From positions 124,001 to 188,000 of the IMG/VR virus record IMGVR_UViG_3300032770_000001: 64,000 bases of DNA; one strand, written 5' to 3'. The notes beneath the pieces were generated by a model, which saw nothing but the letters and a program-made list of their open reading frames with translations, did no database searches and was not told the origin of the DNA. The translations under genes were made by a program, and so were the position numbers. Shown piece by piece: positions 1 through 64,000 of the stretch. Numbering within the stretch: position 1 is the first letter of the stretch; each line of letters opens with the position of its first letter.

Positions 1-98
1 GCTGATTGCATTCCACATCGATGGGGCTATCGCGGACATTTGCGATAGCAAACCCTTGTCGCGGCGGGTATTAGAAAGTATACGACCGGAGAAACGCG

Positions 99-701
99 AT
101 GAGTCCCTCAATAGCACTAAGCTTAAACAGCTTGAAAGACGCCTCGAAAAGTTACGGCAGCAAACCGTACTGGTTCGGCCTCGGCTTCATCCAACTGAAG
201 CTTAACGACGTTTCCCGCGTTCATTACTGGTGTCCTTGGATTCCGGCCCATGAGCGGGAAGAGATTCACGATCATCGCTACAACTTCAAGTCTACGGTTG
301 TCGCCGGGGTCTTGCATTTCGAGCTTTATGAGCCTACGCCAATGCAGCGGGATCACGTTTTCACTCATGAATTGTTTCAGACGGATTGTGCGCCGGGGCA
401 TGAAGGCAACAAAGACCACAAAGTTTATCCGGTGACTCTGGAACATCGCGGCACCTATGACGTGCACGCCGGGTCGAGTTACTGGTTCAGCGAAAAGCAA
501 TTCCACACGACTGAGGGCACGAGATTCGCCATCACGTATCTGGAACGCGAGGAGAAGACCAAGCAGTTTGCGAACGTAATTAAGCCTAAGGGAGCCCCGG
601 TCTCCTGCCCGTTTGCGAAGACGTTACCGGAAGATGAATGCTGGAGCTACATCGAACAGGCGATTGCAGCGGCGTACTTTTTGAAAGACAGTCATGGCTA
701 A
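99..701 (+). CDS. Cupin-like hypothetical protein
   Basis: 200-aa ORF with a cupin-like HDHxxxF...H pattern; overlaps the next start. Confidence 0.5.
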   Translation: MSPSIALSLNSLKDASKSYGSKPYWFGLGFIQLKLNDVSRVHYWCPWIPAHEREEIHDHRYNFKSTVVAGVLHFELYEPTPMQRDHVFTHELFQTDCAPGHEGNKDHKVYPVTLEHRGTYDVHAGSSYWFSEKQFHTTEGTRFAITYLEREEKTKQFANVIKPKGAPVSCPFAKTLPEDECWSYIEQAIAAAYFLKDSHG

Positions 702-1512
702 CATCAACACAATTTCGGACGTTTTCTTCACGTCCGACTGCCACTTCTACCACGGCAAGATTCTGTGGTTGGGTAACGGTCGTCCGTTCGGTCCGGCTGC
801 CGCACTCAAGGAAGCGGGACGGGCGTGGCTCACCGTCGAGCACGAGTTACGAACGGCTAAAACGGCTCTGGCTCTGAAACAGGGAAGCAGCGAGGCTGAA
901 GTCAAGGCGCTCGAAGCCAAGGAACTCGCCCTGCGTGAAGCCCTGAAGCCGATGGAAGCGGAAGGTCTGAAGGAAATGAATGAGGTTCTGGTCGAACGAC
1001 ACAACAAAGTCGTTCGTAAGGGCTCTCGTGTCTACAATCTGGGTGATGTATTCCTGAACTGCACTTTGGAGCAGGCTTTGGCAATCCGCCGAATGCTGGC
1101 TGGTCAGCATTTCTTGCTGGAAGGCAATCACGACAGCATCGCCGTGGAGATGGCAAAGCACGGCTCTTGGGTTTGGGTTAAGGACCGCAAACGCATTGAC
1201 GTTCAGATTCCTGACGGCATCGTTGCTCAGGGGCAAACGAAACACAAGATCATGCTGAGTCACTATGCACACTTGACTTGGCACGGCTCGAACAAAGGTG
1301 TCTGGCATTTGTACGGACACTCTCACAACCAACTGGAAGGATGGAAGGACACAGTATTGTCTAACATGCTCTCTTTTGACGTGGGCGTAGATTGCTGGGA
1401 TTACACCCCGGTATCCCTCGAACAGGTCATCGAGAAGATGAAGACGAAAATCCCGGTCTGGCAGGAGTGGCGAAACACCCTGAAGGCACGGGATATCGAA
1501 ATGGAATTCTAA
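694..1512 (+). CDS. Calcineurin-like metallophosphoesterase with a helical insert
   Basis: Motifs SDCH, GD, GNHD, H, GHSH and FDVGVD in the expected order. Confidence 0.85.
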   Translation: MANINTISDVFFTSDCHFYHGKILWLGNGRPFGPAAALKEAGRAWLTVEHELRTAKTALALKQGSSEAEVKALEAKELALREALKPMEAEGLKEMNEVLVERHNKVVRKGSRVYNLGDVFLNCTLEQALAIRRMLAGQHFLLEGNHDSIAVEMAKHGSWVWVKDRKRIDVQIPDGIVAQGQTKHKIMLSHYAHLTWHGSNKGVWHLYGHSHNQLEGWKDTVLSNMLSFDVGVDCWDYTPVSLEQVIEKMKTKIPVWQEWRNTLKARDIEMEF

Positions 1513-1528
1513 TTGGTTCGGAGGGTTT

Positions 1529-1897
1529 GTGAGCGAGACGGTAAAGACATACGATGCGGCGGCTGGAGAGCCGATGCCGACTGGTAATGGCGTTGACGTG
1601 GCGGTCGTCGCAGCGCAGTGGTTCAAAAACAACGGATACGATGAAATCGCCGAGGACATTGAAGCGCGTATCCGTTTAGGCGAACGCAAGTACGGCACCC
1701 GCCTGAAAGCGTTTAATGGACGTGTGGCGTTGATGGACTTATATCAGGAAGTCCTCGATGCCATCAATTACGCTCAGCAGTGTGTGATTGAGGACAAGCC
1801 GGACAAAGTCACGGCTCAGATCATCCTTGACAAGCTGCAACTGCTGGCGGTACAAGTGCAGGGGCATTTGAAACATGGCGAACAAACTTCACTGTGA
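1529..1897 (+). CDS. Hypothetical protein, possibly an all-alpha NTP pyrophosphatase-like fold
   Basis: RxxxGxxKYG...D.YQE.LD..NY pattern; tiles with neighbours. Confidence 0.4.
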   Translation: MSETVKTYDAAAGEPMPTGNGVDVAVVAAQWFKNNGYDEIAEDIEARIRLGERKYGTRLKAFNGRVALMDLYQEVLDAINYAQQCVIEDKPDKVTAQIILDKLQLLAVQVQGHLKHGEQTSL

Positions 1898-2222
1898 TTG
1901 TTGCGGAGCAATCGACGGCACCAATCTCACCGTCAAAAGCTCAAAAACAAACAGAACGGTAGCCTCTGCCGTTTACAAGGTGTGGCACGGCGTAACTTTC
2001 CACGGGCACACCATCGACATCTGCAACATTTGTCTCGAACAAGTAGAGGCTGTTCTAGGCTTCGAGTTGTTCGACAAAAAACCTAAGCCGACGCCGAAGG
2101 CATCGCGATTCGAAAACTCGAATCTCGAATGCGGCAAGTGTCACCACAAAGCGCACGAACCCAACAAGTGCGACGAGCGGGTATGCGATGCCGCAGGTGA
2201 CATGGATTGGTGCCCATGCTAG
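1875..2222 (+). CDS. Cys/His-rich hypothetical protein
   Basis: Several CxxC pairs; overlaps neighbours as in an operon. Confidence 0.55.
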   Translation: MANKLHCDCCGAIDGTNLTVKSSKTNRTVASAVYKVWHGVTFHGHTIDICNICLEQVEAVLGFELFDKKPKPTPKASRFENSNLECGKCHHKAHEPNKCDERVCDAAGDMDWCPC

Positions 2223-3280
2223 AAATCTATCAGCGAGTTGCGGAACTCTACGTCAAGCGGATCAATGAGGTCTTCACGTCCGAAGACACCATGAAGGCTG
2301 AATTCTACAAGATGTTCCCCTTCCAGCCGGACAAGAATGGCAAAATGGTGGAGTCCATTGAGTTCAGCCGCACCGACCACTGGAATGCTATTCTCTGGAA
2401 GATGTTCGAAGATGCGTGGCTTGAGGCCGGGCCGGAAGTGAAGTCTAAGCCGACCGGATATGACAAGCTCACCATCATGAAGTTGATTCATCCGCTTCTC
2501 GACTACAACCTGTTCACGCAGGTCTGCCTGAATCTTCAGGGTTATACTGGCATGGCGTACCGCCTCGGTGATGCGCAGGCTGTACTCAACAAGATCAAAG
2601 GTAGCTGGAAGCACCCGAAGCTCAACCCATTCGCTCCCAAGGTGAAGCGGATCAAGGACGCCAAGGACAAGGATGAGGTCAAGTTCAACAGCATCATCGG
2701 TCGTGTCCGGTCGGTCAACTTGATTGCACAGTTCGACGGACAGTCCAGTTTTCGCGTGACCCCAAAGGGCTCTACTCCGGCGTTTGCTGATAGCCGCAAT
2801 TTATCTATGATCGGCGTCGAGGGCGACCGCTATCTGAAAACTTTGCCGAACCTCAAGCCGTTCTACATCTCATGGCTGCCGGGTACGACGCCACAGTTTT
2901 ACACGTCCAAGGAACAGAACTTTCAAACCTGCGGCAACAAGCCGGGAACAAACCCAATGGTACTGCATTTTCCCGGCATCGAATATCCGATCCTGTCGAG
3001 TTCTGGTGGTGACATCACCAATGAAGTCATGTTCTCCCGGTTCGTCATGTACGAAGTTTTTCATGATTTCGACATCCTCAACGAGACATGTATCATGATC
3101 CCCCGGATGAACTCCGTGCTGGTGGTTACGCAGGTGGACGGTAAGCACATTAAGCAAACATTTGAGCGGTTGAAGGCTCAGTACCCTGTACTAGAATTCA
3201 ACGAAGGTGTACGCTACAAAGAAGAGGAGGCAGTCGATGAAGTGGAAAGTGTTCCGCAATCTCCGTTCGGGGGAGCGTGA
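2216..3280 (+). CDS. Hypothetical protein (about 354 aa)
   Basis: Long ORF; ATG 2216 overlaps the upstream stop region; no motif recognised. Confidence 0.75.
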   Translation: MLEIYQRVAELYVKRINEVFTSEDTMKAEFYKMFPFQPDKNGKMVESIEFSRTDHWNAILWKMFEDAWLEAGPEVKSKPTGYDKLTIMKLIHPLLDYNLFTQVCLNLQGYTGMAYRLGDAQAVLNKIKGSWKHPKLNPFAPKVKRIKDAKDKDEVKFNSIIGRVRSVNLIAQFDGQSSFRVTPKGSTPAFADSRNLSMIGVEGDRYLKTLPNLKPFYISWLPGTTPQFYTSKEQNFQTCGNKPGTNPMVLHFPGIEYPILSSSGGDITNEVMFSRFVMYEVFHDFDILNETCIMIPRMNSVLVVTQVDGKHIKQTFERLKAQYPVLEFNEGVRYKEEEAVDEVESVPQSPFGGA

Positions 3281-3393
3281 TGCAGTCAAACATACGAAAG
3301 ATGGCGAGTCGCATACTTTCTGCCATGATCCACGCAATTGTGAGTGCGTTTGCACTCTCTGTAAACATGCGGCACGTCGCGTGAGAAAACTCC

Positions 3394-3861
3394 ATGCCTA
3401 GCCTCGTAAAACAAATCTCTGATCGGCAGGCATTTGTGGAGAAAGTTATCGCTTTCGTCGGCGATTTGCTCAATGCCAAGGGCAAGGTGCTCAAGCATGA
3501 AGAACACTCGGCGCACTGCTATTCTCTTCATGAACTCGAACTCGATGGGTTCAAGTTTCAGGATGAGGGCTCTTTTACAATGTTCGGCGGCGATGGCGTG
3601 ACGATCTGGTACCAAGGATGGAAGGTCTTTGAGGTCGAATGGCATGACATCAAGAAAGTCGAAGTGAAAGAATTCGACACCAGTATGCCTTGTCCGGATT
3701 GGCGAACCCCATTGAAAAAGCTCATGCGCACGGGCGTAGCACGCATTGCCAAAAAGATTGAAACTACCGAAAAGAAAGCCGCAGCCCATAATCAGAACGC
3801 TATGCAACGGGTGAAGGCACAGATGGATTTGGAAGAGGAAGCTAGGAGGCTCCATGTCTAA
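3394..3861 (+). CDS. Hypothetical protein
   Basis: 155-aa ORF tiling with the next gene. Confidence 0.7.
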   Translation: MPSLVKQISDRQAFVEKVIAFVGDLLNAKGKVLKHEEHSAHCYSLHELELDGFKFQDEGSFTMFGGDGVTIWYQGWKVFEVEWHDIKKVEVKEFDTSMPCPDWRTPLKKLMRTGVARIAKKIETTEKKAAAHNQNAMQRVKAQMDLEEEARRLHV

Positions 3862-4432
3862 ACGTAAATATCGTACAACCTTGCTGAATGGAACGGCTCC
3901 CGAAGGGGATAAGGCGTGGTGCGTACACTGCGATGAATATGCGTATGATGAAGAGGGAAAGGCCATCGGCCCTGATCCCTGCAAACCACACACCTGCGAC
4001 TGCGAATGCCACACTAAGGCTCGTAAGCCGAAGTGCCTGTGTGCCGTAGTGGAAATTGAGAATCCGTGGGATTCCCCGGTCGGCTGCTGCATGGATTGCG
4101 ACTGCTTCTGCCACGTCGCCGAACAGAAGGAAGCAGACCGTACTAAGAAAAAACGAGACGCTCTGTGGAAAGCGGAGTTGAAGCGGCAGGAGGACGAGCG
4201 GTTCAAGAAAGAAGGCGTGCACGACTGGGAGAAGAAAGTGTTGGAATACCTCCTGCTCGATCCTAGCAGTTTGGATTTTAAGTACCGTTCATTCTTGGAG
4301 GCGTTGGCTTTTTCTGACAAAGCCGCCGCAGCCGGGAAGAAAGAGACGGGCACCGCGTTTATGAAACGAATGGCGACCACGCCGTGGGGATCGGTCTTCA
4401 TCGATGTCCACCGATTTCAGCCCGTAAAATAA
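3854..4432 (+). CDS. Cys-rich hypothetical protein
   Basis: 192-aa ORF with CxxC/CxCxCH clusters; ends just before a promoter. Confidence 0.7.
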   Translation: MSKRKYRTTLLNGTAPEGDKAWCVHCDEYAYDEEGKAIGPDPCKPHTCDCECHTKARKPKCLCAVVEIENPWDSPVGCCMDCDCFCHVAEQKEADRTKKKRDALWKAELKRQEDERFKKEGVHDWEKKVLEYLLLDPSSLDFKYRSFLEALAFSDKAAAAGKKETGTAFMKRMATTPWGSVFIDVHRFQPVK

Positions 4433-4446
4433 TTTTCCGCAGGTAG

Positions 4447-4475
4447 TTGACAAAAGTCTGCTACCGTGGTATTCA
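4447..4475 (+). promoter_or_regulatory. Sigma70-type promoter of the Tyr/Leu tRNA operon
   Basis: TTGACA 4447-4452, 17-nt spacer ending TGG, TATTCA 4470-4475. Confidence 0.75.
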
Positions 4476-4491
4476 TATAGTAGAGCAATTT

Positions 4492-4578
4492 ATGAACCGT
4501 GTCTTCCTAGCATCGTTGCGACTGTATAGCTACCTTAGCGGTGGCTTCGGCGAACGTGTGCGTTGGCGCGGTTGGTAA
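4492..4578 (+). CDS. Putative 28-aa leader peptide MNRVFLASLRLYSYLSGGFGERVRWRGW
   Basis: ATG 16 nt after the -10 element; codons CTA, TTG, CTG, TAT, TAC, CTT clustered; followed by a terminator. Confidence 0.7.
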   Translation: MNRVFLASLRLYSYLSGGFGERVRWRGW

Positions 4579-4600
4579 AAGGCTAACAAAACGTTCGAGA

Positions 4601-4635
4601 GAAGCCGCCAAGGAATTGGCGGCTTTTCCATTTTT
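4601..4635 (+). terminator. Intrinsic terminator (attenuator) ahead of the tRNA genes
   Basis: AAGCCGCCAA-GGAA-TTGGCGGCTT 10-bp stem followed by TTCCATTTTT. Confidence 0.85.
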
Positions 4636-4646
4636 ACTGAGATTTT

Positions 4647-4735
4647 GCATGGGTAGTCAAGCGGCCAACGACAGGAGTCTGTAAAACTCCCGCTCTTAGT
4701 GAGCTACGCAGGTTCAAATCCTGCCCCATGCACCA
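4647..4735 (+). tRNA. tRNA-Tyr(GTA)
   Basis: GCATGGG/CCCATGC acceptor stem, GGAGT-CTGTAAA-ACTCC anticodon arm, long variable arm, encoded CCA. Confidence 0.95.
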
Positions 4736-4736
4736 T

Positions 4737-4829
4737 GCACGTCTGGCTGATTGGTAAGGCAGCGGGCCGTAACCCCGTCTCACCCCAAGGGGTGACTCGA
4801 TGGAAGTTCGATTCTTCCGGCGTGCACCA
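4737..4829 (+). tRNA. tRNA-Tyr(GTA), divergent copy with C33
   Basis: GCACGTC/GGCGTGC acceptor stem, loop CCGTAAC, long variable arm, TTCGATT T-loop, CCA. Confidence 0.85.
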
Positions 4830-4835
4830 AATTTT

Positions 4836-5063
4836 ATGAGAGTCGTTCAGACAGCATTGACGAAGAGAACCGAGACGGGCACCGCCCATCTCATCGCTTG
4901 GCTCCCGGTTGATCCGCGAGTGAAGCGCGGCACTGTTGTGTCGTTGGACAAGGACGACTCGAATCGCTGGACGGTTGAAGCGCAGTACGCAACTCAAGAG
5001 TCAGAGGAAATTAACGACAAATGGGGATTGAGGCTGCCGAAGTCGCAACGCACCGAGCGGTAA
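4836..5063 (+). CDS. Small hypothetical protein inside the tRNA array
   Basis: ATG just after tRNA-Tyr; 75 aa. Confidence 0.6.
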   Translation: MRVVQTALTKRTETGTAHLIAWLPVDPRVKRGTVVSLDKDDSNRWTVEAQYATQESEEINDKWGLRLPKSQRTER

Positions 5064-5267
5064 TTCAGTACGACGACGGCAAATCGCCGAAGTCGGACAA
5101 AGACAAGGTGCCGCAGTGCACGCGCCGTGGACGCCCGTTAGGGTTCTACGTGCTGCTGCCAGACGGCACCGAACGACCGCTGAACATCGGGTTCATGCGT
5201 GTCGGTGAGATGAGTGCTCTTGAGAGCCTCTTAAACGAGATAATGTGCTTTCAAGGGCACATGACAT

Positions 5268-5345
5268 GCGCAGGTGATGGGAACTGGCATACCTAGTCGA
5301 ATGAGATTCGGCTGTTTGTGGGTTCGAAGCCCACTCTGCGCACCA
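5268..5345 (+). tRNA. tRNA-Leu(GAG), short variable loop
   Basis: GCGCAGG/TCTGCGC acceptor stem, GTCGA-ATGAGAT-TCGGC, 5-nt variable loop, TTCGAAG T-loop, ACCA. Confidence 0.8.
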
Positions 5346-5391
5346 AGATATGGTAGACTCCGTGGTATTAGTTAATCATGAGGTCTGCCAC

Positions 5392-6180
5392 ATGAAGCTG
5401 AAGTACACGAAGGAAATGTTAGAGCCGTTGGTGCGAGAGAGCACCAGTTTTCGGCAGGTCATTGACAAGCTGGGTATACGTCAGGGCGGCGGCACTCAGG
5501 CTAACCTTGTTCGTCGCATTAAGGCGCATGGATTAGACACGTCTCATTTCCTCGGACAGGCGCACGGTCGCGGTAAGCTTCGCGTTCGTTTAATTGCTTC
5601 GGAGGTTCTCGTCAATAATCGGACAGGTCGCAGAGAACACACCGATGTGCTTAGACGGGTGATGTTGGAATCGGGCGTCCCGTACCACTGTGAGCTATGT
5701 CCTAATGATGGAACTTGGCAGGGCCGACCGATAGTTTTGGAGATCGATCACCGGAACGGAAACAATCTGGATAATCGATTGGAGAATCTTCGATTCCTCT
5801 GTCCGAACTGCCATAGCCAACAGGTGACGGATGGTTCGAAAAATATTGCACTTCGTGAATTTGAGAAAAAACAAGGCTGGGTTTTGAAGGATAGTACGAC
5901 GCCAACGGAGTTCATGGCTAAGCACTACGAGGAATTGGCTAATAAAGTGCGCGAGCGATATCCGGATATGGCGTCAATGTTGGAGAGAATTGCGGATAAA
6001 GTCCGCTCCTACCTCAGCATGAACAAGGCAACGGTTCGCGTGTTCATTCGTGCTGACGGACAAGGCGCTACTTTTTATGTGCAGGGCGATGAGGAATGTG
6101 ATGCGATTGCAAAAGTCCGCGATCTGGCTCGCGACCTCACGAAAGAAGCGCAGGAGGGTACAAGATTTCGTTTAGTTTGA
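5392..6180 (+). CDS. HNH endonuclease with a C-terminal extension
   Basis: CELC...LEIDHRNGNNLDNRLENLRFLCPNCH; N-terminus of the kind seen in tRNA-linked phage HNH genes. Confidence 0.9.
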   Translation: MKLKYTKEMLEPLVRESTSFRQVIDKLGIRQGGGTQANLVRRIKAHGLDTSHFLGQAHGRGKLRVRLIASEVLVNNRTGRREHTDVLRRVMLESGVPYHCELCPNDGTWQGRPIVLEIDHRNGNNLDNRLENLRFLCPNCHSQQVTDGSKNIALREFEKKQGWVLKDSTTPTEFMAKHYEELANKVRERYPDMASMLERIADKVRSYLSMNKATVRVFIRADGQGATFYVQGDEECDAIAKVRDLARDLTKEAQEGTRFRLV

Positions 6181-6229
6181 TGTGCTTTGTTGTATCAACG
6201 TCAAGTTTTGATGTAACAAAGCACATCGG

Positions 6230-6315
6230 GCCGGAATGGTGGAATTGGCAGACACACTCCGTTCAGCGCGGAGCGGTTAACAGCCATGGGGGTTCAAGTC
6301 CCCCTTCCGGCACCA
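6230..6315 (+). tRNA. tRNA-Leu(CAG)
   Basis: GCCGGAA/TTCCGGC acceptor stem, CTCCG-TTCAGCG-CGGAG, long variable arm, ACCA. Confidence 0.9.
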
Positions 6316-6319
6316 AGTT

Positions 6320-6405
6320 CGGGTCGCGGCGAATGCGAGGGATGTTTTCCGGAAAACGCTACCTCGGTCACGCCGATAAAAACCGCGTGATGAGCGACCT
6401 GACCA
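6320..6405 (+). ncRNA. tRNA-like RNA with an 8-bp terminal stem and an ACCA end
   Basis: CGGGTCGC/GCGACCTG plus ACCA; internal helices GAGG/CCTC, GTTTT/AAAAC, TCACGC/GCGTGA; no T-loop consensus. Confidence 0.55.
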
Positions 6406-6409
6406 TTTT

Positions 6410-6495
6410 GCGGCTGTGGTGGAATGGCAGACACGCAGCGTTGAGGGCGCTGTTCTCGAAAGGGAGTGAAGGTTCAAGTCCTTTCAGCCGCACCA
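6410..6495 (+). tRNA. tRNA-Leu(GAG), canonical
   Basis: GCGGCTG/CAGCCGC acceptor stem, CAGCG-TTGAGGG-CGCTG, long variable arm, ACCA. Confidence 0.95.
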
Positions 6496-6540
6496 GTTTT
6501 AGTACGTTTCCGATTTTCGGAAAATCGGATTTGACAAAAT

Positions 6541-6619
6541 GCGTGGGTGAGGCAATTAGGCAGACCTCTTACGCTTAGAACGTAAGGTTTTGGGGGTTCG
6601 ATTCCCCCTCCACGCACCA
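6541..6619 (+). tRNA. tRNA-Leu(TAG), short variable loop
   Basis: GCGTGGG/TCCACGC acceptor stem, TTACG-CTTAGAA-CGTAA, 6-nt variable region, ACCA. Confidence 0.9.
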
Positions 6620-6624
6620 GTTTC

Positions 6625-6702
6625 GCCGGGATGATGCAATTTGGCAGACATCTTCGCCTCAAAATCGAAGTTCTGCGGGTTCGAGTCCCGCTCCCGGCAC
6701 CA
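6625..6702 (+). tRNA. tRNA-Leu(CAA), short variable loop
   Basis: GCCGGGA/TCCCGGC acceptor stem, loop CTCAAAA, 5-nt variable loop, ACCA. Confidence 0.9.
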
Positions 6703-6765
6703 AACCTCTCAAAACAAAGCACTTAAACCTAGCTAAAAACGACTCCCCGCAGGTAGAATAAGGGT

Positions 6766-6993
6766 ATGGAAATCACCTTGGCTACCATCATCTCGGCGGA
6801 ACTCGCGGCACAGGAAAAGCAGATTCCTCTTCCGGTCGGTGCAGTCATGATCGGCAAGCTGTTCACAGTCATCGAAAATGATGGCTCAGCCGCTATCGCC
6901 GAAGAGGTCACTGATGCTATACTGGCTGCGCGTGTTCGCCTGACGCCGGAGCATCAAGTCGGACAGAAGGTGCGATTCGTCCATTTCAACTGA
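6766..6993 (+). CDS. Small hypothetical protein, possibly leaderless
   Basis: TAGAAT 6 nt upstream of the ATG. Confidence 0.65.
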   Translation: MEITLATIISAELAAQEKQIPLPVGAVMIGKLFTVIENDGSAAIAEEVTDAILAARVRLTPEHQVGQKVRFVHFN

Positions 6994-7002
6994 GAGGCTC
7001 TC

Positions 7003-7182
7003 ATGTCGATCCCCGTACCGATCACCAAAGAAGAAGTCAAGAAGATCACCAGAGAACTCAAGAAGCCGCAGGACGTGATCTGTCTTGACGTGGACTCCCA
7101 CCTTAAGACCCTGCTCGTTGGGCAGAGCATGTTGCTGCTCGGCAAGACCGTCAAGGCAAAAATCGTCAAGGGTTACAAATGA
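7003..7182 (+). CDS. Small hypothetical protein (59 aa)
   Basis: GAGG RBS; MSIPVPITKEEVKK...; ATGA overlap with the next gene. Confidence 0.6.
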   Translation: MSIPVPITKEEVKKITRELKKPQDVICLDVDSHLKTLLVGQSMLLLGKTVKAKIVKGYK

Positions 7183-7499
7183 AGCGCGGCCTGTGGGAGA
7201 TTTTGGTTCCGGTCGTCAATAACCGGGGCAAGAAAATCCCTGTCAAATTTCATCAGGGTTGGGACGCCAAGGTGCGTGCCATCAGCGGCGGCTTGACTAT
7301 CCGTAAGCCGGAGAAGGGTCAGTGGGTTCACCCGGAATCGAAGTCCCTGTTCGCCGAGAAAATGATCCCGGTGAAATTCATGGGCACCCGTGACGAGGCG
7401 GACCAGATCGCACAGATGACGCTGGAGTATTACGACCAGCAGGCGGTCATGTGCTACAAGATCGCGGAAGAAGTCATCATGAAGGTTCGTTCCAGCTAG
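7179..7499 (+). CDS. Hypothetical protein
   Basis: 106-aa ORF, translationally coupled. Confidence 0.7.
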   Translation: MKRGLWEILVPVVNNRGKKIPVKFHQGWDAKVRAISGGLTIRKPEKGQWVHPESKSLFAEKMIPVKFMGTRDEADQIAQMTLEYYDQQAVMCYKIAEEVIMKVRSS

Positions 7500-7511
7500 G
7501 TATTATCTAGT

Positions 7512-7793
7512 GTGGATGACCGCGACACGTTCGACCGCAAGTGCGTAGAGTTGCACATGGCGGTCTATTTTCACATGCAGGCGATTCAGTTCGCCGACGA
7601 GCGCAACGCCGAGCCGGGGGAGATGCGTGAACTCCTGAAACGGCGAACCGATCTGGTTCAGGAAGCGTTGGATTACGTCTACGAGCATTGGGAGTATCTG
7701 GACGAGCCGACCAAGAAAGATTGGGAAGCTGCGGCTGCGGAGTTCCCACTAGCGAGAGAGAATGAAAACAGCGAAGCTACCGACGAAGATTGA
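7512..7793 (+). CDS. Helical hypothetical protein
   Basis: 93-aa ORF; GGTATTA 6 nt upstream of the start. Confidence 0.65.
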   Translation: MDDRDTFDRKCVELHMAVYFHMQAIQFADERNAEPGEMRELLKRRTDLVQEALDYVYEHWEYLDEPTKKDWEAAAAEFPLARENENSEATDED

Positions 7794-8409
7794 CAGTTTC
7801 CGGGGCGTATACCGCTTCCTGTCGAACTTCTACGAGAACTGCCCGGTGAAGCTGTGGGTGAGCACCAAGGGCAAGGTCTTTGCGAATTACGATGGGCTCT
7901 ACGGAATTGTCGAGCACATCAACTCGTTCAATCATCTGCCGGACGATCATCCGGATCGCGATTTTCTGTACTGGATTGAGACTTACGACAACGTCGAGAA
8001 TGCGTATCAGGCGGCGAAGTCCCTCGACATAAACGTTCGTGAGAAGTTCCGTGTTCGCGGCCTGCGTCCGTGGGATGCGAAGAAGCTTGGCGGCACAGTG
8101 AAACTACGTCCTGATTGGGATACAGGCACCGGGACTATGCCGCCGTTTAAGATTGTGGTCATGCTCGGTTTGCTGATGCAGAAATTTGAGCCGACCATGC
8201 TACGGCGTCGTCTGCTTTCAACGATGACGGCTGAATTGATTGAGGGCAACAACTGGCACGACACGTATTGGGGCGTCTGCGACGGGAATTGCAACGAAGG
8301 TCCGCATGAACCGTTCGGCACCAACCATCTCGGCAGGCTGCTGATGATCGTGCGAGGGTATCACGGAGGTTTGTACGATGGCACGAGTATTCTTACAGCG
8401 CGTCAGTGA
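7762..8409 (+). CDS. NADAR (YbiA-like) family protein
   Basis: FLSNFY, ENAYQAAK, LRPDW, LIEGNNWHDTYWG, NHLGRLLM. Confidence 0.9.
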   Translation: MKTAKLPTKIDSFRGVYRFLSNFYENCPVKLWVSTKGKVFANYDGLYGIVEHINSFNHLPDDHPDRDFLYWIETYDNVENAYQAAKSLDINVREKFRVRGLRPWDAKKLGGTVKLRPDWDTGTGTMPPFKIVVMLGLLMQKFEPTMLRRRLLSTMTAELIEGNNWHDTYWGVCDGNCNEGPHEPFGTNHLGRLLMIVRGYHGGLYDGTSILTARQ

Positions 8410-8560
8410 CGCGCTGGATTGGCTGTACGAGTTCCGGATTCCGATTGTTCTGGTGATCCTGCTCGTCCTGATGTTTGCGTTTCATAGCTGCGAGTTCCGC
8501 ATTTCGATTGATTCGCGCCCTTCGGAGACGACGACCGAACAAGGTGCTCGAAAATAATTG

Positions 8561-8589
8561 TTGACAGTGAATCGACTTTCTGGTATTGT
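8561..8589 (+). promoter_or_regulatory. Sigma70-type promoter of the Pro tRNA operon
   Basis: TTGACA 8561-8566, 17-nt spacer ending TGG, TATTGT 8584-8589. Confidence 0.8.
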
Positions 8590-8694
8590 ATATGTGTAGT
8601 CGGCCATGCGACAAGCTTCCTTCTAAACTTGCTCATTGGCGAACAAAAACAGCTTTCGCGATATCCGACTCATATATTAGGAGCTAGTCTTCAA

Positions 8695-8772
8695 ATGACA
8701 TTGATGCGACCAACGCCGACGTTTCGACCGTGCACACCTACCGTGCGCGGGGGAATCGGACACACCCTTTAG
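8695..8772 (+). CDS. Putative 25-aa Pro/Thr-rich leader peptide MTLMRPTPTFRPCTPTVRGGIGHTP
   Basis: AGGAG upstream; Pro codons CCA, CCG, CCG, CCT, CCT; followed by mutually exclusive hairpins. Confidence 0.6.
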   Translation: MTLMRPTPTFRPCTPTVRGGIGHTL

Positions 8773-8870
8773 GGTTCCGGTCGCACCCCGCGCTGCTAGG
8801 CGACGGGGCTCTGGCAAGTTGTGAATTTCCCAACATTACTGCCATTTTTACCCCGTCCTTGTGCGTAAGT

Positions 8871-8945
8871 CAGGGCGTGGTGTAGTGGTTGCATCCCGCA
8901 TTTGGAATGCGGTGGTCGCTGGTTCGACCCCAGCCGCCCTGACCA
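8871..8945 (+). tRNA. tRNA-Pro(TGG), divergent
   Basis: CAGGGCG/CGCCCTG acceptor stem, CCGCA-TTTGGAA-TGCGG, ACCA. Confidence 0.9.
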
Positions 8946-8950
8946 ATCAT

Positions 8951-9027
8951 CAGGGTAGAGTTGGGTCTGGTTCAATCCCCGCCTCGGACGCGGGTGTTCG
9001 CGGGTTCAAATCCCGCTGCCCTGACCA
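8951..9027 (+). tRNA. tRNA-Pro(CGG), divergent
   Basis: CAGGGTA/TGCCCTG acceptor stem, CCCGC-CTCGGAC-GCGGG, ACCA. Confidence 0.85.
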
Positions 9028-9043
9028 AATTTCTGAGGTCAGT

Positions 9044-9202
9044 ATGTTTGAGGCGAGTGAGTGGCGGCATAAAGGTTGTGGTGGTCAGCCCTGTGAGTTT
9101 GAGCCGGGGCGGTGGGCTTGCACGGGGTGCAAGCGTGCATGGTACGCTGGAGCGAACTTTTTCACGTACCTCGCAAACGTGGTCTTTGAAAAGAGAGTCT
9201 GA
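9044..9202 (+). CDS. Small Cys-containing protein (52 aa)
   Basis: MFEASEWRHKGCGGQPC...CTGC; short, support is weak. Confidence 0.4.
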   Translation: MFEASEWRHKGCGGQPCEFEPGRWACTGCKRAWYAGANFFTYLANVVFEKRV

Positions 9203-9350
9203 GGTGGAGCGACAGAGGTGGGCAAGTGGCATCGCTGCCTGTGTCGTTGTACGAAGCGTGGGGGCTTGCTCCTGCGTTAGTCCACAGTACAGCCTGCCCA
9301 ACCGATGCCGGATGGCTGCCGAGTCGCCCATAAATTTCGTTTCGAGGAAT

Positions 9351-9427
9351 CAGGATGTAGCTTAGCTTGGTAAAGCGCGTGCTTGGGGTGCACGAGACCG
9401 GGAGTTCAAATCTCCCCATCCTGACCA
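9351..9427 (+). tRNA. tRNA-Pro(GGG)
   Basis: CAGGATG/CATCCTG acceptor stem, CGTGC-TTGGGGT-GCACG, ACCA. Confidence 0.95.
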
Positions 9428-9459
9428 AAAATTTGAGAAGTAACAAGACCGAGGAAGGT

Positions 9460-9516
9460 ACATGGATGCTGGGGCGGTGTGCGCACACGTGAGTTCAATG
9501 CTCACTCCATGTACCA
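9460..9516 (+). ncRNA. 57-nt mini-tRNA (acceptor stem, T-arm and CCA; no D-arm or anticodon loop)
   Basis: ACATGGA/TCCATGT plus ACCA; GTGAG-TTCAATG-CTCAC T-arm. Confidence 0.55.
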
Positions 9517-9586
9517 TCGGATATTCCGACACGCTAAGATTGTACGGTGCGTGACATCGAGTGGAAGTCTCGAAACAGGTTTTTGA

Positions 9587-9658
9587 TGCGGGGTAGTGTA
9601 GTAGCGCACGGAAGTCTCATAAACTTCCAGACCAGTGCGACTCTGGCGACCGCAACCA
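9587..9658 (+). tRNA. Degenerate tRNA(CAT), Met or Ile2
   Basis: GAAGT-CTCATAA-ACTTC anticodon arm, short D-arm, T-loop TGCGACT, mismatch in the acceptor stem, ACCA. Confidence 0.7.
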
Positions 9659-9661
9659 TTT

Positions 9662-9737
9662 CGGTGTGTAGCTCAATGGCTAGAGCACTCGGTTTGGGGC
9701 CGAGGGGTTGGGGGTTCGAGTCCCTCCACGCCGACCA
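9662..9737 (+). tRNA. tRNA-Pro(TGG), canonical
   Basis: CGGTGTG/CACGCCG acceptor stem, CTCGG-TTTGGGG-CCGAG, ACCA. Confidence 0.95.
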
Positions 9738-9752
9738 TTTTGGAGAACGAAC

Positions 9753-10413
9753 ATGATTGTTGAAATTCGAGCAGCGGAAGGTGGAGATGACGCAAAGCTT
9801 CTCGTGTCCGACCAACTCACGATCTATGCGAGATTGGCGGCTCGGAGGGGTCTTTGAGTTTGAGATAACCGAAGAACGTCCCGGCATAGCGGTGTTTCAG
9901 GTGACGGGACAGGGAGCCCCGGCGTTGTTTGCAAATGAGAGCGGGGGGCACCGTTGGCAGCGAGTTCCGCCGACCGAACGATACGGACGACGGCAGACAT
10001 CGACAATCACTGTCGCAGTTTTCGAGGAGCCGAAGGTCGAAGAGATCAACATTCGTGCTCAGGATTTAGAGTGGGATACGTTCCGGAGCCGTGGTAAGGG
10101 CGGACAGAACGTTAACAAGGTCGAGACGGCTGTTCGCGTGACGCACAAGCCGAGTGGCTTGGTCGTGCGTTGTGAGAATGGCCGTAGTCAGTGGCATAAT
10201 AAGCGAACCGCTTTGCAGATTCTTGCGGCACGGTTGGAAGCGCGAGATCGAGAGCAGAGACAAAGCGTAGTGGTTGCAGATCGTCGGTCGCAGATCGGCA
10301 CAGGGCAGCGAGGCGACAAACGTCGTACAGCAAACGAGCGACAGGATCAAGTCACGGATCATGTCACCGGGCAGAAATGGCGCTATACTGATTACGTGAA
10401 GGGGAACTGGTAA
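9753..10413 (+). CDS. Class I release factor homolog (RF1-like PxT, GGQ, no N-terminal domain 1), expressed through a +1 frameshift at CTT-TGA 9852-9857
   Basis: ORF0 MIVEIRAAEGGDDAKLL...RRGL* (9753-9857); the +1 frame continues with RVPPTE, GGQNVNKVETAVR, RSQIG; GGAG RBS at 9742. Confidence 0.9.
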
Positions 10414-11024
10414 TGGAACAGTATCCGAGTATCGACGGTAGCAGCAAAGCACCCATAGGGGTTCCGTGCATCGCTTTTTATAAGTACGACGGCTCTAACC
10501 TTCGATGGGAGTGGAACCCCAAGAAGGGCTGGTTCAAGTTCGGTACGCGGACGCAGTTGTTCGGTAAGGATGATCCGTTGTGGGGCAAGGCGGTGCCGAT
10601 TTTCATGAACCAACTGGCGGATGAGATCGTGTACCGGGTCAAGCACGTGGAGCGGGGCTGTCAGCGGATCACGGCGTTCACGGAGTTTTTCGGATCGGGG
10701 ACATTCGCCGGACAGCACCCGGAGATGACTGGCGGCAGCGAGGAGAAGGAATTGAGGCTCTTCGATGTCTACCTGTTCAAGCGGGGCTTGATGAAACCTC
10801 GGCAGTTCGTGAAGAGTTTTGGCGATCTACCGCAGGCGGCTCAGGTGATCTATGATGGAAACCTGAACCGACAGTTCATCGAAGACGTTCGGATGGGGCT
10901 GTACCCAGTGAATGAGGGGGTGGTTGCGAAGGGTGACGATTTCATGGTGAAGATCAAGACCTACGCATACCTGAAGCGGCTGAACGAAGTTTACGGAACT
11001 GCATATCGGAACTATTGGGAGTAA
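10413..11024 (+). CDS. ATP-dependent RNA ligase-like nucleotidyltransferase
   Basis: KYDGSN, EFFG, FDV, EGVV, KIKT motifs; TAATG overlap with the release factor gene. Confidence 0.75.
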   Translation: MEQYPSIDGSSKAPIGVPCIAFYKYDGSNLRWEWNPKKGWFKFGTRTQLFGKDDPLWGKAVPIFMNQLADEIVYRVKHVERGCQRITAFTEFFGSGTFAGQHPEMTGGSEEKELRLFDVYLFKRGLMKPRQFVKSFGDLPQAAQVIYDGNLNRQFIEDVRMGLYPVNEGVVAKGDDFMVKIKTYAYLKRLNEVYGTAYRNYWE

Positions 11025-11100
11025 TTTTGAAGGCGATTTTTCAGTTTGTTCGCAGGATTTTTCGCCGGGGCGAGTATCGTCCTATAGGGTGTTGGTGAGG

Positions 11101-11177
11101 CGGGGATTAGCTCAGCTTGGTAGAGCGCACGCTTCGGGAGCGTGAGGTCGCAGGTTCGAATCCTGCATCCCCGACCA
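11101..11177 (+). tRNA. tRNA-Pro(CGG), canonical
   Basis: CGGGGAT/ATCCCCG acceptor stem, CACGC-TTCGGGA-GCGTG, ACCA. Confidence 0.97.
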
Positions 11178-11216
11178 ATATCAAACCCTTTAGATAGACC
11201 GATATTTGGAGTCCCC

Positions 11217-11642
11217 TTGGCAAACGACGATAGTTTTTTTGAAGGTGGAGAGCGGCAGGAGAACCTGAACCGCCATAACGCCCGGAAGGGTGGGTATGAC
11301 CCGTTTAGGGTCACCGCAGGTCAAGAAAGACGCGGTGAGCGTATTACGTGGGTCGATGTCTGGCTGGCTAATCCAGACGGAGCCGCCAATCACGATGAGG
11401 CTGAGGCACTCTCGGTAGGCGACGTAATGAAACACGTAGCGTCAGAGAACGATTTGTATGTAGGTTTTGAGAAAGAACTGGCTGAGGTTCAGCGAGAGTC
11501 TTTCGATGAGTCAGGTGTCAAGCTGGCGAACATGGGGTCGAGAGAGTTCTTCAAAGACTCCCCACCCCCGGCACCAGTACCCGCCCCACGTGTGGCGGCA
11601 CCAGTGAAGAAGTCGGATGACGATTTCTTCCCAAAATTTTAA
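11217..11642 (+). CDS. Acidic hypothetical protein
   Basis: TTG start after GGAG; Pro-rich tail ending DDDFFPKF. Confidence 0.5.
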   Translation: MANDDSFFEGGERQENLNRHNARKGGYDPFRVTAGQERRGERITWVDVWLANPDGAANHDEAEALSVGDVMKHVASENDLYVGFEKELAEVQRESFDESGVKLANMGSREFFKDSPPPAPVPAPRVAAPVKKSDDDFFPKF

Positions 11643-11643
11643 C

Positions 11644-11721
11644 GCCTGTGTAGCTCAGACTGGCTAGAGCGCCCGTCTCATAAGCGGGAGGTCGGGGGTT
11701 CGATGCCCTCCACAGGCACCA
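11644..11721 (+). tRNA. tRNA(CAT), elongator Met or Ile2
   Basis: GCCTGTG/CACAGGC acceptor stem, CCCGT-CTCATAA-GCGGG, ACCA. Confidence 0.92.
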
Positions 11722-11909
11722 GTTTTAGGGAGACCGGGAACCTGCGGGCCCTTCCGAGGCTATAGCACCAGCGGCAACGGTGATTAACTGCCCAAACACA
11801 GTATCGGATACCCGGCAATTCTATTCAACAGGAGGATGAAGCAGATGGCTAACCCTAGCATCACCGTACATACCGTGTAAGGTGTGGACGGTGGGAGGTA
11901 AAAAGCCAA

Positions 11910-12227
11910 ATGCGTCACCCTCGCACCCGCGACGAACGTCGCGCTGTACGCGAGCAGATCATTGCTCGTCGCAAATTTATCGCAACCCAGATTTGGGACA
12001 TTCCGTCCTACGTCCGCCCTCCGCATGAAGGCGAATGGAACCGTTGGTCGAAGCCAGAGGAATGGGAGCCATTTCAGTGGGGTCGCTACCACAAGTGGAA
12101 CATGAACTGTGGCGATACCATGTGTCATGGTGCGAAGTATTTCAAATGCGCTTCCAAGCGTCGTAAAGCACGCAAGGAAGCCGAGTCAACCGCCGAGTTT
12201 CGTCGTCGAAATAAGGCCATCGATTGA
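11910..12227 (+). CDS. Basic hypothetical protein
   Basis: 105 aa, Arg/Lys/Trp-rich; GGAGG upstream. Confidence 0.65.
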   Translation: MRHPRTRDERRAVREQIIARRKFIATQIWDIPSYVRPPHEGEWNRWSKPEEWEPFQWGRYHKWNMNCGDTMCHGAKYFKCASKRRKARKEAESTAEFRRRNKAID

Positions 12228-12252
12228 CAATGAAAAGACTTTGGACTAGCGT
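12224..12252 (+). promoter_or_regulatory. Possible sigma70 promoter of the ncRNA array
   Basis: TTGACA 12224-12229, 17 nt, TAGCGT. Confidence 0.45.
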
Positions 12253-12309
12253 ATTATTTATTGCGGGGTCTGGTTAAACCCTAGTGGCGATGACCACTCC
12301 CCGGTTTTA

Positions 12310-12505
12310 CCCCGGCACCCGATACGCAACGGGGCGCTAGTGATTAGGAAGGGTCGAGGCGAACTGCGTGCCCCCAAGGTGGGGCTAGCCGAAAGCCCGG
12401 ATAACGTCCGACGTGGTGCCCGGTTCTAGTCAACCGTCGTGCGTCTACCTTTCGGGGAATTACAAGTACCCGAAAGGACGTGATGATGCAGTGCACTTGC
12501 CGGGG
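12310..12505 (+). ncRNA. Structured RNA A (about 195 nt, class unknown)
   Basis: Closing stem CCCCGGCA/TGCCGGGG; CCTTTCGGG/CCCGAAAGG; GCCCC/GGGGC. Confidence 0.55.
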
Positions 12506-12526
12506 TTCTTTGATCTTTGATAGTTT

Positions 12527-12762
12527 TAGAGTCGAGTGGCCCGTGATTCAACTGGTTCAGTGGTTTCAGTAAGAGGGTCGAATGGCCTGTCAGGGACAAA
12601 TAGATACTCCCTGAGCGATGTTAGACCGCTATCCCCAGTATAAAAAACGCAGCAGCGGGGGCAGTATCCGTAAGGACTGCGGGAGGCTCCACGAAAAGGT
12701 GCTAGACAACCTGTGGGAGGCCGTATCGGGGTTCTAGCTAAACCGACCTGTGCTCGACTCTA
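12527..12762 (+). ncRNA. Structured RNA B (about 236 nt, class unknown)
   Basis: 11-bp closing stem TAGAGTCGAGT/GCTCGACTCTA; flanked by T-runs. Confidence 0.65.
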
Positions 12763-12770
12763 ATTTTTAT

Positions 12771-12862
12771 GGCGGATGCCCGGATAGCGTAAGCAGTCAC
12801 GTGAAAGTCGTGTTAACAGCCGGGGCGGGGATGTTGGCGTAAGCCAAGCGAACCATCCGCCA
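12771..12862 (+). ncRNA. Structured RNA C (92 nt, GNRA loops, ends in CCA)
   Basis: GGCGGATG/CATCCGCC closing stem; GTAA, GAAA and GTAA tetraloops. Confidence 0.6.
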
Positions 12863-12867
12863 AGGTT

Positions 12868-12939
12868 TTGCCGCTGTGGTATGAAACGCTACCAAATGGG
12901 CACGGTTCCGAAAGGACGCAATGGCCCTGCCAGCGGCAA
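12868..12939 (+). ncRNA. Structured RNA D (72 nt)
   Basis: TTGCCGCTG/CAGCGGCAA closing stem; TCC-GAAA-GGA hairpin. Confidence 0.55.
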
Positions 12940-12948
12940 CGTTTTTGA

Positions 12949-13025
12949 TGCGGGGTGGAGCAGTCAGGTAGCTTGTCGGGCTCATAACCCGAAGGTCGGC
13001 GGTTCAAATCCGTCCCCCGCTTCCA
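12949..13025 (+). tRNA. Initiator tRNA-fMet(CAT)
   Basis: Three G-C pairs in TCGGG-CTCATAA-CCCGA; unpaired 1:72 (U:U); CCA. Confidence 0.9.
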
Positions 13026-13029
13026 AGTG

Positions 13030-13318
13030 TTCGCCGCCGTGGGTTGTTAGTTGTACTCAGAGTGCCGTCAGGAACAGCAAGATCGTACTAGTACCTGAGA
13101 GCGCAACCCACGGTTTAGAGGCGATTGCCGTCACCTGCGGATGTAGTACGGTCTGGGCGTCAGGTGCGCCGGGTCGGTGACCCAGACCGGAGCGACATCG
13201 TTGACCGGACATTCCGGTTTCGTTAGCAGGTCCTCATGGGACATCAGCATGGTGCCTGAGTAGTGCTGAAGTTCGAGGAACCGCGAAAGCGTGAAACCTG
13301 TGAAGCGATCCTCAGGCC
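13030..13318 (+). ncRNA. Structured RNA E with an H-type pseudoknot
   Basis: CCGTGGGTTG/CAACCCACGG; crossing helices CACCTG/CAGGTG and CGGTCTGGG/CCCAGACCG. Confidence 0.6.
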
Positions 13319-13331
13319 GATCTTTGAAAAG
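13319..13331 (+). promoter_or_regulatory. rRNA-type boxA-like element
   Basis: GATCTTTGAAAAG between two structured RNAs. Confidence 0.55.
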
Positions 13332-13332
13332 T

Positions 13333-13482
13333 TTGCGGCGGCGTTCCCGGTGTCCCGTCAATAGACTGGTTCCTGACCGGATACGTGAGTAATCGTTCTT
13401 CAAGGGGTGAAATAAAAGAACGGCGCAGAACAGGTTCCTGCGCGTGGGGCTGTGATTTTCCAGCTACTACCTCTCGCCGCAA
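13333..13482 (+). ncRNA. Structured RNA F (150 nt)
   Basis: TTGCGGCG/CGCCGCAA closing stem; GCGCAG/CTGCGC and CGTTCTT/AAGAACG hairpins. Confidence 0.55.
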
Positions 13483-13489
13483 TATAACA

Positions 13490-14025
13490 AATCTGCAAGT
13501 TGCATTCCGATGCCCGAAGCGCCCGATGAGGGTTTGCGGACGGTAGCGTGACTTGCGGAGGGTAGGTGAACGGCTTCACAGCCGCCGTCGAAAGACGGGC
13601 AAGTCCGCCGTAAATTCGGGACGACGTTCACCCGGTCAGGCACTACTAAAACAGAACCGTGGGGTGCCGTCAGTCGAGAGACTGGATGTTTCTGATTGCG
13701 CATGGCATGGCGAGGTCTCCCTATGTTTGGACGGAGGCAGGCCCTTTTCGACAAGGGACATACGTCAGAGCGGAATCACGGTGGGTATGTGGTTGGAACC
13801 ATCCATGTAGTGGCCTGACGCCTAATTTCAGTTTCCGGTCGTGGCGGAAAAGAGACGATAAACAAATAGAGACGCTAAAACTCGCTGAGAGGATGTACCC
13901 TGATTTCGACAGGGATTCTCAGCCTGTGAGACTCTGTAGGTAGCACCCACGTCTGACAGATGTTAGTGGCTCGAAAGAGCAGCAGAGTCATGCACCGTGG
14001 AGAATCGGGAATCGGTGCCGACTGG
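13490..14025 (+). ncRNA. Large ornate RNA (about 540 nt; GOLLD/ROOL-like candidate)
   Basis: Many nested helices including a long-range 13635-13646/13807-13819 pairing, GNRA loops, no credible CDS. Confidence 0.65.
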
Positions 14026-14103
14026 AAGATTTTTGGAGACAACATGAATAGCACTCACACCCCGACCGGATGACCCTTGCTCATCCTTCGGAGGTAAGGT
14101 AAT

Positions 14104-14361
14104 ATGGCATGTGACACCTGTATCTTTCTGAACAACGTTCGGACCCGCCCGGTAGGGAAGGGAAAGGACGAGCAGAAAGGCGAGAAGCTGGAGCCCTGCT
14201 CCATGAAATATGCCTGCAATCCGTTTTGGGACGGAGCGCAGGGAGTGGGCAAGGTCGTGACTGAGTCGTACTGTGCGACCTGCTCGGAAGTAGCTGACAA
14301 ATGTGGATGCACGCAAGGATTGCGTGTGATCCGGCAGCGCAAGCTGCATTATGCTCGGTAA
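14104..14361 (+). CDS. Cys-rich small protein
   Basis: 85 aa with CxxC repeats; GGAGG upstream. Confidence 0.55.
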   Translation: MACDTCIFLNNVRTRPVGKGKDEQKGEKLEPCSMKYACNPFWDGAQGVGKVVTESYCATCSEVADKCGCTQGLRVIRQRKLHYAR

Positions 14362-14363
14362 CC

Positions 14364-14450
14364 ATGAAGATTGACGACGGAACATTGATGGCGATTGGAC
14401 TGCTGGTGTTTGCAGCGTTTTACATTCTGTCTCCATTGATCGTCGGGTAA
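14364..14450 (+). CDS. 28-aa single-TM peptide
   Basis: MKIDDGTLMAIGLLVFAAFYILSPLIVG. Confidence 0.45.
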   Translation: MKIDDGTLMAIGLLVFAAFYILSPLIVG

Positions 14451-14451
14451 G

Positions 14452-14645
14452 TTCGTGCGGCTGACTCGCCTTGAGCAGGGCTATCTTAGGTGCCCTGAGC
14501 GCACACAAGCTTCAGCAGCGACGGAGTTATGACCCGTAGGGGGTTATGAGCCCTTTGGCTGCTGAGAGGGAAGTGAGTACCAGTGGCAACCGCGAAAGCG
14601 CCGATGCCCACGCCCTCCGTCCAGTTGCCTACACGTGCGCAACCT
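14452..14645 (+). ncRNA. Pseudoknotted structured RNA G
   Basis: GCGCAC/GTGCGC closing stem; CAGCAGC/GCTGCTG; loop-loop GACGGAG/CTCCGTC; GGCAAC/GTTGCC. Confidence 0.6.
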
Positions 14646-14707
14646 TTGCTTTTGGACGTGAATATTAAAATGCGAAGGAACGTCATCATAACGTGGTATT
14701 AGGTAAT

Positions 14708-15034
14708 ATGGCTGCTGAAATTCTCGAAGACGTTTACTTGCACATTGGCAACGGTGGGGTCCAGTTTCAGGTCCACCGGGACAATAAAGGGCGTTGCCTC
14801 CTGAAGGTTGGAGCATCGCATTTCGGTCAGAAGACCAACACGATGGAGTTGCTTGTGACTCCCGATAGCCTGCGGCAGATCGGCGAAGCTTTTGTTCGCG
14901 CATCGCAGCAAGAGTTCCCCGGCAAGCCGTATGTTTACAGCGCCGAGGTTCCGGTGTACACTGGTTCTGGTAACGCCGAAAGCAGCACGGGCGGCGATGA
15001 ACCAAAGCAGGAACCGCAGCAATTGACAGTTTAA
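14708..15034 (+). CDS. Hypothetical protein
   Basis: ATG 6 nt after GGTATTA; 108 aa. Confidence 0.7.
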   Translation: MAAEILEDVYLHIGNGGVQFQVHRDNKGRCLLKVGASHFGQKTNTMELLVTPDSLRQIGEAFVRASQQEFPGKPYVYSAEVPVYTGSGNAESSTGGDEPKQEPQQLTV

Positions 15035-15090
15035 CGTTCCCGAACGCAAACCGGGTGGTGGATCGTATCACTGAGACGTGATGCCCCTGC

Positions 15091-15120
15091 GGGGCAACCA
15101 AAAGTTGCCCCCGTTGTTTT
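15091..15120 (+). terminator. Intrinsic terminator
   Basis: GGGGCAAC-CAAAA-GTTGCCCC followed by CGTTGTTTT. Confidence 0.65.
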
Positions 15121-15132
15121 ATCAAAGATTTT

Positions 15133-15315
15133 ATGGCAGAAACGACCGAACGTTATATCGTGACTCACCACCAGCCATCTGAGTGGTACAACGTTTGGGA
15201 TAAACTGTGGACGACTGATGTCGTAAAAGTCAGCAGTCTCACAGGACGCGGCAAAGAGATTGCCGACAAGATTTGCGCAGACTTGAACGCTCACCCGTTC
15301 CCGCCTGCGGAATGA
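15133..15315 (+). CDS. Small hypothetical protein
   Basis: 60-aa ORF. Confidence 0.55.
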   Translation: MAETTERYIVTHHQPSEWYNVWDKLWTTDVVKVSSLTGRGKEIADKICADLNAHPFPPAE

Positions 15316-15411
15316 GTTTTCGAACTATTAGGATCATTACTGAATGAAGCTCTACGACTACACTCTCGACTTGTTTACCAGCCCCTTCCGGGGCTTGTAA
15401 TACGTGTGTCT

Positions 15412-15488
15412 GGGGCGGTAGCTCAGTCCGGTAGAGCGAGGGCCTGAAAAGCCCTGCGTCGTAGGTTCAAATCCTACCCGTCCCACCA
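15412..15488 (+). tRNA. tRNA-Phe(GAA)
   Basis: GGGGCGG/CCGTCCC acceptor stem, AGGGC-CTGAAAA-GCCCT, ACCA. Confidence 0.95.
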
Positions 15489-15514
15489 AATTTCTCAATC
15501 ACACAATTCAAATT

Positions 15515-16000
15515 TCAAGGGGACGTAGCTGATGTGGTCTTAGCGCGGGCCTGAAAAACCTGAGATGGAGGTTCGATTCCTCTCGTCCCCACCAATTTTC
15601 TTCGCGCCGTAACTTTCCGATGACAATTCGCGCAACGTACCTCGCACTTGGCGATCTCCCGTTTGATGGAGTCTAAACTGTATCCGCTTCTGACCATGAA
15701 ACAAATCTCCAGCCGTTTCTTACCACGAACATGGTCAAAATCAAGGCATACCGGATCAGTCTCCGGGCAGTCCACGCAGCCATGAGTCGCGAGATATGAT
15801 TGGACATACCGTTTGTTCCGTAACCTATCCGCACGCTTTCGAGCCCTGACCTTAGTTGCTCGCGTTTTCGAGTTCGCGTAGTATCCGGTATTGTAGTTGG
15901 ACATACAGGTCTTGCAGTGTGAACGGCGAGTGCCGAGGGTTTTATTCCGGAAATGGAACTCGCCCTCGGCTTTATTCGCATTGCATTTCGTACAAATCAT
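15515..16000 (-). CDS. HNH endonuclease whose 3' end overlaps tRNA-Phe in antisense
   Basis: CVDC...LDFDHVRG...CEVRCANCH; ATG 16000 overlaps the upstream TGA. Confidence 0.85.
   Translation of the reverse strand: MICTKCNANKAEGEFHFRNKTLGTRRSHCKTCMSNYNTGYYANSKTRATKVRARKRADRLRNKRYVQSYLATHGCVDCPETDPVCLDFDHVRGKKRLEICFMVRSGYSLDSIKREIAKCEVRCANCHRKVTARRKLVGTRGIEPPSQVFQARAKTTSATSP
15519..15594 (+). tRNA. tRNA-Phe(GAA), divergent
   Basis: GGGGACG/CGTCCCC acceptor stem, loop CTGAAAA, TTCGATT T-loop, ACCA. Confidence 0.9.
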
Positions 16001-16788
16001 ACAATTGCAGCCACGAAGGGCACCGCAAATCCGCCACGTAGACACTCTAATGCAAGCACGCCTTTGGGGGTCAGGGTGTAACCGTAAATAGGACGGCTGA
16101 TGTCGATGCTGTCGGAAATACGACCCAATGCACCGGGCTCGTCATTCGCTTTTTTCTCGATCCAGCCAATACGTTCGGCTAAACGACGATGGTCTGCCGG
16201 GAGATAAAGCCCCGCAGCCTCGTAGTCCGATTTCGGAATCCCGAAAGAAATGGCTTGCCCTTCGACCTCTTCAAGGACCGCGATCATAATCAGTTCGTGA
16301 AAACGACGTTGAATTGGATTTTTGCGATCATCCTCGCGTTTTAACTGATGGACGAGTGAACGATAAAAAGCACGAAGGTTGACGACACCCGCAGCCGCGT
16401 TAATGCGCTCGCGCATCTCAATGAGAGGCAGTTTGCGCTGTTCTTCTGGTGTCGGTAGAGTTGCTGCGACGTTAGGTAAAACTGAACCGTAACGACGCTC
16501 GTGTTCTTTGAGACGGGTAGCTAGAAGATCGATGGCCTCTTCAAGGACTTGCGGCTTGAAAACTCGCAAATAATCCTTCCAGATCATGACGTGTTCATCG
16601 TCTTGAGGAAATCCGAAGGGTTGGATGATTTTTTCGGTCCAAAGAGCGTCCAAAAGCGGGACGATGATAGCGCAATCAGCTTCGAACTGTTTTGCTTTGT
16701 TGTGGTTGTGGATGTAATTACGGCGGGAATCCGCCAATTGAGGCTCTGGGGTTACCAGAGAAGGATCGTGATACGGTGTTGTAGTCAT
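15997..16788 (-). CDS. Hypothetical protein (263 aa)
   Basis: AGGAG RBS; coupled to the HNH gene. Confidence 0.7.
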   Translation of the reverse strand: MTTTPYHDPSLVTPEPQLADSRRNYIHNHNKAKQFEADCAIIVPLLDALWTEKIIQPFGFPQDDEHVMIWKDYLRVFKPQVLEEAIDLLATRLKEHERRYGSVLPNVAATLPTPEEQRKLPLIEMRERINAAAGVVNLRAFYRSLVHQLKREDDRKNPIQRRFHELIMIAVLEEVEGQAISFGIPKSDYEAAGLYLPADHRRLAERIGWIEKKANDEPGALGRISDSIDISRPIYGYTLTPKGVLALECLRGGFAVPFVAAIV

Positions 16789-16899
16789 TGTGACTATCTC
16801 CTATGGGTGTTTTTTGTTTCGCGATAGTCGGCACCGAGTTGGGTGTCTAGCTATCTACATAAGAGATGCCATAGTCCACCAAATGGTTTCACTTTCGTT

Positions 16900-16983
16900 C
16901 TATTTTTTCACACCGTGTGCGTGTTTGAAGTGGTCGATCAGTAGAAATGCGCTGAACGTCACCAGTACCAGAATGACTGTCAT
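16900..16983 (-). CDS. 27-aa membrane peptide
   Basis: GGAG RBS; MTVILVLVTFSAFLLIDHFKHAHGVKK. Confidence 0.45.
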   Translation of the reverse strand: MTVILVLVTFSAFLLIDHFKHAHGVKK

Positions 16984-17202
16984 GATGGTTTTCTCCACAG
17001 GTACTAAGGCACGTCGCGTGCCACGTCTATCCCCCGTGTTATCAGTAAGTCGTCAACACCACCTGTTGCGATTCTCATCGCTGCTTTTCTCAACCCCAGT
17101 GTTGATGCGATTTTTTGCTGTGGCGAAATTAAGCGGCCATTGATGTATTTCTAAGCATCAAAAATCACAGACTATTCTGCAAAATCGCTGGTATTAAACA
17201 GT

Positions 17203-17907
17203 ATGTCCGATCAGTACCAGCAGGCACCGGAAGTAGTCGATCTCGAATTTCACCGCAGCGCAGCCGACACGTTCTATCGCATGGGCAGCATCGCCCGTGG
17301 AATCAATCCAGCCCGAATCGAACGTATTCAAACTGAAATCGACTTTACCGATCTGGTGGATGACCTAACGGGTAGACGTGGCGAGAAAATCTCTTGCCCA
17401 TTCCACGGCAGGGACAGCACGCCGTCGTTCTTCACTCGTGGTGGTTTCGGTTTCTGCTTCGGCTGTCCACCGGGGCAGCAATATTACGATCAGATTCGTT
17501 TCGTCCAAAAGTTCAACGATATCTCGTGGTTCCAAGCTCTTCGTTGGATCGAGAAGGAATACGAACTTCCTCCGCTGCCGGAATACGCAAGCGAAGAAGA
17601 GATCGAGGACGAGATCACGACGGAAGTTTTCTTGGTCGATCTGGAAGAAGAGTATTTTCGCAAGGCAGCTAAGGATTCACTGCAACATCTTGATCCGGGG
17701 CTTGCCGAAGAGTACGCCCTGATCTATTTCAACGCCCGTGAACAAGACGAAGGGGCCAATGAAGCACGCAAAGCCGGGGAGCACGAAGAAGCGTCCCGCA
17801 TGAAAAACAAAGCGACAACTATGTTGGCGAGAGTATTAGGTCAACAGGTGGTCAATCAGATTCTTGACGATAAAGAAGCGCGGAACGAGAAGTTGTGGCG
17901 AGTGTAA
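17203..17907 (+). CDS. Stand-alone primase zinc-binding (CHC2) domain protein
   Basis: CPFHGRDSTPSF...CFGC...DQIRFVQK...FQALRWI; no TOPRIM domain. Confidence 0.85.
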   Translation: MSDQYQQAPEVVDLEFHRSAADTFYRMGSIARGINPARIERIQTEIDFTDLVDDLTGRRGEKISCPFHGRDSTPSFFTRGGFGFCFGCPPGQQYYDQIRFVQKFNDISWFQALRWIEKEYELPPLPEYASEEEIEDEITTEVFLVDLEEEYFRKAAKDSLQHLDPGLAEEYALIYFNAREQDEGANEARKAGEHEEASRMKNKATTMLARVLGQQVVNQILDDKEARNEKLWRV

Positions 17908-20900
17908 TGGACTTTGAAATCGACAACATCGACGACGAACCAATAGAGGAAATTGCCGAGGAAGAAGTTGCGGACGAGCAGGTAATCTCCGAAACTATCG
18001 CCTCCCTCCCTATTGCGGAACCGGAACAGCAATCATTGCTCAATGACATCGTTGTGCCGAAGAAGACCCGCAAGCGCAAGCCGAAGACCGAGACTGCGGA
18101 CGGTGAGGTCGTCGTTACCAAGCGCACCAAGAAAACCAAGAAGGTCAAAGAACCGTCCGACCTGCGCTACATCTTCCGTAAGGCAATGAAAGCTCTCGAC
18201 ATCGAGAAGCTCAAAAAGCCGTGGATGGCTGAGAAAGCTTTCCGCCTGCTCGACACGGAAGAAGCTCTGGAACGTTGGGTGGACGGCATCCTGTCCGACA
18301 CATCCCGACACTACACTTACGGCAATGAAACCTGCCCCGTCATCGCAGTTGACACCGAGACGATGGGTCTGGATACGCGCATTCTCGTGGACATCCAGCA
18401 GCGTCCGGATGGTGGTTACGATCTCATTTACGAAGTCAAGATCGAGATTGCAGGCATCTGTCTTTCCCCGGATGGGGTTGAAGGCATTTACATTCCGATC
18501 AATCACGAGAAAGGTAATAACGTTTCTCGCGAGGCTGTTCGTCGCATTCTGCAAAAGCTGTTTGACCGCAGCCATCTGGTATTCTACAACGCCAAGTTCG
18601 ACCGCGAAGTTCTACGCCTGTGCTGCGGCATCAATCTGCGTGGCTACCCGCACTTCGAAGATGTGCAATCCCTTGCTTTCATCAATGACCCGAAAGCGGA
18701 CCTCGGCGATAAGAAGCAGAAATACACTGGATCGAGCGGCGGCTTGAAAGCCCTCTCGAAGAACGTTCTGCGCGATTCTAATGGCAATCCGATTGAGCAG
18801 ATCGAACTGGAAGAGATCGGTCGTTTCAAAGCATCATGGTGCCCAATAACGCAACAATCTTTCTGCACCTGTACGCCTGAAGAAAGAAAAGCGGCTTCCG
18901 ATCAGGGCAAGAAGCACTCTCACGTCAATCAGTACGTTCCGTTTGTATGGGTTCCGACTAATGTGGCGTTATGGTACGCCGCTGGTGACGCTATCTGCAC
19001 GTGGCTGCTCTGGGATAAGATGAAAGACCTCGCCCGGAGCCGCCGTCTACCGCACCGCATTGACCACGAACTGGTGGACTCGTTGGTATTCGTCGAGCGT
19101 CAACGTTTCCTGATCGATGTGGATCGCCACACCCGGACATCGAATTGGCATACTCGCCTGCTCGATGGGCTCAACGCCAAATTGCGTGAACTGGCTTTGG
19201 AAGCTGGTTACCCCGAAATTAAAACGGACGAGGGCGTCGTTCTCGACGATGACAAGTTCAATCCAGATAGTCCGCCTCAGGTCGGCAAACTTCTCTACAC
19301 GATCAAGAAGTATGAAGCCACGCATTTCAGCAAGAAGACTGGCAACGCCTCTTGCGATGCGGATGCCATCGATGATTTGTTGAAGGAACATCCGGAGGAT
19401 GAATTCCTCAAAACCTACGTCAAGTACAAAGGCTACTCGGCCCTGCACCCGTCAAATTTGCGCTATGATCCGAAGGACAACTCTGCTCGTATTCACCTGC
19501 GGCAGTCTACGGTCGCTGGCGGTCGTCTATCGGCGTCAGGCGGCAAGTTCGAAGAGGATGGCGGATTCGGTCTCAACCCTCAGGGCGTCAAGAAGGTTGA
19601 GCCCGGTAAGATGTGGCGTGTCATGGGTCAGATTCTTAAACCGGATTCTATTCCGGTGGAAGAGATCGAAGCGCATGAAGAGAGCGAACTGCACCCATCA
19701 TGCTTCTTTGAGGATAAAGAGCACAACAAGAAGAAAGCTCCCGGCATCATCAACAACCATATCGGGCTCTACACGGGCTACGCGATCTGTCTGGTGCCGA
19801 CCTGCACCACCTGTAAGGAAAAGTTCGGCATTCTCATCAAAGACGGGTTCATGGATGCCAACCAGACCGTCAATCTGCGCTGCCTGTTCATAGCGCCTCC
19901 GGGTTGGACATTCTTCTCGGTTGACTACTCCAACATCGAAATGCGTGCCGCCGCGAACTGCTCCGGTGAACCCGCATTCATCAAGGAATTCCTTGAGGGC
20001 GAGGGCGACTTCCACAGCTTAACCGCATCAAAGGTCTTCCCCGAATTTAACGATCCAAGCACGCCTCCGGGCAAGAAAAAAGCTCTCCGCGATCTGGCTA
20101 AGATCATCAACTTCGCCTTGCTGTACGGCGGCACATCGCACGCGATCTATCTGAACATGAAGGAAGTCGATCCCAACATCACCAAAGAAGATTGCGAGAA
20201 GATGGTGAACAAATATTGGGAAGGCGTGCCTAAGTTCGCTGAGTTCGTAAACGCGAAACAGTACAAAGCTCGCACCGAATTCATCTGCGAAACCAGCACG
20301 GGCCGCGTCATTAGCTTCCTGTCGGCTATGGAGGCTTTACGCATCCATGCTCCGACCGCCGAAGAAAAGCAAAACCTCTACAACTACTACGGCATACGTC
20401 GTGAGGCTGAGACCGCCAAAGCACGGCATGACATGGAAGCTTACGATGAACTCCGTGGCAAGATGGACGCCTTGTGGAAGGATGCAGACTCAGGCGTGCG
20501 CAATGCCATGGAGTACAACAAGTTCGTCGGCAAGATTCAACGTGTCGCCGTCAATGCTCCGATTCAGGGTCTCTGCGGTGATTTCATGCGTATCGCCCTG
20601 AACCGCCTGCGCATGTGGGTGGAGAACGATCCGGAAATCTCTTCGATCTTCCGCCTGCACACGTCGGTACACGATGAAGTTGACTTCTCAGTGAAGAACG
20701 AGTACATCCCGTTCATTCTGCCGCGTGTCACCCGCCTCATGAAGCTGCGTAAGTACCACACGCAGATGAACTGGATGGTGCCGATTGAGTGCGATGCTGA
20801 GTACGGACGTTCGTGGGATGTTGACTGGAACACAACTGACCCGAAGAAGCCAGCCGCATGGACGCACGTGGATGGCATGGAGAACTACATTCCGGATGAA

Positions 20901-22346
20901 TTTGATCCGGCATCGGTCATGCGCCTCATCAAAGCGATCACGTCATTCGAACCCGCCCGTGTGGATAAGGTCAAGAACTGGCTTAAGGACAGCATCCACG
21001 CCCGTGCATACGAATGTGTCAAAGCTCTCGATAAAGCCTTGGAGAAGAAGGACACCAAGGAAGTAACTCGCGTGCTCATTGCTATGCTCCAGTTGCATGA
21101 ATACTGGACAATCGATCATACGCCGGATGGCAAGGAATTCGACGCTTCGCTGGAGAAGCTCGAAGCTTACGAGGCCCGTATGGGTCTGAGCAAAGCGGAT
21201 CGTGGCATCAAGCCGGAGTTCGGCTATCTCGGTGCGATCCCATTAGAGTGCAATGTCATTCGCCCGAAGATCGAAATTCTTGGCGAAGAAGTAGTACCGG
21301 AGCAAGCGCAGATCGTTGTGTCGGAAACCGAGATCAACGCAACCAATCCAGAAACGCAGACACAGCAGACCATCACGCTCATGGTTGAAGATCAACAGCC
21401 TGAGGTCTTGGCTGAGAGCCCCGCAGATGTGGTGACCGTGGCCTACGATGCGGATTATGACGAGCCGAACGTGGTTTCACATGAAAAAGTTGTCGAACGC
21501 CCGTTGCGGGAAGTGCCTAAAGCGGGGATTCGATATCTGGCAAGTAAGCTTCCGGCATTTCCTGAAGCCCCGCACAAGGACGATAAACAAGCCTACGTCG
21601 ATTGGGGCGTCGAAGTAGAACGGTTGTTTAAGAATGAGATCGCGCCACACATTGGGCTCACAGTCAAATTCAACGCGGAAAAGAAAACCAATGTCGGGGC
21701 AATCGATTTTGTTATCGACCATTCCTACCTCGCTGATTTGAAATATCAAGGCAAGCCGTTTTTCTCATGCTGCTTGAAGAACCCGAAACACGATTTGAAC
21801 CCGCAAACCACGGTTAGCTACAACTATGACGACACCAAATACGCCGATGACGTGTGGGTGATTTTCTTGGTCAATTGGGAGATTCTGAAGGGATCAGACG
21901 TTCCCGGTTATGATTACGCCGGAGCACCGTGGCAGCGAGTTTTCGTTAATCCAATGGGCGGTGTGTGGCGTATCAAAGTTTCTGACATTAAAAAGTTCAT
22001 CGCCGAGGGCATGGCTCCGCTTCATGAGTATGACCGCGAATTGGACGCCAACGGCATGATGAATGAGAGTCACAGCTATTTGCTCGATCTGTCATGGCCG
22101 GGATTCGAGCAAATTGCATGGTTCGATTACGAATCTACGTCAGAACCTATCGAGCCGAAAATATACCCGATTCAGGACTCAATCATCGGCAATCAGGAGT
22201 TAAAAACCCGTCTTCAGACGGCATTAGGAACCGGACCGCACACAGTTACAGTCAGCATCCTTGGAAAGCAGTATCAATTAACAGGGAAGGCTTTGGATTA
22301 CGTGCCGGACGAGTTCTTGAAACATGAGGAGCTTGTCCATGCTTAA
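17907..22346 (+). CDS. polA: Family A DNA polymerase with 3'-5' exonuclease and a long C-terminal extension
   Basis: DTET, YNAKFD, YAAGD; DYSNIEMR, KIINFALLYG, VHDE. Confidence 0.95.
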   Translation: MDFEIDNIDDEPIEEIAEEEVADEQVISETIASLPIAEPEQQSLLNDIVVPKKTRKRKPKTETADGEVVVTKRTKKTKKVKEPSDLRYIFRKAMKALDIEKLKKPWMAEKAFRLLDTEEALERWVDGILSDTSRHYTYGNETCPVIAVDTETMGLDTRILVDIQQRPDGGYDLIYEVKIEIAGICLSPDGVEGIYIPINHEKGNNVSREAVRRILQKLFDRSHLVFYNAKFDREVLRLCCGINLRGYPHFEDVQSLAFINDPKADLGDKKQKYTGSSGGLKALSKNVLRDSNGNPIEQIELEEIGRFKASWCPITQQSFCTCTPEERKAASDQGKKHSHVNQYVPFVWVPTNVALWYAAGDAICTWLLWDKMKDLARSRRLPHRIDHELVDSLVFVERQRFLIDVDRHTRTSNWHTRLLDGLNAKLRELALEAGYPEIKTDEGVVLDDDKFNPDSPPQVGKLLYTIKKYEATHFSKKTGNASCDADAIDDLLKEHPEDEFLKTYVKYKGYSALHPSNLRYDPKDNSARIHLRQSTVAGGRLSASGGKFEEDGGFGLNPQGVKKVEPGKMWRVMGQILKPDSIPVEEIEAHEESELHPSCFFEDKEHNKKKAPGIINNHIGLYTGYAICLVPTCTTCKEKFGILIKDGFMDANQTVNLRCLFIAPPGWTFFSVDYSNIEMRAAANCSGEPAFIKEFLEGEGDFHSLTASKVFPEFNDPSTPPGKKKALRDLAKIINFALLYGGTSHAIYLNMKEVDPNITKEDCEKMVNKYWEGVPKFAEFVNAKQYKARTEFICETSTGRVISFLSAMEALRIHAPTAEEKQNLYNYYGIRREAETAKARHDMEAYDELRGKMDALWKDADSGVRNAMEYNKFVGKIQRVAVNAPIQGLCGDFMRIALNRLRMWVENDPEISSIFRLHTSVHDEVDFSVKNEYIPFILPRVTRLMKLRKYHTQMNWMVPIECDAEYGRSWDVDWNTTDPKKPAAWTHVDGMENYIPDEFDPASVMRLIKAITSFEPARVDKVKNWLKDSIHARAYECVKALDKALEKKDTKEVTRVLIAMLQLHEYWTIDHTPDGKEFDASLEKLEAYEARMGLSKADRGIKPEFGYLGAIPLECNVIRPKIEILGEEVVPEQAQIVVSETEINATNPETQTQQTITLMVEDQQPEVLAESPADVVTVAYDADYDEPNVVSHEKVVERPLREVPKAGIRYLASKLPAFPEAPHKDDKQAYVDWGVEVERLFKNEIAPHIGLTVKFNAEKKTNVGAIDFVIDHSYLADLKYQGKPFFSCCLKNPKHDLNPQTTVSYNYDDTKYADDVWVIFLVNWEILKGSDVPGYDYAGAPWQRVFVNPMGGVWRIKVSDIKKFIAEGMAPLHEYDRELDANGMMNESHSYLLDLSWPGFEQIAWFDYESTSEPIEPKIYPIQDSIIGNQELKTRLQTALGTGPHTVTVSILGKQYQLTGKALDYVPDEFLKHEELVHA

Positions 22347-22782
22347 GGCTTTCGCTGTGAACGTGAAGGACTCGCCGTTCCCGTATCGCACGATCTATCA
22401 CGAGACGATTGGAAAAGCGAAGTACCAATTTTGGACGGACATCCGCGAGCCGTACCCGGACATAAAGTACACGGATATAACGGGTTACCGGATCAAGGAC
22501 GCGAGCGATGATCGCATTCATCGTGAATTCGCACGTACAGCAACCTATAGAGGAGTCCCCTTCGCAAAGATCGGGATGACCGTTGAAGTAGATGGAGTGA
22601 AAGGTGAAATCACCGGGAAAAATTCCGCCGCAAACTTTGATATCCTCTTCCTCGAAGGCGATTTCAAAGGGCAAATCCTCAACTGCCATCCCAACTGGCG
22701 GGTCAGATACTTCGACGAAAACGGCTCCGTCATTAAAGAATTTCAAGATGGCGAAGACGCGCAAGAAAAAGTCCAAGAGTGA
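22324..22782 (+). CDS. Hypothetical protein
   Basis: 152-aa ORF tiling between polA and the next gene. Confidence 0.65.
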   Translation: MRSLSMLKAFAVNVKDSPFPYRTIYHETIGKAKYQFWTDIREPYPDIKYTDITGYRIKDASDDRIHREFARTATYRGVPFAKIGMTVEVDGVKGEITGKNSAANFDILFLEGDFKGQILNCHPNWRVRYFDENGSVIKEFQDGEDAQEKVQE

Positions 22783-23599
22783 TCCCAAGTTCATCTCCTG
22801 TCCCAAATGTGGCGGACCAATCGATTATTTCAACACCTGCCGAAACTGCGGTCGCGGGTGGACGCCTGAGCTAAGCGAGGCCGAAAAGCTCGAACTCGAA
22901 GAAGAGCGGAAGCAAGCTGAAGAGCGCGGCGAGGAGCCGGAAACCGACATCATCGCCGGAGTAGCCATGTCCGCAAATATTCTTGGCGAAGAAGTGCGTA
23001 AGGTCGGCACTCCTAAGTACAGCCGCCTGCCGCAGACCTACAAAGACTGGCAGATCGCCGATACTGACAACGATTTCGAGATTTCGCGTAAGCGATCTTT
23101 GATGCGGCTGGACAACCGCAAAATCTATAACGCCATGGGGTTAGCTGTTCGTGCGCATGAAAATCAGCGCATGGTGCTGCTAACGCTTTCTCGTTTATAC
23201 GAGTTTCTGGATGAGAAAGAACGTTCCGGATTCCAAGCCACGGCTGAGACGCTCAAGCGTGCAATGGCCGAACTGACCAAACTCCGTGGCGAGAAAATCG
23301 CGGCTGCGGCTGAGATGGAACGGGCGATGGCGGAAGAATTTCAGGCAGCGCGGCACGCCCGATTGAGCCGCGTTCCGGAGACTAAGAAGAAAAAGTCGCA
23401 CGGCAAGTTCAGCGGCGTGGTGATGGGTGGTTTGACTAAGGTCACCGATCCCGGAGCCGACACGGAAGGTTTTGAAACGGCGGTTCCGGTTGAATTGAGT
23501 CCGGAAGAGTTGATGGAGCAGGTGAAAGATCGGCTGGCGCTGCGGAGCAAGGAAACCCCGCAGAAAGAAGAACTTGACGAGGAAAAGTTCGAAGAGTAA
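22748..23599 (+). CDS. Zn-ribbon and coiled-coil protein upstream of the portal
   Basis: CPKC...CRNC; helical charged core. Confidence 0.75.
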   Translation: MAKTRKKKSKSDPKFISCPKCGGPIDYFNTCRNCGRGWTPELSEAEKLELEEERKQAEERGEEPETDIIAGVAMSANILGEEVRKVGTPKYSRLPQTYKDWQIADTDNDFEISRKRSLMRLDNRKIYNAMGLAVRAHENQRMVLLTLSRLYEFLDEKERSGFQATAETLKRAMAELTKLRGEKIAAAAEMERAMAEEFQAARHARLSRVPETKKKKSHGKFSGVVMGGLTKVTDPGADTEGFETAVPVELSPEELMEQVKDRLALRSKETPQKEELDEEKFEE

Positions 23600-23641
23600 A
23601 CGATAAAACCAGCTTTTTGAGTGCTTTAACAGAGGCAAGTA

Positions 23642-26239
23642 ATGGCAGAGAAACCACTTCCAAAGCGTGAGCGGGGCACCCACACCAAAATCGGTAGCAC
23701 GGCAATTAAGCGTCCGGTTTCCAAGGGACCGGACGGTAAGGAATACGCCTCGGCTGGACGCTACACCCACATGAACAAAAAGGGTGAGGTCGTGGAAGAC
23801 TCGATCTCGGCGCAGCTTCGCGCCATCAAAGCTCAGGCTCAGTCCGGTGTAGTGAGTAACAACCCGAACGCCGGATGGGGCATGTACGAGGCAGCTAAGA
23901 TCGCTGCCGGATTGTTCAACGACGGCGGACTGGGCACCGCCGACATCGCCGATTCCAATAACATCGGCTACTACAGCTATGAATTCCCGGTTGACGCTCT
24001 CGAACTCCCGGCGTCCCGTGCAGAAGAACTCCGTTTCTACCGTCTGGCATACGACCGCGATCCAATCGTTGGTCGCGCTATCGACTTGCACACGGAACTC
24101 CCGGTCAGCAAGATGACCATGGAGAAGCCGAAGTCTTCCTCTGAAGAGTACGCCGACTACGTGTTCGACGACTTCCAACGCATGGTCAATCGTACCCGCC
24201 TGTTCCAAGTCATCATCGATGCTGCCCGTGAATACTGGTGCATCGGCGAGACTTTCATGTTCATTGAAGACCCCGAAGAGATTGAGCCGTGCAAGGAAGC
24301 CGCCAAGACCCTCGATAAGGAAGGTAAGGGCGGCGGTAGCGGCACTGAGCAGGGCATGGAATCAGCGTGGCATCCGCCGATGGGCGGCTCAGCCGACTCG
24401 ATTCTGGACTACCTCCAGCCCGAAAAGCGTTCCTCATGGATCAAGAAACGTGCCTCCGTGCTGGATGAAATCAAGAAGGCGGGTATCGCTTTTGATTTCT
24501 ACGAAAATCCGGATGCGGTCGATTCTCGCATTAAGGAAAAGCGTGCTGATCTCAACAAGCTGACCCGGAAGCTCGCTAAGGAAGTGGGTGTTCCAGCGAA
24601 GACTCTTGCCAAGCTCATTATCGACGCCGACAGCGGCGACAAGAAGACCGCGAAAGCGGCAAAGATCAAGATGGCAAAGCTCATCGGTCGCACATTAGGT
24701 GACGATGAGCATCCGCTTCAAGTTACGGCGGATATGACCAAGGTTGCGCAACCTCCTGCCGCTCCTCCTGCGGAGCCTGCGGCTGGTGGTGCGGGTGCCG
24801 GGGCTCCTCCGGGGGCTGATGTCCCTGTGGATGCTCCCGGTGCTGAGGGTGGTGAAGGTGCTCCTCTCGGTGAGGGCGGTTTGGGCGACATCGAGGGTAT
24901 GGGCGGTGGTGGGGCTCCTCCGATGGGTGGAGGCGGGGGCGGTGGTCCGATTGGTACGCCCGGTGGGGCGGTGCCGGATGTCAAGGGCGCTATAGCCATG
25001 GGTGCGACCATCAGTGCTCAGCGTGAGTTGATGGAACTCAAGCACCTGTTGAAACTCCTCGAAAAGCAGAAAGAACTGCTCAAGGAATTGAAAGAGACTC
25101 GTGAAGAGAAGCGCGAGGAGATGGAGTTGTTCTCGCACATTACGAACAAGGACTACGAGGGTCCGGATCGTGTGCAGATTCTTCCGCCTGAACAGATTGA
25201 GATCACCAACGAAGGCACGCTCACTGACGGCCCGACGATCTATTACAAACCGCCTGAGGCACAGAAACAGGCGTACCTCGAAGACCCTGAAGTTCCGAAT
25301 CAGGTCAAGGACGTGATTCAGAGCGAGGGCAAGATTCCGCTCAACCAAGACCCGTTCTCCGGTTCTTACGTGATTCACTTTGCGCGTAAGAAGTCCGGCT
25401 ACGAACTGCATGGTCGCTCGATCCTGCAACGCTGTATTCGCACGATCATCTACCGTGAAAAGCTCCGTCAGGTGCAGTCCACGTTGGCGTCTCGCAACAT
25501 GACGCCGAAGCGTTTGATCGTGGCTCCTGACATTCCGGCATCCGAAGTCATGGCTCTCCGTGCACACATCGACGAAGCCATCGCCGATCCGGACTACTCA
25601 GTGGTTGTCAATTATGAGTGCCGCTGGGAAGAAATTGGTTCGGAAGGCCGTCTGCTCACGCTTGACGCCGAATGGAACCACACCAACTCGGACTTGGCAA
25701 TCGGTCTCGGTCTGTCGCCGGAAATTCTGATCGGCGAAGGCATGTACTCCGGCAACCGCATTCAGTTGGAAATCATGAACGTGTCGTACCTCCAGTTCCG
25801 CGACCTTCTCACGTATGTGATTGAAGAACAAATCTTCAAGCCCTACGCCATGAAGAAGGGCTTCTACGAAATGGACAAGTACGGTCGCCCACGTTGGATT
25901 TACCCGAAGGTCACGTTCAGCCGCATGGCTCTCCGCGACTCCGGTGACCTGTACGACATGCTCTTCAATTTGTACTCGAAGGGCTCGCTGCCAGTCGAAG
26001 TTATTTACGAGTTCCTGAACCTCGATCCTGAGGATTGCGAACGTAAGCTGGAAGAGTCGCTGTTCACCGTTAAGGACGCGAAGTTCAGTCAGTTGCTCGA
26101 CAACATCTACAACTCGATGGGCGAGTGGCTCATGGCGAACACCGATCTGGGTAAGCGCATCACCGAGGGTCTGCAACTGAACGAGGTTGACGCCGATCTG
26201 CAAGACGAAGGACCTGAGGGTTCAGGCGAAGGTATGTAA
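23642..26239 (+). CDS. Portal protein with a large low-complexity insert
   Basis: DPIVGRAIDLH..., HFARK...HGRSILQRC, LAIGLGLSPEIL: the pattern of large-phage portal proteins. Confidence 0.75.
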   Translation: MAEKPLPKRERGTHTKIGSTAIKRPVSKGPDGKEYASAGRYTHMNKKGEVVEDSISAQLRAIKAQAQSGVVSNNPNAGWGMYEAAKIAAGLFNDGGLGTADIADSNNIGYYSYEFPVDALELPASRAEELRFYRLAYDRDPIVGRAIDLHTELPVSKMTMEKPKSSSEEYADYVFDDFQRMVNRTRLFQVIIDAAREYWCIGETFMFIEDPEEIEPCKEAAKTLDKEGKGGGSGTEQGMESAWHPPMGGSADSILDYLQPEKRSSWIKKRASVLDEIKKAGIAFDFYENPDAVDSRIKEKRADLNKLTRKLAKEVGVPAKTLAKLIIDADSGDKKTAKAAKIKMAKLIGRTLGDDEHPLQVTADMTKVAQPPAAPPAEPAAGGAGAGAPPGADVPVDAPGAEGGEGAPLGEGGLGDIEGMGGGGAPPMGGGGGGGPIGTPGGAVPDVKGAIAMGATISAQRELMELKHLLKLLEKQKELLKELKETREEKREEMELFSHITNKDYEGPDRVQILPPEQIEITNEGTLTDGPTIYYKPPEAQKQAYLEDPEVPNQVKDVIQSEGKIPLNQDPFSGSYVIHFARKKSGYELHGRSILQRCIRTIIYREKLRQVQSTLASRNMTPKRLIVAPDIPASEVMALRAHIDEAIADPDYSVVVNYECRWEEIGSEGRLLTLDAEWNHTNSDLAIGLGLSPEILIGEGMYSGNRIQLEIMNVSYLQFRDLLTYVIEEQIFKPYAMKKGFYEMDKYGRPRWIYPKVTFSRMALRDSGDLYDMLFNLYSKGSLPVEVIYEFLNLDPEDCERKLEESLFTVKDAKFSQLLDNIYNSMGEWLMANTDLGKRITEGLQLNEVDADLQDEGPEGSGEGM

Positions 26240-26278
26240 TCTGCCTTTCCCACGCCTTTAGTAGGGGATAGCTGCCTC

Positions 26279-29200
26279 GTGATTACAACACTCGACACCC
26301 AGTCATGGTCTAAAGAACTCGTTACCGGAAATGCCCAATTTATTGAGATTTCCGGCATCCTGTACGTGGTGTCTAACGTCCGGGCTGACAACACTTTTGC
26401 CATCCTGCAATCGACTCCGGCTCCCCCGGCTCCCGGCCCCGGCGCTCAATTCACTCCGGTCGCTCCGGTCGCTCAGTATACTTTCCCAGTACCGAACACC
26501 AGCTTCGATCCGGTTGTAGCCTATGACTCGGTTACGGCTGGCGGTCCGTATTTGCACATTATCGGGACGCAGAACAACCCGGACAACCCGCAGTTGAATG
26601 ATCTCGTCAAGTTCACCTTCAACATCAACACACCGAACACCTTGACTCCGGTGATACTGACTTCGGCGTCTTCGATCCGCAATGGATACGACATCATCAC
26701 GCTGGCAAATGGTCATCGTGTTGTCGCTGTAACTACTGTCGATGCCACAATGCAGGGGGCTGAGGTTCCGCCCCTCTTCCAAGCCACGATCACCGCGACT
26801 TCGCTCGCCGGAGCCCCGACGCAACCAGTCCTGACGGTAACGGCGAACAACACGTTCTCACAGGGCCAGCTTGTCAAGCTGAACGGTTTGACCACATCGA
26901 CTTTCTTGAACGGGCAGATCGTGCAAGTGCTCGCCGCGACCAGTACGCAATTCACAGCGATATTCAATGGCTCGAACTATGGAACCACTGGTGATACAGG
27001 TACGGCTACCCCGGTGTATTCCGGCGAAAACCTGCTGGTGTTCGAACTGGACACTTCCGACAATTACATCGCGAACACGCTTCAGATTCTTGCGTCTTCT
27101 CCGGCTCGTTCAGGGAATACGTTTAGCTCGGTTTCGCTCGTCACCCCAATCGATACGGTCAACAACTTCGGCAATGGTCTGAACGTAGAGGTCTATTGGG
27201 AAGCGCATCCCAAAGTCTTCAATTTCACCGATCAACTCTTCACGATAAACGTCGCCAATCGCCAACTCGTGGCTGAGATCACACAGGTTGCGATCACCAC
27301 CAATGTTCTGACGGTCACGGCAAACAACAATTTTCAACCGACGCAGCAGGTGCTTCTCAACGGTTTGACCACCGCCACATTCCTGAATGGTCAAACGGTC
27401 ACCATCACTTCAAATATCAGTGGCACCGCGTTTACGGCGAACTTTACTCATGCCGACTATACGCAGGCGCTCGATACGGGTACTGCTACGCTCACATCCG
27501 GCATTCCGGACTGGGATGTCAACCCCACACCCCTGTTTACGTTCACCGGGCGATACACCGATGACCGTTTGACGGTGACGCCGGACAGCTTTGGCAATCG
27601 CTATTTGAGTCAGACCTACTGGACACAAACCAACCACCCCGAAGGTATCACTGGGAACGTAGTTCTCGGAACACTTCAAGCTGGCGGTTCATGGTTCTTC
27701 CACCCAATTTTGGGTAGTCCAACTGGCGGGTCTATCATCCAAGCGTCCTTGTCAGTCGCACAGAACGGCGATGTCAACATGGCATACTTGCTTCAGCCGT
27801 TCGATCAGATACTTCCGTTGCCGCCGCAAGGCACGCTGCCGTCGTATCCGCTGCATGTGGCTACGATCAATCCGACGACGCTACAGAACACGGATGTTCC
27901 GGGCTTCTACAATCAGCAGCTTTTCACGTGGCTTCGTTCGGCAAAGGGCGCTATCGACAATACGTCACTTTGGGCGATTGTGGGTGAGCGTTCACAGATC
28001 ACGACGGTGCCATCCGAGATTTACACGATTCCGGCGAGCGGCATCGTTCAGGTCGTAAACCACTCTCAATACTGGGAGAATGTCAGCGTCACTTATACGG
28101 CGAACAACGTGGTTTTGACTGAAGTTGAAAGTGATCCAGCACAGACGCAATATCAGGTTGAGCCGAGTGAAGGTAACTACGTTTTCAGCCTGTCGGATGC
28201 AGGCAATCAGATTGAGATCAGCTACAGCTACGTTAGTTCGATTCTGCCTGTTTATGAGTCGCTGTTCAACGTGCCTCCGATTGCTCAGATGAACCCCCCG
28301 CCCCCAAGTCCGGCAATCGTGTATCGTGGGCAGCCGCTTACAATTTCAGCAGCACAGACTTCAGATGCGGACAGCGATCCGATCAAGTTCGTGTGGACAG
28401 AGAACTTCCCGATCCCTTCGCCTCTGGAGTGGAGTTCGGTCACGATTTACGGCATCGGTGATATCGTCGATTATTTCGGCGTGAACTACATTAGCCAGAT
28501 CGCCGACAATCAGAACAACAACCCGGCGAACCTCGGCACATCTCTTTGGCTCCCGCTCAACACTGCGAGTCTCGTGAGCGTTATTCCGTCTCAGACAGGG
28601 GTGACGGCAAGTCTATTCATTGAACCGGGCATCGGCGGTAAAGCAACGACATTTGCTGTTGGTTTGGCGGCTATCGATCTATTCCCTGACAACGTGACGC
28701 CGCGCCATCCGGCCCTTAACGTGACTTCAATTCAAATCACGGGTTCGACCGTCACTTTTACGGTCAATAATACCCCCGCTGGGCTCCCAGTTCTGCCGCT
28801 GATTGCGAGCGAGCAGTTGATGTCGTATTCGATTGTTCTGTCTCCTCCGGCGACTCCGACTCTCGGTACTTATTCTTCAATTGGAGCATCGGCTGCGACC
28901 TACTTCTTCATCGTTACCTACCTCAATTCGGTGGGTGAGACAATCGGCAGTGGTGAAGCAACAATTACCACGCTCGTGGATCAACTACCGCAGGTGACAT
29001 CCCCAGTAGCCAACGGCGATGCGGTCGCTTACAACGTGTATGCTTCAGGCGTCTCCGGTTTTGAAGTATTGCAGACGCCAACACCCATTCCTTTGGGCAC
29101 GCCGTGGCAGTTCCCCGCCTCCGGGTATCTGTCAGGCGCAGTTCTTCCCACGGCTAGCACGGCAGCAGAAACATTTTTGAACGAGCAGGTACTTTTGGTG

Positions 29201-31450
29201 CTGGCTTCGCCGCCCCCGACGCCAACTACATTTTCGGCAAATGTCACCACGGTTCCGGCTGGGTATACGTCCTCTCCTGTTGCAGTCACGGGATATGCGA
29301 TCCCACAGTTCCAGTACGCTTTGCTGCCAATTCAAGTGCCGTTTAACAACCCGCCGACAACTACATTCCCCACCCCGGTCTGGCTCGGATCGTTCGCCCT
29401 GACTGATGTTGCTGCTGCGAGCGGTGGAACAACTGTTTATACAGGCACGATCACAGGCGGGGGAGCTAATGCTTACGCCGGGTATATCTTCACCGTTGAA
29501 GACTTTACCAACAGCCTGAACAATGGCATTTTTACGTGCGTGGCTTCGACTACCACAACTCTGACCTTGAACAACGTGTTTGGTCAGGCACAGACTTTGC
29601 AAACAGCCACAGCGACCAGCAATACGTTGGTGACCCCTGCTCCGCGTAACTCCGAGATCACTATCACGCCGGGGACGATTACGCAGCCAACCGTGCAGTA
29701 CCCGGTGCAATACAGTGGCATCACCGATCAGGACGATGTTGTTTCTTACACGTGGGCTCAACTTTCCGGTACGCCCGTGACGATCCCCCACAATATCGTC
29801 GATCAGCCATCGTTGACGTTCTTCACCAATGGAGCAAACATCCTCGGCGAGACCCTAGTCTTCCAGATCATAGTCAATGACGGTGTCAACCCGCCTGAGG
29901 TAACCCTGTGCTACATTCCGGTCGCGGCATACGTTCCAAGCAATCCGGATACGCTTCAGATTTCTCGTTCTATCTACAGCGGAAACATCTCACAGCGTAA
30001 CCAGACAGGGACTTGGGGCACGCTCGACATTTCCGGGCTATACAACAATCTGAGAACCGTGAAGCGGAACTCGGTCAATGACGGTACAGACCGCTACATC
30101 GCAATCTCTTCAGCTTCGGTGCTGGTGTACGGCGGTATCAATCCAACTTTGGTGCTGTTGCGCAAGCTGTTCACGCCGAACAACAGTCCGATAATGGACG
30201 CAGTTCACACTGAAGACGATTACACACTAGTGATCGATAATCAGGGTAATCTATTCCGTTACTCCACGGCTCCGATCATCAACACGGACAACCCGGATAC
30301 TACCATCGTCCTGAGCCGCTATACGACGTTTGCATTCAACAAGATTTTCTCCACCTTCAGTTACGCCAACCAGCGCATCATCTTGCTTGGTGGGCCGAAC
30401 GGTCTGATGTTGATGCAGGTGACAAGTGACACCCTTCAGGTCGTTAGCACCTATCTCATCAGCGTCGAAGACAACCTGCTTTACGGTGCAGATAACGTAC
30501 AGTTCTTCCGCACGGCAGGCGTGGAAAACTTGCGCACGGGGCAGGTTTTGATCGGATCGGTATTGAACGCCAATGCCAGAGTTACGGCTGTTCGCATTCT
30601 AAACAACGCCTTGTTCGTGAACTGCCAGAACAATTTCCGTGTCGGCGATGAGGTCACCCTAACGGGACTGACTGGCGCTACTTTCCTCAACAACAGAACG
30701 TTCGAAGTCATTGCCTCCACGTCCACAAGTTTCGAAGCATCCATTCAGCACATCGATTATGGGGCTGGATTGGCACTCACGCAGGTCGCTTCCGCCGTCG
30801 GTCCGTCGGCAGTGTACACGGGAACGATTACTGGCGGCACTGGAAACGCCTATGCTGGTTATGTTGCAACCGTGGCTGGCTTTACCAACCCACAGAACAA
30901 CGGCACATTCCCGGTTACGGCTTCCAGCAGTACAACCCTGACTTTGACGAACGCGGCAGCCGTAGCTGAAACTGCCACGGCGACTGTTGCCTTAAGCATT
31001 ATGGACACGGGCAACGCGGTAGCCAGCAACGACGGCAGCACCTACGAAACCCTGATTGATCTGGCTCACGGGCAGATCATTGGCACGTGGGATGCCTCCA
31101 AACTCATCAACCAGTTCGTGAACACGGGTGAAATCTTGTTTGAGCCGAACAGTGCATATTCTGGGGCTCCAATCGCTCCTGTTCAAAACGCTCCGTCCTC
31201 GGTGGTCACGCCCAACGGCACCATCGTTACGATCAGTTGGACACAGTTCCGCCCCGATCTGGCAACGGGGTACGTGGTTCTTTATTCAATTGATGGTGTT
31301 ACCTACCAACCGCTCCAGACGGTCGGGTCCGGTCAAATCCAGAGCATCAGCGTACAGCTTGCTGGCGGTCAGACTTATGACTTCCAGATTCAGGCTACCT
31401 CACTGGATGGACTCTCGCCGCTGTCGAATGTGCGAAGTATTTCGATCTAA
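26279..31450 (+). CDS. 1723-aa virion structural protein (T/S-rich, repeated beta modules, PKD-like and C-terminal FN3-like domains)
   Basis: Three TxNNxF...GLTxxTFLN repeats; two YTGTITGGxxNAYAGY repeats; WAQLSG...FQIIVNDG; FN3-like end. Confidence 0.75.
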   Translation: MITTLDTQSWSKELVTGNAQFIEISGILYVVSNVRADNTFAILQSTPAPPAPGPGAQFTPVAPVAQYTFPVPNTSFDPVVAYDSVTAGGPYLHIIGTQNNPDNPQLNDLVKFTFNINTPNTLTPVILTSASSIRNGYDIITLANGHRVVAVTTVDATMQGAEVPPLFQATITATSLAGAPTQPVLTVTANNTFSQGQLVKLNGLTTSTFLNGQIVQVLAATSTQFTAIFNGSNYGTTGDTGTATPVYSGENLLVFELDTSDNYIANTLQILASSPARSGNTFSSVSLVTPIDTVNNFGNGLNVEVYWEAHPKVFNFTDQLFTINVANRQLVAEITQVAITTNVLTVTANNNFQPTQQVLLNGLTTATFLNGQTVTITSNISGTAFTANFTHADYTQALDTGTATLTSGIPDWDVNPTPLFTFTGRYTDDRLTVTPDSFGNRYLSQTYWTQTNHPEGITGNVVLGTLQAGGSWFFHPILGSPTGGSIIQASLSVAQNGDVNMAYLLQPFDQILPLPPQGTLPSYPLHVATINPTTLQNTDVPGFYNQQLFTWLRSAKGAIDNTSLWAIVGERSQITTVPSEIYTIPASGIVQVVNHSQYWENVSVTYTANNVVLTEVESDPAQTQYQVEPSEGNYVFSLSDAGNQIEISYSYVSSILPVYESLFNVPPIAQMNPPPPSPAIVYRGQPLTISAAQTSDADSDPIKFVWTENFPIPSPLEWSSVTIYGIGDIVDYFGVNYISQIADNQNNNPANLGTSLWLPLNTASLVSVIPSQTGVTASLFIEPGIGGKATTFAVGLAAIDLFPDNVTPRHPALNVTSIQITGSTVTFTVNNTPAGLPVLPLIASEQLMSYSIVLSPPATPTLGTYSSIGASAATYFFIVTYLNSVGETIGSGEATITTLVDQLPQVTSPVANGDAVAYNVYASGVSGFEVLQTPTPIPLGTPWQFPASGYLSGAVLPTASTAAETFLNEQVLLVLASPPPTPTTFSANVTTVPAGYTSSPVAVTGYAIPQFQYALLPIQVPFNNPPTTTFPTPVWLGSFALTDVAAASGGTTVYTGTITGGGANAYAGYIFTVEDFTNSLNNGIFTCVASTTTTLTLNNVFGQAQTLQTATATSNTLVTPAPRNSEITITPGTITQPTVQYPVQYSGITDQDDVVSYTWAQLSGTPVTIPHNIVDQPSLTFFTNGANILGETLVFQIIVNDGVNPPEVTLCYIPVAAYVPSNPDTLQISRSIYSGNISQRNQTGTWGTLDISGLYNNLRTVKRNSVNDGTDRYIAISSASVLVYGGINPTLVLLRKLFTPNNSPIMDAVHTEDDYTLVIDNQGNLFRYSTAPIINTDNPDTTIVLSRYTTFAFNKIFSTFSYANQRIILLGGPNGLMLMQVTSDTLQVVSTYLISVEDNLLYGADNVQFFRTAGVENLRTGQVLIGSVLNANARVTAVRILNNALFVNCQNNFRVGDEVTLTGLTGATFLNNRTFEVIASTSTSFEASIQHIDYGAGLALTQVASAVGPSAVYTGTITGGTGNAYAGYVATVAGFTNPQNNGTFPVTASSSTTLTLTNAAAVAETATATVALSIMDTGNAVASNDGSTYETLIDLAHGQIIGTWDASKLINQFVNTGEILFEPNSAYSGAPIAPVQNAPSSVVTPNGTIVTISWTQFRPDLATGYVVLYSIDGVTYQPLQTVGSGQIQSISVQLAGGQTYDFQIQATSLDGLSPLSNVRSISI

Positions 31451-31477
31451 ATTCGAGTATTTATATTCAGGTGACCT

Positions 31478-32548
31478 ATGGATGGAATGGCTTCCGCATT
31501 ATCTCAGCAAACTGGCGTCGGCGCTGTAATCATCAACAACACAACTGATCTCAGCCGTGCTCTGAAGTTCATTCAGGACGCTCTACCGAACGGGGCGGCA
31601 TACATCATCGTCCAGTTCGTGGATAAACAACTGACTTTCTACCGTTCCGGCAATGAGGGTTACGTGATGTCCAGAGAGTTCGGTATGCACCAGAATCTCG
31701 ACATCGAAACCTGTGTCTCCCTTGCACATTTCAAGGATTGTCTCGAAGCGATGACCGGACGGGTCGATGTTAGCTTGGACGACAAGGGCATCCTCACGCT
31801 AGTGACCTACACCCAGTCGGCTAGCGCCTCTACTACATCTTTGGTGCACACCAAGCCGTTGTCCTCGACCGGGTTGACGCAACACAAGACCGGGCTTCCC
31901 AAGATCAAGTTCAGCCCGTTGCTTTTCCGTAACCTTGACGTGAAAGACATCAAGAACGATTTCAAAATCGCGATCAAGGACAATCGAGTCCTACTGTCGC
32001 CCAATTCCGGAGAGATTCTATGGACGCCGCAGTTCCCCATTGATACCAACATTGCTCCGACTGCCAAGTTTTTGCGCATGGTCGCCTCTAACGAGAAGGT
32101 CAGTGAGCTTTTCCTGACGGAGCGTGACTATTGGGGTGCGGCCATCGGCGACTTTGTGGTCTACATCAAAGGCGTGCCGGACTATCGAAATTCTTTTGCC
32201 AATGCCAACGGTCCGTCTAAGGAAATCTGTCAGTTTACCTCCGAAGCTCTGATGTCCGGGCTCCGTATGGCGAACCTGCGAGCCGGAGACACCGATCTTG
32301 TGGATTTCGACCCCAAGGTTGGAATTGTCTTCCGTGACGCGCAATCAGAAACCCGCACGATTTGTACGCTGGATGCTGTGGAGTTCCCCAAGTTCCGTAT
32401 CAAGGGGGTACAGACAGCTTTGCTGTACAACATGCTCCGACAGACGGAAGACGAGTTGATTGTCCTTTCCGAGATCGAGACGGCAGTTTTGCCGACCTAT
32501 CGTTTCACACGCGGAAATATCGCGGTAAACGTCAAGCTGAGCTACTAA
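31478..32548 (+). CDS. Possible sliding-clamp-like protein
   Basis: 356 aa (close to beta-clamp size), alternating alpha/beta pattern, DnaX present in the window; no decisive motif. Confidence 0.4.
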   Translation: MDGMASALSQQTGVGAVIINNTTDLSRALKFIQDALPNGAAYIIVQFVDKQLTFYRSGNEGYVMSREFGMHQNLDIETCVSLAHFKDCLEAMTGRVDVSLDDKGILTLVTYTQSASASTTSLVHTKPLSSTGLTQHKTGLPKIKFSPLLFRNLDVKDIKNDFKIAIKDNRVLLSPNSGEILWTPQFPIDTNIAPTAKFLRMVASNEKVSELFLTERDYWGAAIGDFVVYIKGVPDYRNSFANANGPSKEICQFTSEALMSGLRMANLRAGDTDLVDFDPKVGIVFRDAQSETRTICTLDAVEFPKFRIKGVQTALLYNMLRQTEDELIVLSEIETAVLPTYRFTRGNIAVNVKLSY

Positions 32549-32577
32549 AAGCCAGTATCTATTGAGAGAGGTCTTTT

Positions 32578-32922
32578 ATGAGCGAAGAAGTAGAGAACAT
32601 GGATTATGAATTGGAAGGCGACGACGAGATCACTTTCGACGATGCCCCTCCGCAAGTGAAGCCATCCCTGTCTCCGGCCCCAAAGCCGAAGGCGGTCAAA
32701 GTGGCAGCACCAAAACCAAAGAAAGCGAGAAAACCCAAAGTGGCAACCAAACCCGCAACTGCAAAGGTCACGAAAAAGCACCGCGTCGAGACGATTGACA
32801 ACAACAAGCTCGCCGGGTATCTGGACAACCTCACGAACAACGAAGGTTACGAACTGATCTCCGTGTCCGGGTCGTCCAGCATCATGGGCGCATTCACCGT
32901 CGTTTCTGTAAAGAACAGCTAA
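32578..32922 (+). CDS. Hypothetical protein with a P/K/A-rich linker
   Basis: GAGG RBS; 114 aa. Confidence 0.7.
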   Translation: MSEEVENMDYELEGDDEITFDDAPPQVKPSLSPAPKPKAVKVAAPKPKKARKPKVATKPATAKVTKKHRVETIDNNKLAGYLDNLTNNEGYELISVSGSSSIMGAFTVVSVKNS

Positions 32923-33102
32923 CGAAGGGACTGCGATGAAAAAGTCGCTGCAAGAAGCGTGCGAAAAATCGTACCGGGATTACTACGCCCCGTATTCGCT
33001 CGACGACAACGGCAATCGCGTAGAACCGTCGCTTCACGCCTGTGAATATGGTTCATGGGAGGCAGCGTTCGAGGCTGGGGTCAAAGCAGCTTCCAAAAAG
33101 TA

Positions 33103-33801
33103 ATGGATGCAGCACTCGTAGCACGCATCGGCTCCGTCCGCTCCGGTGTGAATCGAATCGGACAGCAGCTTGCATACGAGACCTCGACCATTACTCGGCT
33201 CAATACCCGTATCACAGAACTGGAAGAGGAAAAGGCCCAGCTTGTTAAAGCAACCGGGCTGATTGATCGTTGTATCCAGATCATATCCGCCAACGGCATT
33301 GGCAAGATCGAAAGTATTGTGTCGGATGGACTCCGGCGTGTGTTTGACGATCCTACCCTCAGTCTGGTGATAGACAAGAAGTCACAGGCTCGCGGTAACG
33401 TTTATCGTCTCTTGGTCAAACAGGGCGACGGCGAACCGTATGACCCGATGCTGTCGTTTGGCGGCGGCGTGGTTAATGTGGTCGCGTTTCTGCTTCGGCT
33501 GATTCTCATCAAACGGTTCAAGCTCGCTAAACTGATTGTACTCGACGAACAGTTCAACGGCGTTTCCGCAGATCGTCAACCCGCAGTTTCGGCCCTTCTT
33601 CGCACGTTGACGGATAAGTACGGATACACTATTCTAGCTGTTACGCACCAGCCGATCTTAGCCGACGCTGCCGACAATGTTTATCAAGTGCTGGTTCGGA
33701 CGCCGCAGCCGCCGCTCCTCAAAAAGGTTGAGGGGACAGATTTGGACATGTTGAAGGTGATGCTCCGTGAGCGATCCGCTGCTGAAGAAAATCAAGCTTA
33801 A
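33103..33801 (+). CDS. Rad50/SbcC/gp46-like ABC-ATPase, C-terminal half only
   Basis: Coiled coil, SFGGG signature, LIVLDEQF Walker B, VTHQ; no Walker A. Confidence 0.85.
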   Translation: MDAALVARIGSVRSGVNRIGQQLAYETSTITRLNTRITELEEEKAQLVKATGLIDRCIQIISANGIGKIESIVSDGLRRVFDDPTLSLVIDKKSQARGNVYRLLVKQGDGEPYDPMLSFGGGVVNVVAFLLRLILIKRFKLAKLIVLDEQFNGVSADRQPAVSALLRTLTDKYGYTILAVTHQPILADAADNVYQVLVRTPQPPLLKKVEGTDLDMLKVMLRERSAAEENQA

Positions 33802-34408
33802 GTCTCCCGAAGAGATCATTGAACGGGCACGCGATATCATCTCTCGGCACCGCCGCCGCTTCCTGCAACGCAACTCCCGTCCCTGCCCGGTTAACTGTAA
33901 AATGGCCGAGATGATGGGTCGAAAGATCATCGGCTGTACGGGTTGTGGTTCTCACGATCCGAATCAATGCCTGAAAGCCGACCAATTTAGTCCCCTTTAC
34001 ACCAAAGAAGAGCTTTTCAAACAATTTGCAGCCCAACTCCGTGATCCGGGCGTCCTTCTCAGGGAGTACCGGGACGTGGTAGTATTTTTGTGGGTAATGG
34101 GGGCTTTCGAAGAAGAGTCGCAGGTGGATGAAACCATCGTACCCCTCGTGGAGAAAAAGCATGTACAAACCGGAGTTCGACCCGAATTGTCCACCAGCGG
34201 CACAACTGGCGGTCATGAAGTTGAAGAACGAAATTATAACGTGGCGAGTCCTAGCGATCTTGCTGCTTCTCGCCGTCGTGTGTCTGATGGCTCTTCAGGT
34301 GATTCAGGACAGAACTATAACCGGACAGAGAGCCCTGATACGTCTTCAACAGCAGGACAGCGCCGACCTTGGGGCGTGCAAGGTCGCTCTCGCTCAGCAG
34401 CAAAATAA
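33767..34408 (+). CDS. Cys-cluster hypothetical protein
   Basis: 213 aa; CPVNC...CTGC. Confidence 0.6.
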   Translation: MSDPLLKKIKLKSPEEIIERARDIISRHRRRFLQRNSRPCPVNCKMAEMMGRKIIGCTGCGSHDPNQCLKADQFSPLYTKEELFKQFAAQLRDPGVLLREYRDVVVFLWVMGAFEEESQVDETIVPLVEKKHVQTGVRPELSTSGTTGGHEVEERNYNVASPSDLAASRRRVSDGSSGDSGQNYNRTESPDTSSTAGQRRPWGVQGRSRSAAK

Positions 34409-34411
34409 GAA

Positions 34412-35158
34412 ATGAGAACTCAATACGACGTGCCGACAGTCTTGTCGCTGGTGGACGAGAAGTTCGCCGATGCAACTGCTCGCGGCAAGACCTTCACCAA
34501 GTTCTCGGTAACGAAAGACAAGATTGTCGAACTGCGTGGTTGGCAACAGACCCTTGATTTGTTTGAGAAGCATTTCGATCAAGTCCTGACTGACCTTAAG
34601 ATCGTTTACGTTCCTCGGCAAATCCCTCCCGGTCCGATGGTAATCTTCCCCATCCGAGATGTGGATGGTGAATACAAGTACGCTCAAACCAAACCGCTCG
34701 AAGGCAGTGAGTTCTTCCATCCGGAGAAGAAATATTACTACATCGGTCGCGAACCTATCGGCCCTCGTTGGTTGGGCAACGATCCGGCAACGATCAAACT
34801 CATCCTGCAAAAACGTGTCGTCATCGTGGTGGAGGGTCCGTTTGACTTCCTCGCGGCTCGATTACTCTGCCCGAATGCGCCGATTATGAGCCCTCTGACC
34901 AAAACTCTCGGCCCGAAACACATCGCCTATCTGCGGATGCTTGGAGTCAAAGAGGTCGTGTTCATGTACGACAGTGAGGTCAGCGGCAAGGGGCAGGGAG
35001 CCGCCAAGTACCAATCCAAGCAACTTCAGGATTTGCCATACATGAAGACCAGCATTCTCCGTATCGCAGGCGGCGGCGATCCTTCCAAAGTTCTGCAATC
35101 CCCCCTCTACGCAAAGCAACTAAAAAAGCAAATAGATACTTGTCTTTTCGGTCGCTAA
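34412..35158 (+). CDS. DnaG-type primase catalytic (TOPRIM) subunit without a zinc finger
   Basis: IFPIRDVDG, VVEGPFD, FMYD TOPRIM pattern. Confidence 0.8.
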   Translation: MRTQYDVPTVLSLVDEKFADATARGKTFTKFSVTKDKIVELRGWQQTLDLFEKHFDQVLTDLKIVYVPRQIPPGPMVIFPIRDVDGEYKYAQTKPLEGSEFFHPEKKYYYIGREPIGPRWLGNDPATIKLILQKRVVIVVEGPFDFLAARLLCPNAPIMSPLTKTLGPKHIAYLRMLGVKEVVFMYDSEVSGKGQGAAKYQSKQLQDLPYMKTSILRIAGGGDPSKVLQSPLYAKQLKKQIDTCLFGR

Positions 35159-35172
35159 GGTATTAAGCTTAT

Positions 35173-35484
35173 GTGAGCGACTTTGATGAAGTTTTTCGTG
35201 TAAACAAGGAAATTCGAGAAGACCCCAACCGCCCTTATTTCACGGGCACGTTCGATCTTCAAGACGAAATCTCTTGTGAACTGGCTCTATTCGAAGCCGA
35301 CCAGATGGTCGATTCGTATCTGGAGAAGTTCCGCACACGCTTCAAAGACCCAAAGATGTTCGAAGACCTTTGTCAGGTTTACCGGAAGAAATTCCGCACG
35401 AACCTCAGAGAATTCCAACGTCAATCACGGGAGATTATCGATCAGTATGGCTACCACAAAGAAGACGAGGACGGCAACGTCTAA
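35173..35484 (+). CDS. Hypothetical protein
   Basis: 103 aa; GGTATTA upstream. Confidence 0.6.
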   Translation: MSDFDEVFRVNKEIREDPNRPYFTGTFDLQDEISCELALFEADQMVDSYLEKFRTRFKDPKMFEDLCQVYRKKFRTNLREFQRQSREIIDQYGYHKEDEDGNV

Positions 35485-35738
35485 AGCCGAAGGTATGTTC
35501 GCGGCGGACTGTCAGGACATTCCAGACCGTCATCCGCTCGAAGGTGTCGCGTCGTTTCTGCGTGCTCAGCAACCCGCGTATCTACGCTGGGAGCCGAAGA
35601 CGAAGTTCGAAGAGGTCGCCAAATCGATCATCATCCGGGCGCAAGCGGGGTTGCTCACTGACAACGTGGGGGCTCTAGCGGATTACATTCAGAGAGAATT
35701 ACGTTGTCACAGAAAGCACGTTAAGAGAGGAGGCTAAC

Positions 35739-36908
35739 ATGGGCGTTGATACTCACAAAGTAGAAGTCGTTCCCGTAGTGCTGGAACCACATCCAGACCC
35801 GGAGACGACCGCACTGTCCGTGGTGAAGATTTACAACTTCACCGTGGTCGTTCGCACTGAAGACTGGAAGGGAGTGGAGCGAGCCGCGTATGTGCAGCCC
35901 GACTCTATCCTTCCCGACAAGCCGGAGTTCCGTTTCCTGAAGATTACCGGGAACATCAAGCGTGAACTTGATGCTCTTGAGGGACTCACCGGGCCGGAGG
36001 CCGACGCACAGCGTGCGGCTCTTGAAGCCAAGATCGATATGAACACCAAGTATCTGTGCATTACGGTGCGCAAGCTTCGTGGTGTCATGTCGATGGGGAT
36101 GTTGCTGCCGCTGCCTCCGGGATATGAGAACGCGGAGTACGGCACCGATCTGGCTGATGTGCTCGGCATCACGCATTACGAGCCGCCAACTGAAGAGGAG
36201 CAGGTCAAGTCCCGCCGTCACGCAGGTGACGATGTCGGACCGCCTCCTCCGTCCTGCATCTACGCTCCGTCTTATGACGTGGAGTCTGCGTACAAGTACG
36301 CTTCTCTGTTCGAGCCGGGTGAGATGGTCTACGTATCGGAGAAAATCGACGGGCAGAACGCTCGTTTCGTGGCAACCGATGCTGACAACGAATGGCGTCG
36401 TGAAGAGACTCCGGGTGGACAGGTAAGCTCTGTTCGCGATATCACTCTCTACGCTGGTAGCCGCAACGAGTGGAAAAAGAAGGAAGGCGGCTCCAACTGG
36501 TGGAGAGTGCAGGAGCAGAACGAGTGGATTCCACGCTGGTGCTACGACAATCAGGATCGCGTCATGTACGGCGAGACCTTTGGTTGGGTAGCCAAATTGA
36601 AGTACGGCGCTAAGCAGGGACAGTTGTTCTTCCGCGCCTTTGACGTGTTGGACGGAACGGAATACTGGGACGCGGAGAAGTTCATCGCTGAGTTCCACGA
36701 ATCCCTCCGTGCCCCTTCACTCGGCATCATGCCGTTCGATTGGGAAAAGCTCGTCAAACTGGCGGACGGTCCGTCCCTTATTCCGGGGGCGAACAATATT
36801 AGGGAAGGGATTGTAATTAAACCTGTTAAAGAGCGTCGTCATTACAAACTCGGACGTGTTTTTGTCAAACTGGTGAGCAATGCCTATCTCGAACAGTCCA
36901 GCCGCTAA
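35739..36908 (+). CDS. ATP-dependent RNA ligase (DRB0094-like, N-terminal OB domain)
   Basis: EKIDG, GETFG, FDV, REGIV, KLVSNAYL; N-terminal PHP..L.V OB-like segment. Confidence 0.88.
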   Translation: MGVDTHKVEVVPVVLEPHPDPETTALSVVKIYNFTVVVRTEDWKGVERAAYVQPDSILPDKPEFRFLKITGNIKRELDALEGLTGPEADAQRAALEAKIDMNTKYLCITVRKLRGVMSMGMLLPLPPGYENAEYGTDLADVLGITHYEPPTEEEQVKSRRHAGDDVGPPPPSCIYAPSYDVESAYKYASLFEPGEMVYVSEKIDGQNARFVATDADNEWRREETPGGQVSSVRDITLYAGSRNEWKKKEGGSNWWRVQEQNEWIPRWCYDNQDRVMYGETFGWVAKLKYGAKQGQLFFRAFDVLDGTEYWDAEKFIAEFHESLRAPSLGIMPFDWEKLVKLADGPSLIPGANNIREGIVIKPVKERRHYKLGRVFVKLVSNAYLEQSSR

Positions 36909-37443
36909 CGCTCTCGATCTATCGGGACAGACGTTCGGTCGATTGACCGTGATGTCTCGTTCCGGTCGGTCGCGAGGTAGGCAAGCTGTTTGGCTCTGCT
37001 CGTGCACTTGCGGGGCTGAAACGCACGTCCGTGCAACCCAGCTACGCAAAGGCAAAACCAAATCTTGCGGTTGTCTGAAGGCTGAACGCTACCACTGGAC
37101 CGGGTATCAGGAGATCAGCGGAGAGTTTTGGTCGAATCAGAAAACGCACGCTCAGTCTCGTGGGCGGTCGTTCACGCTGTCGATTGAGCAAGCTTGGGAA
37201 TTGTTTGTTCAGCAAGGGCGAAAATGTGCCTATACGGGGCTGCCGTTGACCTTTTCCGGTTGCTACCACCGCGATAAAGCAGCGCAGACTGCTTCTCTGG
37301 ATCGCATAGACAGCGCAGGCAACTACACGTCGGATAACGTTCAGTGGGTGCACAAGGACGTGAACATGATGAAACAGAAACTTTCTCATGAACGGTTCAT
37401 CGAACTGTGCAGACTCATAGGAGAAAACCAATGTCGAATTTGA
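36880..37443 (+). CDS. Free-standing HNH-type homing endonuclease
   Basis: GQTFGRLTV...WLCSCTCG...SCGC N-terminus; CAYTG...SLDRIDS...NVQWVH..VN. Confidence 0.85.
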   Translation: MPISNSPAANALDLSGQTFGRLTVMSRSGRSRGRQAVWLCSCTCGAETHVRATQLRKGKTKSCGCLKAERYHWTGYQEISGEFWSNQKTHAQSRGRSFTLSIEQAWELFVQQGRKCAYTGLPLTFSGCYHRDKAAQTASLDRIDSAGNYTSDNVQWVHKDVNMMKQKLSHERFIELCRLIGENQCRI

Positions 37444-37802
37444 TGTCAGCCATCATACAGTTGAGAACGTTTGTCGCGAACCCACCGAATTGGCCCGGAG
37501 AAGAAGCCATCGTTGAGTTTCATAGCATTCTTGACCGCCTCGAAGAACACGATCTGGACATGTCGGATTACCGCATCCCAGCCGAGAAGGTGGATTTCCC
37601 TATCATCGGTTATCAGCGCGGAGCATTCCGGGGGCCTGCGGGTCGCCCTATCCGTGGAGATGTAAAGCGGGTGGATGAGGGGTATTTCAGCCGTCAAATC
37701 AAAGGGGCATTAGCCTACGCGGAAGCCAATCTGGAACGTGAATCTGACGAAGAAGAGATCAACGCCGCCATTCTGGAAAACCTGCCGAAGTCGGTGAACT
37801 AA
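37431..37802 (+). CDS. Hypothetical protein
   Basis: GGAG RBS; 123 aa. Confidence 0.65.
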   Translation: MSNLMSAIIQLRTFVANPPNWPGEEAIVEFHSILDRLEEHDLDMSDYRIPAEKVDFPIIGYQRGAFRGPAGRPIRGDVKRVDEGYFSRQIKGALAYAEANLERESDEEEINAAILENLPKSVN

Positions 37803-38288
37803 CCGCTAATGACTGCGCTGTCCTCGATCTGGGATGTGGCGACTGACCTGACATGGGTCAACGCCCTCTCAGCGGGGGCGGCGTTTCTTGTTAACAAGCT
37901 GTTTCCCAATAAGCCAGATAAAGACGATGACGACAAAGGCCCGTCTGATGAACCCCACCTGCCTTTGCCGACCGGGGGTGATTGGAACTGGGAAAAATTC
38001 AACCGGGAACTCGACGAAATTGGCAAAGATATTCACCCAGACGCGGTATTGACTAAGTAGCATGAGCAGATATGTCCCCATCGATGATGAAATGACGCAC
38101 ACTCTCCAACCGGAGAACAGCGTCTTCGTGATCTACAACCTTGAACGCTTGCGTCTTGTTGGCGCAGACATCCGCGAAGGATTCACCACCAAACAGGCAC
38201 AGGCTTTCCTCGATCTCCATGGCGACGATCTCCGCACGCTGCTCGAAACAACCGTCAAAGAATTCATGAAGAAGAAAGTAGGCAAATA

Positions 38289-38765
38289 ATGCCCGTATCA
38301 TTTGAACAAGTAGTGGAAATGATCCGCAAGGAAAACGAATACGCCACGAAGTGGGCGAAGGGCTCCCGCAAGATTTCCAAGGTGGAAGGCGTCAGCGACG
38401 GCGACGTACACGCTGGCACCACAGGTCCGGCAGGACAGCCGTTCGGCATCTCCGACTGGTGGATTTTCGCACGCAAGTATTTCAACGAGATTCCCGATGT
38501 CATGGCGAACTACACGCCGGACGGCGGCTCAGCCCGTATCCGCATTATCAAGGTCATTTCGCTGCTCGTCCGCTGCCTGATGATCTACGGTCGCCCCTCT
38601 GATCTGGAGCGTCTCGCTGGCAAGTCCAGCCGTGACTTCCCGATTCTCGGCGGCGGTATTTCGACATTCGACGAATTGAGCAGCGCAGAAGGTTGCCTGA
38701 TTCCGACTGCGGAGACTGGTAAGCTACGCAATGAAGCGCCAAGCTGCGATCCGCTGAAGAGCTAA
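38289..38765 (+). CDS. Hypothetical protein, possibly MazG-like helical
   Basis: E.EY...W...DW...R..K...L..G pattern shared with 39057-39356. Confidence 0.6.
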   Translation: MPVSFEQVVEMIRKENEYATKWAKGSRKISKVEGVSDGDVHAGTTGPAGQPFGISDWWIFARKYFNEIPDVMANYTPDGGSARIRIIKVISLLVRCLMIYGRPSDLERLAGKSSRDFPILGGGISTFDELSSAEGCLIPTAETGKLRNEAPSCDPLKS

Positions 38766-39056
38766 ACATGTCACGCACCATAGGACAACGAGTCGGCGCG
38801 GTCTCCCACTCCGAGGAAGATACTATCTTCATTTTTGGATATGGTACCTACGCTGGGGATGAAGTGCCGGATTCCGCTGGCGGCTGGATGGGGAAGATGC
38901 TCGCGGAAGAGAAAGTCACCAACCCGAAGATCGTCCTCGACAACGGCAAGGTGGTTTGGGGCTGCGAGTGTTGGTGGGGGTCGGAAGAACAGATTCAAAA
39001 GGCAGCAGCAGGTTTTCAACACGTAGTAGAAATCGACATTGAGGAGGCACGTAAAG

Positions 39057-39356
39057 ATGCCGAACAGAGCAACAACGACAGTAACTCGTGAGCAGTTCAT
39101 GGAAGCTTGCGAAGCGGTATGGTCGGAAATCGAGTACCAGAACAGCCTTGAACGCCGCACTGGTGATGAAGCCAAGGAACCAGCCGGGTTTTTCACCCTC
39201 GGTCATGTTTACCTGAATCGTGGCGAAGCACTGTGGGCTGACAACGCTGGGACCGAAGCCTGCCTGCCGAGTCTTCGTAAACTGGCTGCGATCTTCGTCC
39301 GTGGCATGGTCTATTGCGGCATCACCTATCGTGAAACGCCTACGACCGTTGCGTAA
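39057..39356 (+). CDS. Hypothetical protein, possibly MazG-like helical
   Basis: EIEYQ...LRKLAAIFVRGM..CG. Confidence 0.6.
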   Translation: MPNRATTTVTREQFMEACEAVWSEIEYQNSLERRTGDEAKEPAGFFTLGHVYLNRGEALWADNAGTEACLPSLRKLAAIFVRGMVYCGITYRETPTTVA

Positions 39357-40992
39357 TATTCCGAACTGATTTACTATCGCTGGAGAGGTTTTTGAATGCG
39401 TTACTACCCAGTCAAAATTCAGCGAATCATCTCGGTTCAGTACAAGAAACTCAAGCCCGGTGAACAGGCTGTAAATCGCACTGACACCATTCCCACAACT
39501 GAACGTCGCAACGGTTCTACCTTCGGCTACACTGGCGTCCAGAAGGAATTCTTCCGCGTCGTCAGCAAGCTACTTGGCGAGTGCGGTCATGAACACAAGA
39601 CGGAAGCCTCGGCTCAGCCTTGCTTCAAGCGTATGAAGAAGGAATGGTCAGCGATCCGTTCCAACCAATCCAAGACCGCGTATGCGCGGCGTCAGCAGGT
39701 TGCTCAAGCATGAATACTCTCCGTGCAGTAGCCACAGCATACGACAATCACGCCAATCGTCTCGCCCGTCGCCATGAGGGGAAGTTGAAGAGAGTGGTCG
39801 GCCACACCCGCAAAGAAGGCAAGCGTGTGGCGATTACCATCGCCGATGTCATCGACAACTATCGCACTAACGCCGACCGCGTGCGTGCCTTGATTCCGCC
39901 TGACGAAGTCCCGGCTGAGACACAGTGGAGTCTTGAAGCTTCGGAAACCCCGGCTCTCGGTCCGGGATCGACGGTGACCGCGAAAGACAAGGTCGCCAAT
40001 CCGAAAGAGCTTTTGGAGAAATTCACCAAATGAACATCCCCATCGTGGTTGCGGCGATTGTTGCTGCAATTCCGGCTTACGGCATGTACAAGGTGAAGAC
40101 TACGAAGTCCAGCATAGAGAACGGCTGGACGTATCTTCCCTATGCCGTTGAGCGTTTTGGCTGGGTTGATGGTTTCCGCCGCTGGTGGAGATATCATGCT
40201 TCCCCGGCTGCTCAGTACGAAACTTTCCGTTACTGGCGGAAGCGCCGTTCATTGATCGACCGCCGCGAGAAGAAATCATGGAGCCAGACTGTCCACATCA
40301 TCGACCGGGACGGCGACTTCTACATCGTCGAATGCCCCCAGTGTAACGACGTGCACGGTCTCTGGTGCCATCGTCCGTGGGAGAAAATCACGGATGAGCA
40401 GTGGGAAGCTGGCGTTCGCGAGACTTACTGCGACCAATGCCAGAAAGACCGCAAGTCGCATTTCCATTGCAGCCGTTGCGACATCGGCATCGATCTGCAT
40501 TGGGAAGATGGCTACCATCGCATGAAGGATCACCGTGAAGGTCGTCCTCCACTGCCAATCCAAGCGGTGAAAGACGACAACGGCAAGTGGCACCTTGGCA
40601 TTCATGCTGACGCTCCGTGGTGGTGGACACGCCGTGAGGTCTGCCGCGATTATCGCCCTGAGACTGGAAAAGATGCTCATGGGCATGAAAAGTACAGAAC
40701 GTATCCCAACCCCAAGAACTGGATGTGCGGGATGCAAGCGCAGTGTGAACAAGCGAGAGTACCGGGAGCGACGAGTTGAAGAGAGTCAAAGTCCCGGTCA
40801 CTGATCGTCAGTTTCCTCCGGAAGTTCTGATGGTCAATGACGACATGGGCGAGATAACGATCAAGATGAAGTTCATTGACCGTTACGAGGCAGGACGGTT
40901 CTACAACGAAGCCTTGGTAGCCGGATGGCGGCGTTACCGGGGTTTTTCGTTAGACCTTCTGGTGGACTCGAAAAAGAAAGCGAGAGCATAAC

Positions 40993-42324
40993 ATGTTCGG
41001 ACGTGGTAATTGGGCCGTATTCGGCATCAAGAAAGAAAGCCTCAAGAAGTTTCGCAAGAACCTGAACAATGAAGTGGTCATGCTGGACGTGAGCCAGCTT
41101 GGTGCCTCGATCAAAGCGAAGTTCCTGAATCAGACCAGCTACGGCATCAACCCCTTCGCCGATCCCCGCAAGGATGAAAAGCTGACGGTCGCCAAGCACT
41201 CCACGCTAGCGGAATACTTTGCACAGCCGAAGGATGTGCGCGAACTCCTCTCCGAAGGTGAACTGGAAGTGACGCAGCAAGGCTACGGTCTGGCTGAGGA
41301 ATTCGAACTCCCTGATCCCGGTGCTGATGGCGTCGAAAGCCACTACTACGGGCTCTGGTTCGTCATCAACGAACAGGAAGATGTCACCGATCCGGCGTCC
41401 AAGAAGGAAGCCATTTCCTACAAGGACATGACCAAGCCCTTCAAGTTCCTGAACAAGGATGAGAAGAAGGCAGTCGAAGCACAGGTCAAGCTGACCGCTG
41501 TCCCCGCCCGTAAGCAATTCGCCGTGTTGCTTGATTTCGCCGACGAACGTGCCTATGTCGAATCCTCTAGCCAAGACGATGTGCTGGCGGTGCAGACGGT
41601 GCTCAATCAGCTTGGGGCCGACATTTTCTCGATGGCGTGGCAGTTTGACGATTGGGATTGGACAATTCGCTTTCTCAACAAGGTCAACTCCGAGACCCAT
41701 TACGAAGAGCAGATGGCAGAGCGTGCCGATGAACTGACCCGTTTCCGCCCGGATGAAATCGCCAAGATGGACGACCGCATGATGGAGTCCATCGTCAGCA
41801 ATTTCTTCGCTCTATCGCAGTTGGACACCGGGGACTGGTGCGGCTTGACAACCCCGACCCGCATCCGCCTCTATCCGACTACCGACCCAGCGACGGTCGC
41901 CAACGTTAGCACAGCGTTCAGCCTGCTGCGAGTGACCGACAAAGCGATGGTCGCCTCTGCTTCACTGGTTTTCCAGTCCCTTGAGTCCTATGTCGTCAAG
42001 AAGACGGACGAAGAGAAGCAAGTGCGTAAAGACCTGTTCACTCTCGATCTCAACGACAACATCAATTTGAACGATGCCGGAGCCGGAATGCTCCGTGGCT
42101 TCGATATGCCCCAATTCAAGAAGGACATCAAGACGGCGATCAAAGCCCAAGAAGGCGGCTTGTCCATCGCCGAATACTGGAAGAACTGGCTCCAGTCCAT
42201 GCGTGAGGCTGTTTACAAATTCACCGACAACGTGACCGAGACTCTCGCCATCGACAAAAAGAAGTACGGACTCAAGCCATTTGCTGTTGAAGTCAATGAG
42301 CCGGAGTCTGTGGAGGTCGAATGA
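40993..42324 (+). CDS. RdgC-like protein
   Basis: KKAVEAQVKLTAVPARKQFAVLLDFADERAYVESSS..V..V...LG resembles the RdgC core as recalled. Confidence 0.5.
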   Translation: MFGRGNWAVFGIKKESLKKFRKNLNNEVVMLDVSQLGASIKAKFLNQTSYGINPFADPRKDEKLTVAKHSTLAEYFAQPKDVRELLSEGELEVTQQGYGLAEEFELPDPGADGVESHYYGLWFVINEQEDVTDPASKKEAISYKDMTKPFKFLNKDEKKAVEAQVKLTAVPARKQFAVLLDFADERAYVESSSQDDVLAVQTVLNQLGADIFSMAWQFDDWDWTIRFLNKVNSETHYEEQMAERADELTRFRPDEIAKMDDRMMESIVSNFFALSQLDTGDWCGLTTPTRIRLYPTTDPATVANVSTAFSLLRVTDKAMVASASLVFQSLESYVVKKTDEEKQVRKDLFTLDLNDNINLNDAGAGMLRGFDMPQFKKDIKTAIKAQEGGLSIAEYWKNWLQSMREAVYKFTDNVTETLAIDKKKYGLKPFAVEVNEPESVEVE

Positions 42325-43756
42325 CGCTCGGCTACCAACACGACTTTCGCAAGTATCCAGACCTGCCGGAACGCTGCATCATCTGTGCGAGACTGCGTAC
42401 CCCAGAAAACGAACAGCTTGAGTGTGTCAAACCTGAGCCGCCATTGTCCCGCGAATACATGGCTCGGCTAGTTTCAGTTGCACAACTTCGCGATTACGTT
42501 GAATCTGCTGGAGGAAAATGATGAAACCGCAGGACATGGATGGACAGAAAGTCATTGACTTCATGCTGAAGAGCATTGAAGCTCGCAAACAAAGCATCAT
42601 CGCCAACCGTGAGAAGATTTACGATCTCATTCTCGAAGGCAAGGACGATGAAGCGAACGCCCTCGTCGAGCAGATGATGGTCAGCATGGCAGTGGTCAAC
42701 TATTTCGCCGATGAGATCGCGATGGTCGAGACGGCGAAGAAGCTGAAGGACCTGCTGGAGATGCCGAAGAGCCCGACTGTTCCTGTTGCCGAAGCATGAC
42801 CACTGACCCACTTTCGCTAGGCGAAAGCTGGGCACCAGAGGTCAACAAGGCGTTTGGGGAGAGTGTATTACAGGGCGGTTGCGACCTGAATAAAGTACCT
42901 GTGGGCGGCTTCGTCATACTGACTACACGGCAGACCCGGTACGTGATCGAGAAGCTGGAAGACGGCTTTAAGATCGCCGGGAATGACAAGTATTGCCCTG
43001 TCCCGACGAAGTGCACTATTATGGGTTCAGTCTTCCATCGGGAAGGAAGTATGATTAGGTCGCGCTGGCTCGGTCGCGGGATGTTTATGGAGTTCGGTAC
43101 GGCGGCTTTCCCCCGGCTGATAAGCTCCGAGATTACGGACGTGGTAGAGATATGAATTTTGACATCCATGTTGAACGGGCGATCTCACCGAACATAGTGG
43201 ACTTCCGCGTAGAAGCTTGGGATAAAAAGCAACGGATCGCAGCGTTTTACGTGCGGAGAGTTGACACGTCTAAGGGCTATCTCAATGTACTTCAGCAAAT
43301 AGCTGAGCAGGCTCCGAAATGTTGCAACGACTTTACGGTGACGCACACCCGGTGGAATAACGAGGGTACGCCATATCAACGCCGCATTTCCGAATGGATC
43401 GAACACTGTCCCCATCATATCGGCATTGGTTTTCCGGCTTACCACGTTTCTGGAACGAAGAAAGACGATGACCGGATGTTCGAATGCACGTATTGCGGGT
43501 GCGTGTTTCCTGAATCGCAGGGAATTGAGGTTGACTCGCGGTGACTGGCGAGCAGATTCGACAAATGCTCGATGAACTCGAAGGGTGTTATTGCCAGCGG
43601 TGGATCGAAGATCGAATGGGCGGTTATGTCGATACTCGACTGGATCGCCGAAAGGCACGAAAGGTAATTGAAAAATGGCTGAAGATGAATTCCTCACAAC
43701 AGACCCGGACTATTCGTCAATCCAATACGAAGAGCCGAAACCGCGTGTCGGCGTAG
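42321..43756 (+). other. Run of small coupled hypothetical ORFs (42321, 42518, 42796, 43152, 43541)
   Basis: ATGA/GTGA overlaps. Confidence 0.65.
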
Positions 43757-44199
43757 CGACCATCGTCCATAAAGGCCCGAACATCTTGCTCGGCAAGTCC
43801 AAAAAGAAGGGCACCGAAGGACAATGGGTGATCCCCGGTGGTGGGATTCGCGAGTACGAGACCATTCAGGAAGCCTCGACACGCGAAATCGCCGAAGAGA
43901 CGGGTGTTGTCTGTGGTAATCAGGAGATGCTCTTCCTGTCCGAACGTGTGAATAAAGCCGAGAAAGAGCACCGCATCGTGATCTATGTCGTGGGGCAATG
44001 GCTTTCCGGCGAGATCAAAGCTGGCGATGACCTGAGCGAGGTTCGCTGGGTTGATCCACGCGATCTCGGTCTGTATCAGCACCAGATGGGCGAAATGACC
44101 ATCGATGCTTTCATGAAATACAGCATGGTGCTGAAAGCTAAAGCCATGTCCGGGCGTCCCATCGCACAGATGGAAGTGCCGCCCAATCAGGTGAACTAG
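43675..44199 (+). CDS. Nudix hydrolase
   Basis: Nudix box GGIREYETIQEASTREIAEETGV. Confidence 0.93.
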   Translation: MAEDEFLTTDPDYSSIQYEEPKPRVGVATIVHKGPNILLGKSKKKGTEGQWVIPGGGIREYETIQEASTREIAEETGVVCGNQEMLFLSERVNKAEKEHRIVIYVVGQWLSGEIKAGDDLSEVRWVDPRDLGLYQHQMGEMTIDAFMKYSMVLKAKAMSGRPIAQMEVPPNQVN

Positions 44200-44208
44200 G
44201 AGGAAGTA

Positions 44209-45398
44209 ATGTCAAGCGAATTGAGAAGAACAATTACAATCGAAAACGGTGAAGACACACGCTTCGAACTCAATCTGAACACAGGAAATATTTCTCTGCT
44301 TACCGTAGCCGACGATGACACGGTGATCGGAAATCTAGAAATTCATCCGACCGCTCTATCGGATATTGTTTCCGAGTATAAAAAGCGGTTCGTTGACATG
44401 GGGAATGGCAAGTCCGAACCCCTTTCGGTTGACTGATGCTGACCTATCGTTACGTTGATGATGGCTGGTACTGTCAGGACTTCTGGATCGAGGATGAGAA
44501 CGGTAAACGTTTCGCCATGACCCAGAGCGAAGACGCCGCCAAGGAAATCTGCGAGGCTGTGAACAAAGCCCGTGCAGTGGAGACCTTTGATGCAGAAATC
44601 CCCGGCACAATCGCCGATTAAGCCGTTCTGCCGCTGGCATATCGCAACGGTCGAAAACCCGGCAGGCACCGACTGCTCGGCGCACATGTGCGAGGGTCGT
44701 GTGTTCGAGTGCCCTTACGTTTCGATTGCGGACTCGCAGGCGCAGGAATATCCTTGTGCAGATGCGGAGGCTCTATGAACCCAAAGGAACTTTTCAAAGC
44801 CTGCACCACTCAATGTATCTGGTGTAAGGAACAGTGGCCTGTCGTGGCTAGCGGCGGACACATGCTGCACGTCGGTCCCTTCACCAAAGATAAACACCTA
44901 TTCTCATGGCCTTGCGCAGCGGAACCCATCCGTCAGGCGTTTGAGTATGTCACTTACAAAGGCGGCAAACAGATCGCATGGAAGCCGCGTAGTGCTAAGG
45001 TTCTGTTCGACATCATCACCAAGCGACATGGGCGTAATGGCGGACTGTGCAAGAACGTCATGAGCCCGGACAACCGTAGTTTCTGGCGCACGGGGAGTCG
45101 AGCGGTTCTCGAAGTAGCGAGTTGGCCCGAATGGAAACAGAGTTGCAACTTTGACGGTAGACGGTCAAAGCCCGTTACTCAAGAACGCTTGAAGGAAACC
45201 CGTGACGAACTCGCGTTCTACGATGAATGCGATTTCGCCTGCCGCCAACAATGCACCGAGAATCTCCAATACCGTCCCAAGCTGGATCGTAACTGGAATG
45301 AGCCGACCTGCAACGATGGTATGGGCTGCATGACCTGCTGGGAGCGGTATGAGAAGGCCAAAGAGGAGTGGGAGACCGCTAACCCCTGCTGTTACTAA
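44209..45398 (+). other. Small hypothetical ORFs (44209, 44436, 44776-45398 Cys-rich)
   Basis: Coupled ORFs; GGAGG RBS. Confidence 0.6.
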
Positions 45399-45776
45399 AT
45401 GTTCATTCTCCAGACCATCTTTCCGCAAATCGGCGAATTCTTCCGTAAACAGGTCGATCTGCCGAAGATACTTGACGACGCTATCGCCAAGATCAAGATG
45501 CCCCACAACCCTGTGGGGAGATTTGCTTTCTGTTTCTTCTCGGAACTGATCTCATTCTTCATCATCGCCACGAACTTCCGGGCACTTGCCAAGGGTTATC
45601 TGTTTTGGACGGTGGGGACGGATGGTTTGATCGTTCTTCAGAATTCCATCGTCAGCAAGCTCATGATCGAGAATGAGAAGTCACGAGATGGCATCTCCAT
45701 CGCAGCCTTTACCATAGGTGGTATGTGCGGTTCCGCCCTCTGCATTATTCTAACGAAGCGCCTGTGGGGAGGCTAA
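45399..45776 (+). CDS. Small multi-pass membrane protein
   Basis: Three hydrophobic segments; GGMCGS near the end. Confidence 0.65.
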   Translation: MFILQTIFPQIGEFFRKQVDLPKILDDAIAKIKMPHNPVGRFAFCFFSELISFFIIATNFRALAKGYLFWTVGTDGLIVLQNSIVSKLMIENEKSRDGISIAAFTIGGMCGSALCIILTKRLWGG

Positions 45777-45795
45777 CTACAGTATTGAACTATGT

Positions 45796-47067
45796 ATGAA
45801 TCTGATCGCCCAATATCCGACTGAGTGGAATGCTGTCGTAGGGCAACAACGAGCCATCAGCATCCTTCAGCACATCCTCAGAAATAGGCATTTCATGACG
45901 CGGGGCTTCTTGCTCTATGGCGTCCTCGGCACGGGCAAGACAGCGACCACGAATCTGCTGGCACGGGCGTTGCTTTGCGAGGTTGATCCTCTCGGCTGCG
46001 GTAAGTGCTCATCCTGCCTGATGGTCACCAAGGACAACTTCGAAGGTTTCGCTAACCATAGCGATTATAAGGGCGTAGACGCAGCGGAGAAATCCGGTGT
46101 GCAGGACGCACGTGATCTGATCGACATCATGACCGGAACCCCCAATGAGGGTAAACGCCGGGTAGTGGTGATCGACGAAGCTCACCGTCTTTCCAAGGAA
46201 GCATGGGATGTGTTCCTAAAACCCCTCGAACAGGGGCGAGAAAACGATATGCGGACGATTTTCATCTTCGTCAGCAATCAACCCGACCTGATCGCAGGCA
46301 CCATTCGGTCACGGCTCACGCGCATTCCGTTTGAGCGGCTCCATGCAGACACAATTCGAGGTTATCTGGCTCAAGTTGCGGCTGCCAATAACATCGAATA
46401 TGAGCTTGACGCTCTTTCCATCATCGCTCGGTATTCTAAAGGCGTCGTTCGGGAAGCCAAGAACATCCTCGGCACCGTAGCGGCATGTGGTAAAGTCACC
46501 ACTGAATTGACCAAGATGATTCTGGATACTTCTCTGGAAGACATCTCGGTCAAAATGCTTCTCGCAGTTGCCCGGAAGGACTTCCGGCAGACTATCGATC
46601 TCGCCGACGAACTTGGACGTAAGGCAGCACCGTCTAAGTGTGTTGAGACCCTGTTCTCCGTTTATGGTCGGGCAATCTTTCAGCCGGAAGAGGACATGCA
46701 GAAGATCGCTAACGGGTTGCCGAATGTCCGTGAGGTTACCGATCTGTTCATCGCTTGGTCGATGACGAAGGACCTACCCACCGACATTCTGCCCGTGATA
46801 GGATATGAACTGTTGCAGCTTGTAGCTGGCGGCGTCCCCGGCGTTAAATCAAAAACCGGACAGCGGCAACCGCGAATGGCGGTGAATGCTGGTTCCGTAT
46901 TGTCGATGCTAAAGACCCCATCAGACGCGGCAATTCGTGAAGGGGCTTTGCCTGAGATTGTAGAGACGGCTGATGATGTCGCCGCGTTCTTAAACACGCC
47001 CCCACCAGTTACAATAGCGGCACCCAAGGTGAGGTTAGATGCAGGAAATCCAGAAGACCCAATGTGA
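45796..47067 (+). CDS. dnaX: Clamp loader, DNA polymerase III gamma/tau-like
   Basis: VGQ, GVLGTGKT Walker A, CGKCSSC, IDEAH, TIRSR. Confidence 0.92.
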   Translation: MNLIAQYPTEWNAVVGQQRAISILQHILRNRHFMTRGFLLYGVLGTGKTATTNLLARALLCEVDPLGCGKCSSCLMVTKDNFEGFANHSDYKGVDAAEKSGVQDARDLIDIMTGTPNEGKRRVVVIDEAHRLSKEAWDVFLKPLEQGRENDMRTIFIFVSNQPDLIAGTIRSRLTRIPFERLHADTIRGYLAQVAAANNIEYELDALSIIARYSKGVVREAKNILGTVAACGKVTTELTKMILDTSLEDISVKMLLAVARKDFRQTIDLADELGRKAAPSKCVETLFSVYGRAIFQPEEDMQKIANGLPNVREVTDLFIAWSMTKDLPTDILPVIGYELLQLVAGGVPGVKSKTGQRQPRMAVNAGSVLSMLKTPSDAAIREGALPEIVETADDVAAFLNTPPPVTIAAPKVRLDAGNPEDPM

Positions 47068-47277
47068 GGATCGAGTGAACAGACCCAAGAAACCGATTGA
47101 GATCATGATCCTCGGCGACTCCGAGGGGGTTGACCAGATCGTTGAGTCCATCGCCATCGCCAAGACGGAAGAACGCTGTGGTTGCCCGTGTCATCAGGGG
47201 GCTCCGGGTCGTTGGCACTGTTTTGCCGATTGCTGTGCTTTGGCTGGGATTCTGCTTCGAGGAAATGTGAGCACGAA

Positions 47278-49197
47278 ATGAGTGAACGAATTGAGATCAT
47301 CGATGGTCTGACTGCTTCGTTCGCATGGGAGGCACACATTCTTAGTTGCCCGGAATGCAAGGGCACGCGGGATAACGGATGGATTTTCCCCATCCTTCGC
47401 GTCGATAAGCCCTGTCCTGAGGCTGTTCGACTGAATGATCTGGTGGAGAAAAGCGGATTCCTGTACAGCACCCCCAAGATCAGTCTGGAAGAGTTCAAGA
47501 AACGCCGCTTCGATTCTGAAGAAAGAGAGCAGACGTATCGCAGCGTCCTGCGAGGAGATGGAAATGCTGATGACCGATGAAACCGCTGCGGGTGTGATGC
47601 TGACTACTCACTGTATGGCTCAGGAGAAGGTTTTTGGGTTGACCATTACCTTCCCACCGGAAGTTGAGGACATCGCTAACATCCCATTCCAAGAATTGAC
47701 CGAGGAGCAGGGCAAGAAACTGATCGAAGCCGGAATGAGGGCGAGACATGAGGCGCTATACGGTAAAGATAACCGACCCGAAATGGGAACCGAACTGCGG
47801 TCGAATAGTTGAGTTCGACATTACGGAAAACAGCCGTTTCATACCGATCATTGAAGAGATGATCTACGAGGCGGACATCGTCGGGCTCAAGGAATTGATG
47901 GACAAATGAGCTACCCTCACGGACAGATTAAGGCATACACGCTGGGGCTCCAATCGAGCTACGACCATGCTCTGGAAGTCGAGCCCATGCCCGTCATGAA
48001 GATCGGCAAGCGTTCGCTGCCCGACGACGTGTATCCGGGCGGTTGGGTATGGCGTTCCTATGAAGACGCCAAAGAGTATATGGACGGTCACAAAGACGAT
48101 GAATTCTTTCGTGGTCGGCAATTCGCCGTGTACCGTCTGACCCTGCCGAATGGTTGGGATATGGATGTCTATGGTCCGGACGCTGACGGCATCCACAACC
48201 TGCTACACGACGCCGTGATCGTAGGCCGCGTTATCAAGATGGATATGACTCGTGAACCGGGAGACTACTGATGTCAGTTGCAAAGAAATATCGCGAAGGA
48301 ACGATTTATCGTCTCGGTGATATGCGGGAAGAGCACCCAGTCAAGGTGTCTCAACTCAAGCCGGGGGAATCCATCAAGGTCGTGACCATTGACCCCGACA
48401 CCAAGGGCGTCAGCACGCTTTATACGGTCTATCGGGCACCCCGCCGCAAGGACGAGAGCCCAATCGAATACTATAAGCGCACCAAATGCGTGGATGACCG
48501 CTACTACTTCAAGTTCGAGGGGCGCTACTACTGCAACCCGGCTCACTGTCGCAAAACATGGACGAACAAGAAGAAGCGTGACGAGCATCTCAAAATGGCT
48601 TACGCCATGCTCGGCTAGGAGATCGTATGGGGCACTACGCATCGGAAATGGACCCGGACTGGGGTAAGATTCAGGATCGAACTGACCGACTCTGGAAATT
48701 GAAGAAAGACCTCGCCAAAGTCCCGATGTCGGAATTCAAGGCTGGTGATGCCTACGAACTCAGTCAGCTTTATTCGGTCGTGGATTTCGGCCTGTTGTCA
48801 GATGAGACTATCGAACGTTTCGAAAAGATTGCTAGACGATTCAAATCCCGTCCCCGGTGGAAGATCGATGGCGACATGGTATAGATTCGAGGACTATCTG
48901 TCCGCCGATGATTGGGGTTCTTACGTCAACGTCCGGCTGCGCACTTTCGAGGTCATCAAAGAGACCCCCAAAGGCGTCTGGCTCCGGCTGTACGAGTTCA
49001 CCAACATGAAGCGGTTCGTCCGCAATGACAGTAGAAAGAAATTCGCCTGCCCCACGAGGGAGCAGGCGTTAGAGTCCTTCCTTGCCCGGAAGACCAAGCA
49101 AGCCAAAATCCTCAAGGCGCAACTGCGGCGTGTGGAGGAAGCGATCCAGATCGCAAAGCAGCAAGACGCAAGGCGTCCGATTCTAAGCTTGACTTGA
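47278..49197 (+). other. Run of small hypothetical ORFs (47278, 47564, 47906, 48271, 48627, 48868)
   Basis: Tiling ORFs with RBS or overlaps. Confidence 0.6.
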
Positions 49198-49200
49198 TTG

Positions 49201-49737
49201 TTACTGAAATCGAGCCCGAATTCCCGCTAGAAGACGCTCCCGTTTAACGGGATCAGTCCACTGGTTTCTGGCGGCGGTCGCAATGCTTTTATTGTGTTTT
49301 GCGGTATGTTTCTTACCCTTACGGGTTTGACCCATTTTCAACCTAGTTTCTATCGAGAGTTCTTTCCCCTTCCAATGTGATCTCCCGGTCGGCACACCCG
49401 CATGAGCTAATCTCATTTTTGCGCGGCTTTCGTCGGTATGTTGTCCACCAAACCCCGCCCCACCTGCGGTACGGTTGTAGCCCGAAGGGATCATTGAGTT
49501 GTACTCAGTGATATAGCGTGCTTCTAGGGCATTAAGCTCTTTGCGGGAGGTTGCTCTATCGATCTCAACTATTGTGAAAACCTTCGAACCGTATTTTCGA
49601 ATTGCACAGTGGATCGGAAAGCGGCTTTTGCCACGAGCAGCCTTTAGATGAAGACCCCACCGTCTCTCTAATGACTGACATGTCTGTCCGACATAAAGTT
49701 TTTTGTTTATGGTGTTGCGGATGAGGTAAACGATCAT
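49201..49737 (-). CDS. GIY-YIG homing endonuclease with a NUMOD3-like tail
   Basis: IVYLI...LYVGQT...R...H...E...GYN; HTDESRAKMR. Confidence 0.92.
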   Translation of the reverse strand: MIVYLIRNTINKKLYVGQTCQSLERRWGLHLKAARGKSRFPIHCAIRKYGSKVFTIVEIDRATSRKELNALEARYITEYNSMIPSGYNRTAGGAGFGGQHTDESRAKMRLAHAGVPTGRSHWKGKELSIETRLKMGQTRKGKKHTAKHNKSIATAARNQWTDPVKRERLLAGIRARFQ

Positions 49738-49919
49738 GGTTTTTTCTTCCGATGCCATTTTTGGGGACGGTTCCAATACGGGTTTTTGCAATTTCCACAA
49801 GCAGTTGGGATAGGGGTTGTCCAAACCCCATTTTCTAGGACCGGACGAGGAATCCATCGGTGTCCGCATCGCTCGCAAGTGCATTCGGTCGCCTGCAACG
49901 AAATTTGTCGTTGTCCCAC
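49734..49919 (-). CDS. Small Zn-ribbon protein
   Basis: CERCGHRW...CGNCKNPYW; ATGA overlap with the GIY-YIG gene. Confidence 0.7.
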   Translation of the reverse strand: MGQRQISLQATECTCERCGHRWIPRPVLENGVWTTPIPTACGNCKNPYWNRPQKWHRKKKP

Positions 49920-49975
49920 GATATATTTATACCAAAGTCTAAACTTTTGTTCAAACTGCGGTATTACATATCTGT

Positions 49976-51220
49976 ATGATCTTGGAATATGGTGATACTT
50001 CCAAACTCAAGGGCCTTTCATGGTATATGCTTGAACTCAGAAGCGACAAAACCGTTGAGCCCACCATGAAGCGACTCGGCGGCGAGTTGAAGGGAATTTT
50101 CCGCAACGACCCCATCGAAGTCTTCGTTCCAGTCCAGAACCGCGACCTCGACACTTTCGATATGTCCACGCTCCAGTACGTGTTCGTCCGGAGCAATAAT
50201 TTCCAGTCCCTTCTCCGGCTCAGACAGGTGACCGGGGCGTGCGGATTGGTGACCAAAGGTGAGTCCAACCGTCCCTCCGATGCCATCCCCGTGGACGATG
50301 AATACGTGCAGGGGCTCGTCCACGACGCCGAGGAGGAGCACCGCAAGCGTGCGGTCGGCATCGAGGTCGGCAGCTTCGTTCGTATCCTCCAAGGGCAGAC
50401 TCGTGACTTTTGCGGCACCGTGGAGATCGTCGGCGATGGCAAGGCGGTCGTCAAGATCACCCTGTTGACCAAGTACATCATGCTGGAGACCCCGATCCGC
50501 AATCTTTTGAAGCTCCCGGACGTACCCGCCAACAAGCGGGTCTACTATTTCGGTCCGCTGGTGAACGACCTGAGCCCGGAGGAACTCTCCCTGATCGAAC
50601 AAGACCTCCATCTTGACGATTCCATGCCCGTAGAGGTCATGGAAGAGCAGCAGGCTGAGGAGCCTAAACGTCATTCGCGGCAGCGCACGGTCACGGCATT
50701 GGTCAAGAAGCTGGTTCTGCTGGAAGGGCTGCATAATCCGTTGGAAATTGCCCGTGTGGTGCTCGAAGCCCTCAAGAACGATGAGATTAAGGCTCCCAAG
50801 AACCTGTTCATCATCTACGGGATCATCAAAGACCGCCTGATGAAGGACTATTTTTTGGTGAAAGACCCGGAAGTCAAGACCTATCGTGACGTGATCCACA
50901 AATACGGCAAGGCTTACAAGTTTTCTGCGAATCAGATTGCTAAGTTAGACGCGGCAATCAACATCCCGATCAACACGTCGGAGCCAGCCGATGAGGTCGT
51001 GGTGGTCGAGAAGAAGCAACGCGGTCCGAAAAAACGCCGCAAGCTTCCTCACGACAAGTGCAACACCTGCTACCACACCCGCGAGCAGCATAAGCCGACT
51101 CCGAAGGGTAGCTGGGGACGTTGTTCCGGCATCAGCGATCACACGATTCACTCGTGGGTCAAGCCGGGAACCTCAAACCCGTGCACGTGTGTCCGATTTA
51201 AGGAAAGAGCAGTCAAGTAG
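49976..51220 (+). CDS. nusG: NusG-family (NGN plus KOW) transcription factor with a C-terminal extension
   Basis: WYML...EVFVP...YVFV NGN domain; VGSFVRILQG...GTV KOW domain; about 240 extra residues. Confidence 0.8.
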   Translation: MILEYGDTSKLKGLSWYMLELRSDKTVEPTMKRLGGELKGIFRNDPIEVFVPVQNRDLDTFDMSTLQYVFVRSNNFQSLLRLRQVTGACGLVTKGESNRPSDAIPVDDEYVQGLVHDAEEEHRKRAVGIEVGSFVRILQGQTRDFCGTVEIVGDGKAVVKITLLTKYIMLETPIRNLLKLPDVPANKRVYYFGPLVNDLSPEELSLIEQDLHLDDSMPVEVMEEQQAEEPKRHSRQRTVTALVKKLVLLEGLHNPLEIARVVLEALKNDEIKAPKNLFIIYGIIKDRLMKDYFLVKDPEVKTYRDVIHKYGKAYKFSANQIAKLDAAINIPINTSEPADEVVVVEKKQRGPKKRRKLPHDKCNTCYHTREQHKPTPKGSWGRCSGISDHTIHSWVKPGTSNPCTCVRFKERAVK

Positions 51221-51253
51221 AAAAAGTAGCGTAACGCCAAAAGGCGTAATGGA

Positions 51254-52060
51254 GTGTTTATGGCAACAGCAACATCACCAAAAACAGGCGGCGAACTGGG
51301 TAAGATTCGCGCATTTCTTCTGGATCACGAGCGTCTTCTGATCGTCCTCGTGGCAGCGGTTGTGATCTATCTCGGCTACGTGAAGGTCACCAACATCATC
51401 GCCAATCACGATAATGCGCAATTACAGCAACAGAAGCTCATCAACGAGCAACAAGCGGCGAAGAACCAAGCCATGCTCGAACAGCAGCAGAAGGACGATG
51501 TCCTGCGTCAGCAGGAGGAAGCGGCTCGCGAGGCTGAGGCGCAGAAACTTCAGGCTCAGAATCAGGCTCTCGTGAACGCGAACACGGCCTTAGCAGCCGC
51601 CCTGAGCAAACAGCAAAAGCAAGACGCTACGCTCGCTCCGACCGAATTGGCAGCCCGCTGGCAGCAATTGGTGCCCGCAGCCCCGCCTGCGAGCGTTACA
51701 GTCGCGGCAGACGGCAATATGCAGACAACTCCAGCAGCAGCCGTGGCGACGGTTCAGCAATTGGAGCAAGTCCCGGCCTTGACTCAGCAGCTAGCTAATG
51801 AGAAGACGCAGGAAGCCAACGATCAGACCATGTTAGCTTCCGCGAACACAGCCATTGGAAACCTCAACTTGAGTCTTACGGACCGAGACAAGCGCATCGA
51901 TGGTTTGAACCTCACCATTACGGGCAATCAGAAGCAGTGCGAGGATGAAAAGAAGGTCATCAAGGATCAGGCCCGCAAATCGAAACGTCGCTGGTTCATC
52001 ATCGGCTATGTCGCGGGGTTTGTGTCCCGTCAGGTCATAAAAAGCTACACGGGACTGTAA
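51254..52060 (+). CDS. Membrane-anchored Q/A-rich coiled-coil protein (spanin-like?)
   Basis: N-terminal TM segment, long coiled coil, hydrophobic C-terminus. Confidence 0.6.
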   Translation: MFMATATSPKTGGELGKIRAFLLDHERLLIVLVAAVVIYLGYVKVTNIIANHDNAQLQQQKLINEQQAAKNQAMLEQQQKDDVLRQQEEAAREAEAQKLQAQNQALVNANTALAAALSKQQKQDATLAPTELAARWQQLVPAAPPASVTVAADGNMQTTPAAAVATVQQLEQVPALTQQLANEKTQEANDQTMLASANTAIGNLNLSLTDRDKRIDGLNLTITGNQKQCEDEKKVIKDQARKSKRRWFIIGYVAGFVSRQVIKSYTGL

Positions 52061-52091
52061 AAATTCGAGTATTACATATTCAGGAGACAAC

Positions 52092-53504
52092 ATGAAAATC
52101 ATTTTCCTATTCGACCAGCTTGATGCAGAAGGCAAGGTCGTTTCCGCCAACACCAACCCCTACGTCGTTGCACCAGAGAACCTGCAAATGAAGCAGCTTG
52201 CTCCGGGGCAGACGGGGATCGGACTCACCGTGTCGCAGAAGAACGATAAGGGTGAGGATGTTCCACAGTTCGTTTCGATCATCCAATTCCCGGTCAATAC
52301 AATTCCGGCACTTCCGACGCTCGACGCCGAAATCGAATACCTGAAGAGCTTGCTCACGCAGAAGATCGCGGCTCAGTCGGTGGAAGCGGAAGTCGCCAAG
52401 GCAAAGGCTGCGGCAGCAACAGCGACTCCGGCAGCGGAAGCACCGAAGGTTAATGGTGCGGCTAAGCCGAAGAAGGCGAAGAAAAGCTCGAAGTAAGTTC
52501 AGGACGTAAGTGGCGATGATCCAGTCACTTACCCCTGAATGAGAGCGGTTCACGCAATATTGGAGTATTGAATGGACGCAGTGAAGGTTCTCAATCGCGA
52601 GTACGCGGATAACCCGTATGTGTTCGAGGATGATCCGTCTTGGTTGCTCATCGCGCTTAAAGCGGGTGAGATCAAGACAGAGTTCCGCAGCGAGGACTAC
52701 TGGTACTACGTGGTTCGGACTCCGTCCGGCTTAAAGGACGCGACACCCGGCGATCTGATCGTTCACTTGGCGGATGGTTCGCTCGATGTTTTCGTTCGGA
52801 AGGACAACTAAATGAAGGTTGAAAAAGTCACAGTACATCGGCTGACTGTCGAACGTGAATGTGGTTGCACGGCGACCCGTGAGTATACGGACCCACAATA
52901 CAAAGAGCCCATTGACAAGGGTGTCTACGAAGCTTGCAAGAAACACAAGGCGAAGGCCGATCTTGCCGAGATGATGGGCATGATTATGCTCGAAGACTTG
53001 GAGCGTGAAGCTCAGGTTCAGGCGGCTCCCCCGACCCCACAGTATGCTCCTCTCCGCGTGCCAAACGCGACTCCAACGACTTTAGACGGTACCACATCCG
53101 ATGGTGGTGAAGTCACCAGTGTGCCGATCACTCGTCCACGTCCACGTATACAAGCGGCTCCGGTTGCCAATGGCGGCGGGGGCGGTGGTCGCCAAGTTCC
53201 GCAAAGTAGCGGACAAGGGCCGCGTCGTGATCCGACGCAGGTTCGCACCGTCAATCGCGATCATGCAGCGGTGGGACGCCGAGGTCAGTTGACTGGACGC
53301 GCCCCGGTCACTAGCGTCACGGCGAGTTCTCCGGCAGCGGGTGCTCCAAAGCGTGGCGAGGTAGTGCAGGTCGGCGATGTCGAACTGGCAACCCCCGGCT
53401 TTGATCTTGACATAGGTGAAGAAGTTCCAGAAGACCCACGTGCAACACGCCTTATTGAGGCGGCATTGTTGCCCGATCTCGAAGACGATCCAACACAGGC
53501 ATAA
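52092..53504 (+). other. Three hypothetical ORFs (52092, 52572, 52812)
   Basis: RBS present; 52812 has CGC/C..H and a P/G-rich tail. Confidence 0.65.
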
Positions 53505-53507
53505 ATC

Positions 53508-53900
53508 ATGAAAAAGTTAGACGTAAAAAAAGAAAAAGGACAGCCCGAAAAATCAGTCAAATCCGCTCGGTATGCGCATGTGACTCTCGTGTTGGCACCG
53601 GAGATTCCATGTTCCGAAGTTTCGGCACTGGAAAAGCATTATCAGGAAGCCATTGACGACCCGAACTATTCGGTTATCGTCAATTACGACCTGTATACCA
53701 AGGACGCCTTCTTTAACGTTGACGAAGAGTTCGTTGTGTTGACCGCTCCCGGTCTTCCCCTTGAAGAACTGCGCAAGTTTCGCAAAAAATTCGACCGTGC
53801 GGTACGTCTTTCCAAGAAGACGAAAGGCCGCGTGTACATTTTTGCCAATTACGATGTGACCGTTGAAACTCGCCTCGCGGCGGGATCGATTCTTCACTAA
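53508..53900 (+). CDS. Small protein made of two copies of a portal-like segment
   Basis: 22/35 identity by eye to the portal residues encoded at 25514-25618. Confidence 0.75.
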   Translation: MKKLDVKKEKGQPEKSVKSARYAHVTLVLAPEIPCSEVSALEKHYQEAIDDPNYSVIVNYDLYTKDAFFNVDEEFVVLTAPGLPLEELRKFRKKFDRAVRLSKKTKGRVYIFANYDVTVETRLAAGSILH

Positions 53901-55675
53901 TGCCTAAGACACGCAACCATCAGACGGGACGCCAGATTACAGTCGAATGCATTCCGTGCTACGACGAAGAGGGCAGCCGCGCCTGTATTCGGCATCACCA
54001 CAAAAACCCGCATCCAATCTATAACGACCCCACCAATCCGGCGTTAGCTCCGTTGACGGATGACAATCCGTTCATTCGCCGGGGTAAGCAGGATCGTGAC
54101 GAGCGGAAAGCGATGCTGACTGCGTTCAAGAAAAAGTACATCGGGTATTATGCACCATCCTCGGCTCTGTTCGGCAGTGAGCCGTACATCGAGATCGATG
54201 GGGATTTGAATGTGCACGGTGCCAGTGCGGAACACGACATCGTGTTCTATCGCGCTGGATGGGATGCGGCTTTCGAGTACCTCAGAAAACGTCTCAATGG
54301 ATAACGATTGGAATCCGAAGCATTTCGACGAGTGGGGTAATGAATACGTCCTCGACGAGAACGGTCGGCGGTTGCCGCCGATGCAGGCTGAGCCCAAAAA
54401 ATCCAGTGGATTCACCTATTACGACAGTTCCCAACATTGCGGTCTTTGCGGTAGAATGGACTGTAGAGGAACCTGTTTCAAATGAGATGTCAATGGGACG
54501 CATCGTCTTGGCCCTCAGGGGGCTATCTCTTAGAGTTTGATGAGAAACTTTGCTGCGGCAAACCCGGTCGTTTTCTAAACGACCCACAACACCCAGCTTG
54601 GCTCTGCGAAGATCACTACGCCGAATGGATGTCCACTCCGGGAATCGCCGATGACATCTGCAACCTTTGTAAATCCTATCCTTGTGAACTCTGGTGCAAG
54701 TACGAGTATCCAATTGACTTGCGTCCTGTTATAGTAGAGGCTGACCATGTCTCCGAAACAGAAACCCGGCAAGACCAAGGCGATTCAGGAAGCCCACGCG
54801 AAGGTACGCGCTGAGCAACATTACGGCATCAGCCTGAACAATGAAGATCGCCGGAACATCGTCAAGATGATTCAGGGAGATGGGGAAGGTGCACAGTTCG
54901 TTGGGCGCACGTCCAACCGTGCCTCTTTGTGGAAGGTCGATTACAACGACGTTTCCATGAACGTGGTATACGACAAGACCCGGCATTCCATCAACACCGT
55001 TTTACCCACAAATGCTGTGGAATTCTCGTGCTCCGTGAAGCAATCTCAGACCACTCCCGATTGTATTGAATGTCAGCAAACGCCCTGCCAGTGCCCCGGT
55101 AATTGGTCGGACTACGACTTCTCTAAGTAGGGGGTTCTGTTATGCTTCTTTACTACACCAAAGGCTATCACAACGCTTTTGTTCGTTTCCTGCACAGCTT
55201 CTTCATCCAGATGCCGTTGACAGTCTGGTTTCGTTTCATCAGCATCCTGTTCTTTTGGCAGAAAGCCACATTCGTCAATCACAGTGGGCTGAGCGATCAG
55301 CAACTCGCAGACATCTGGAAGCAGGTGCAGCAGACAACTGCCACACAGCCGTTCCAGACTGGTGACGGAGCCAAACCCGGCGATCCGCGTGCTCTCACGC
55401 TCCAACCGAAAAACCTTACGGTCACGGCGGTGCCGGACTGGAAGATTTCCGATCTGATAAAGATCGACCCGGCGTGGGCGAAGGACAAAGACCCGTCAGG
55501 TTCATTTGCCGTCATCGACAACGGTCTGCTCGGCTACGAAACCGTGGCAGGCATCACGCTGTGCTGGTATAAGCCGCGCATCTACGGCGCTGCGAGTGTT
55601 ATGGCGGCGGTTCTTCAATGGGAGTTCCAGAACGTCATCCTCAACAAGCTTGGCTACAGCGTCGAAGGTCGATAG
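53900..55675 (+). other. Run of small hypothetical ORFs (53900, 54297, 54482, 54747, 55142)
   Basis: Tiling ORFs. Confidence 0.6.
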
Positions 55676-57180
55676 GCTTTAACGCCCCGGTACAGGGCTG
55701 AGGCTTGAACGATCAGCTTGTGGTCCGCCGCCAGTACGGGCTCGTAATGGGTGTCCCAATATCCGAGCCCGTACCCTTTCCAACACTGGAGGCTGATGGT
55801 GTGGGACAGCTTGGGGCGTCCGCACTTCCGGCAGCGTAATTCTACAGTATCCGCCACGCGACCAGTCTATCACGGAACAGGCAACCCGCCACGAATAGAA
55901 CGATCAGCGTCGGCACAAAGACCGCGAAGAGCCGCCACGGTTTGAGAATCAGCATCGCGATCAGGTTGCAGATCAAAGCTACTCCGAGTGCGATAGGCAT
56001 ACTTCCTCCGATTTTGTGCCGTCCTGATGGACGATGGTGTGGTCGTGCGACAGCATGAGAAGCATCCGATCAAGGATGTCCAGCGCCCATTTGTCCAGAT
56101 CACGCGAGGACAACTGTTGCGGCATGTGCGCGTTGAGTCCTTGACCCTTCCACGGCTGCGTCATTGAATCTTGCTTCCAATCTGGCTGAACACGTTGCTA
56201 GCGTTCGAGCCGATGAGACGGACGACGCTCAGGGCGATCACCAAGATGATCGCCAGCATTACCGCGTATTCCGCAACATCCTGTCCTGATTCGTCCTTCC
56301 AAAGATACTTCAACATATTGGGGGCTCCCTTCTTTATTGCCAGTCTGATGCGTCCGGAATTGGTGCACCTTCGTCGCACTTCTTCGACTCCTCGCGGAAT
56401 CGCTCGATGTGCTTCTGACAGAAAGCTTCCAGTGCACCCATACTGTCGAAAAAGTCGGTGACGGTTCCATAACGGATACCCGCGTCCGGCTCCCCATGCC
56501 AACCGATGGCGTAAACTGGTTGACTCATCACGCCCTGATCGGTCAGAACGGTCACGTCGAACAATTCGCAGACTTCTTTCACAGCCGGATAATCCACCTG
56601 TGTGCTGTTGCTCATTTGACCCTCCGCGCCTCTACGAATCTGTAATTCTCCCATCCCTTAGTCTCGGCGTAAATACCACCAGCGTGCCATTTGTTGTCAG
56701 TCGTCTGGTAGGTGCTCATCCAAGCCGCAGGCGTATCGACGTGAAAGCTTTTCTTCTGCACCACGGTGCCGTCCGGCAGGGTCGCTTCGTAGGTCGATGC
56801 CTTCTTACCGCGAGTCGCTCCCACGCCGCCGCGTTGACCATAGGTGTTGCCTTCTTCGCCGTCGAATTTGCCGCGATAGTTGCTCATTGCTTCGGTTCCT
56901 CCGGGACGATTGTGTCGGTGTCAATCACGAACCGCAACGGCTTGGTCTCGACGCCCCTTGCCGCCCGAATCCTCCGGGCGATGTCCGCCAGATTGATTGG
57001 CGGTAACGGAAGCGGATAGATGGTCGGAGCAGGTTTGGAATCACCAAACGATACTTCTACGACCGGGTTGCTCTGCTTCGACGTGACCGAGATCGTGTCG
57101 GCAGCTTTAACTCGACCTGACGGTTCCTGCGCGAACGCCGGAACCGCAAACACTATGCACAGCAGAATGCGATATCGCAT
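55654..57180 (-). other. Leftward operon of small coupled ORFs (56884, 56612, 56334-56615, 55979, 55654)
   Basis: ATGA overlaps; 56884-57180 has a signal peptide. Confidence 0.6.
56161..56316 (-). CDS. flp: Flp (type IVb/Tad) pilin, 51 aa
   Basis: GGAG RBS; MLKYLWKDESG|QDVAEYAVMLAIILV: prepilin G|xxxxEY motif followed by a TM helix. Confidence 0.85.
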   Translation of the reverse strand: MLKYLWKDESGQDVAEYAVMLAIILVIALSVVRLIGSNASNVFSQIGSKIQ

Positions 57181-58025
57181 TAGTCAAGCCCCCACTTTCT
57201 ATTCATCTCTTTCACATCCAGCGGGTTGGTGCGGAAGCGGTTCGTCCAGAACTTGCGTGCTTCCTTCTCATCCTGCATTTCCCCGTCCATGTGGTAGTAT
57301 TCCGGGTTGTTGTTAATCATCCACTCGATCATTTCCTCGATCTCGGCAGGCGTCGGCTTGGGAGTGATCGTTCTGACCACGGCAGGCAGTTCCTCGTTGT
57401 GGTAATTGATGAACGGCTTGCCATTCATCGGAGCAAAACGGCCAACCGGGTCGTTCTCCGGCGTTGGCTTGTCCATCGAAACTTTGTGCGGCTCCGCGTT
57501 GATCGGGGGCATCGTGCACGGCATTTCAAAACCAGCCGCCTTCGTCCGGCACTCCGGTCCGAAACCGCAGGCGACCGATTCGTCCACAGTCAGCTTCCGA
57601 CCGCAGCGACCGCAGTGACCTTCATGGAAGAACTCAAGCTGCTCCGGCATGTGTTTCTTGGTCAGGTGCTCGAAGGTGAATTTGAAACCCTTAACCGAGG
57701 GGGCATCTTTGCCAGCGCACGCTTTGGCACCGCCGTGGATGAACTTGCCGCCCTTGATGAAGCCGAAGTAGGCGTAGTCGGTCTCGTTGTTCGGGCCGTT
57801 CATGAGTTTCACGAAATAGACGGGCGGGGCATCGACCGGGTCAGTGGCGCGTTTGGGCGCTTCTTCCAGCTTGAAGGTGAAGCGGTCGCCGGACTTCTTG
57901 CTGACCAGCGTGAAGCTGTAGCCGGAGAACAGGTACGCGAAAGCCAGAACCGGGTCGGTGATTACGCCGGGTCGCGCTTTCTCTTCCTCAGGTTCGGGGT
58001 TGACAGCGTTGTTCAGTTCGTCCAT
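57180..58025 (-). CDS. DUF6011-like Zn-finger protein
   Basis: CGRCGRKLTVDESVACGFGPEC; TGG-TAGAAT 6 nt before the ATG. Confidence 0.75.
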   Translation of the reverse strand: MDELNNAVNPEPEEEKARPGVITDPVLAFAYLFSGYSFTLVSKKSGDRFTFKLEEAPKRATDPVDAPPVYFVKLMNGPNNETDYAYFGFIKGGKFIHGGAKACAGKDAPSVKGFKFTFEHLTKKHMPEQLEFFHEGHCGRCGRKLTVDESVACGFGPECRTKAAGFEMPCTMPPINAEPHKVSMDKPTPENDPVGRFAPMNGKPFINYHNEELPAVVRTITPKPTPAEIEEMIEWMINNNPEYYHMDGEMQDEKEARKFWTNRFRTNPLDVKEMNRKWGLD

Positions 58026-58259
58026 GCTTATATTCTACCAGCTTGAGGGCTGGAAACGGTAATATTTTTCGACTTTATTACCATTATTTTCAACAACTTA
58101 TGGGTGTATTTGTTGCCAAACTCGTGATTTTAGTGGGGGTCGGATTCCTGCTGGGAATGGTAGCAGCCGGGATATCCGGGCTCGACCCTAAGATTGGTGT
58201 CGCTGTTTTCCTGCTTTTTGTGGTATGCTTCAGAAAGCGAGTTTTCAGCGAGGAGACGA

Positions 58260-58499
58260 ATGCACAACGTTAGCTTGACGGTCGGTACTCGCACTCTTAA
58301 ATATCAATACCTTGTCGGCAATCATACTGTTGGCATCATCACCCCAAAGCGCAAACGTTTCACGGTGAGAATCGGTGACATCCTGAGAGAAGCAAACGGA
58401 CTCTTTCAGAACGAAGCCAAACCGGAAGCTGGCTCTTCGGACACCCGCGTACCCCCGGAATCGGTTGCAGCTTACGTGATGAAGCACAAGCTGTATTAG
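58260..58499 (+). CDS. Small hypothetical protein
   Basis: GGAG RBS; 79 aa. Confidence 0.6.
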   Translation: MHNVSLTVGTRTLKYQYLVGNHTVGIITPKRKRFTVRIGDILREANGLFQNEAKPEAGSSDTRVPPESVAAYVMKHKLY

Positions 58500-58507
58500 G
58501 AGGGCGG

Positions 58508-59248
58508 TTGCGATCACTCGTACTGGGAGCGTTGTTGTTTTCTATTCAGGTGAATGCTCTTGCCGTCGTTCACCCCAAAACTCCGCGTGTCTCGGTCCGT
58601 ACAAAAGAGCACACAAGCCTGACACGTAAGCAGCGGCTTCGTCACCCGTTTTGGCACCCCATGTTTCCGCCAACGCATGAGTCACTCATCCGACAAAATG
58701 CCGAGATCGACCGTTTAGGTCTTGCCCGGATGTACGATCAGGACGATATCGACACCCGCGTGCAGCAAGGGATATTGGTACCGCTTCCTTTGAGCGACCA
58801 TCTGACTGTAGACCCGCATCTACCGGAGAACCGCCGCTACTGTCTGCCACTGGCAGCGAAATTCCTAACCGATCTGAGCGACAAATTCTATGCCCGGTTC
58901 GGGGAGCCTCTGCGAGTCAATTCGGCGATCCGCAACGTGGAGTTCCAGAAGAGGCTCCGTCGTTACAACCACAACGCGGCTCCCTTTGATGGTGAGGCCG
59001 CATCCAGCCATCTGGCAGGTCTGACGGTCGATCTGGAGCGCAAGCGATTGTCGAAGGCTCAGGTGCAGTGGGTTGATTTGCAGTTGCTTATCCTTCACTC
59101 CTACGGTATGGTAGAAGTGGAAGAAGAGTATTATCAGCTTTGCTTTCACGTGATGGTTTTGGGGAGATACGCCGAACCATTCGTGGATGTGCAGACTGCA
59201 ACTGTTGACACGCAATTGATCGAGGAATCGGATGCCGACCCTAGATAG
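58508..59248 (+). CDS. Secreted DUF5715 / peptidase M15-like protein
   Basis: Signal peptide; VNSAIR..EFQ..L...N.NAA...SSH..G.TVD...E...CFH. Confidence 0.75.
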   Translation: MRSLVLGALLFSIQVNALAVVHPKTPRVSVRTKEHTSLTRKQRLRHPFWHPMFPPTHESLIRQNAEIDRLGLARMYDQDDIDTRVQQGILVPLPLSDHLTVDPHLPENRRYCLPLAAKFLTDLSDKFYARFGEPLRVNSAIRNVEFQKRLRRYNHNAAPFDGEAASSHLAGLTVDLERKRLSKAQVQWVDLQLLILHSYGMVEVEEEYYQLCFHVMVLGRYAEPFVDVQTATVDTQLIEESDADPR

Positions 59249-60197
59249 AATCACCACGTCACAAGAGTTCGTAGACTATGTTCGGCTCCGGTCGGATTTG
59301 CCCAATTTGATGGAGTATTGGGCATGGAGATATCTGGCTGTCGGAGATCAGGCGTACACCAGCAATGGCAAAACGCTAGAGGACATGTTCGATTCATTCG
59401 GTAATGATCCACGAAGAATCGAACAGGACTTCTACTGGTGGGTTGAGGCGCATTTCATTTCCGGCAAAATCAAAATCAATTTCGTAGGTGGACTTCATGC
59501 CAACACAACAGCCGTTTAACGGAATTCGTTTCTCGGTGAGGATCGATGTCATCACCGTCGCTATCATTTCAGTTGCCGTCTGCGCATTCACGTTGATGGC
59601 ACTCGTTCACTATCACAAGCCAGCCTCGGCCCCGGTCGTCGCCTGCCAGCCGGAAGTGAAGCAGCCGACTATCGAAATCACGCAAACATTTTTCATCCCG
59701 GTGCCGAAGGTGATCGTGAAGAAGGTCTACTTGCCGACTCCTCCCGATACGCAGGTCGTCCCGCAGCCGGAAGAGCAAACCGATCCGGTGTTCAAGCATC
59801 GCACGCCGATCATCACCAGCGCATTGAGAGAGCCACTACAACGATGAAGGTCAATTACCGGGGTTTCGAGATCGACGCACACCGCGAGAAATGCATGGCT
59901 GGCTACCCGCTGCTCTACTTCTACGTCATGCGCATTTCGGACGGTTTTTTCGTAGAGGATTCGTACACCGAGGGCTCTGATCGTGTGGTGGACTACATCG
60001 GCTACATGAAAGATCGGGTGGATGGGTTCATTGCCGACCCCAAGGAAGAGGAGCTTCAAAGTTACGGACAATCGGACGAAGAATATGAGCGAGAGATCGC
60101 CGAACATCGAGCAGAGAACGAGAAGACTGAGCGGCAGCATGGGCTGCCATTATCGAAGAGGGCACGGGCAGCACGAGCAGCAGCGATCCAGAAATGA
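59232..60197 (+). other. Three small hypothetical ORFs (59232, 59506 with a TM segment, 59844)
   Basis: Coupled ORFs. Confidence 0.6.
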
Positions 60198-60760
60198 TTA
60201 CTCTAACCGCCGAACAATTAACAGCACCGTGCAACTACCGGGTTTTCGATAACTGGGGGCATGTGCTTTATGTTGGCTGTGGTGTGGCGGGAATGGGACG
60301 GGTGTTCGATTTTACCCCTGAACAGAAGGGGCGGGTTAAAGCGTTTCAGCGTTGTTCCGTCATTGAAGTTGAGTTCTTTCGCACCAAAGATAGAGCATTA
60401 AAAGCTGAAGGTGACTTGATTCACGAGTGGCATCCGAGGTTTAACGCTTTCTGTCCTCGGTGCAACCATTATGTCAAAAAACGACCGAAACGTCTTCAGG
60501 GACGCGGGGTTCTGTTCGGAAAATCGCGGCACGCGATCCTTTCGCTGATGTTCGAGAATCCAGAGAAAGCCTATTCGACGAGAGAAGTAATGCGTTTGGT
60601 CGGGTCTAATGGTGCGGCACAGCGGGAGTTGAAGACACTTTCCCAACCCGGTACCTGCGTTTTGCGCAGAACGAAACGGGGAAATCAGGTTTTCTATCAG
60701 GCCGAGACCAACAGCCCGTACTACAACGAATTGCGTAGTATGGTGCTCAAAGGTGCCTGA
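60194..60760 (+). CDS. GIY-YIG nuclease-like domain fused to a winged HTH
   Basis: YRVF...LYVG...E...HPRFN; LFGKSR.AIL...REV.R...QREL..L...G NQVFY. Confidence 0.65.
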   Translation: MITLTAEQLTAPCNYRVFDNWGHVLYVGCGVAGMGRVFDFTPEQKGRVKAFQRCSVIEVEFFRTKDRALKAEGDLIHEWHPRFNAFCPRCNHYVKKRPKRLQGRGVLFGKSRHAILSLMFENPEKAYSTREVMRLVGSNGAAQRELKTLSQPGTCVLRRTKRGNQVFYQAETNSPYYNELRSMVLKGA

Positions 60761-60783
60761 TTTCTGGTAAGATAAGACTCATT

Positions 60784-61834
60784 ATGAAACTGACGATCAG
60801 CAAGAGCGAGAGCGGCAACTTCGTGGTCGATGATCTCACTCGCCCCGGTTCCCCAGCCTGTGGCAGAGGCAGGACAATGCGGGAAGCCATCGGCGATTTT
60901 TTCCACGCCAATCAGAAAGACCTCGGAATCGAGTTTGACGTTGATGCCTCGGCGTGGCCTTCCGAACTTCGCCGCCGCCGTTACGAGTTGAGCAAACGAT
61001 GACCAGACAGAAGGCTCGCGAACGATTCGAAAAGATGAACATCGAGATCGAAAATTTGCTTCTCGAATGGACTGATCTCGGTGAAGAACTTGAGTATTTA
61101 ATTGATAAGAGGAAGAGGTTCGTCAAGAAACATGGAAAGTTCCTCCCCAAAAAAGAGATTGCAAGTGTCAAAGGACGGCACTGACTGGTACGATCTCCAG
61201 TACGAACATCTGGTGCCGGGTTGGAATACCGTTCGTGAAGTTGTCACCATCAACGGACTCGACTACGTTAACCAGACGGTGCGATTCAACGAATTGCCAC
61301 TACCGAACGCTTAAGTACCAAGAAAATTTGAAGATAGGAGGTAAGTGACGTGGAAGCAGCAACAGCAAAAGAGACAACTTGTGGCGCAATCAGCACTGTC
61401 TACGGTGTGACGTGTGTCAAGCCGAGTTCTCACGCATCCAGCCACAACCCCCAAGAGAAGCAGCACGTAGCTTCCAACGGTGTGAAGTGGCCCTCTCTCG
61501 CGGAACTTGATCCCAATGAGGGATTCAACGTCTTCGTGACCCACCGTATGTAAACCAGAACTTCGTCTTCCCGACCCTTCAGTAGTAGGACGGGGTCGGG
61601 AGGGCGACGATGTCCCAACGCACAATTCATCTAATCCACGGTGCTTGTGATGTTTACGTCGAACAGCTTGGGAAAGAGCATGTTCGCATCCGCATTTCCG
61701 AAAAAGACCCAGAAATAGTAAATCCCACAGATTTTGAAATTGAGGGCACCCCCGCCCACATCGCCGACGCTCTCTCGAATGCTCTCTTTGTTCTCGTCCA
61801 CGCAGAAGATTTCGGACAGAGAGGTATCAGTTAA
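60784..61834 (+). other. Small hypothetical ORFs (60784, 60999, 61350, 61610)
   Basis: Short tiling ORFs. Confidence 0.5.
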
Positions 61835-62161
61835 TTGAGGGTCGATGATTTCACAGAAGCACTTTTCAGAATCCAACACAATATCAATGGAGGGTCGTTG
61901 AAGGTGAGAGAATTTTATTGCTTCTATTGTGGCAAGCTCCTCACACGTCCTAAGAAAACTCGCGATCACATGCAGCCAAAGAGTCGCAACGGATCGGCAG
62001 CAACTAGAAACATCGTTGACGCCTGCCGACCATGCAATACTCTCAAGGGCTGCCTTACGCTAGAAGAATTTCGTCTCGTAATTGCGTTCCAAAAGGGTTT
62101 GGTCAAACCTGCGAAGATGTTGTTCCCCGGCGAGCTTGCAAGAAAACTTGCGAACGATTGA
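61835..62161 (+). CDS. HNH endonuclease
   Basis: CFYCG...TRDHMQPKSRNG...NIVDACRPCNTLKG. Confidence 0.88.
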   Translation: MRVDDFTEALFRIQHNINGGSLKVREFYCFYCGKLLTRPKKTRDHMQPKSRNGSAATRNIVDACRPCNTLKGCLTLEEFRLVIAFQKGLVKPAKMLFPGELARKLAND

Positions 62162-62212
62162 AACAAATCAGCTACAAGAATCACTATTGAGTAGACCTCA
62201 TTTGGAGGCTTC

Positions 62213-62500
62213 GTGGGAATTCAGCAAGTCGTTCCTTTCAGCATCATTCTTGTCGGCGACGGAGTTACGACCACATTCAAATACACTCCAAGCCAACTCT
62301 TCGCAGTCAACTTCGCAGGTCCGAATTACCGCACAATCTATAGTGCAGCAACTCCCAGTGCGGTGACCGCTATGAGCAGCACTCTCGGTCACGTGACGGC
62401 ATCGCTTTCAAGCGGAAAGATTCAACTCATCTTCAGCACGCCGCCGCCAAATGGGTTGCAGGCTGAAGTTAACATCAATCTGTTCTTCGTAAGTCAGTAA
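62213..62500 (+). CDS. Small virion-type beta protein (GDG.TT.F family)
   Basis: IQQ...GDGVTTTF N-terminus shared with its neighbours. Confidence 0.65.
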   Translation: MGIQQVVPFSIILVGDGVTTTFKYTPSQLFAVNFAGPNYRTIYSAATPSAVTAMSSTLGHVTASLSSGKIQLIFSTPPPNGLQAEVNINLFFVSQ

Positions 62501-62527
62501 AGATAAAAAGAAAGGTGCCCGACTCAC

Positions 62528-62893
62528 ATGGCGATTTACATTCAGCAGAGCATTGAGCTTGGACTTTTTGGGGATGGTCTTGCTACGACCTTTTCCTATG
62601 ATTTCAACAAAGCCCCGATTACTGCGGATTCAGACGGGGTTGCTTTAGCGGTAGGAAGCCCATCTTCACTCGGACCTGTGGTCTGGGTTGCCACGCCGCA
62701 GGTTGGGATTGATGGACAGGGAAATGCCATCTACGATGAACCGAGCATCAATGCTCAGATCAACGGCACTATCGTGAGTTTTACTTTCGGTTCCGCTCTT
62801 AAAGCTTACGGATCGATCTTCACGGATGGAAATAGCAATCCGTGGCAAATTGGGCCGTACATTCTCGACGTTGCGTTCAACTACAATGGGTAA
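62528..62893 (+). CDS. Small virion-type beta protein (GDG.TT.F family)
   Basis: IQQ...GDGLATTF. Confidence 0.7.
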   Translation: MAIYIQQSIELGLFGDGLATTFSYDFNKAPITADSDGVALAVGSPSSLGPVVWVATPQVGIDGQGNAIYDEPSINAQINGTIVSFTFGSALKAYGSIFTDGNSNPWQIGPYILDVAFNYNG

Positions 62894-64000
62894 TTAGAAG
62901 TTCGAAGTCTGCTTCACAGCGATAACTGTTATGTGCGTTGTGGTTGAGGCGCTCGTGGTTAACGTCCACGCTGTGTTCGCGGTCGTCGCCGGAAGCGGCG
63001 GATCGAAGTCCATGTTAAGGAACTGACATCCTACCGCAGCGTCAACGTTCATATCGAAGATGTATGACACTGTTCCATCGGAAAGCGTCATAGTCAAAGC
63101 CGCTGCCGTTGCTGAGGAAGCAACGGAGATATTCAAGTCCGTGATGTCAGCAAAAACTCCCGCGCCCTGCGCTGCCAGAATCGTTTTAGCGCCTGTGGTA
63201 GTGCTCGTAGTTGACTGCGTTACGATCTGACTGCGGCGGTACTCCTGCACAACTAGGTTGCCGTTGGGAGAACACTGGATCGGTGTTTGACTGCCGTTCG
63301 TGGGTGTGGGAGACGTGGTGCTGAACGTTGTCACCGCCCCGGCACTGACCAAACCGTTCGACGCAGTAGCCAAGCTGTTCATGCTGACAGCGGCCTGAGG
63401 ACTGGTTCCCGTGAGAACGCTGCTGAGACGTGCACGGAAATAGGAATACCCCGTAACCGTGAATGTGATGAGTGTGCTGCCTGCGGCAACTGCCCATGAG
63501 GAGATTGGTTGGAAGTTCGCCGGAATGGTGCCTGTAATTGTGAACCAATTCGTATTGTCCGGCGATGCTTCAAAGACAATGGCCCCGCCCGTGACTGTTC
63601 CACTCGCGATGATCGGCACTACTACGGTTCCTGATCCGCTGAGGGCGATACTGATCGTGGTGTTGGCAGCCGTTCCGCTAGTCCATGTCGCAGTCGCACC
63701 GGAGAGGCTGGCTGAACCATTGAAGAGCAGATCGCACCAGATCGAGATGACCTGACCGTTTGCGGGTGCGCTGTTGAACGTGATCGTCAGATTTCCGAAA
63801 CTATCAACGGTAGCTGTTGCGTTGATGGGGGAACTTCCATCATTGTGAAAACTTGCACCGGACGGCACTGTATTCATGTTCAGGAGAGTGCCGACCTGCG
63901 TACTCGCCTGCATGAGTTTGTTGATGCCGAACGTAAAGGCGGTGGAGGAGCCGTCGCCTTGAATGGCTAAATTGATTGTGACGATTTGCTGGATTGACAT
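62894..64000 (-). CDS. T/S/A-rich virion-type protein (GDG family N-domain plus beta-rich body)
   Basis: IQQ...GDGSSTAF; ATG at the window edge, so the start may lie further upstream. Confidence 0.75.
   Translation of the reverse strand: MSIQQIVTINLAIQGDGSSTAFTFGINKLMQASTQVGTLLNMNTVPSGASFHNDGSSPINATATVDSFGNLTITFNSAPANGQVISIWCDLLFNGSASLSGATATWTSGTAANTTISIALSGSGTVVVPIIASGTVTGGAIVFEASPDNTNWFTITGTIPANFQPISSWAVAAGSTLITFTVTGYSYFRARLSSVLTGTSPQAAVSMNSLATASNGLVSAGAVTTFSTTSPTPTNGSQTPIQCSPNGNLVVQEYRRSQIVTQSTTSTTTGAKTILAAQGAGVFADITDLNISVASSATAAALTMTLSDGTVSYIFDMNVDAAVGCQFLNMDFDPPLPATTANTAWTLTTSASTTTHITVIAVKQTSNF

Follow-up and report, generated by a model that had tools for sequence, protein, structure and literature searches.

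A small accessory protein of a huge wetland phage is built from two tandem copies of a portal module placed by topology at the clip

The portal proteins of tailed phages, such as T4 gp20, Mu gp29, JBD30 gp32, and the HK97 portal, carry a clip domain that serves as the hub of head completion, with terminase docking on it during packaging and the adaptor docking on it afterwards. In T4, the adaptor gp13 inserts its C-terminal arm between the clip helices of two adjacent gp20 subunits (PMC12929587), and the clip cleft is likewise the docking site in Mu (PMC11915804). In JBD30, the adaptor C terminus wedges into the groove between two clip domains, and a clip loop intertwines between neighboring subunits (PMC11445458). 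The clip also contacts large terminase during packaging (PMC10359639). The portal is, in addition, one of the conserved proteins that bacterial immune sensors read. Avs4, Avs11, and RAZR recognize the portal protein or its ring, so they are candidate ligands for a clip mimic, and Avs12 is a documented adaptor sensor. The texts we searched did not establish which portal surface these systems read, and RAZR binds the ring circumference, not demonstrably the clip. Phages also encode molecular mimics and decoys, for example, DNA mimics such as Ocr, listed among anti-defense proteins in bioRxiv 10.1101/2025.06.06.658234. Known mimics imitate DNA or host factors, and none of the anti-Avs proteins described in that compendium is a portal fragment.

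We analyzed a stretch of 64,000 nucleotides (here called the window), comprising bases 124001 to 188000 of the 455,708-bp IMG/VR virus record IMGVR_UViG_3300032770_000001, which is rated 100% complete and is found in wetland metagenomes; no RNA run was listed. A first-pass annotation of the window had claimed that a small open reading frame (ORF) is made of tandem copies of the portal's own segment, that this segment is probably the clip, and that the product could be a decoy for portal-sensing (Avs-type) defenses, a packaging regulator, or a competitor exclusion factor. The observation itself was confirmed. The features of the locus and of the portal gene, all on the plus strand, are as follows.

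53508..53900 (+), gene for the small protein, P0001 (130 amino acids [aa]), a member of an undescribed family of tandem portal-clip-module proteins; its start lies 3 nucleotides (nt) after the stop of the upstream gene, and its stop overlaps the ATG of the downstream gene
53508..53570 (+), Lys-rich N-terminal tail (residues 1 to 21), with lower model confidence and no regular structure
53571..53711 (+), module 1 (residues 22 to 68), a strand, a helix, and then the portal-like strand ending in N-Y-D; the copy closest to the portal, with residues 45 to 62 in the predicted subunit interface
53721..53879 (+), module 2 (residues 72 to 124), a degenerate copy with a longer, basic helix; residues 71 to 85 and 118 to 130 form the other face of the predicted interface
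23642..26239 (+), portal gene (P0002, 865 aa) with an insertion of ~270 residues; the closest cultured relative is Tunturiibacter phage Tunturi_5 gp7
25505..25621 (+), portal residues 622 to 660, the strand-helix-strand module shared with P0001, placed between stem helix 594-617 and the tunnel-loop block, which is the clip position
52812..53504 (+), upstream gene (230 aa, no known family), the conserved left flank of a variable slot
53900..54304 (+), downstream gene (134 aa, no known family), the conserved right flank of the variable slot

BLASTP aligned residues 12 to 61 of P0001 with portal residues 610 to 659 at 24/50 identities (E value of 1e-12). The 35-residue segments singled out in the first-pass annotation, encoded at 53586 to 53690 and 25514 to 25618, share 22/35 residues, as claimed. 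In the whole 455.7-kb genome, P0001 and the family profile hit only these two places. The second, degenerate copy is also real, with module 1 and module 2 profiles aligning in hhalign at a probability of 99.4% and an E value of 5.3e-22; within P0001 alone, only 5 of 5,000 shuffles reach the observed local score. One correction is needed, because calling the module the portal's own segment overstates how recent the copy is. The DNA of the shared segment is only 62% identical, third-codon identity is 12/35, and only 8 of the 22 identical residues use the same codon. The capture is therefore ancient, and the similarity is maintained by selection rather than by recent duplication or gene conversion.

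P0001 is not an orphan. A word-indexed protein search with P0001 found only itself, and a phage GenBank collection gave no DNA or protein match for the locus or the protein, but an exhaustive search of 1.84 billion protein representatives found 45 proteins at E values below 1e-3. All but one of these are small (67 to 210 aa), the exception being a portal. A profile search added further members, giving about 60 small proteins (49 to 210 aa, with one, two, or three modules) from soil and wetland huge-phage contigs. The family alignment shows two tandem modules, each consisting of a hydrophobic strand ending in A-P-x-I-P, a helix, and then D-P-x-Y and a strand ending in N-Y-E/D. One member has three modules, a 49-aa ORF has a single module, and in some members the second copy is the more portal-like one. 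No member matched a Pfam, PHROG, or NCBIfam family. The consensus of module 1 equals the portal clade consensus at 26 of 36 positions, and the family profile aligned with the portal stem-clip profile at a probability of 99.1% and an E value of 6.4e-19, over 44 columns at 50% identity. A PDB sequence hit to 3e0z (E value of 0.033) was treated as chance, and a hit to a 183-aa ORF of phage G (E value of 0.0015) was likewise judged to be chance. Two family members, P0028 and P0043 (the latter encoded at positions 1046 to 1678 of its contig, L012), carry twin-arginine-like N termini (R-R-x-F-L, then a hydrophobic stretch), as does an unrelated ORF next to a single-module gene (contig L108, 1843 to 2334), hinting that some members may be exported or membrane anchored. 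P0043 also ends with a copy of the portal's N-terminal motif (about portal residues 107 to 137).

The portal fold of P0002 is confirmed. P0002 matched PHROG 16240 (portal protein) at an E value of 4e-24, and its model aligned with lambda, Chi, G20c, and T4 portals at VIA Z scores of up to 13.5 over residues 120 to 794. Its nearest cultured relative is gp7 of the 308-kb phage Tunturi_5 (53% identity), followed by an uncultured 485-kb phage and Bacillus phage G. The portal insertion (window 24330 to 25140, residues ~230 to 500) contains a Gly/Ala/Pro-rich low-complexity stretch (about 365 to 445) and a long helix (444 to 497), and it is conserved in the clade and in Tunturi_5 but absent from the 564-aa portal of LR745208. 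The portal gene is embedded among replication-type genes (window 17895 to 47067), mirroring the Tunturi_5 gene order, with a 1,483-aa ORF in the position of the DNA polymerase (17895 to 22346), a processivity factor (31478 to 32548), a primase-like gene (34412 to 35158), an RNA ligase (35739 to 36908), an HNH endonuclease (36880 to 37443), and a clamp loader (45796 to 47067). The 1,723-aa ORF just after the portal (26279 to 31450), whose Tunturi_5 counterpart is annotated as a minor tail protein, contains several internal repeats of about 60 aa sharing an L-N-G-L-T-T-x-T-F-L-N-G-Q-like motif.

Placement of the shared module within the portal rests on topology. The portal monomer model, built from an alignment that left out three portals from the phage-record collection, is mediocre (mean pLDDT of 55.6) and weakest exactly in this region (pLDDT below 50 to 60), but its topology is canonical, with a long helix at 594 to 617, a short helix at 633 to 648 inside the shared module, and then a long helix at 705 to 739. 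A profile of the portals aligned residues of about 676 to 750 with residues 316 to 393 of YonE, the SPbeta portal (9pha), and a profile of the subregion placed 676 to 703 on YonE 315 to 343 and, in a very weak and nonsignificant match, 591 to 625 on YonE 216 to 250. This leaves the shared module (about residues 624 to 660) in the intervening stretch, before the tunnel-loop region (YonE 315 to 393). Single modules of the P0001 model aligned with midchain parts of six solved portals (Milano, P1, Mu, Mycofy1, phiXacJX1, and the 3kdr portal) among the top 50 of 48,161 chains, at Z scores of only 2.4 to 3.4. We infer that the module is probably the clip, a placement well supported by topology but not proven residue by residue.

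With an alignment of 44 family sequences, AlphaFold2 predicted a confident fold for P0001 (pLDDT of 93.2 and pTM of 0.79), with strand 22-29, helix 35-50, strand 63-70, strand 74-79, helix 85-105, and strands 108-113 and 118-123. The secondary structure fits a strand-helix-strand layout, although the portal-like strand of module 1 (residues 55 to 61) has no DSSP strand assignment in the monomer model. The whole fold had no significant match in Foldseek searches of the PDB, AlphaFold clusters, or BFVD or in the Atlas structure search. When four copies were folded together, the partner copy scored an ipSAE of 0.84 (runs of 0.79, 0.84, and 0.84), against 0.08 for the best of three controls. In calibration, that mark was reached by 20 of 30 proteins solved as homo-pairs and by 1 of 23 solved as single chains, but the calibration used two copies and its own alignments, so these counts hold only roughly for our four-copy prediction with our own alignment. 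The predicted contacts are head-to-tail, with residues 26, 42, 45 to 62, 64, and 94 to 112 of one copy (chiefly the face 45-62/107-112) meeting residues 71 to 85, 88 to 96, and 118 to 130 of the next. These faces carry the conserved motifs shared with the portal. The prediction supports, but does not show, that the protein chains up through clip-like strand contacts, and it does not fix ring closure or subunit number.

The gene is accessory. Among 15 long IMG/VR contigs (221 to 463 kb) with related portals, the family profile hit every portal (E values of 3e-7 to 2e-16), but only one contig has a tandem small protein, in a different gene neighborhood, and two have a single-module ORF. Tunturi_5 has no tandem small protein, but one clip-like module lies near the C-terminal third of a 352-aa ORF (contig L009, 727 to 1785; module at 50849 to 50989 of the record; profile E value of 3.7e-4), and the module therefore also occurs fused to other sequence. 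The closest homolog of P0001, P0003 (49% identity), lies in contigs syntenic with window positions 49976 to 55675. A 126-aa gene of a related contig (L114) sits in a position syntenic with P0001 but is unrelated to it. A search for related loci with the upstream neighbor found no relative, and an exact flank pattern was absent from IMG/VR. On the opposite strand at 57180 to 58025, a DUF6011-containing protein (PHROG 20259) recurs downstream of the P0001-type locus in related contigs (L017 and L114).

Contigs of four other wetland samples, compared with window positions 52500 to 55700, match the flanks but leave 53570 to 53890 uncovered, and in three of the runs (X2, X3, and X5) loose ends sit at 53505 and/or 53900, the borders of the ORF. 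Recovery of the variant showed that in these sister strains, with flanks about 97 to 99% identical and differing at only a few bases, the slot (53505 to 53900) holds a different, 83-aa clip-like gene, P0183 (contig L115, 83 to 334; also L116, 1257 to 1508, and L117, 83 to 334). P0183 is 20/28 identical to portal residues 631 to 658, is 53% identical to family member P0043, and keeps the portal's Arg and Asp on the helix, but it lacks the first strand of the module. Both alleles occur in several independent contigs with the same neighbors. Other strain variants in wetland samples are all in frame, with one contig skipping 144 nt inside ORF 54747-55130 (54815 to 54960), another having a 9-nt deletion at 54413, and another a 3-nt deletion at 53178. 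Gene-sized allele replacement at a fixed locus, together with sporadic presence among relatives, is the pattern expected of accessory genes engaged in conflicts, although it does not prove such a role.

Compared with the portal clip, P0001 shows sequence homology to the clip-position module, has the same strand-helix-strand layout in its predicted structure, and is predicted to use its strands for subunit-to-subunit contacts, as clip elements do in portal rings. It differs in lacking stem, wing, and crown, in carrying two modules in one chain, in being a separate gene 28 kb from the portal, and in its accessory distribution. With 130 aa, only the repeat modules, and no portal PHROG or Pfam match, P0001 is not a portal. 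The exposed helix residues that are invariant in portals, R640 and D644, are E and Q in P0001, and this allele is therefore not a faithful copy of the helix surface. Like known phage mimics, P0001 is a small accessory protein proposed to act by imitating a surface that other proteins recognize, and its variable, cassette-like locus fits that class. The tautomerase/MIF superfamily offers an architectural analogy only, in that both use a strand-helix-strand building block that occurs singly or in tandem and assembles into symmetric oligomers (for P0001, as predicted).

The first-pass interpretation was thus partly supported, its structural part holding and its functional proposals remaining hypotheses. 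Our analysis establishes that the module was captured from a portal gene long ago and has been kept under selection in a family of one-, two-, and three-module proteins, and it predicts with high confidence that the protein folds; the protein is also predicted to join head-to-tail with further copies through the same conserved strands it shares with the portal. That P0001 is a free, selected, and probably self-assembling version of the portal clip we consider likely. What it does is inferred. In solved portals, neighboring clip domains form the cleft where the adaptor's C-terminal arm wedges, and the clip as a whole is the surface that large terminase contacts first, so that a chain or ring of free clip modules would imitate that docking surface, offering such grooves without the rest of the portal. 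We tentatively take P0001 to act as a competitive binder (decoy) for something that recognizes the clip. Because the gene is accessory, lies among small genes of unknown family, and is replaced by a different clip-like allele in near-identical sister strains, we favor a role in conflict, either blinding a host sensor of the portal or interfering with the packaging or neck proteins of coinfecting relatives, over routine regulation of the phage's own assembly. The conserved family, the predicted head-to-tail self-assembly, the accessory distribution, and the allele replacement in sister strains fit a conflict or mimicry role without selecting a ligand, and for a decoy of portal sensors the evidence is only circumstantial. 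Weighing against this reading are the loss of R640 and D644, the weak structural similarity to solved clips, the unreliable portal model in the clip, and the twin-arginine-like N termini, which, if real export signals, would place those two members outside the cytoplasm, away from terminase, adaptors, and Avs proteins. The candidate ligands also remain hypothetical, since neither the large terminase nor the adaptor of the phage was found. Searches with PF03237 and PF17289 located no large terminase, and the only TerL_nuclease hit in the genome was a subthreshold match (PF20441, E value of 0.013) in the 443-aa ORF 40993-42324, so that the terminase of this phage is divergent or split.

Other readings appear less likely. 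P0001 could instead dock by strand pairing onto portal protomers, since its two faces resemble the two edges of a portal clip, and it would then either cap or poison ring formation (for example, against coinfecting relatives) or chaperone the phage's own portal until the prohead is initiated. The predicted interface does use the portal-like strand of module 1 and the portal-like first strand of module 2, which carry the motifs shared with the portal, and clip elements of neighboring subunits intertwine in solved portals. However, a protein able to poison related portals would also threaten the phage's own portal (63% identity in the module), and most complete relatives assemble portals without such a gene, leaving this possible but unlikely. 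Slightly less likely still is a housekeeping regulator that transiently occupies the adaptor's C-terminal arm, or the terminase, to time docking on the portal. The clip is the shared docking site of both, and the gene is translationally coupled within an operon that is syntenic in the closest relatives, but sporadic distribution among relatives with the same portal, allele swapping between near-identical strains, and differing genomic contexts would be unusual for a core regulator. An extra structural ring of clip-like modules stacked at the portal or neck, for example, six two-module subunits giving 12 modules, is doubtful. Head-to-tail assembly is predicted, and one-, two-, and three-module versions can each divide into 12, but the gene lies among replication-type and unknown small genes rather than structural genes and is absent from most complete relatives, and the closed-ring stoichiometry is pure speculation.

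Two further possibilities are very unlikely. An enzyme of the 2H phosphoesterase (Acb1/LigT-like) or tautomerase type was considered because both are also built from duplicated strand-helix-strand units, because a language-model feature search of the Atlas listed 2H-SAK/Acb1-bearing viral clusters at 0.83 to 0.88, and because Foldseek listed MIF and tautomerases at the top of nonsignificant hits. Those feature scores are below the lead threshold of the method, none of 44 members matched a 2H or tautomerase Pfam model, and the conserved His lies midhelix without the H-x-T/S pair. P0001 has a Lys-rich N terminus without the catalytic Pro1, TM-scores are about 0.2, the root mean square deviation exceeds 13 Å, and there is no sequence relation to tautomerases. 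The missing catalytic motifs effectively refute this reading. A neutral remnant of a partial portal duplication has nothing in its favor beyond small size and lack of annotation, and it is countered by conservation of the family across more than 45 clusters at under 50% identity, with motifs retained despite saturated synonymous sites, by the confident predicted fold, and by intact ORFs in several samples. At the speculative end, we cannot exclude, though we think it improbable, that P0001 and its relatives assemble into free rings of 12 clip modules (six two-module, four three-module, or twelve one-module subunits) that would reproduce the portal's docking surface and blind portal- or adaptor-recognizing immunity of the Avs4/Avs11/RAZR type. 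In this view, the rapid allele replacement between sister strains would be the signature of that arms race, and this would be the first anti-defense protein derived from a fragment of the phage's own sensed structural protein.

The portal clip is a known domain; what is new here is a stand-alone tandem version that founds an undescribed protein family. A conserved, stand-alone version of this module, predicted to self-assemble, has not been described in the family libraries or in the literature we could search. The allele pair at one locus (130 aa and 83 aa) in otherwise near-identical genomes offers a ready-made comparison, and a cultured relative that lacks the tandem form of the gene (Tunturi_5 on Tunturiibacter) offers a test bed. 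If the protein sequesters a clip ligand, it gives a natural tool to dissect terminase-portal and adaptor-portal recognition, and it would also be a new class of phage countermeasure or interphage weapon, made by recycling a piece of a structural protein.

What the first reader, a model, noticed from the sequence alone, without database searches (positions are those of the whole stretch)
56161..56316. Phage-encoded Flp pilin in a putative early leftward operon
A clear G|QDVAEY prepilin motif with a TM helix, and no Tad machinery in the window, so it must use the host system. It could poison or alter pili (superinfection exclusion if the pilus is the receptor). The sequence style resembles Acidobacteriota Flp pilins as I recall them, which is the main host clue.
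Basis: partly seen in the sequence, partly recalled or inferred. Interest (0 to 1): 0.6.

Follow-up and report, generated by a model that had tools for sequence, protein, structure and literature searches.

The report
Flp pilin gene in wetland megaphage
A 456-kb virulent phage from wetland soil carries its own conserved copy of the small protein that builds Tad/Flp adhesion pili in Acidobacteriota. It has none of the machinery to assemble the pilus, so it most likely feeds a slightly altered subunit into its host's pili during infection.

Summary
Window 56161-56316 (-) is a 51-codon gene with a strong Shine-Dalgarno site, an 11-residue leader ending in Gly, the Flp motif G|QDVAEY, and a 40-residue hydrophobic mature helix.

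**Family.** Pfam alone is weak (18.5 bits). But 1292 relatives exist at 70-80% identity. One bacterial paralogue sits directly upstream of a complete tad locus. A family profile also hits the solved Caulobacter Tad pilins in register.

**Source.** The window lies in a 455,708-bp phage genome rated complete. That genome has no second Flp, pilus ATPase, platform protein, prepilin peptidase, TadE or tyrosine integrase.

**Host clue.** 51 of 55 species-level genome hits are Acidobacteriota, mostly Terriglobia.

**New here.**
- The gene sits in a syntenic block in two other complete megaphages (portal 68-71% identical) and in several more viral contigs.
- It forms a phage clade with its own C-terminal signature (I35, K38).
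- dN/dS is about 0.1.
- It is precisely absent from one close relative.

**Reading.** It is most likely an assembly-competent variant pilin that uses the host Tad machine. "Early" expression and superinfection exclusion remain untested. A Flp pilin on Vibrio prophages has been reported, so this is a new member of a known kind.

The parts
56161..56316 (-). flp: Flp/Tad-type (type IVc) prepilin gene, 51 codons plus TGA stop
   Evidence: ORF and translation. 1292 homologues. Profile hit to solved Tad pilins. Pfam Flp_Fap 18.5 bits for this member, and 11 of 18 family members match Flp_Fap.
56284..56316 (-). Leader peptide, residues 1-11, ending in Gly11: predicted cleavage site for a TadV/CpaA-type prepilin peptidase
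   Evidence: Gly, Glu+5 and Tyr+6 are the only invariant columns in alignment A3. The alignment to mature chains 8u1k and 8u2b starts at mature residue 3 in both, so the cleavage register matches.
56164..56283 (-). Mature pilin, 40 residues. Hydrophobic N-terminal helix with E5/Y6. The C-terminal end carries the phage-type residues I35 and K38.
   Evidence: Column composition against the top 120 relatives. Phage-type copies all sit in the DUF6011 block.
56325..56331 (-). Shine-Dalgarno AAGGGAG, 8 nt upstream of the flp ATG
   Evidence: Read directly from the sequence.
57180..58025 (-). First gene of the leftward cluster: 281-aa protein with a DUF6011 Zn-ribbon-like motif. In most relatives flp follows it directly.
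   Evidence: Pfam DUF6011, 45 bits. Synteny in L002-L006, L148 and L151.
56884..57180 (-). 98-aa ORF with an N-terminal Sec-type signal peptide (read by eye). Overlaps its neighbours by 1 and 4 nt.
   Evidence: Translation. No Pfam family.
56612..56887 (-). 91-aa ORF with a weak DUF7196 match
   Evidence: 19.8 bits, below the cut-off.
56334..56654 (-). 106-aa ORF immediately upstream of flp, conserved next to flp in related phages
   Evidence: tblastn, 27-43% identity in L002-L006. Also present in the flp-less relative L068.
55979..56164 (-). 61-aa ORF whose ATG overlaps the flp stop (ATGA), suggesting translational coupling
   Evidence: Sequence. No Pfam family.
55842..56000 (-). 52-aa ORF with two hydrophobic segments. 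A homologue lies downstream of flp in L002.
   Evidence: Translations share a conserved C-terminal motif.
55654..55857 (-). 67-aa CxxC ORF, last of the leftward cluster, convergent with the + strand gene 55142-55675
58508..59248 (+). DUF5715 protein, transcribed divergently. It is a conserved flank of the block in all related phages.
   Evidence: Pfam, 79 bits. tblastn, 40-60% identity in related loci.

Best explanation
The gene encodes a host-derived, assembly-competent Flp prepilin that a virulent megaphage of Terriglobia (Acidobacteriota) expresses during infection. It relies entirely on the host Tad system. Proposed steps: (1) The prepilin inserts into the inner membrane. (2) The host's short TadV/CpaA-type A24 peptidase cleaves after Gly11. 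(3) The 40-residue helix enters the host CpaF/TadB/TadC machine alongside the host's own 3-7 Flp paralogues. (4) The resulting pili contain phage subunits. These subunits keep the assembly core (E5, Y6, G25, N27, F32) but differ at the outward-facing C-terminal end (I35, K38, adding one positive charge per subunit). (5) The likeliest benefit is remodelling of the pilus surface, that is, receptor alteration against pilus-dependent phages, possibly including its own kin and progeny. Shown: family membership, phage location, lack of machinery, conserved synteny, purifying selection, the phage-specific signature, and a tad locus plus peptidase in candidate host genomes. Inferred: expression, cleavage, incorporation and the fitness benefit.
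For: Identity. Complete phage genome without Tad ATPase, platform, peptidase, TadE or a second Flp. The two complete relatives also lack the ATPase and the peptidase. No tyrosine integrase. Candidate host genomes each carry flp-RcpC/CpaB-secretin-CpaE-CpaF-TadB-TadC, 3-7 flp paralogues and a short A24 peptidase, so the machine already accepts several pilin variants. Retention: the same block occurs in megaphages whose portal is 68-71% identical. Four phage copies form one clade at 94/90 support, and one clade for all six is not rejected (AU p 0.47). Synonymous sites are saturated (pS 0.66-0.77) while pN is 0.15-0.24, giving dN/dS about 0.1. Both population variants inside flp in other wetland samples are third-position changes in Ala15 and Val19. 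The phage-type signature I35/K38 occurs in 7 of the top 120 relatives. The window's own copy and P0046 (the L003 copy) lie in viral contigs, and the two further ones I looked up lie behind DUF6011. In the Caulobacter Tad pilus the C-terminal end points outward, and two natural substitutions at mature positions 29 and 37 abolish phage PhiCb5 adsorption (PMC11067988). K38 is adjacent in the in-register alignment.
Against: There is no expression data: no RNA runs hold this DNA. The true host is unknown, and the link rests on a single gene that was transferred long ago. Nothing shows that this phage, or any competitor, uses Tad pili as a receptor. The phage-specific substitutions are few and mostly conservative, so they may be lineage drift rather than adaptation. 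L005/L006 lack the K38 signature. The gene is dispensable: the close relative L068 lacks exactly this ORF and L069 lacks it too.
Confidence: 0.4

Rival explanations
1. Maintenance gene, analogous to cyanophage psbA. The phage supplies the most heavily consumed pilus subunit so that Tad pili, and therefore attachment or microcolony cohesion, persist after host transcription is shut off. The infected cell stays attached among susceptible kin until lysis. The sequence differences from host copies would be neutral.
For: Same evidence for an assembly-competent pilin as above. The phage has no integrase and is probably virulent, with a long takeover program. Hosts carry many flp paralogues, which suggests dosage and regulation matter. 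The habitat is wetland or peat, where attachment is plausible.
Against: A phage-specific C-terminal signature is conserved across phages that presumably infect different hosts. That is not expected if the aim is only to replace the host subunit, although cyanophage psbA also forms its own clades. The gene is absent in close relatives.
Confidence: 0.3
2. Poison or decoy. The phage prepilin jams the system: it titrates the prepilin peptidase, blocks the platform or caps the fibre. Piliation is abolished, the receptor is removed, and superinfection is excluded by loss of pili.
For: The phage has no machinery of its own. Known phage exclusion proteins do shut down type IV pili, for example Tip and Aqs1 acting on PilB (PMC11436027). 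Some copies carry substitutions in the hydrophobic helix (T20V in most, G19S in the window's copy).
Against: The whole length, including the outward C-terminal part, is under purifying selection. Mature length is unchanged at 40-42 residues and all assembly-core residues are retained. A jammer would need only the N-terminal part. G19S also occurs in bacterial copies: 9 of 90.
Confidence: 0.13
3. A non-pilus role. The small bitopic membrane peptide is reused for something else, such as lysis timing, membrane depolarisation or a partner of the neighbouring small envelope proteins.
For: It sits among small ORFs that look envelope-directed: a 98-aa ORF with a signal peptide and a 52-aa ORF with two hydrophobic segments. 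It is also translationally coupled to a 61-aa ORF.
Against: The peptidase motif G/xxxxEY is invariant. The sequence stays 70-80% identical to bona fide bacterial pilins even though synonymous sites are saturated. The neighbouring genes are also present in the relative that lacks flp, so they do not depend on it.
Confidence: 0.05
4. An artefact or dead passenger: a chimeric assembly that joined host DNA to a phage contig, or a recent hitch-hiking fragment with no function.
For: It is a single short gene of clear bacterial origin in a metagenome-assembled genome.
Against: The same gene lies in the same block in at least 10 independent viral contigs from other samples. Contigs from three other wetland studies cover it. 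None of the 55 bacterial loci carries any phage neighbour gene. dN/dS is about 0.1.
Confidence: 0.02

Closest known systems
Bacterial Flp/Fap pilins of Tad (type IVc) pili, e.g. Caulobacter PilA (PDB 8u1k, 8u2b) and Aggregatibacter Flp1
   Same: It is a short prepilin with a G/xxxxEY motif, Glu5 and Tyr6. The mature peptide is a single 40-residue hydrophobic or amphipathic helix with no globular domain. The profile match to the solved chains is in register. It is homologous to a paralogue placed directly upstream of cpaB/rcpC in Acidobacteriaceae.
   Different: It is encoded by a virulent phage, far from any tad gene. It belongs to a Terriglobia-specific subfamily that Pfam Flp_Fap scores below its cut-off. 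It also carries a phage-specific C-terminal signature.
Orphan flp paralogues of Terriglobia (Acidobacteriaceae, Ca. Sulfotelmatobacter)
   Same: These are the closest sequences at 70-76% identity. Like the phage gene, they are not linked to the tad locus.
   Different: They are chromosomal, with bacterial neighbours. They carry V35 and S/A38 rather than I35 and K38. The phage copies form their own clade.
Flp-family pilin genes on Vibrio harveyi Mu-like prophages phi345 and phiGANI1709 (PMC12482185)
   Same: A lone Flp pilin homologue carried by a tailed phage genome, identified in silico and assumed to use host machinery.
   Different: Those are temperate prophages, and the gene is read as lysogenic-conversion or virulence cargo. 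Here the carrier is a 456-kb phage with no tyrosine integrase, from another phylum, and the gene is conserved across a phage clade. There was no detectable sequence match in 50,697 deposited phage genomes.
Phage superinfection-exclusion proteins that target type IV pili (D3112 Tip/Gp05, DMS3 Aqs1; PMC11436027)
   Same: These are phage-encoded factors that change the pilus receptor of the infected cell.
   Different: They are unrelated small proteins that inhibit the PilB ATPase of type IVa pili. None is a pilin homologue. The present gene would act as a structural subunit.
Cyanophage psbA-type auxiliary genes (from general knowledge)
   Same: A host-derived structural gene with no accompanying machinery, kept under purifying selection and forming phage-specific clades.
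   Different: Those act in metabolism, not on a surface appendage. The analogy is functional only.

Membership tests
Flp/Fap pilin (Tad / type IVc major pilin; Pfam PF04964) | Short prepilin (about 50-80 aa) with a charged leader ending in Gly, followed by the Flp motif G/xxxxEY (Glu at +5, Tyr at +6) | tested here: met
   51 aa, with Gly11 followed by QDVAEY. Gly, Glu and Tyr are the only invariant columns in the 18-sequence alignment A3.
Flp/Fap pilin (Tad / type IVc major pilin; Pfam PF04964) | Mature peptide is a single hydrophobic or amphipathic helix of about 40-50 residues without a globular C-terminal domain | tested here: met
   The mature part is 40 residues. It aligns over positions 3-39 of the 45-residue solved Tad pilin chains 8u1k and 8u2b. 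The helix itself was not modelled here.
Flp/Fap pilin (Tad / type IVc major pilin; Pfam PF04964) | Significant match to the curated family model | tested here: inconclusive
   Pfam Flp_Fap scores 18.5 bits, E 0.0018, below the 32.2-bit gathering cut-off. 11 of 18 relatives match at E<=0.01, the best at 1.7e-7. The family profile hits PDB Tad pilins at E 9e-7 and 8e-6.
Flp/Fap pilin (Tad / type IVc major pilin; Pfam PF04964) | Genomic association of family members with a tad locus (cpaB/rcpC, secretin, cpaE/tadZ, cpaF/tadA, tadB, tadC) | tested here: met
   Met for the bacterial homologues. In 5 of 5 Acidobacteriaceae genomes, one paralogue (62-65% identical to the phage protein) lies about 400 bp upstream of RcpC. 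The full locus was verified in L067. Not met for the phage copy itself, which has no tad gene anywhere in its genome.
Flp/Fap pilin (Tad / type IVc major pilin; Pfam PF04964) | Cleavage by a TadV/CpaA-type aspartic prepilin peptidase and polymerisation into a pilus | not testable with these tools
   Candidate host genomes each encode a short (176-199 aa ORF) and a long A24 peptidase. Processing and assembly need experiments.
Phage auxiliary (host-derived) gene | Located in a bona fide, complete phage genome rather than in host DNA or a chimera | tested here: met
   PHROG DNA polymerase, portal, clamp loader and RNA ligase in the window. 455,708-bp record rated 100% complete by CheckV. Same block in other viral contigs and samples. 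No phage neighbours in the bacterial loci.
Phage auxiliary (host-derived) gene | Retained under purifying selection within a phage lineage | tested here: met
   dN/dS is about 0.1 with saturated synonymous sites. The phage clade has 94/90 support. Population variants are synonymous.
Superinfection-exclusion / receptor-modification factor | Expression reduces adsorption or entry of phages that use the modified structure | not testable with these tools
   Only an analogy is available. Substitutions at mature positions 29 and 37 of Caulobacter PilA abolish PhiCb5 adsorption (PMC11067988). The phage-type K38 is adjacent in register.

The most novel reading that the evidence does not exclude
A clade of virulent megaphages excludes pilus-dependent competitors, or protects its own progeny from futile adsorption, by pilin mimicry. 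The phage supplies a variant structural subunit that the host Tad machine polymerises, recoating the receptor filament with a phage-specified surface (K38). This would be an exclusion mechanism that acts through a structural pilin rather than an inhibitor of the pilus motor.
Probability: 0.2. Interest if true: 0.7.

Novelty: new member of a known kind. Interest (0 to 1): 0.5.

Why it matters
Phages of Acidobacteriota, a dominant soil and peat phylum, are barely known, and host links for huge phages are scarce.

- **Host link.** This gene gives a sequence-based link between a clade of 330-460-kb wetland phages and Terriglobia.
- **Marker.** It also gives a compact marker for that clade: the DUF6011-flp block, a short leader and the QIGSKIQ C-terminus.
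- **Biology.** It suggests that virulent phages manipulate Tad pili, which are organs of attachment, surface sensing and phage adsorption, by contributing a structural subunit. If that is shown, it would add a new way in which phages remodel a host surface receptor.
- **Testability.** A natural pair of near-identical phage genomes with and without the gene (L002 and L068) offers a ready comparison.

Tried and rejected
- **Anchor search with one protein.** A single-protein search for the DUF6011 neighbour in viral contigs found nothing. An alignment query was needed.
- **Deposited phages.** tblastn of the Flp against 50,697 deposited phage genomes found no match. Isolated phages, including any Acidobacteriota isolates in that set, therefore give no comparison.
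- **Promoters and terminators.** The scan found 3 promoter-like sites against 1.7 expected. The one terminator-like site is on the wrong strand. It gives no support for "early" or for operon boundaries.
- **RNA evidence.** No holder of this DNA is an RNA run. The contigs that were laid show presence in other samples only.
- **Sub-threshold T2SSE hit.** I checked the hit in the phage genome. It is a ClpX/ClpB-like AAA+ ATPase, not a pilus motor.
- **Other pilin signatures.** Regex searches for type IVa pilin or other class III signal peptides in the phage genome found nothing beyond flp.
- **Tree resolution.** The Flp tree has only 51 columns, so most forks are unresolved. I draw no donor genus from it.
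- **Other neighbours.** Pfam and PHROG scans of ten further large window ORFs gave no host-derived gene usable as a second host clue.
- **Not run: complex prediction, structure prediction, fold search.** Any hydrophobic 40-residue helix would bundle. The host's own 75%-identical pilins share the same cleavage site. A pass would therefore not separate the rival explanations.
- **Not run: the large representative-protein search.** The word search and family scans had already settled identity.

Full report
**1. What is at the coordinates**

Window 56161-56316 on the - strand is an ATG-to-TGA ORF of 51 codons.
- A Shine-Dalgarno sequence AAGGGAG (56325-56331) lies 8 nt upstream of the ATG.
- The product has an 11-residue charged leader ending in Gly. 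Next come Q-D-V-A-E-Y and an uninterrupted hydrophobic stretch. The mature part is 40 residues.
- The flp stop overlaps the start of a 61-codon ORF (ATGA).
- A six-frame regex for the Flp motif plus a hydrophobic run finds only this site in the whole 455,708-bp genome.

**2. Is it a Flp pilin?**

Pfam alone is not convincing. Flp_Fap scores 18.5 bits against a 32.2-bit cut-off, and Flp1_like scores 16.6 bits. Four other lines settle the question.
- **Many close relatives.** The word-index search finds 1292 relatives at E<=0.01. The best are 70-81% identical over the full length, many are called "Flp pilus assembly pilin Flp" by JGI, and the NCBI-named ones come from Ca. Sulfotelmatobacter and Terriglobales.
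- **Link to a tad locus.** In five Acidobacteriaceae genomes that carry close homologues there are 3-7 flp paralogues each. In every genome one paralogue lies about 400 bp upstream of an RcpC/CpaB gene. In the closed 7.2-Mb chromosome, the locus downstream of that flp reads RcpC/CpaB, secretin, ParA-like CpaE/TadZ, T2SSE ATPase (CpaF/TadA) and two T2SSF proteins (TadB, TadC).
- **Match to solved structures.** A profile of 18 family members (A3) hits the solved Tad pilins 8u1k (PilA, E 9e-7) and 8u2b (Flp family type IVb pilin, E 8e-6). The alignment starts at mature residue 3 in both sequences. The predicted cleavage after Gly11 is therefore in register with the experimentally mature chain.
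- **Family-level Pfam support.** 11 of the 18 members match Flp_Fap at E<=0.01.

Gly11, Glu+5 and Tyr+6 are the only invariant columns. In the Caulobacter filament this Glu-Tyr pair makes the inter-subunit hydrogen bonds (PMC11067988).

**3. Is it really on a phage, and does the phage have any Tad machinery?**

The window is positions 124001-188000 of a 455,708-bp IMG/VR virus record that CheckV rates 100% complete.
- The window itself encodes a DNA polymerase, a portal protein, a clamp loader and an RNA ligase by PHROGs.
- The whole genome has no second Flp, no T2SSF, no A24 prepilin peptidase and no TadE.
- The only T2SSE signal is a 16-bit Walker-A match. It belongs to a ClpX/ClpB-type AAA+ protein.
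- There is no tyrosine integrase. The phage is therefore probably virulent, as huge phages usually are.
- Assembly chimerism is excluded. A 133-kb contig of the probable source sample spans the region, and short contigs from three other wetland studies cover flp with 0-3 differences.
- None of the 55 bacterial flp loci contains any of the phage neighbour genes.

**4. Host clue**

A scan of one genome per prokaryotic species gave 55 confirmed loci.
- 51 are Acidobacteriota. Of these, 43 are Terriglobia: 26 Acidobacteriaceae, 6 Ca. Korobacteraceae/Sulfotelmatobacter and 1 Bryobacteraceae among them.
- The exceptions are two loci in one Binatia MAG, one in a Verrucomicrobiia MAG, and a 40%-identity Phycisphaerae hit.
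The top 120 protein hits point the same way.
- The DNA occurs in wetland metagenomes from six studies. Many of the matching MAGs come from peat, palsa or fen samples, judging by their record titles.

The caveat is that synonymous sites between phage and bacterial copies are saturated. The transfer is therefore old, and the clue is to the host lineage of the phage clade, not to a species.

**5. What the surroundings add**

*Operon structure.* flp lies in a run of eight tightly packed - strand ORFs between 58025 and 55654.
- In order they are: a 281-aa DUF6011 protein, a 98-aa ORF with a signal peptide, a 91-aa ORF, a 106-aa ORF, flp, a 61-aa ORF, a 52-aa ORF with two hydrophobic segments, and a 67-aa CxxC ORF.
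- The run is flanked by + strand genes, with a DUF5715 protein transcribed divergently.
- This looks like a leftward operon. Nothing says it is early.

*Conserved synteny.* The same block, with flp, is present in five other IMG/VR contigs.
- Two of them are complete genomes of 463 kb and 332 kb whose portal proteins are 68% and 71% identical to this phage's.
- Both lack a Tad ATPase and a prepilin peptidase as well.
- Neighbouring proteins are only 27-57% identical across these phages, apart from one 177-aa protein at 72%. Flp is 55-78% identical.

*Presence and absence.* With a profile of the DUF6011 protein as anchor (A1), 80 viral loci were retrieved.
- Only those five have a Flp nearby.
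- Of the eight loci that share a DUF5715 homologue, five have flp and three do not. L068 and L069 share the downstream synteny as well. L119 matched only DUF5715.
- The most telling pair is L002 and L068. They are collinear at 75-90% nucleotide identity. L002 carries the 159-bp flp ORF between the DUF6011 stop codon and the ribosome-binding site of the next gene. In the BLAST alignment L068 has only a few unmatched bases there.

flp is therefore a discrete accessory cassette that has been gained or lost recently at least once.

**6. Evolution of the phage copies**

- In a maximum-likelihood tree of 61 rows (51 columns, so weakly resolved), the window's Flp groups with L002, L003 and L004 as one side of a branch at 94/90 support.
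- Holding all six phage rows together costs 0.4 log-likelihood units (AU p 0.47). The nearest bacterial row is an Acidobacteriaceae orphan paralogue.
- The tad-linked paralogues form a separate group.
- Among phage copies pS is 0.66-0.77 and pN is 0.15-0.24, so dN/dS is about 0.1.
- The two variants seen inside flp in other samples (56260 T>C and 56272 C>T) are third positions of Val19 and Ala15 (my codon arithmetic).
- Phage copies share a signature: a short leader of the M-K-x-L-W type, Ile at mature 35 where 82 of 90 relatives have Val, and Lys at mature 38 where relatives have Ala or Ser. Most also have Val at mature 20 where 85 of 90 have Thr.
- Seven of the top 120 relatives carry I35/K38. 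The window's own copy and P0046 (the L003 copy) are in viral contigs. The two further ones I looked up lie directly behind a DUF6011 gene, with DUF5715 upstream, in four more samples.

The signature therefore marks the phage clade.

**7. How it most likely works**

*Shown.* A complete, integrase-less phage genome keeps a pilin gene under selection without any assembly gene. Candidate host genomes have the full Tad machine, a short TadV/CpaA-like A24 peptidase and a longer PilD-like one. They already run several Flp paralogues through one machine.

*Inferred.*
- The prepilin is cleaved after Gly11 by the host peptidase and polymerised by the host machine.
- All residues that form the filament core are retained, the length is unchanged and the whole peptide is constrained. 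An assembly-competent subunit is therefore more likely than a jammer.
- The phage-specific residues sit in the C-terminal end. In the Caulobacter Tad pilus this end points outward. There, two natural substitutions (prepilin N43R and T51A, mature positions 29 and 37) stop phage PhiCb5 from adsorbing. K38 is next to that position in the in-register alignment.

I therefore favour "variant subunit that remodels the pilus surface", with receptor alteration as the likeliest pay-off (0.4). The main rival is plain maintenance of piliation and attachment during takeover (0.3). A poison or decoy role (0.13), a non-pilus membrane role (0.05) and an artefact or dead passenger (0.02) follow.

**8. Comparison with what is known**

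- The protein is a member of the Flp family, in a Terriglobia-specific subfamily that the Pfam model under-scores.
- Phage carriage of a lone Flp pilin has an in-silico precedent in Vibrio harveyi Mu-like prophages, where it is read as a virulence cargo (PMC12482185).
- Known phage factors that act on type IV pili, such as Tip and Aqs1, are unrelated inhibitors of PilB (PMC11436027).
- No paper in the searched library describes Flp genes in huge or virulent phages or in Acidobacteriota phages. The Tunturi phage paper does not mention pili.
- No deposited phage genome matches.

**9. Verdict**

"Early" and the exclusion function remain open.

The finding is a new member of a known kind. It gains interest from the clade-wide conservation, the phage-specific signature and the clean presence/absence pair. 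It loses interest from the lack of any functional or expression evidence.

Noticed in passing
Whole genome (G000:C1). In the window: 4647-15594.: ARAGORN finds 61 tRNA genes in five clusters in the 455.7-kb phage genome. 16 lie in the window: Tyr x2, Leu x5, Pro x5, Met x2, Phe x2.
   Followed up: no
G000:C1:25852-26302 (outside the window, - strand): Two tRNAs have anticodon CTA (amber/UAG readers, labelled 'Pyl' by ARAGORN). Beside them is one odd tRNA called with a four-base anticodon. This hints at TAG suppression or recoding in part of the phage genome. flp ends in TGA and is not affected.
   Followed up: no
L002:6004-6162 versus L068:4833-4841: Two viral contigs are collinear at 75-90% nucleotide identity and differ by a precise insertion or deletion of just the flp ORF. 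The indel lies between the DUF6011 stop codon and the next gene's ribosome-binding site. This is a natural plus/minus pair.
   Followed up: yes
window 57180-58025 (-) and loci L068-L147: The N-terminal domain plus the DUF6011 Zn-ribbon-like motif of the 281-aa protein is widespread. At least 80 IMG/VR contigs of 4 to 463 kb carry it. Its function is unknown. In most flp-bearing relatives flp follows it within 2-3 nt.
   Followed up: partly
L050, L018, L007, L021, L036 genomes (G001-G005); L067: Acidobacteriaceae genomes carry 3-7 flp paralogues each but only one RcpC-containing tad locus. The orphan paralogues (70-76% identity) are closer to the phage gene than the tad-linked one (62-65%).
   Followed up: partly
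L010 (Verrucomicrobiia MAG); L023 and L026 (Binatia MAG): Near-typical Terriglobia-type flp genes (67-71% identity) occur in MAGs labelled as other phyla. In the tree they sit inside Acidobacteriota groups. This could be mis-binning or lateral transfer.
   Followed up: no
G000:C1:340360-341571 (L001:1318-2529): The phage encodes a 403-aa ClpX/ClpB-like AAA+ ATPase (AAA_2 plus ClpB_D2-small). Equivalent weak T2SSE Walker-A hits, in ORFs of about 400 aa, occur in the 463-kb and 332-kb relatives.
   Followed up: partly
window 56221-56280: Short pieces of unrelated contigs in the wetland runs (877-1710 nt and 446 nt records) match 34-41 nt of the flp core at 90% identity or more. They are presumably flp genes of resident bacteria or other phages.
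   Followed up: no
window 5350-6180 (+): A 276-aa ORF has a borderline HNH_3 endonuclease match (24.1 bits against a 24.8-bit cut-off). It lies inside the tRNA-rich region and may be a homing endonuclease.
   Followed up: no
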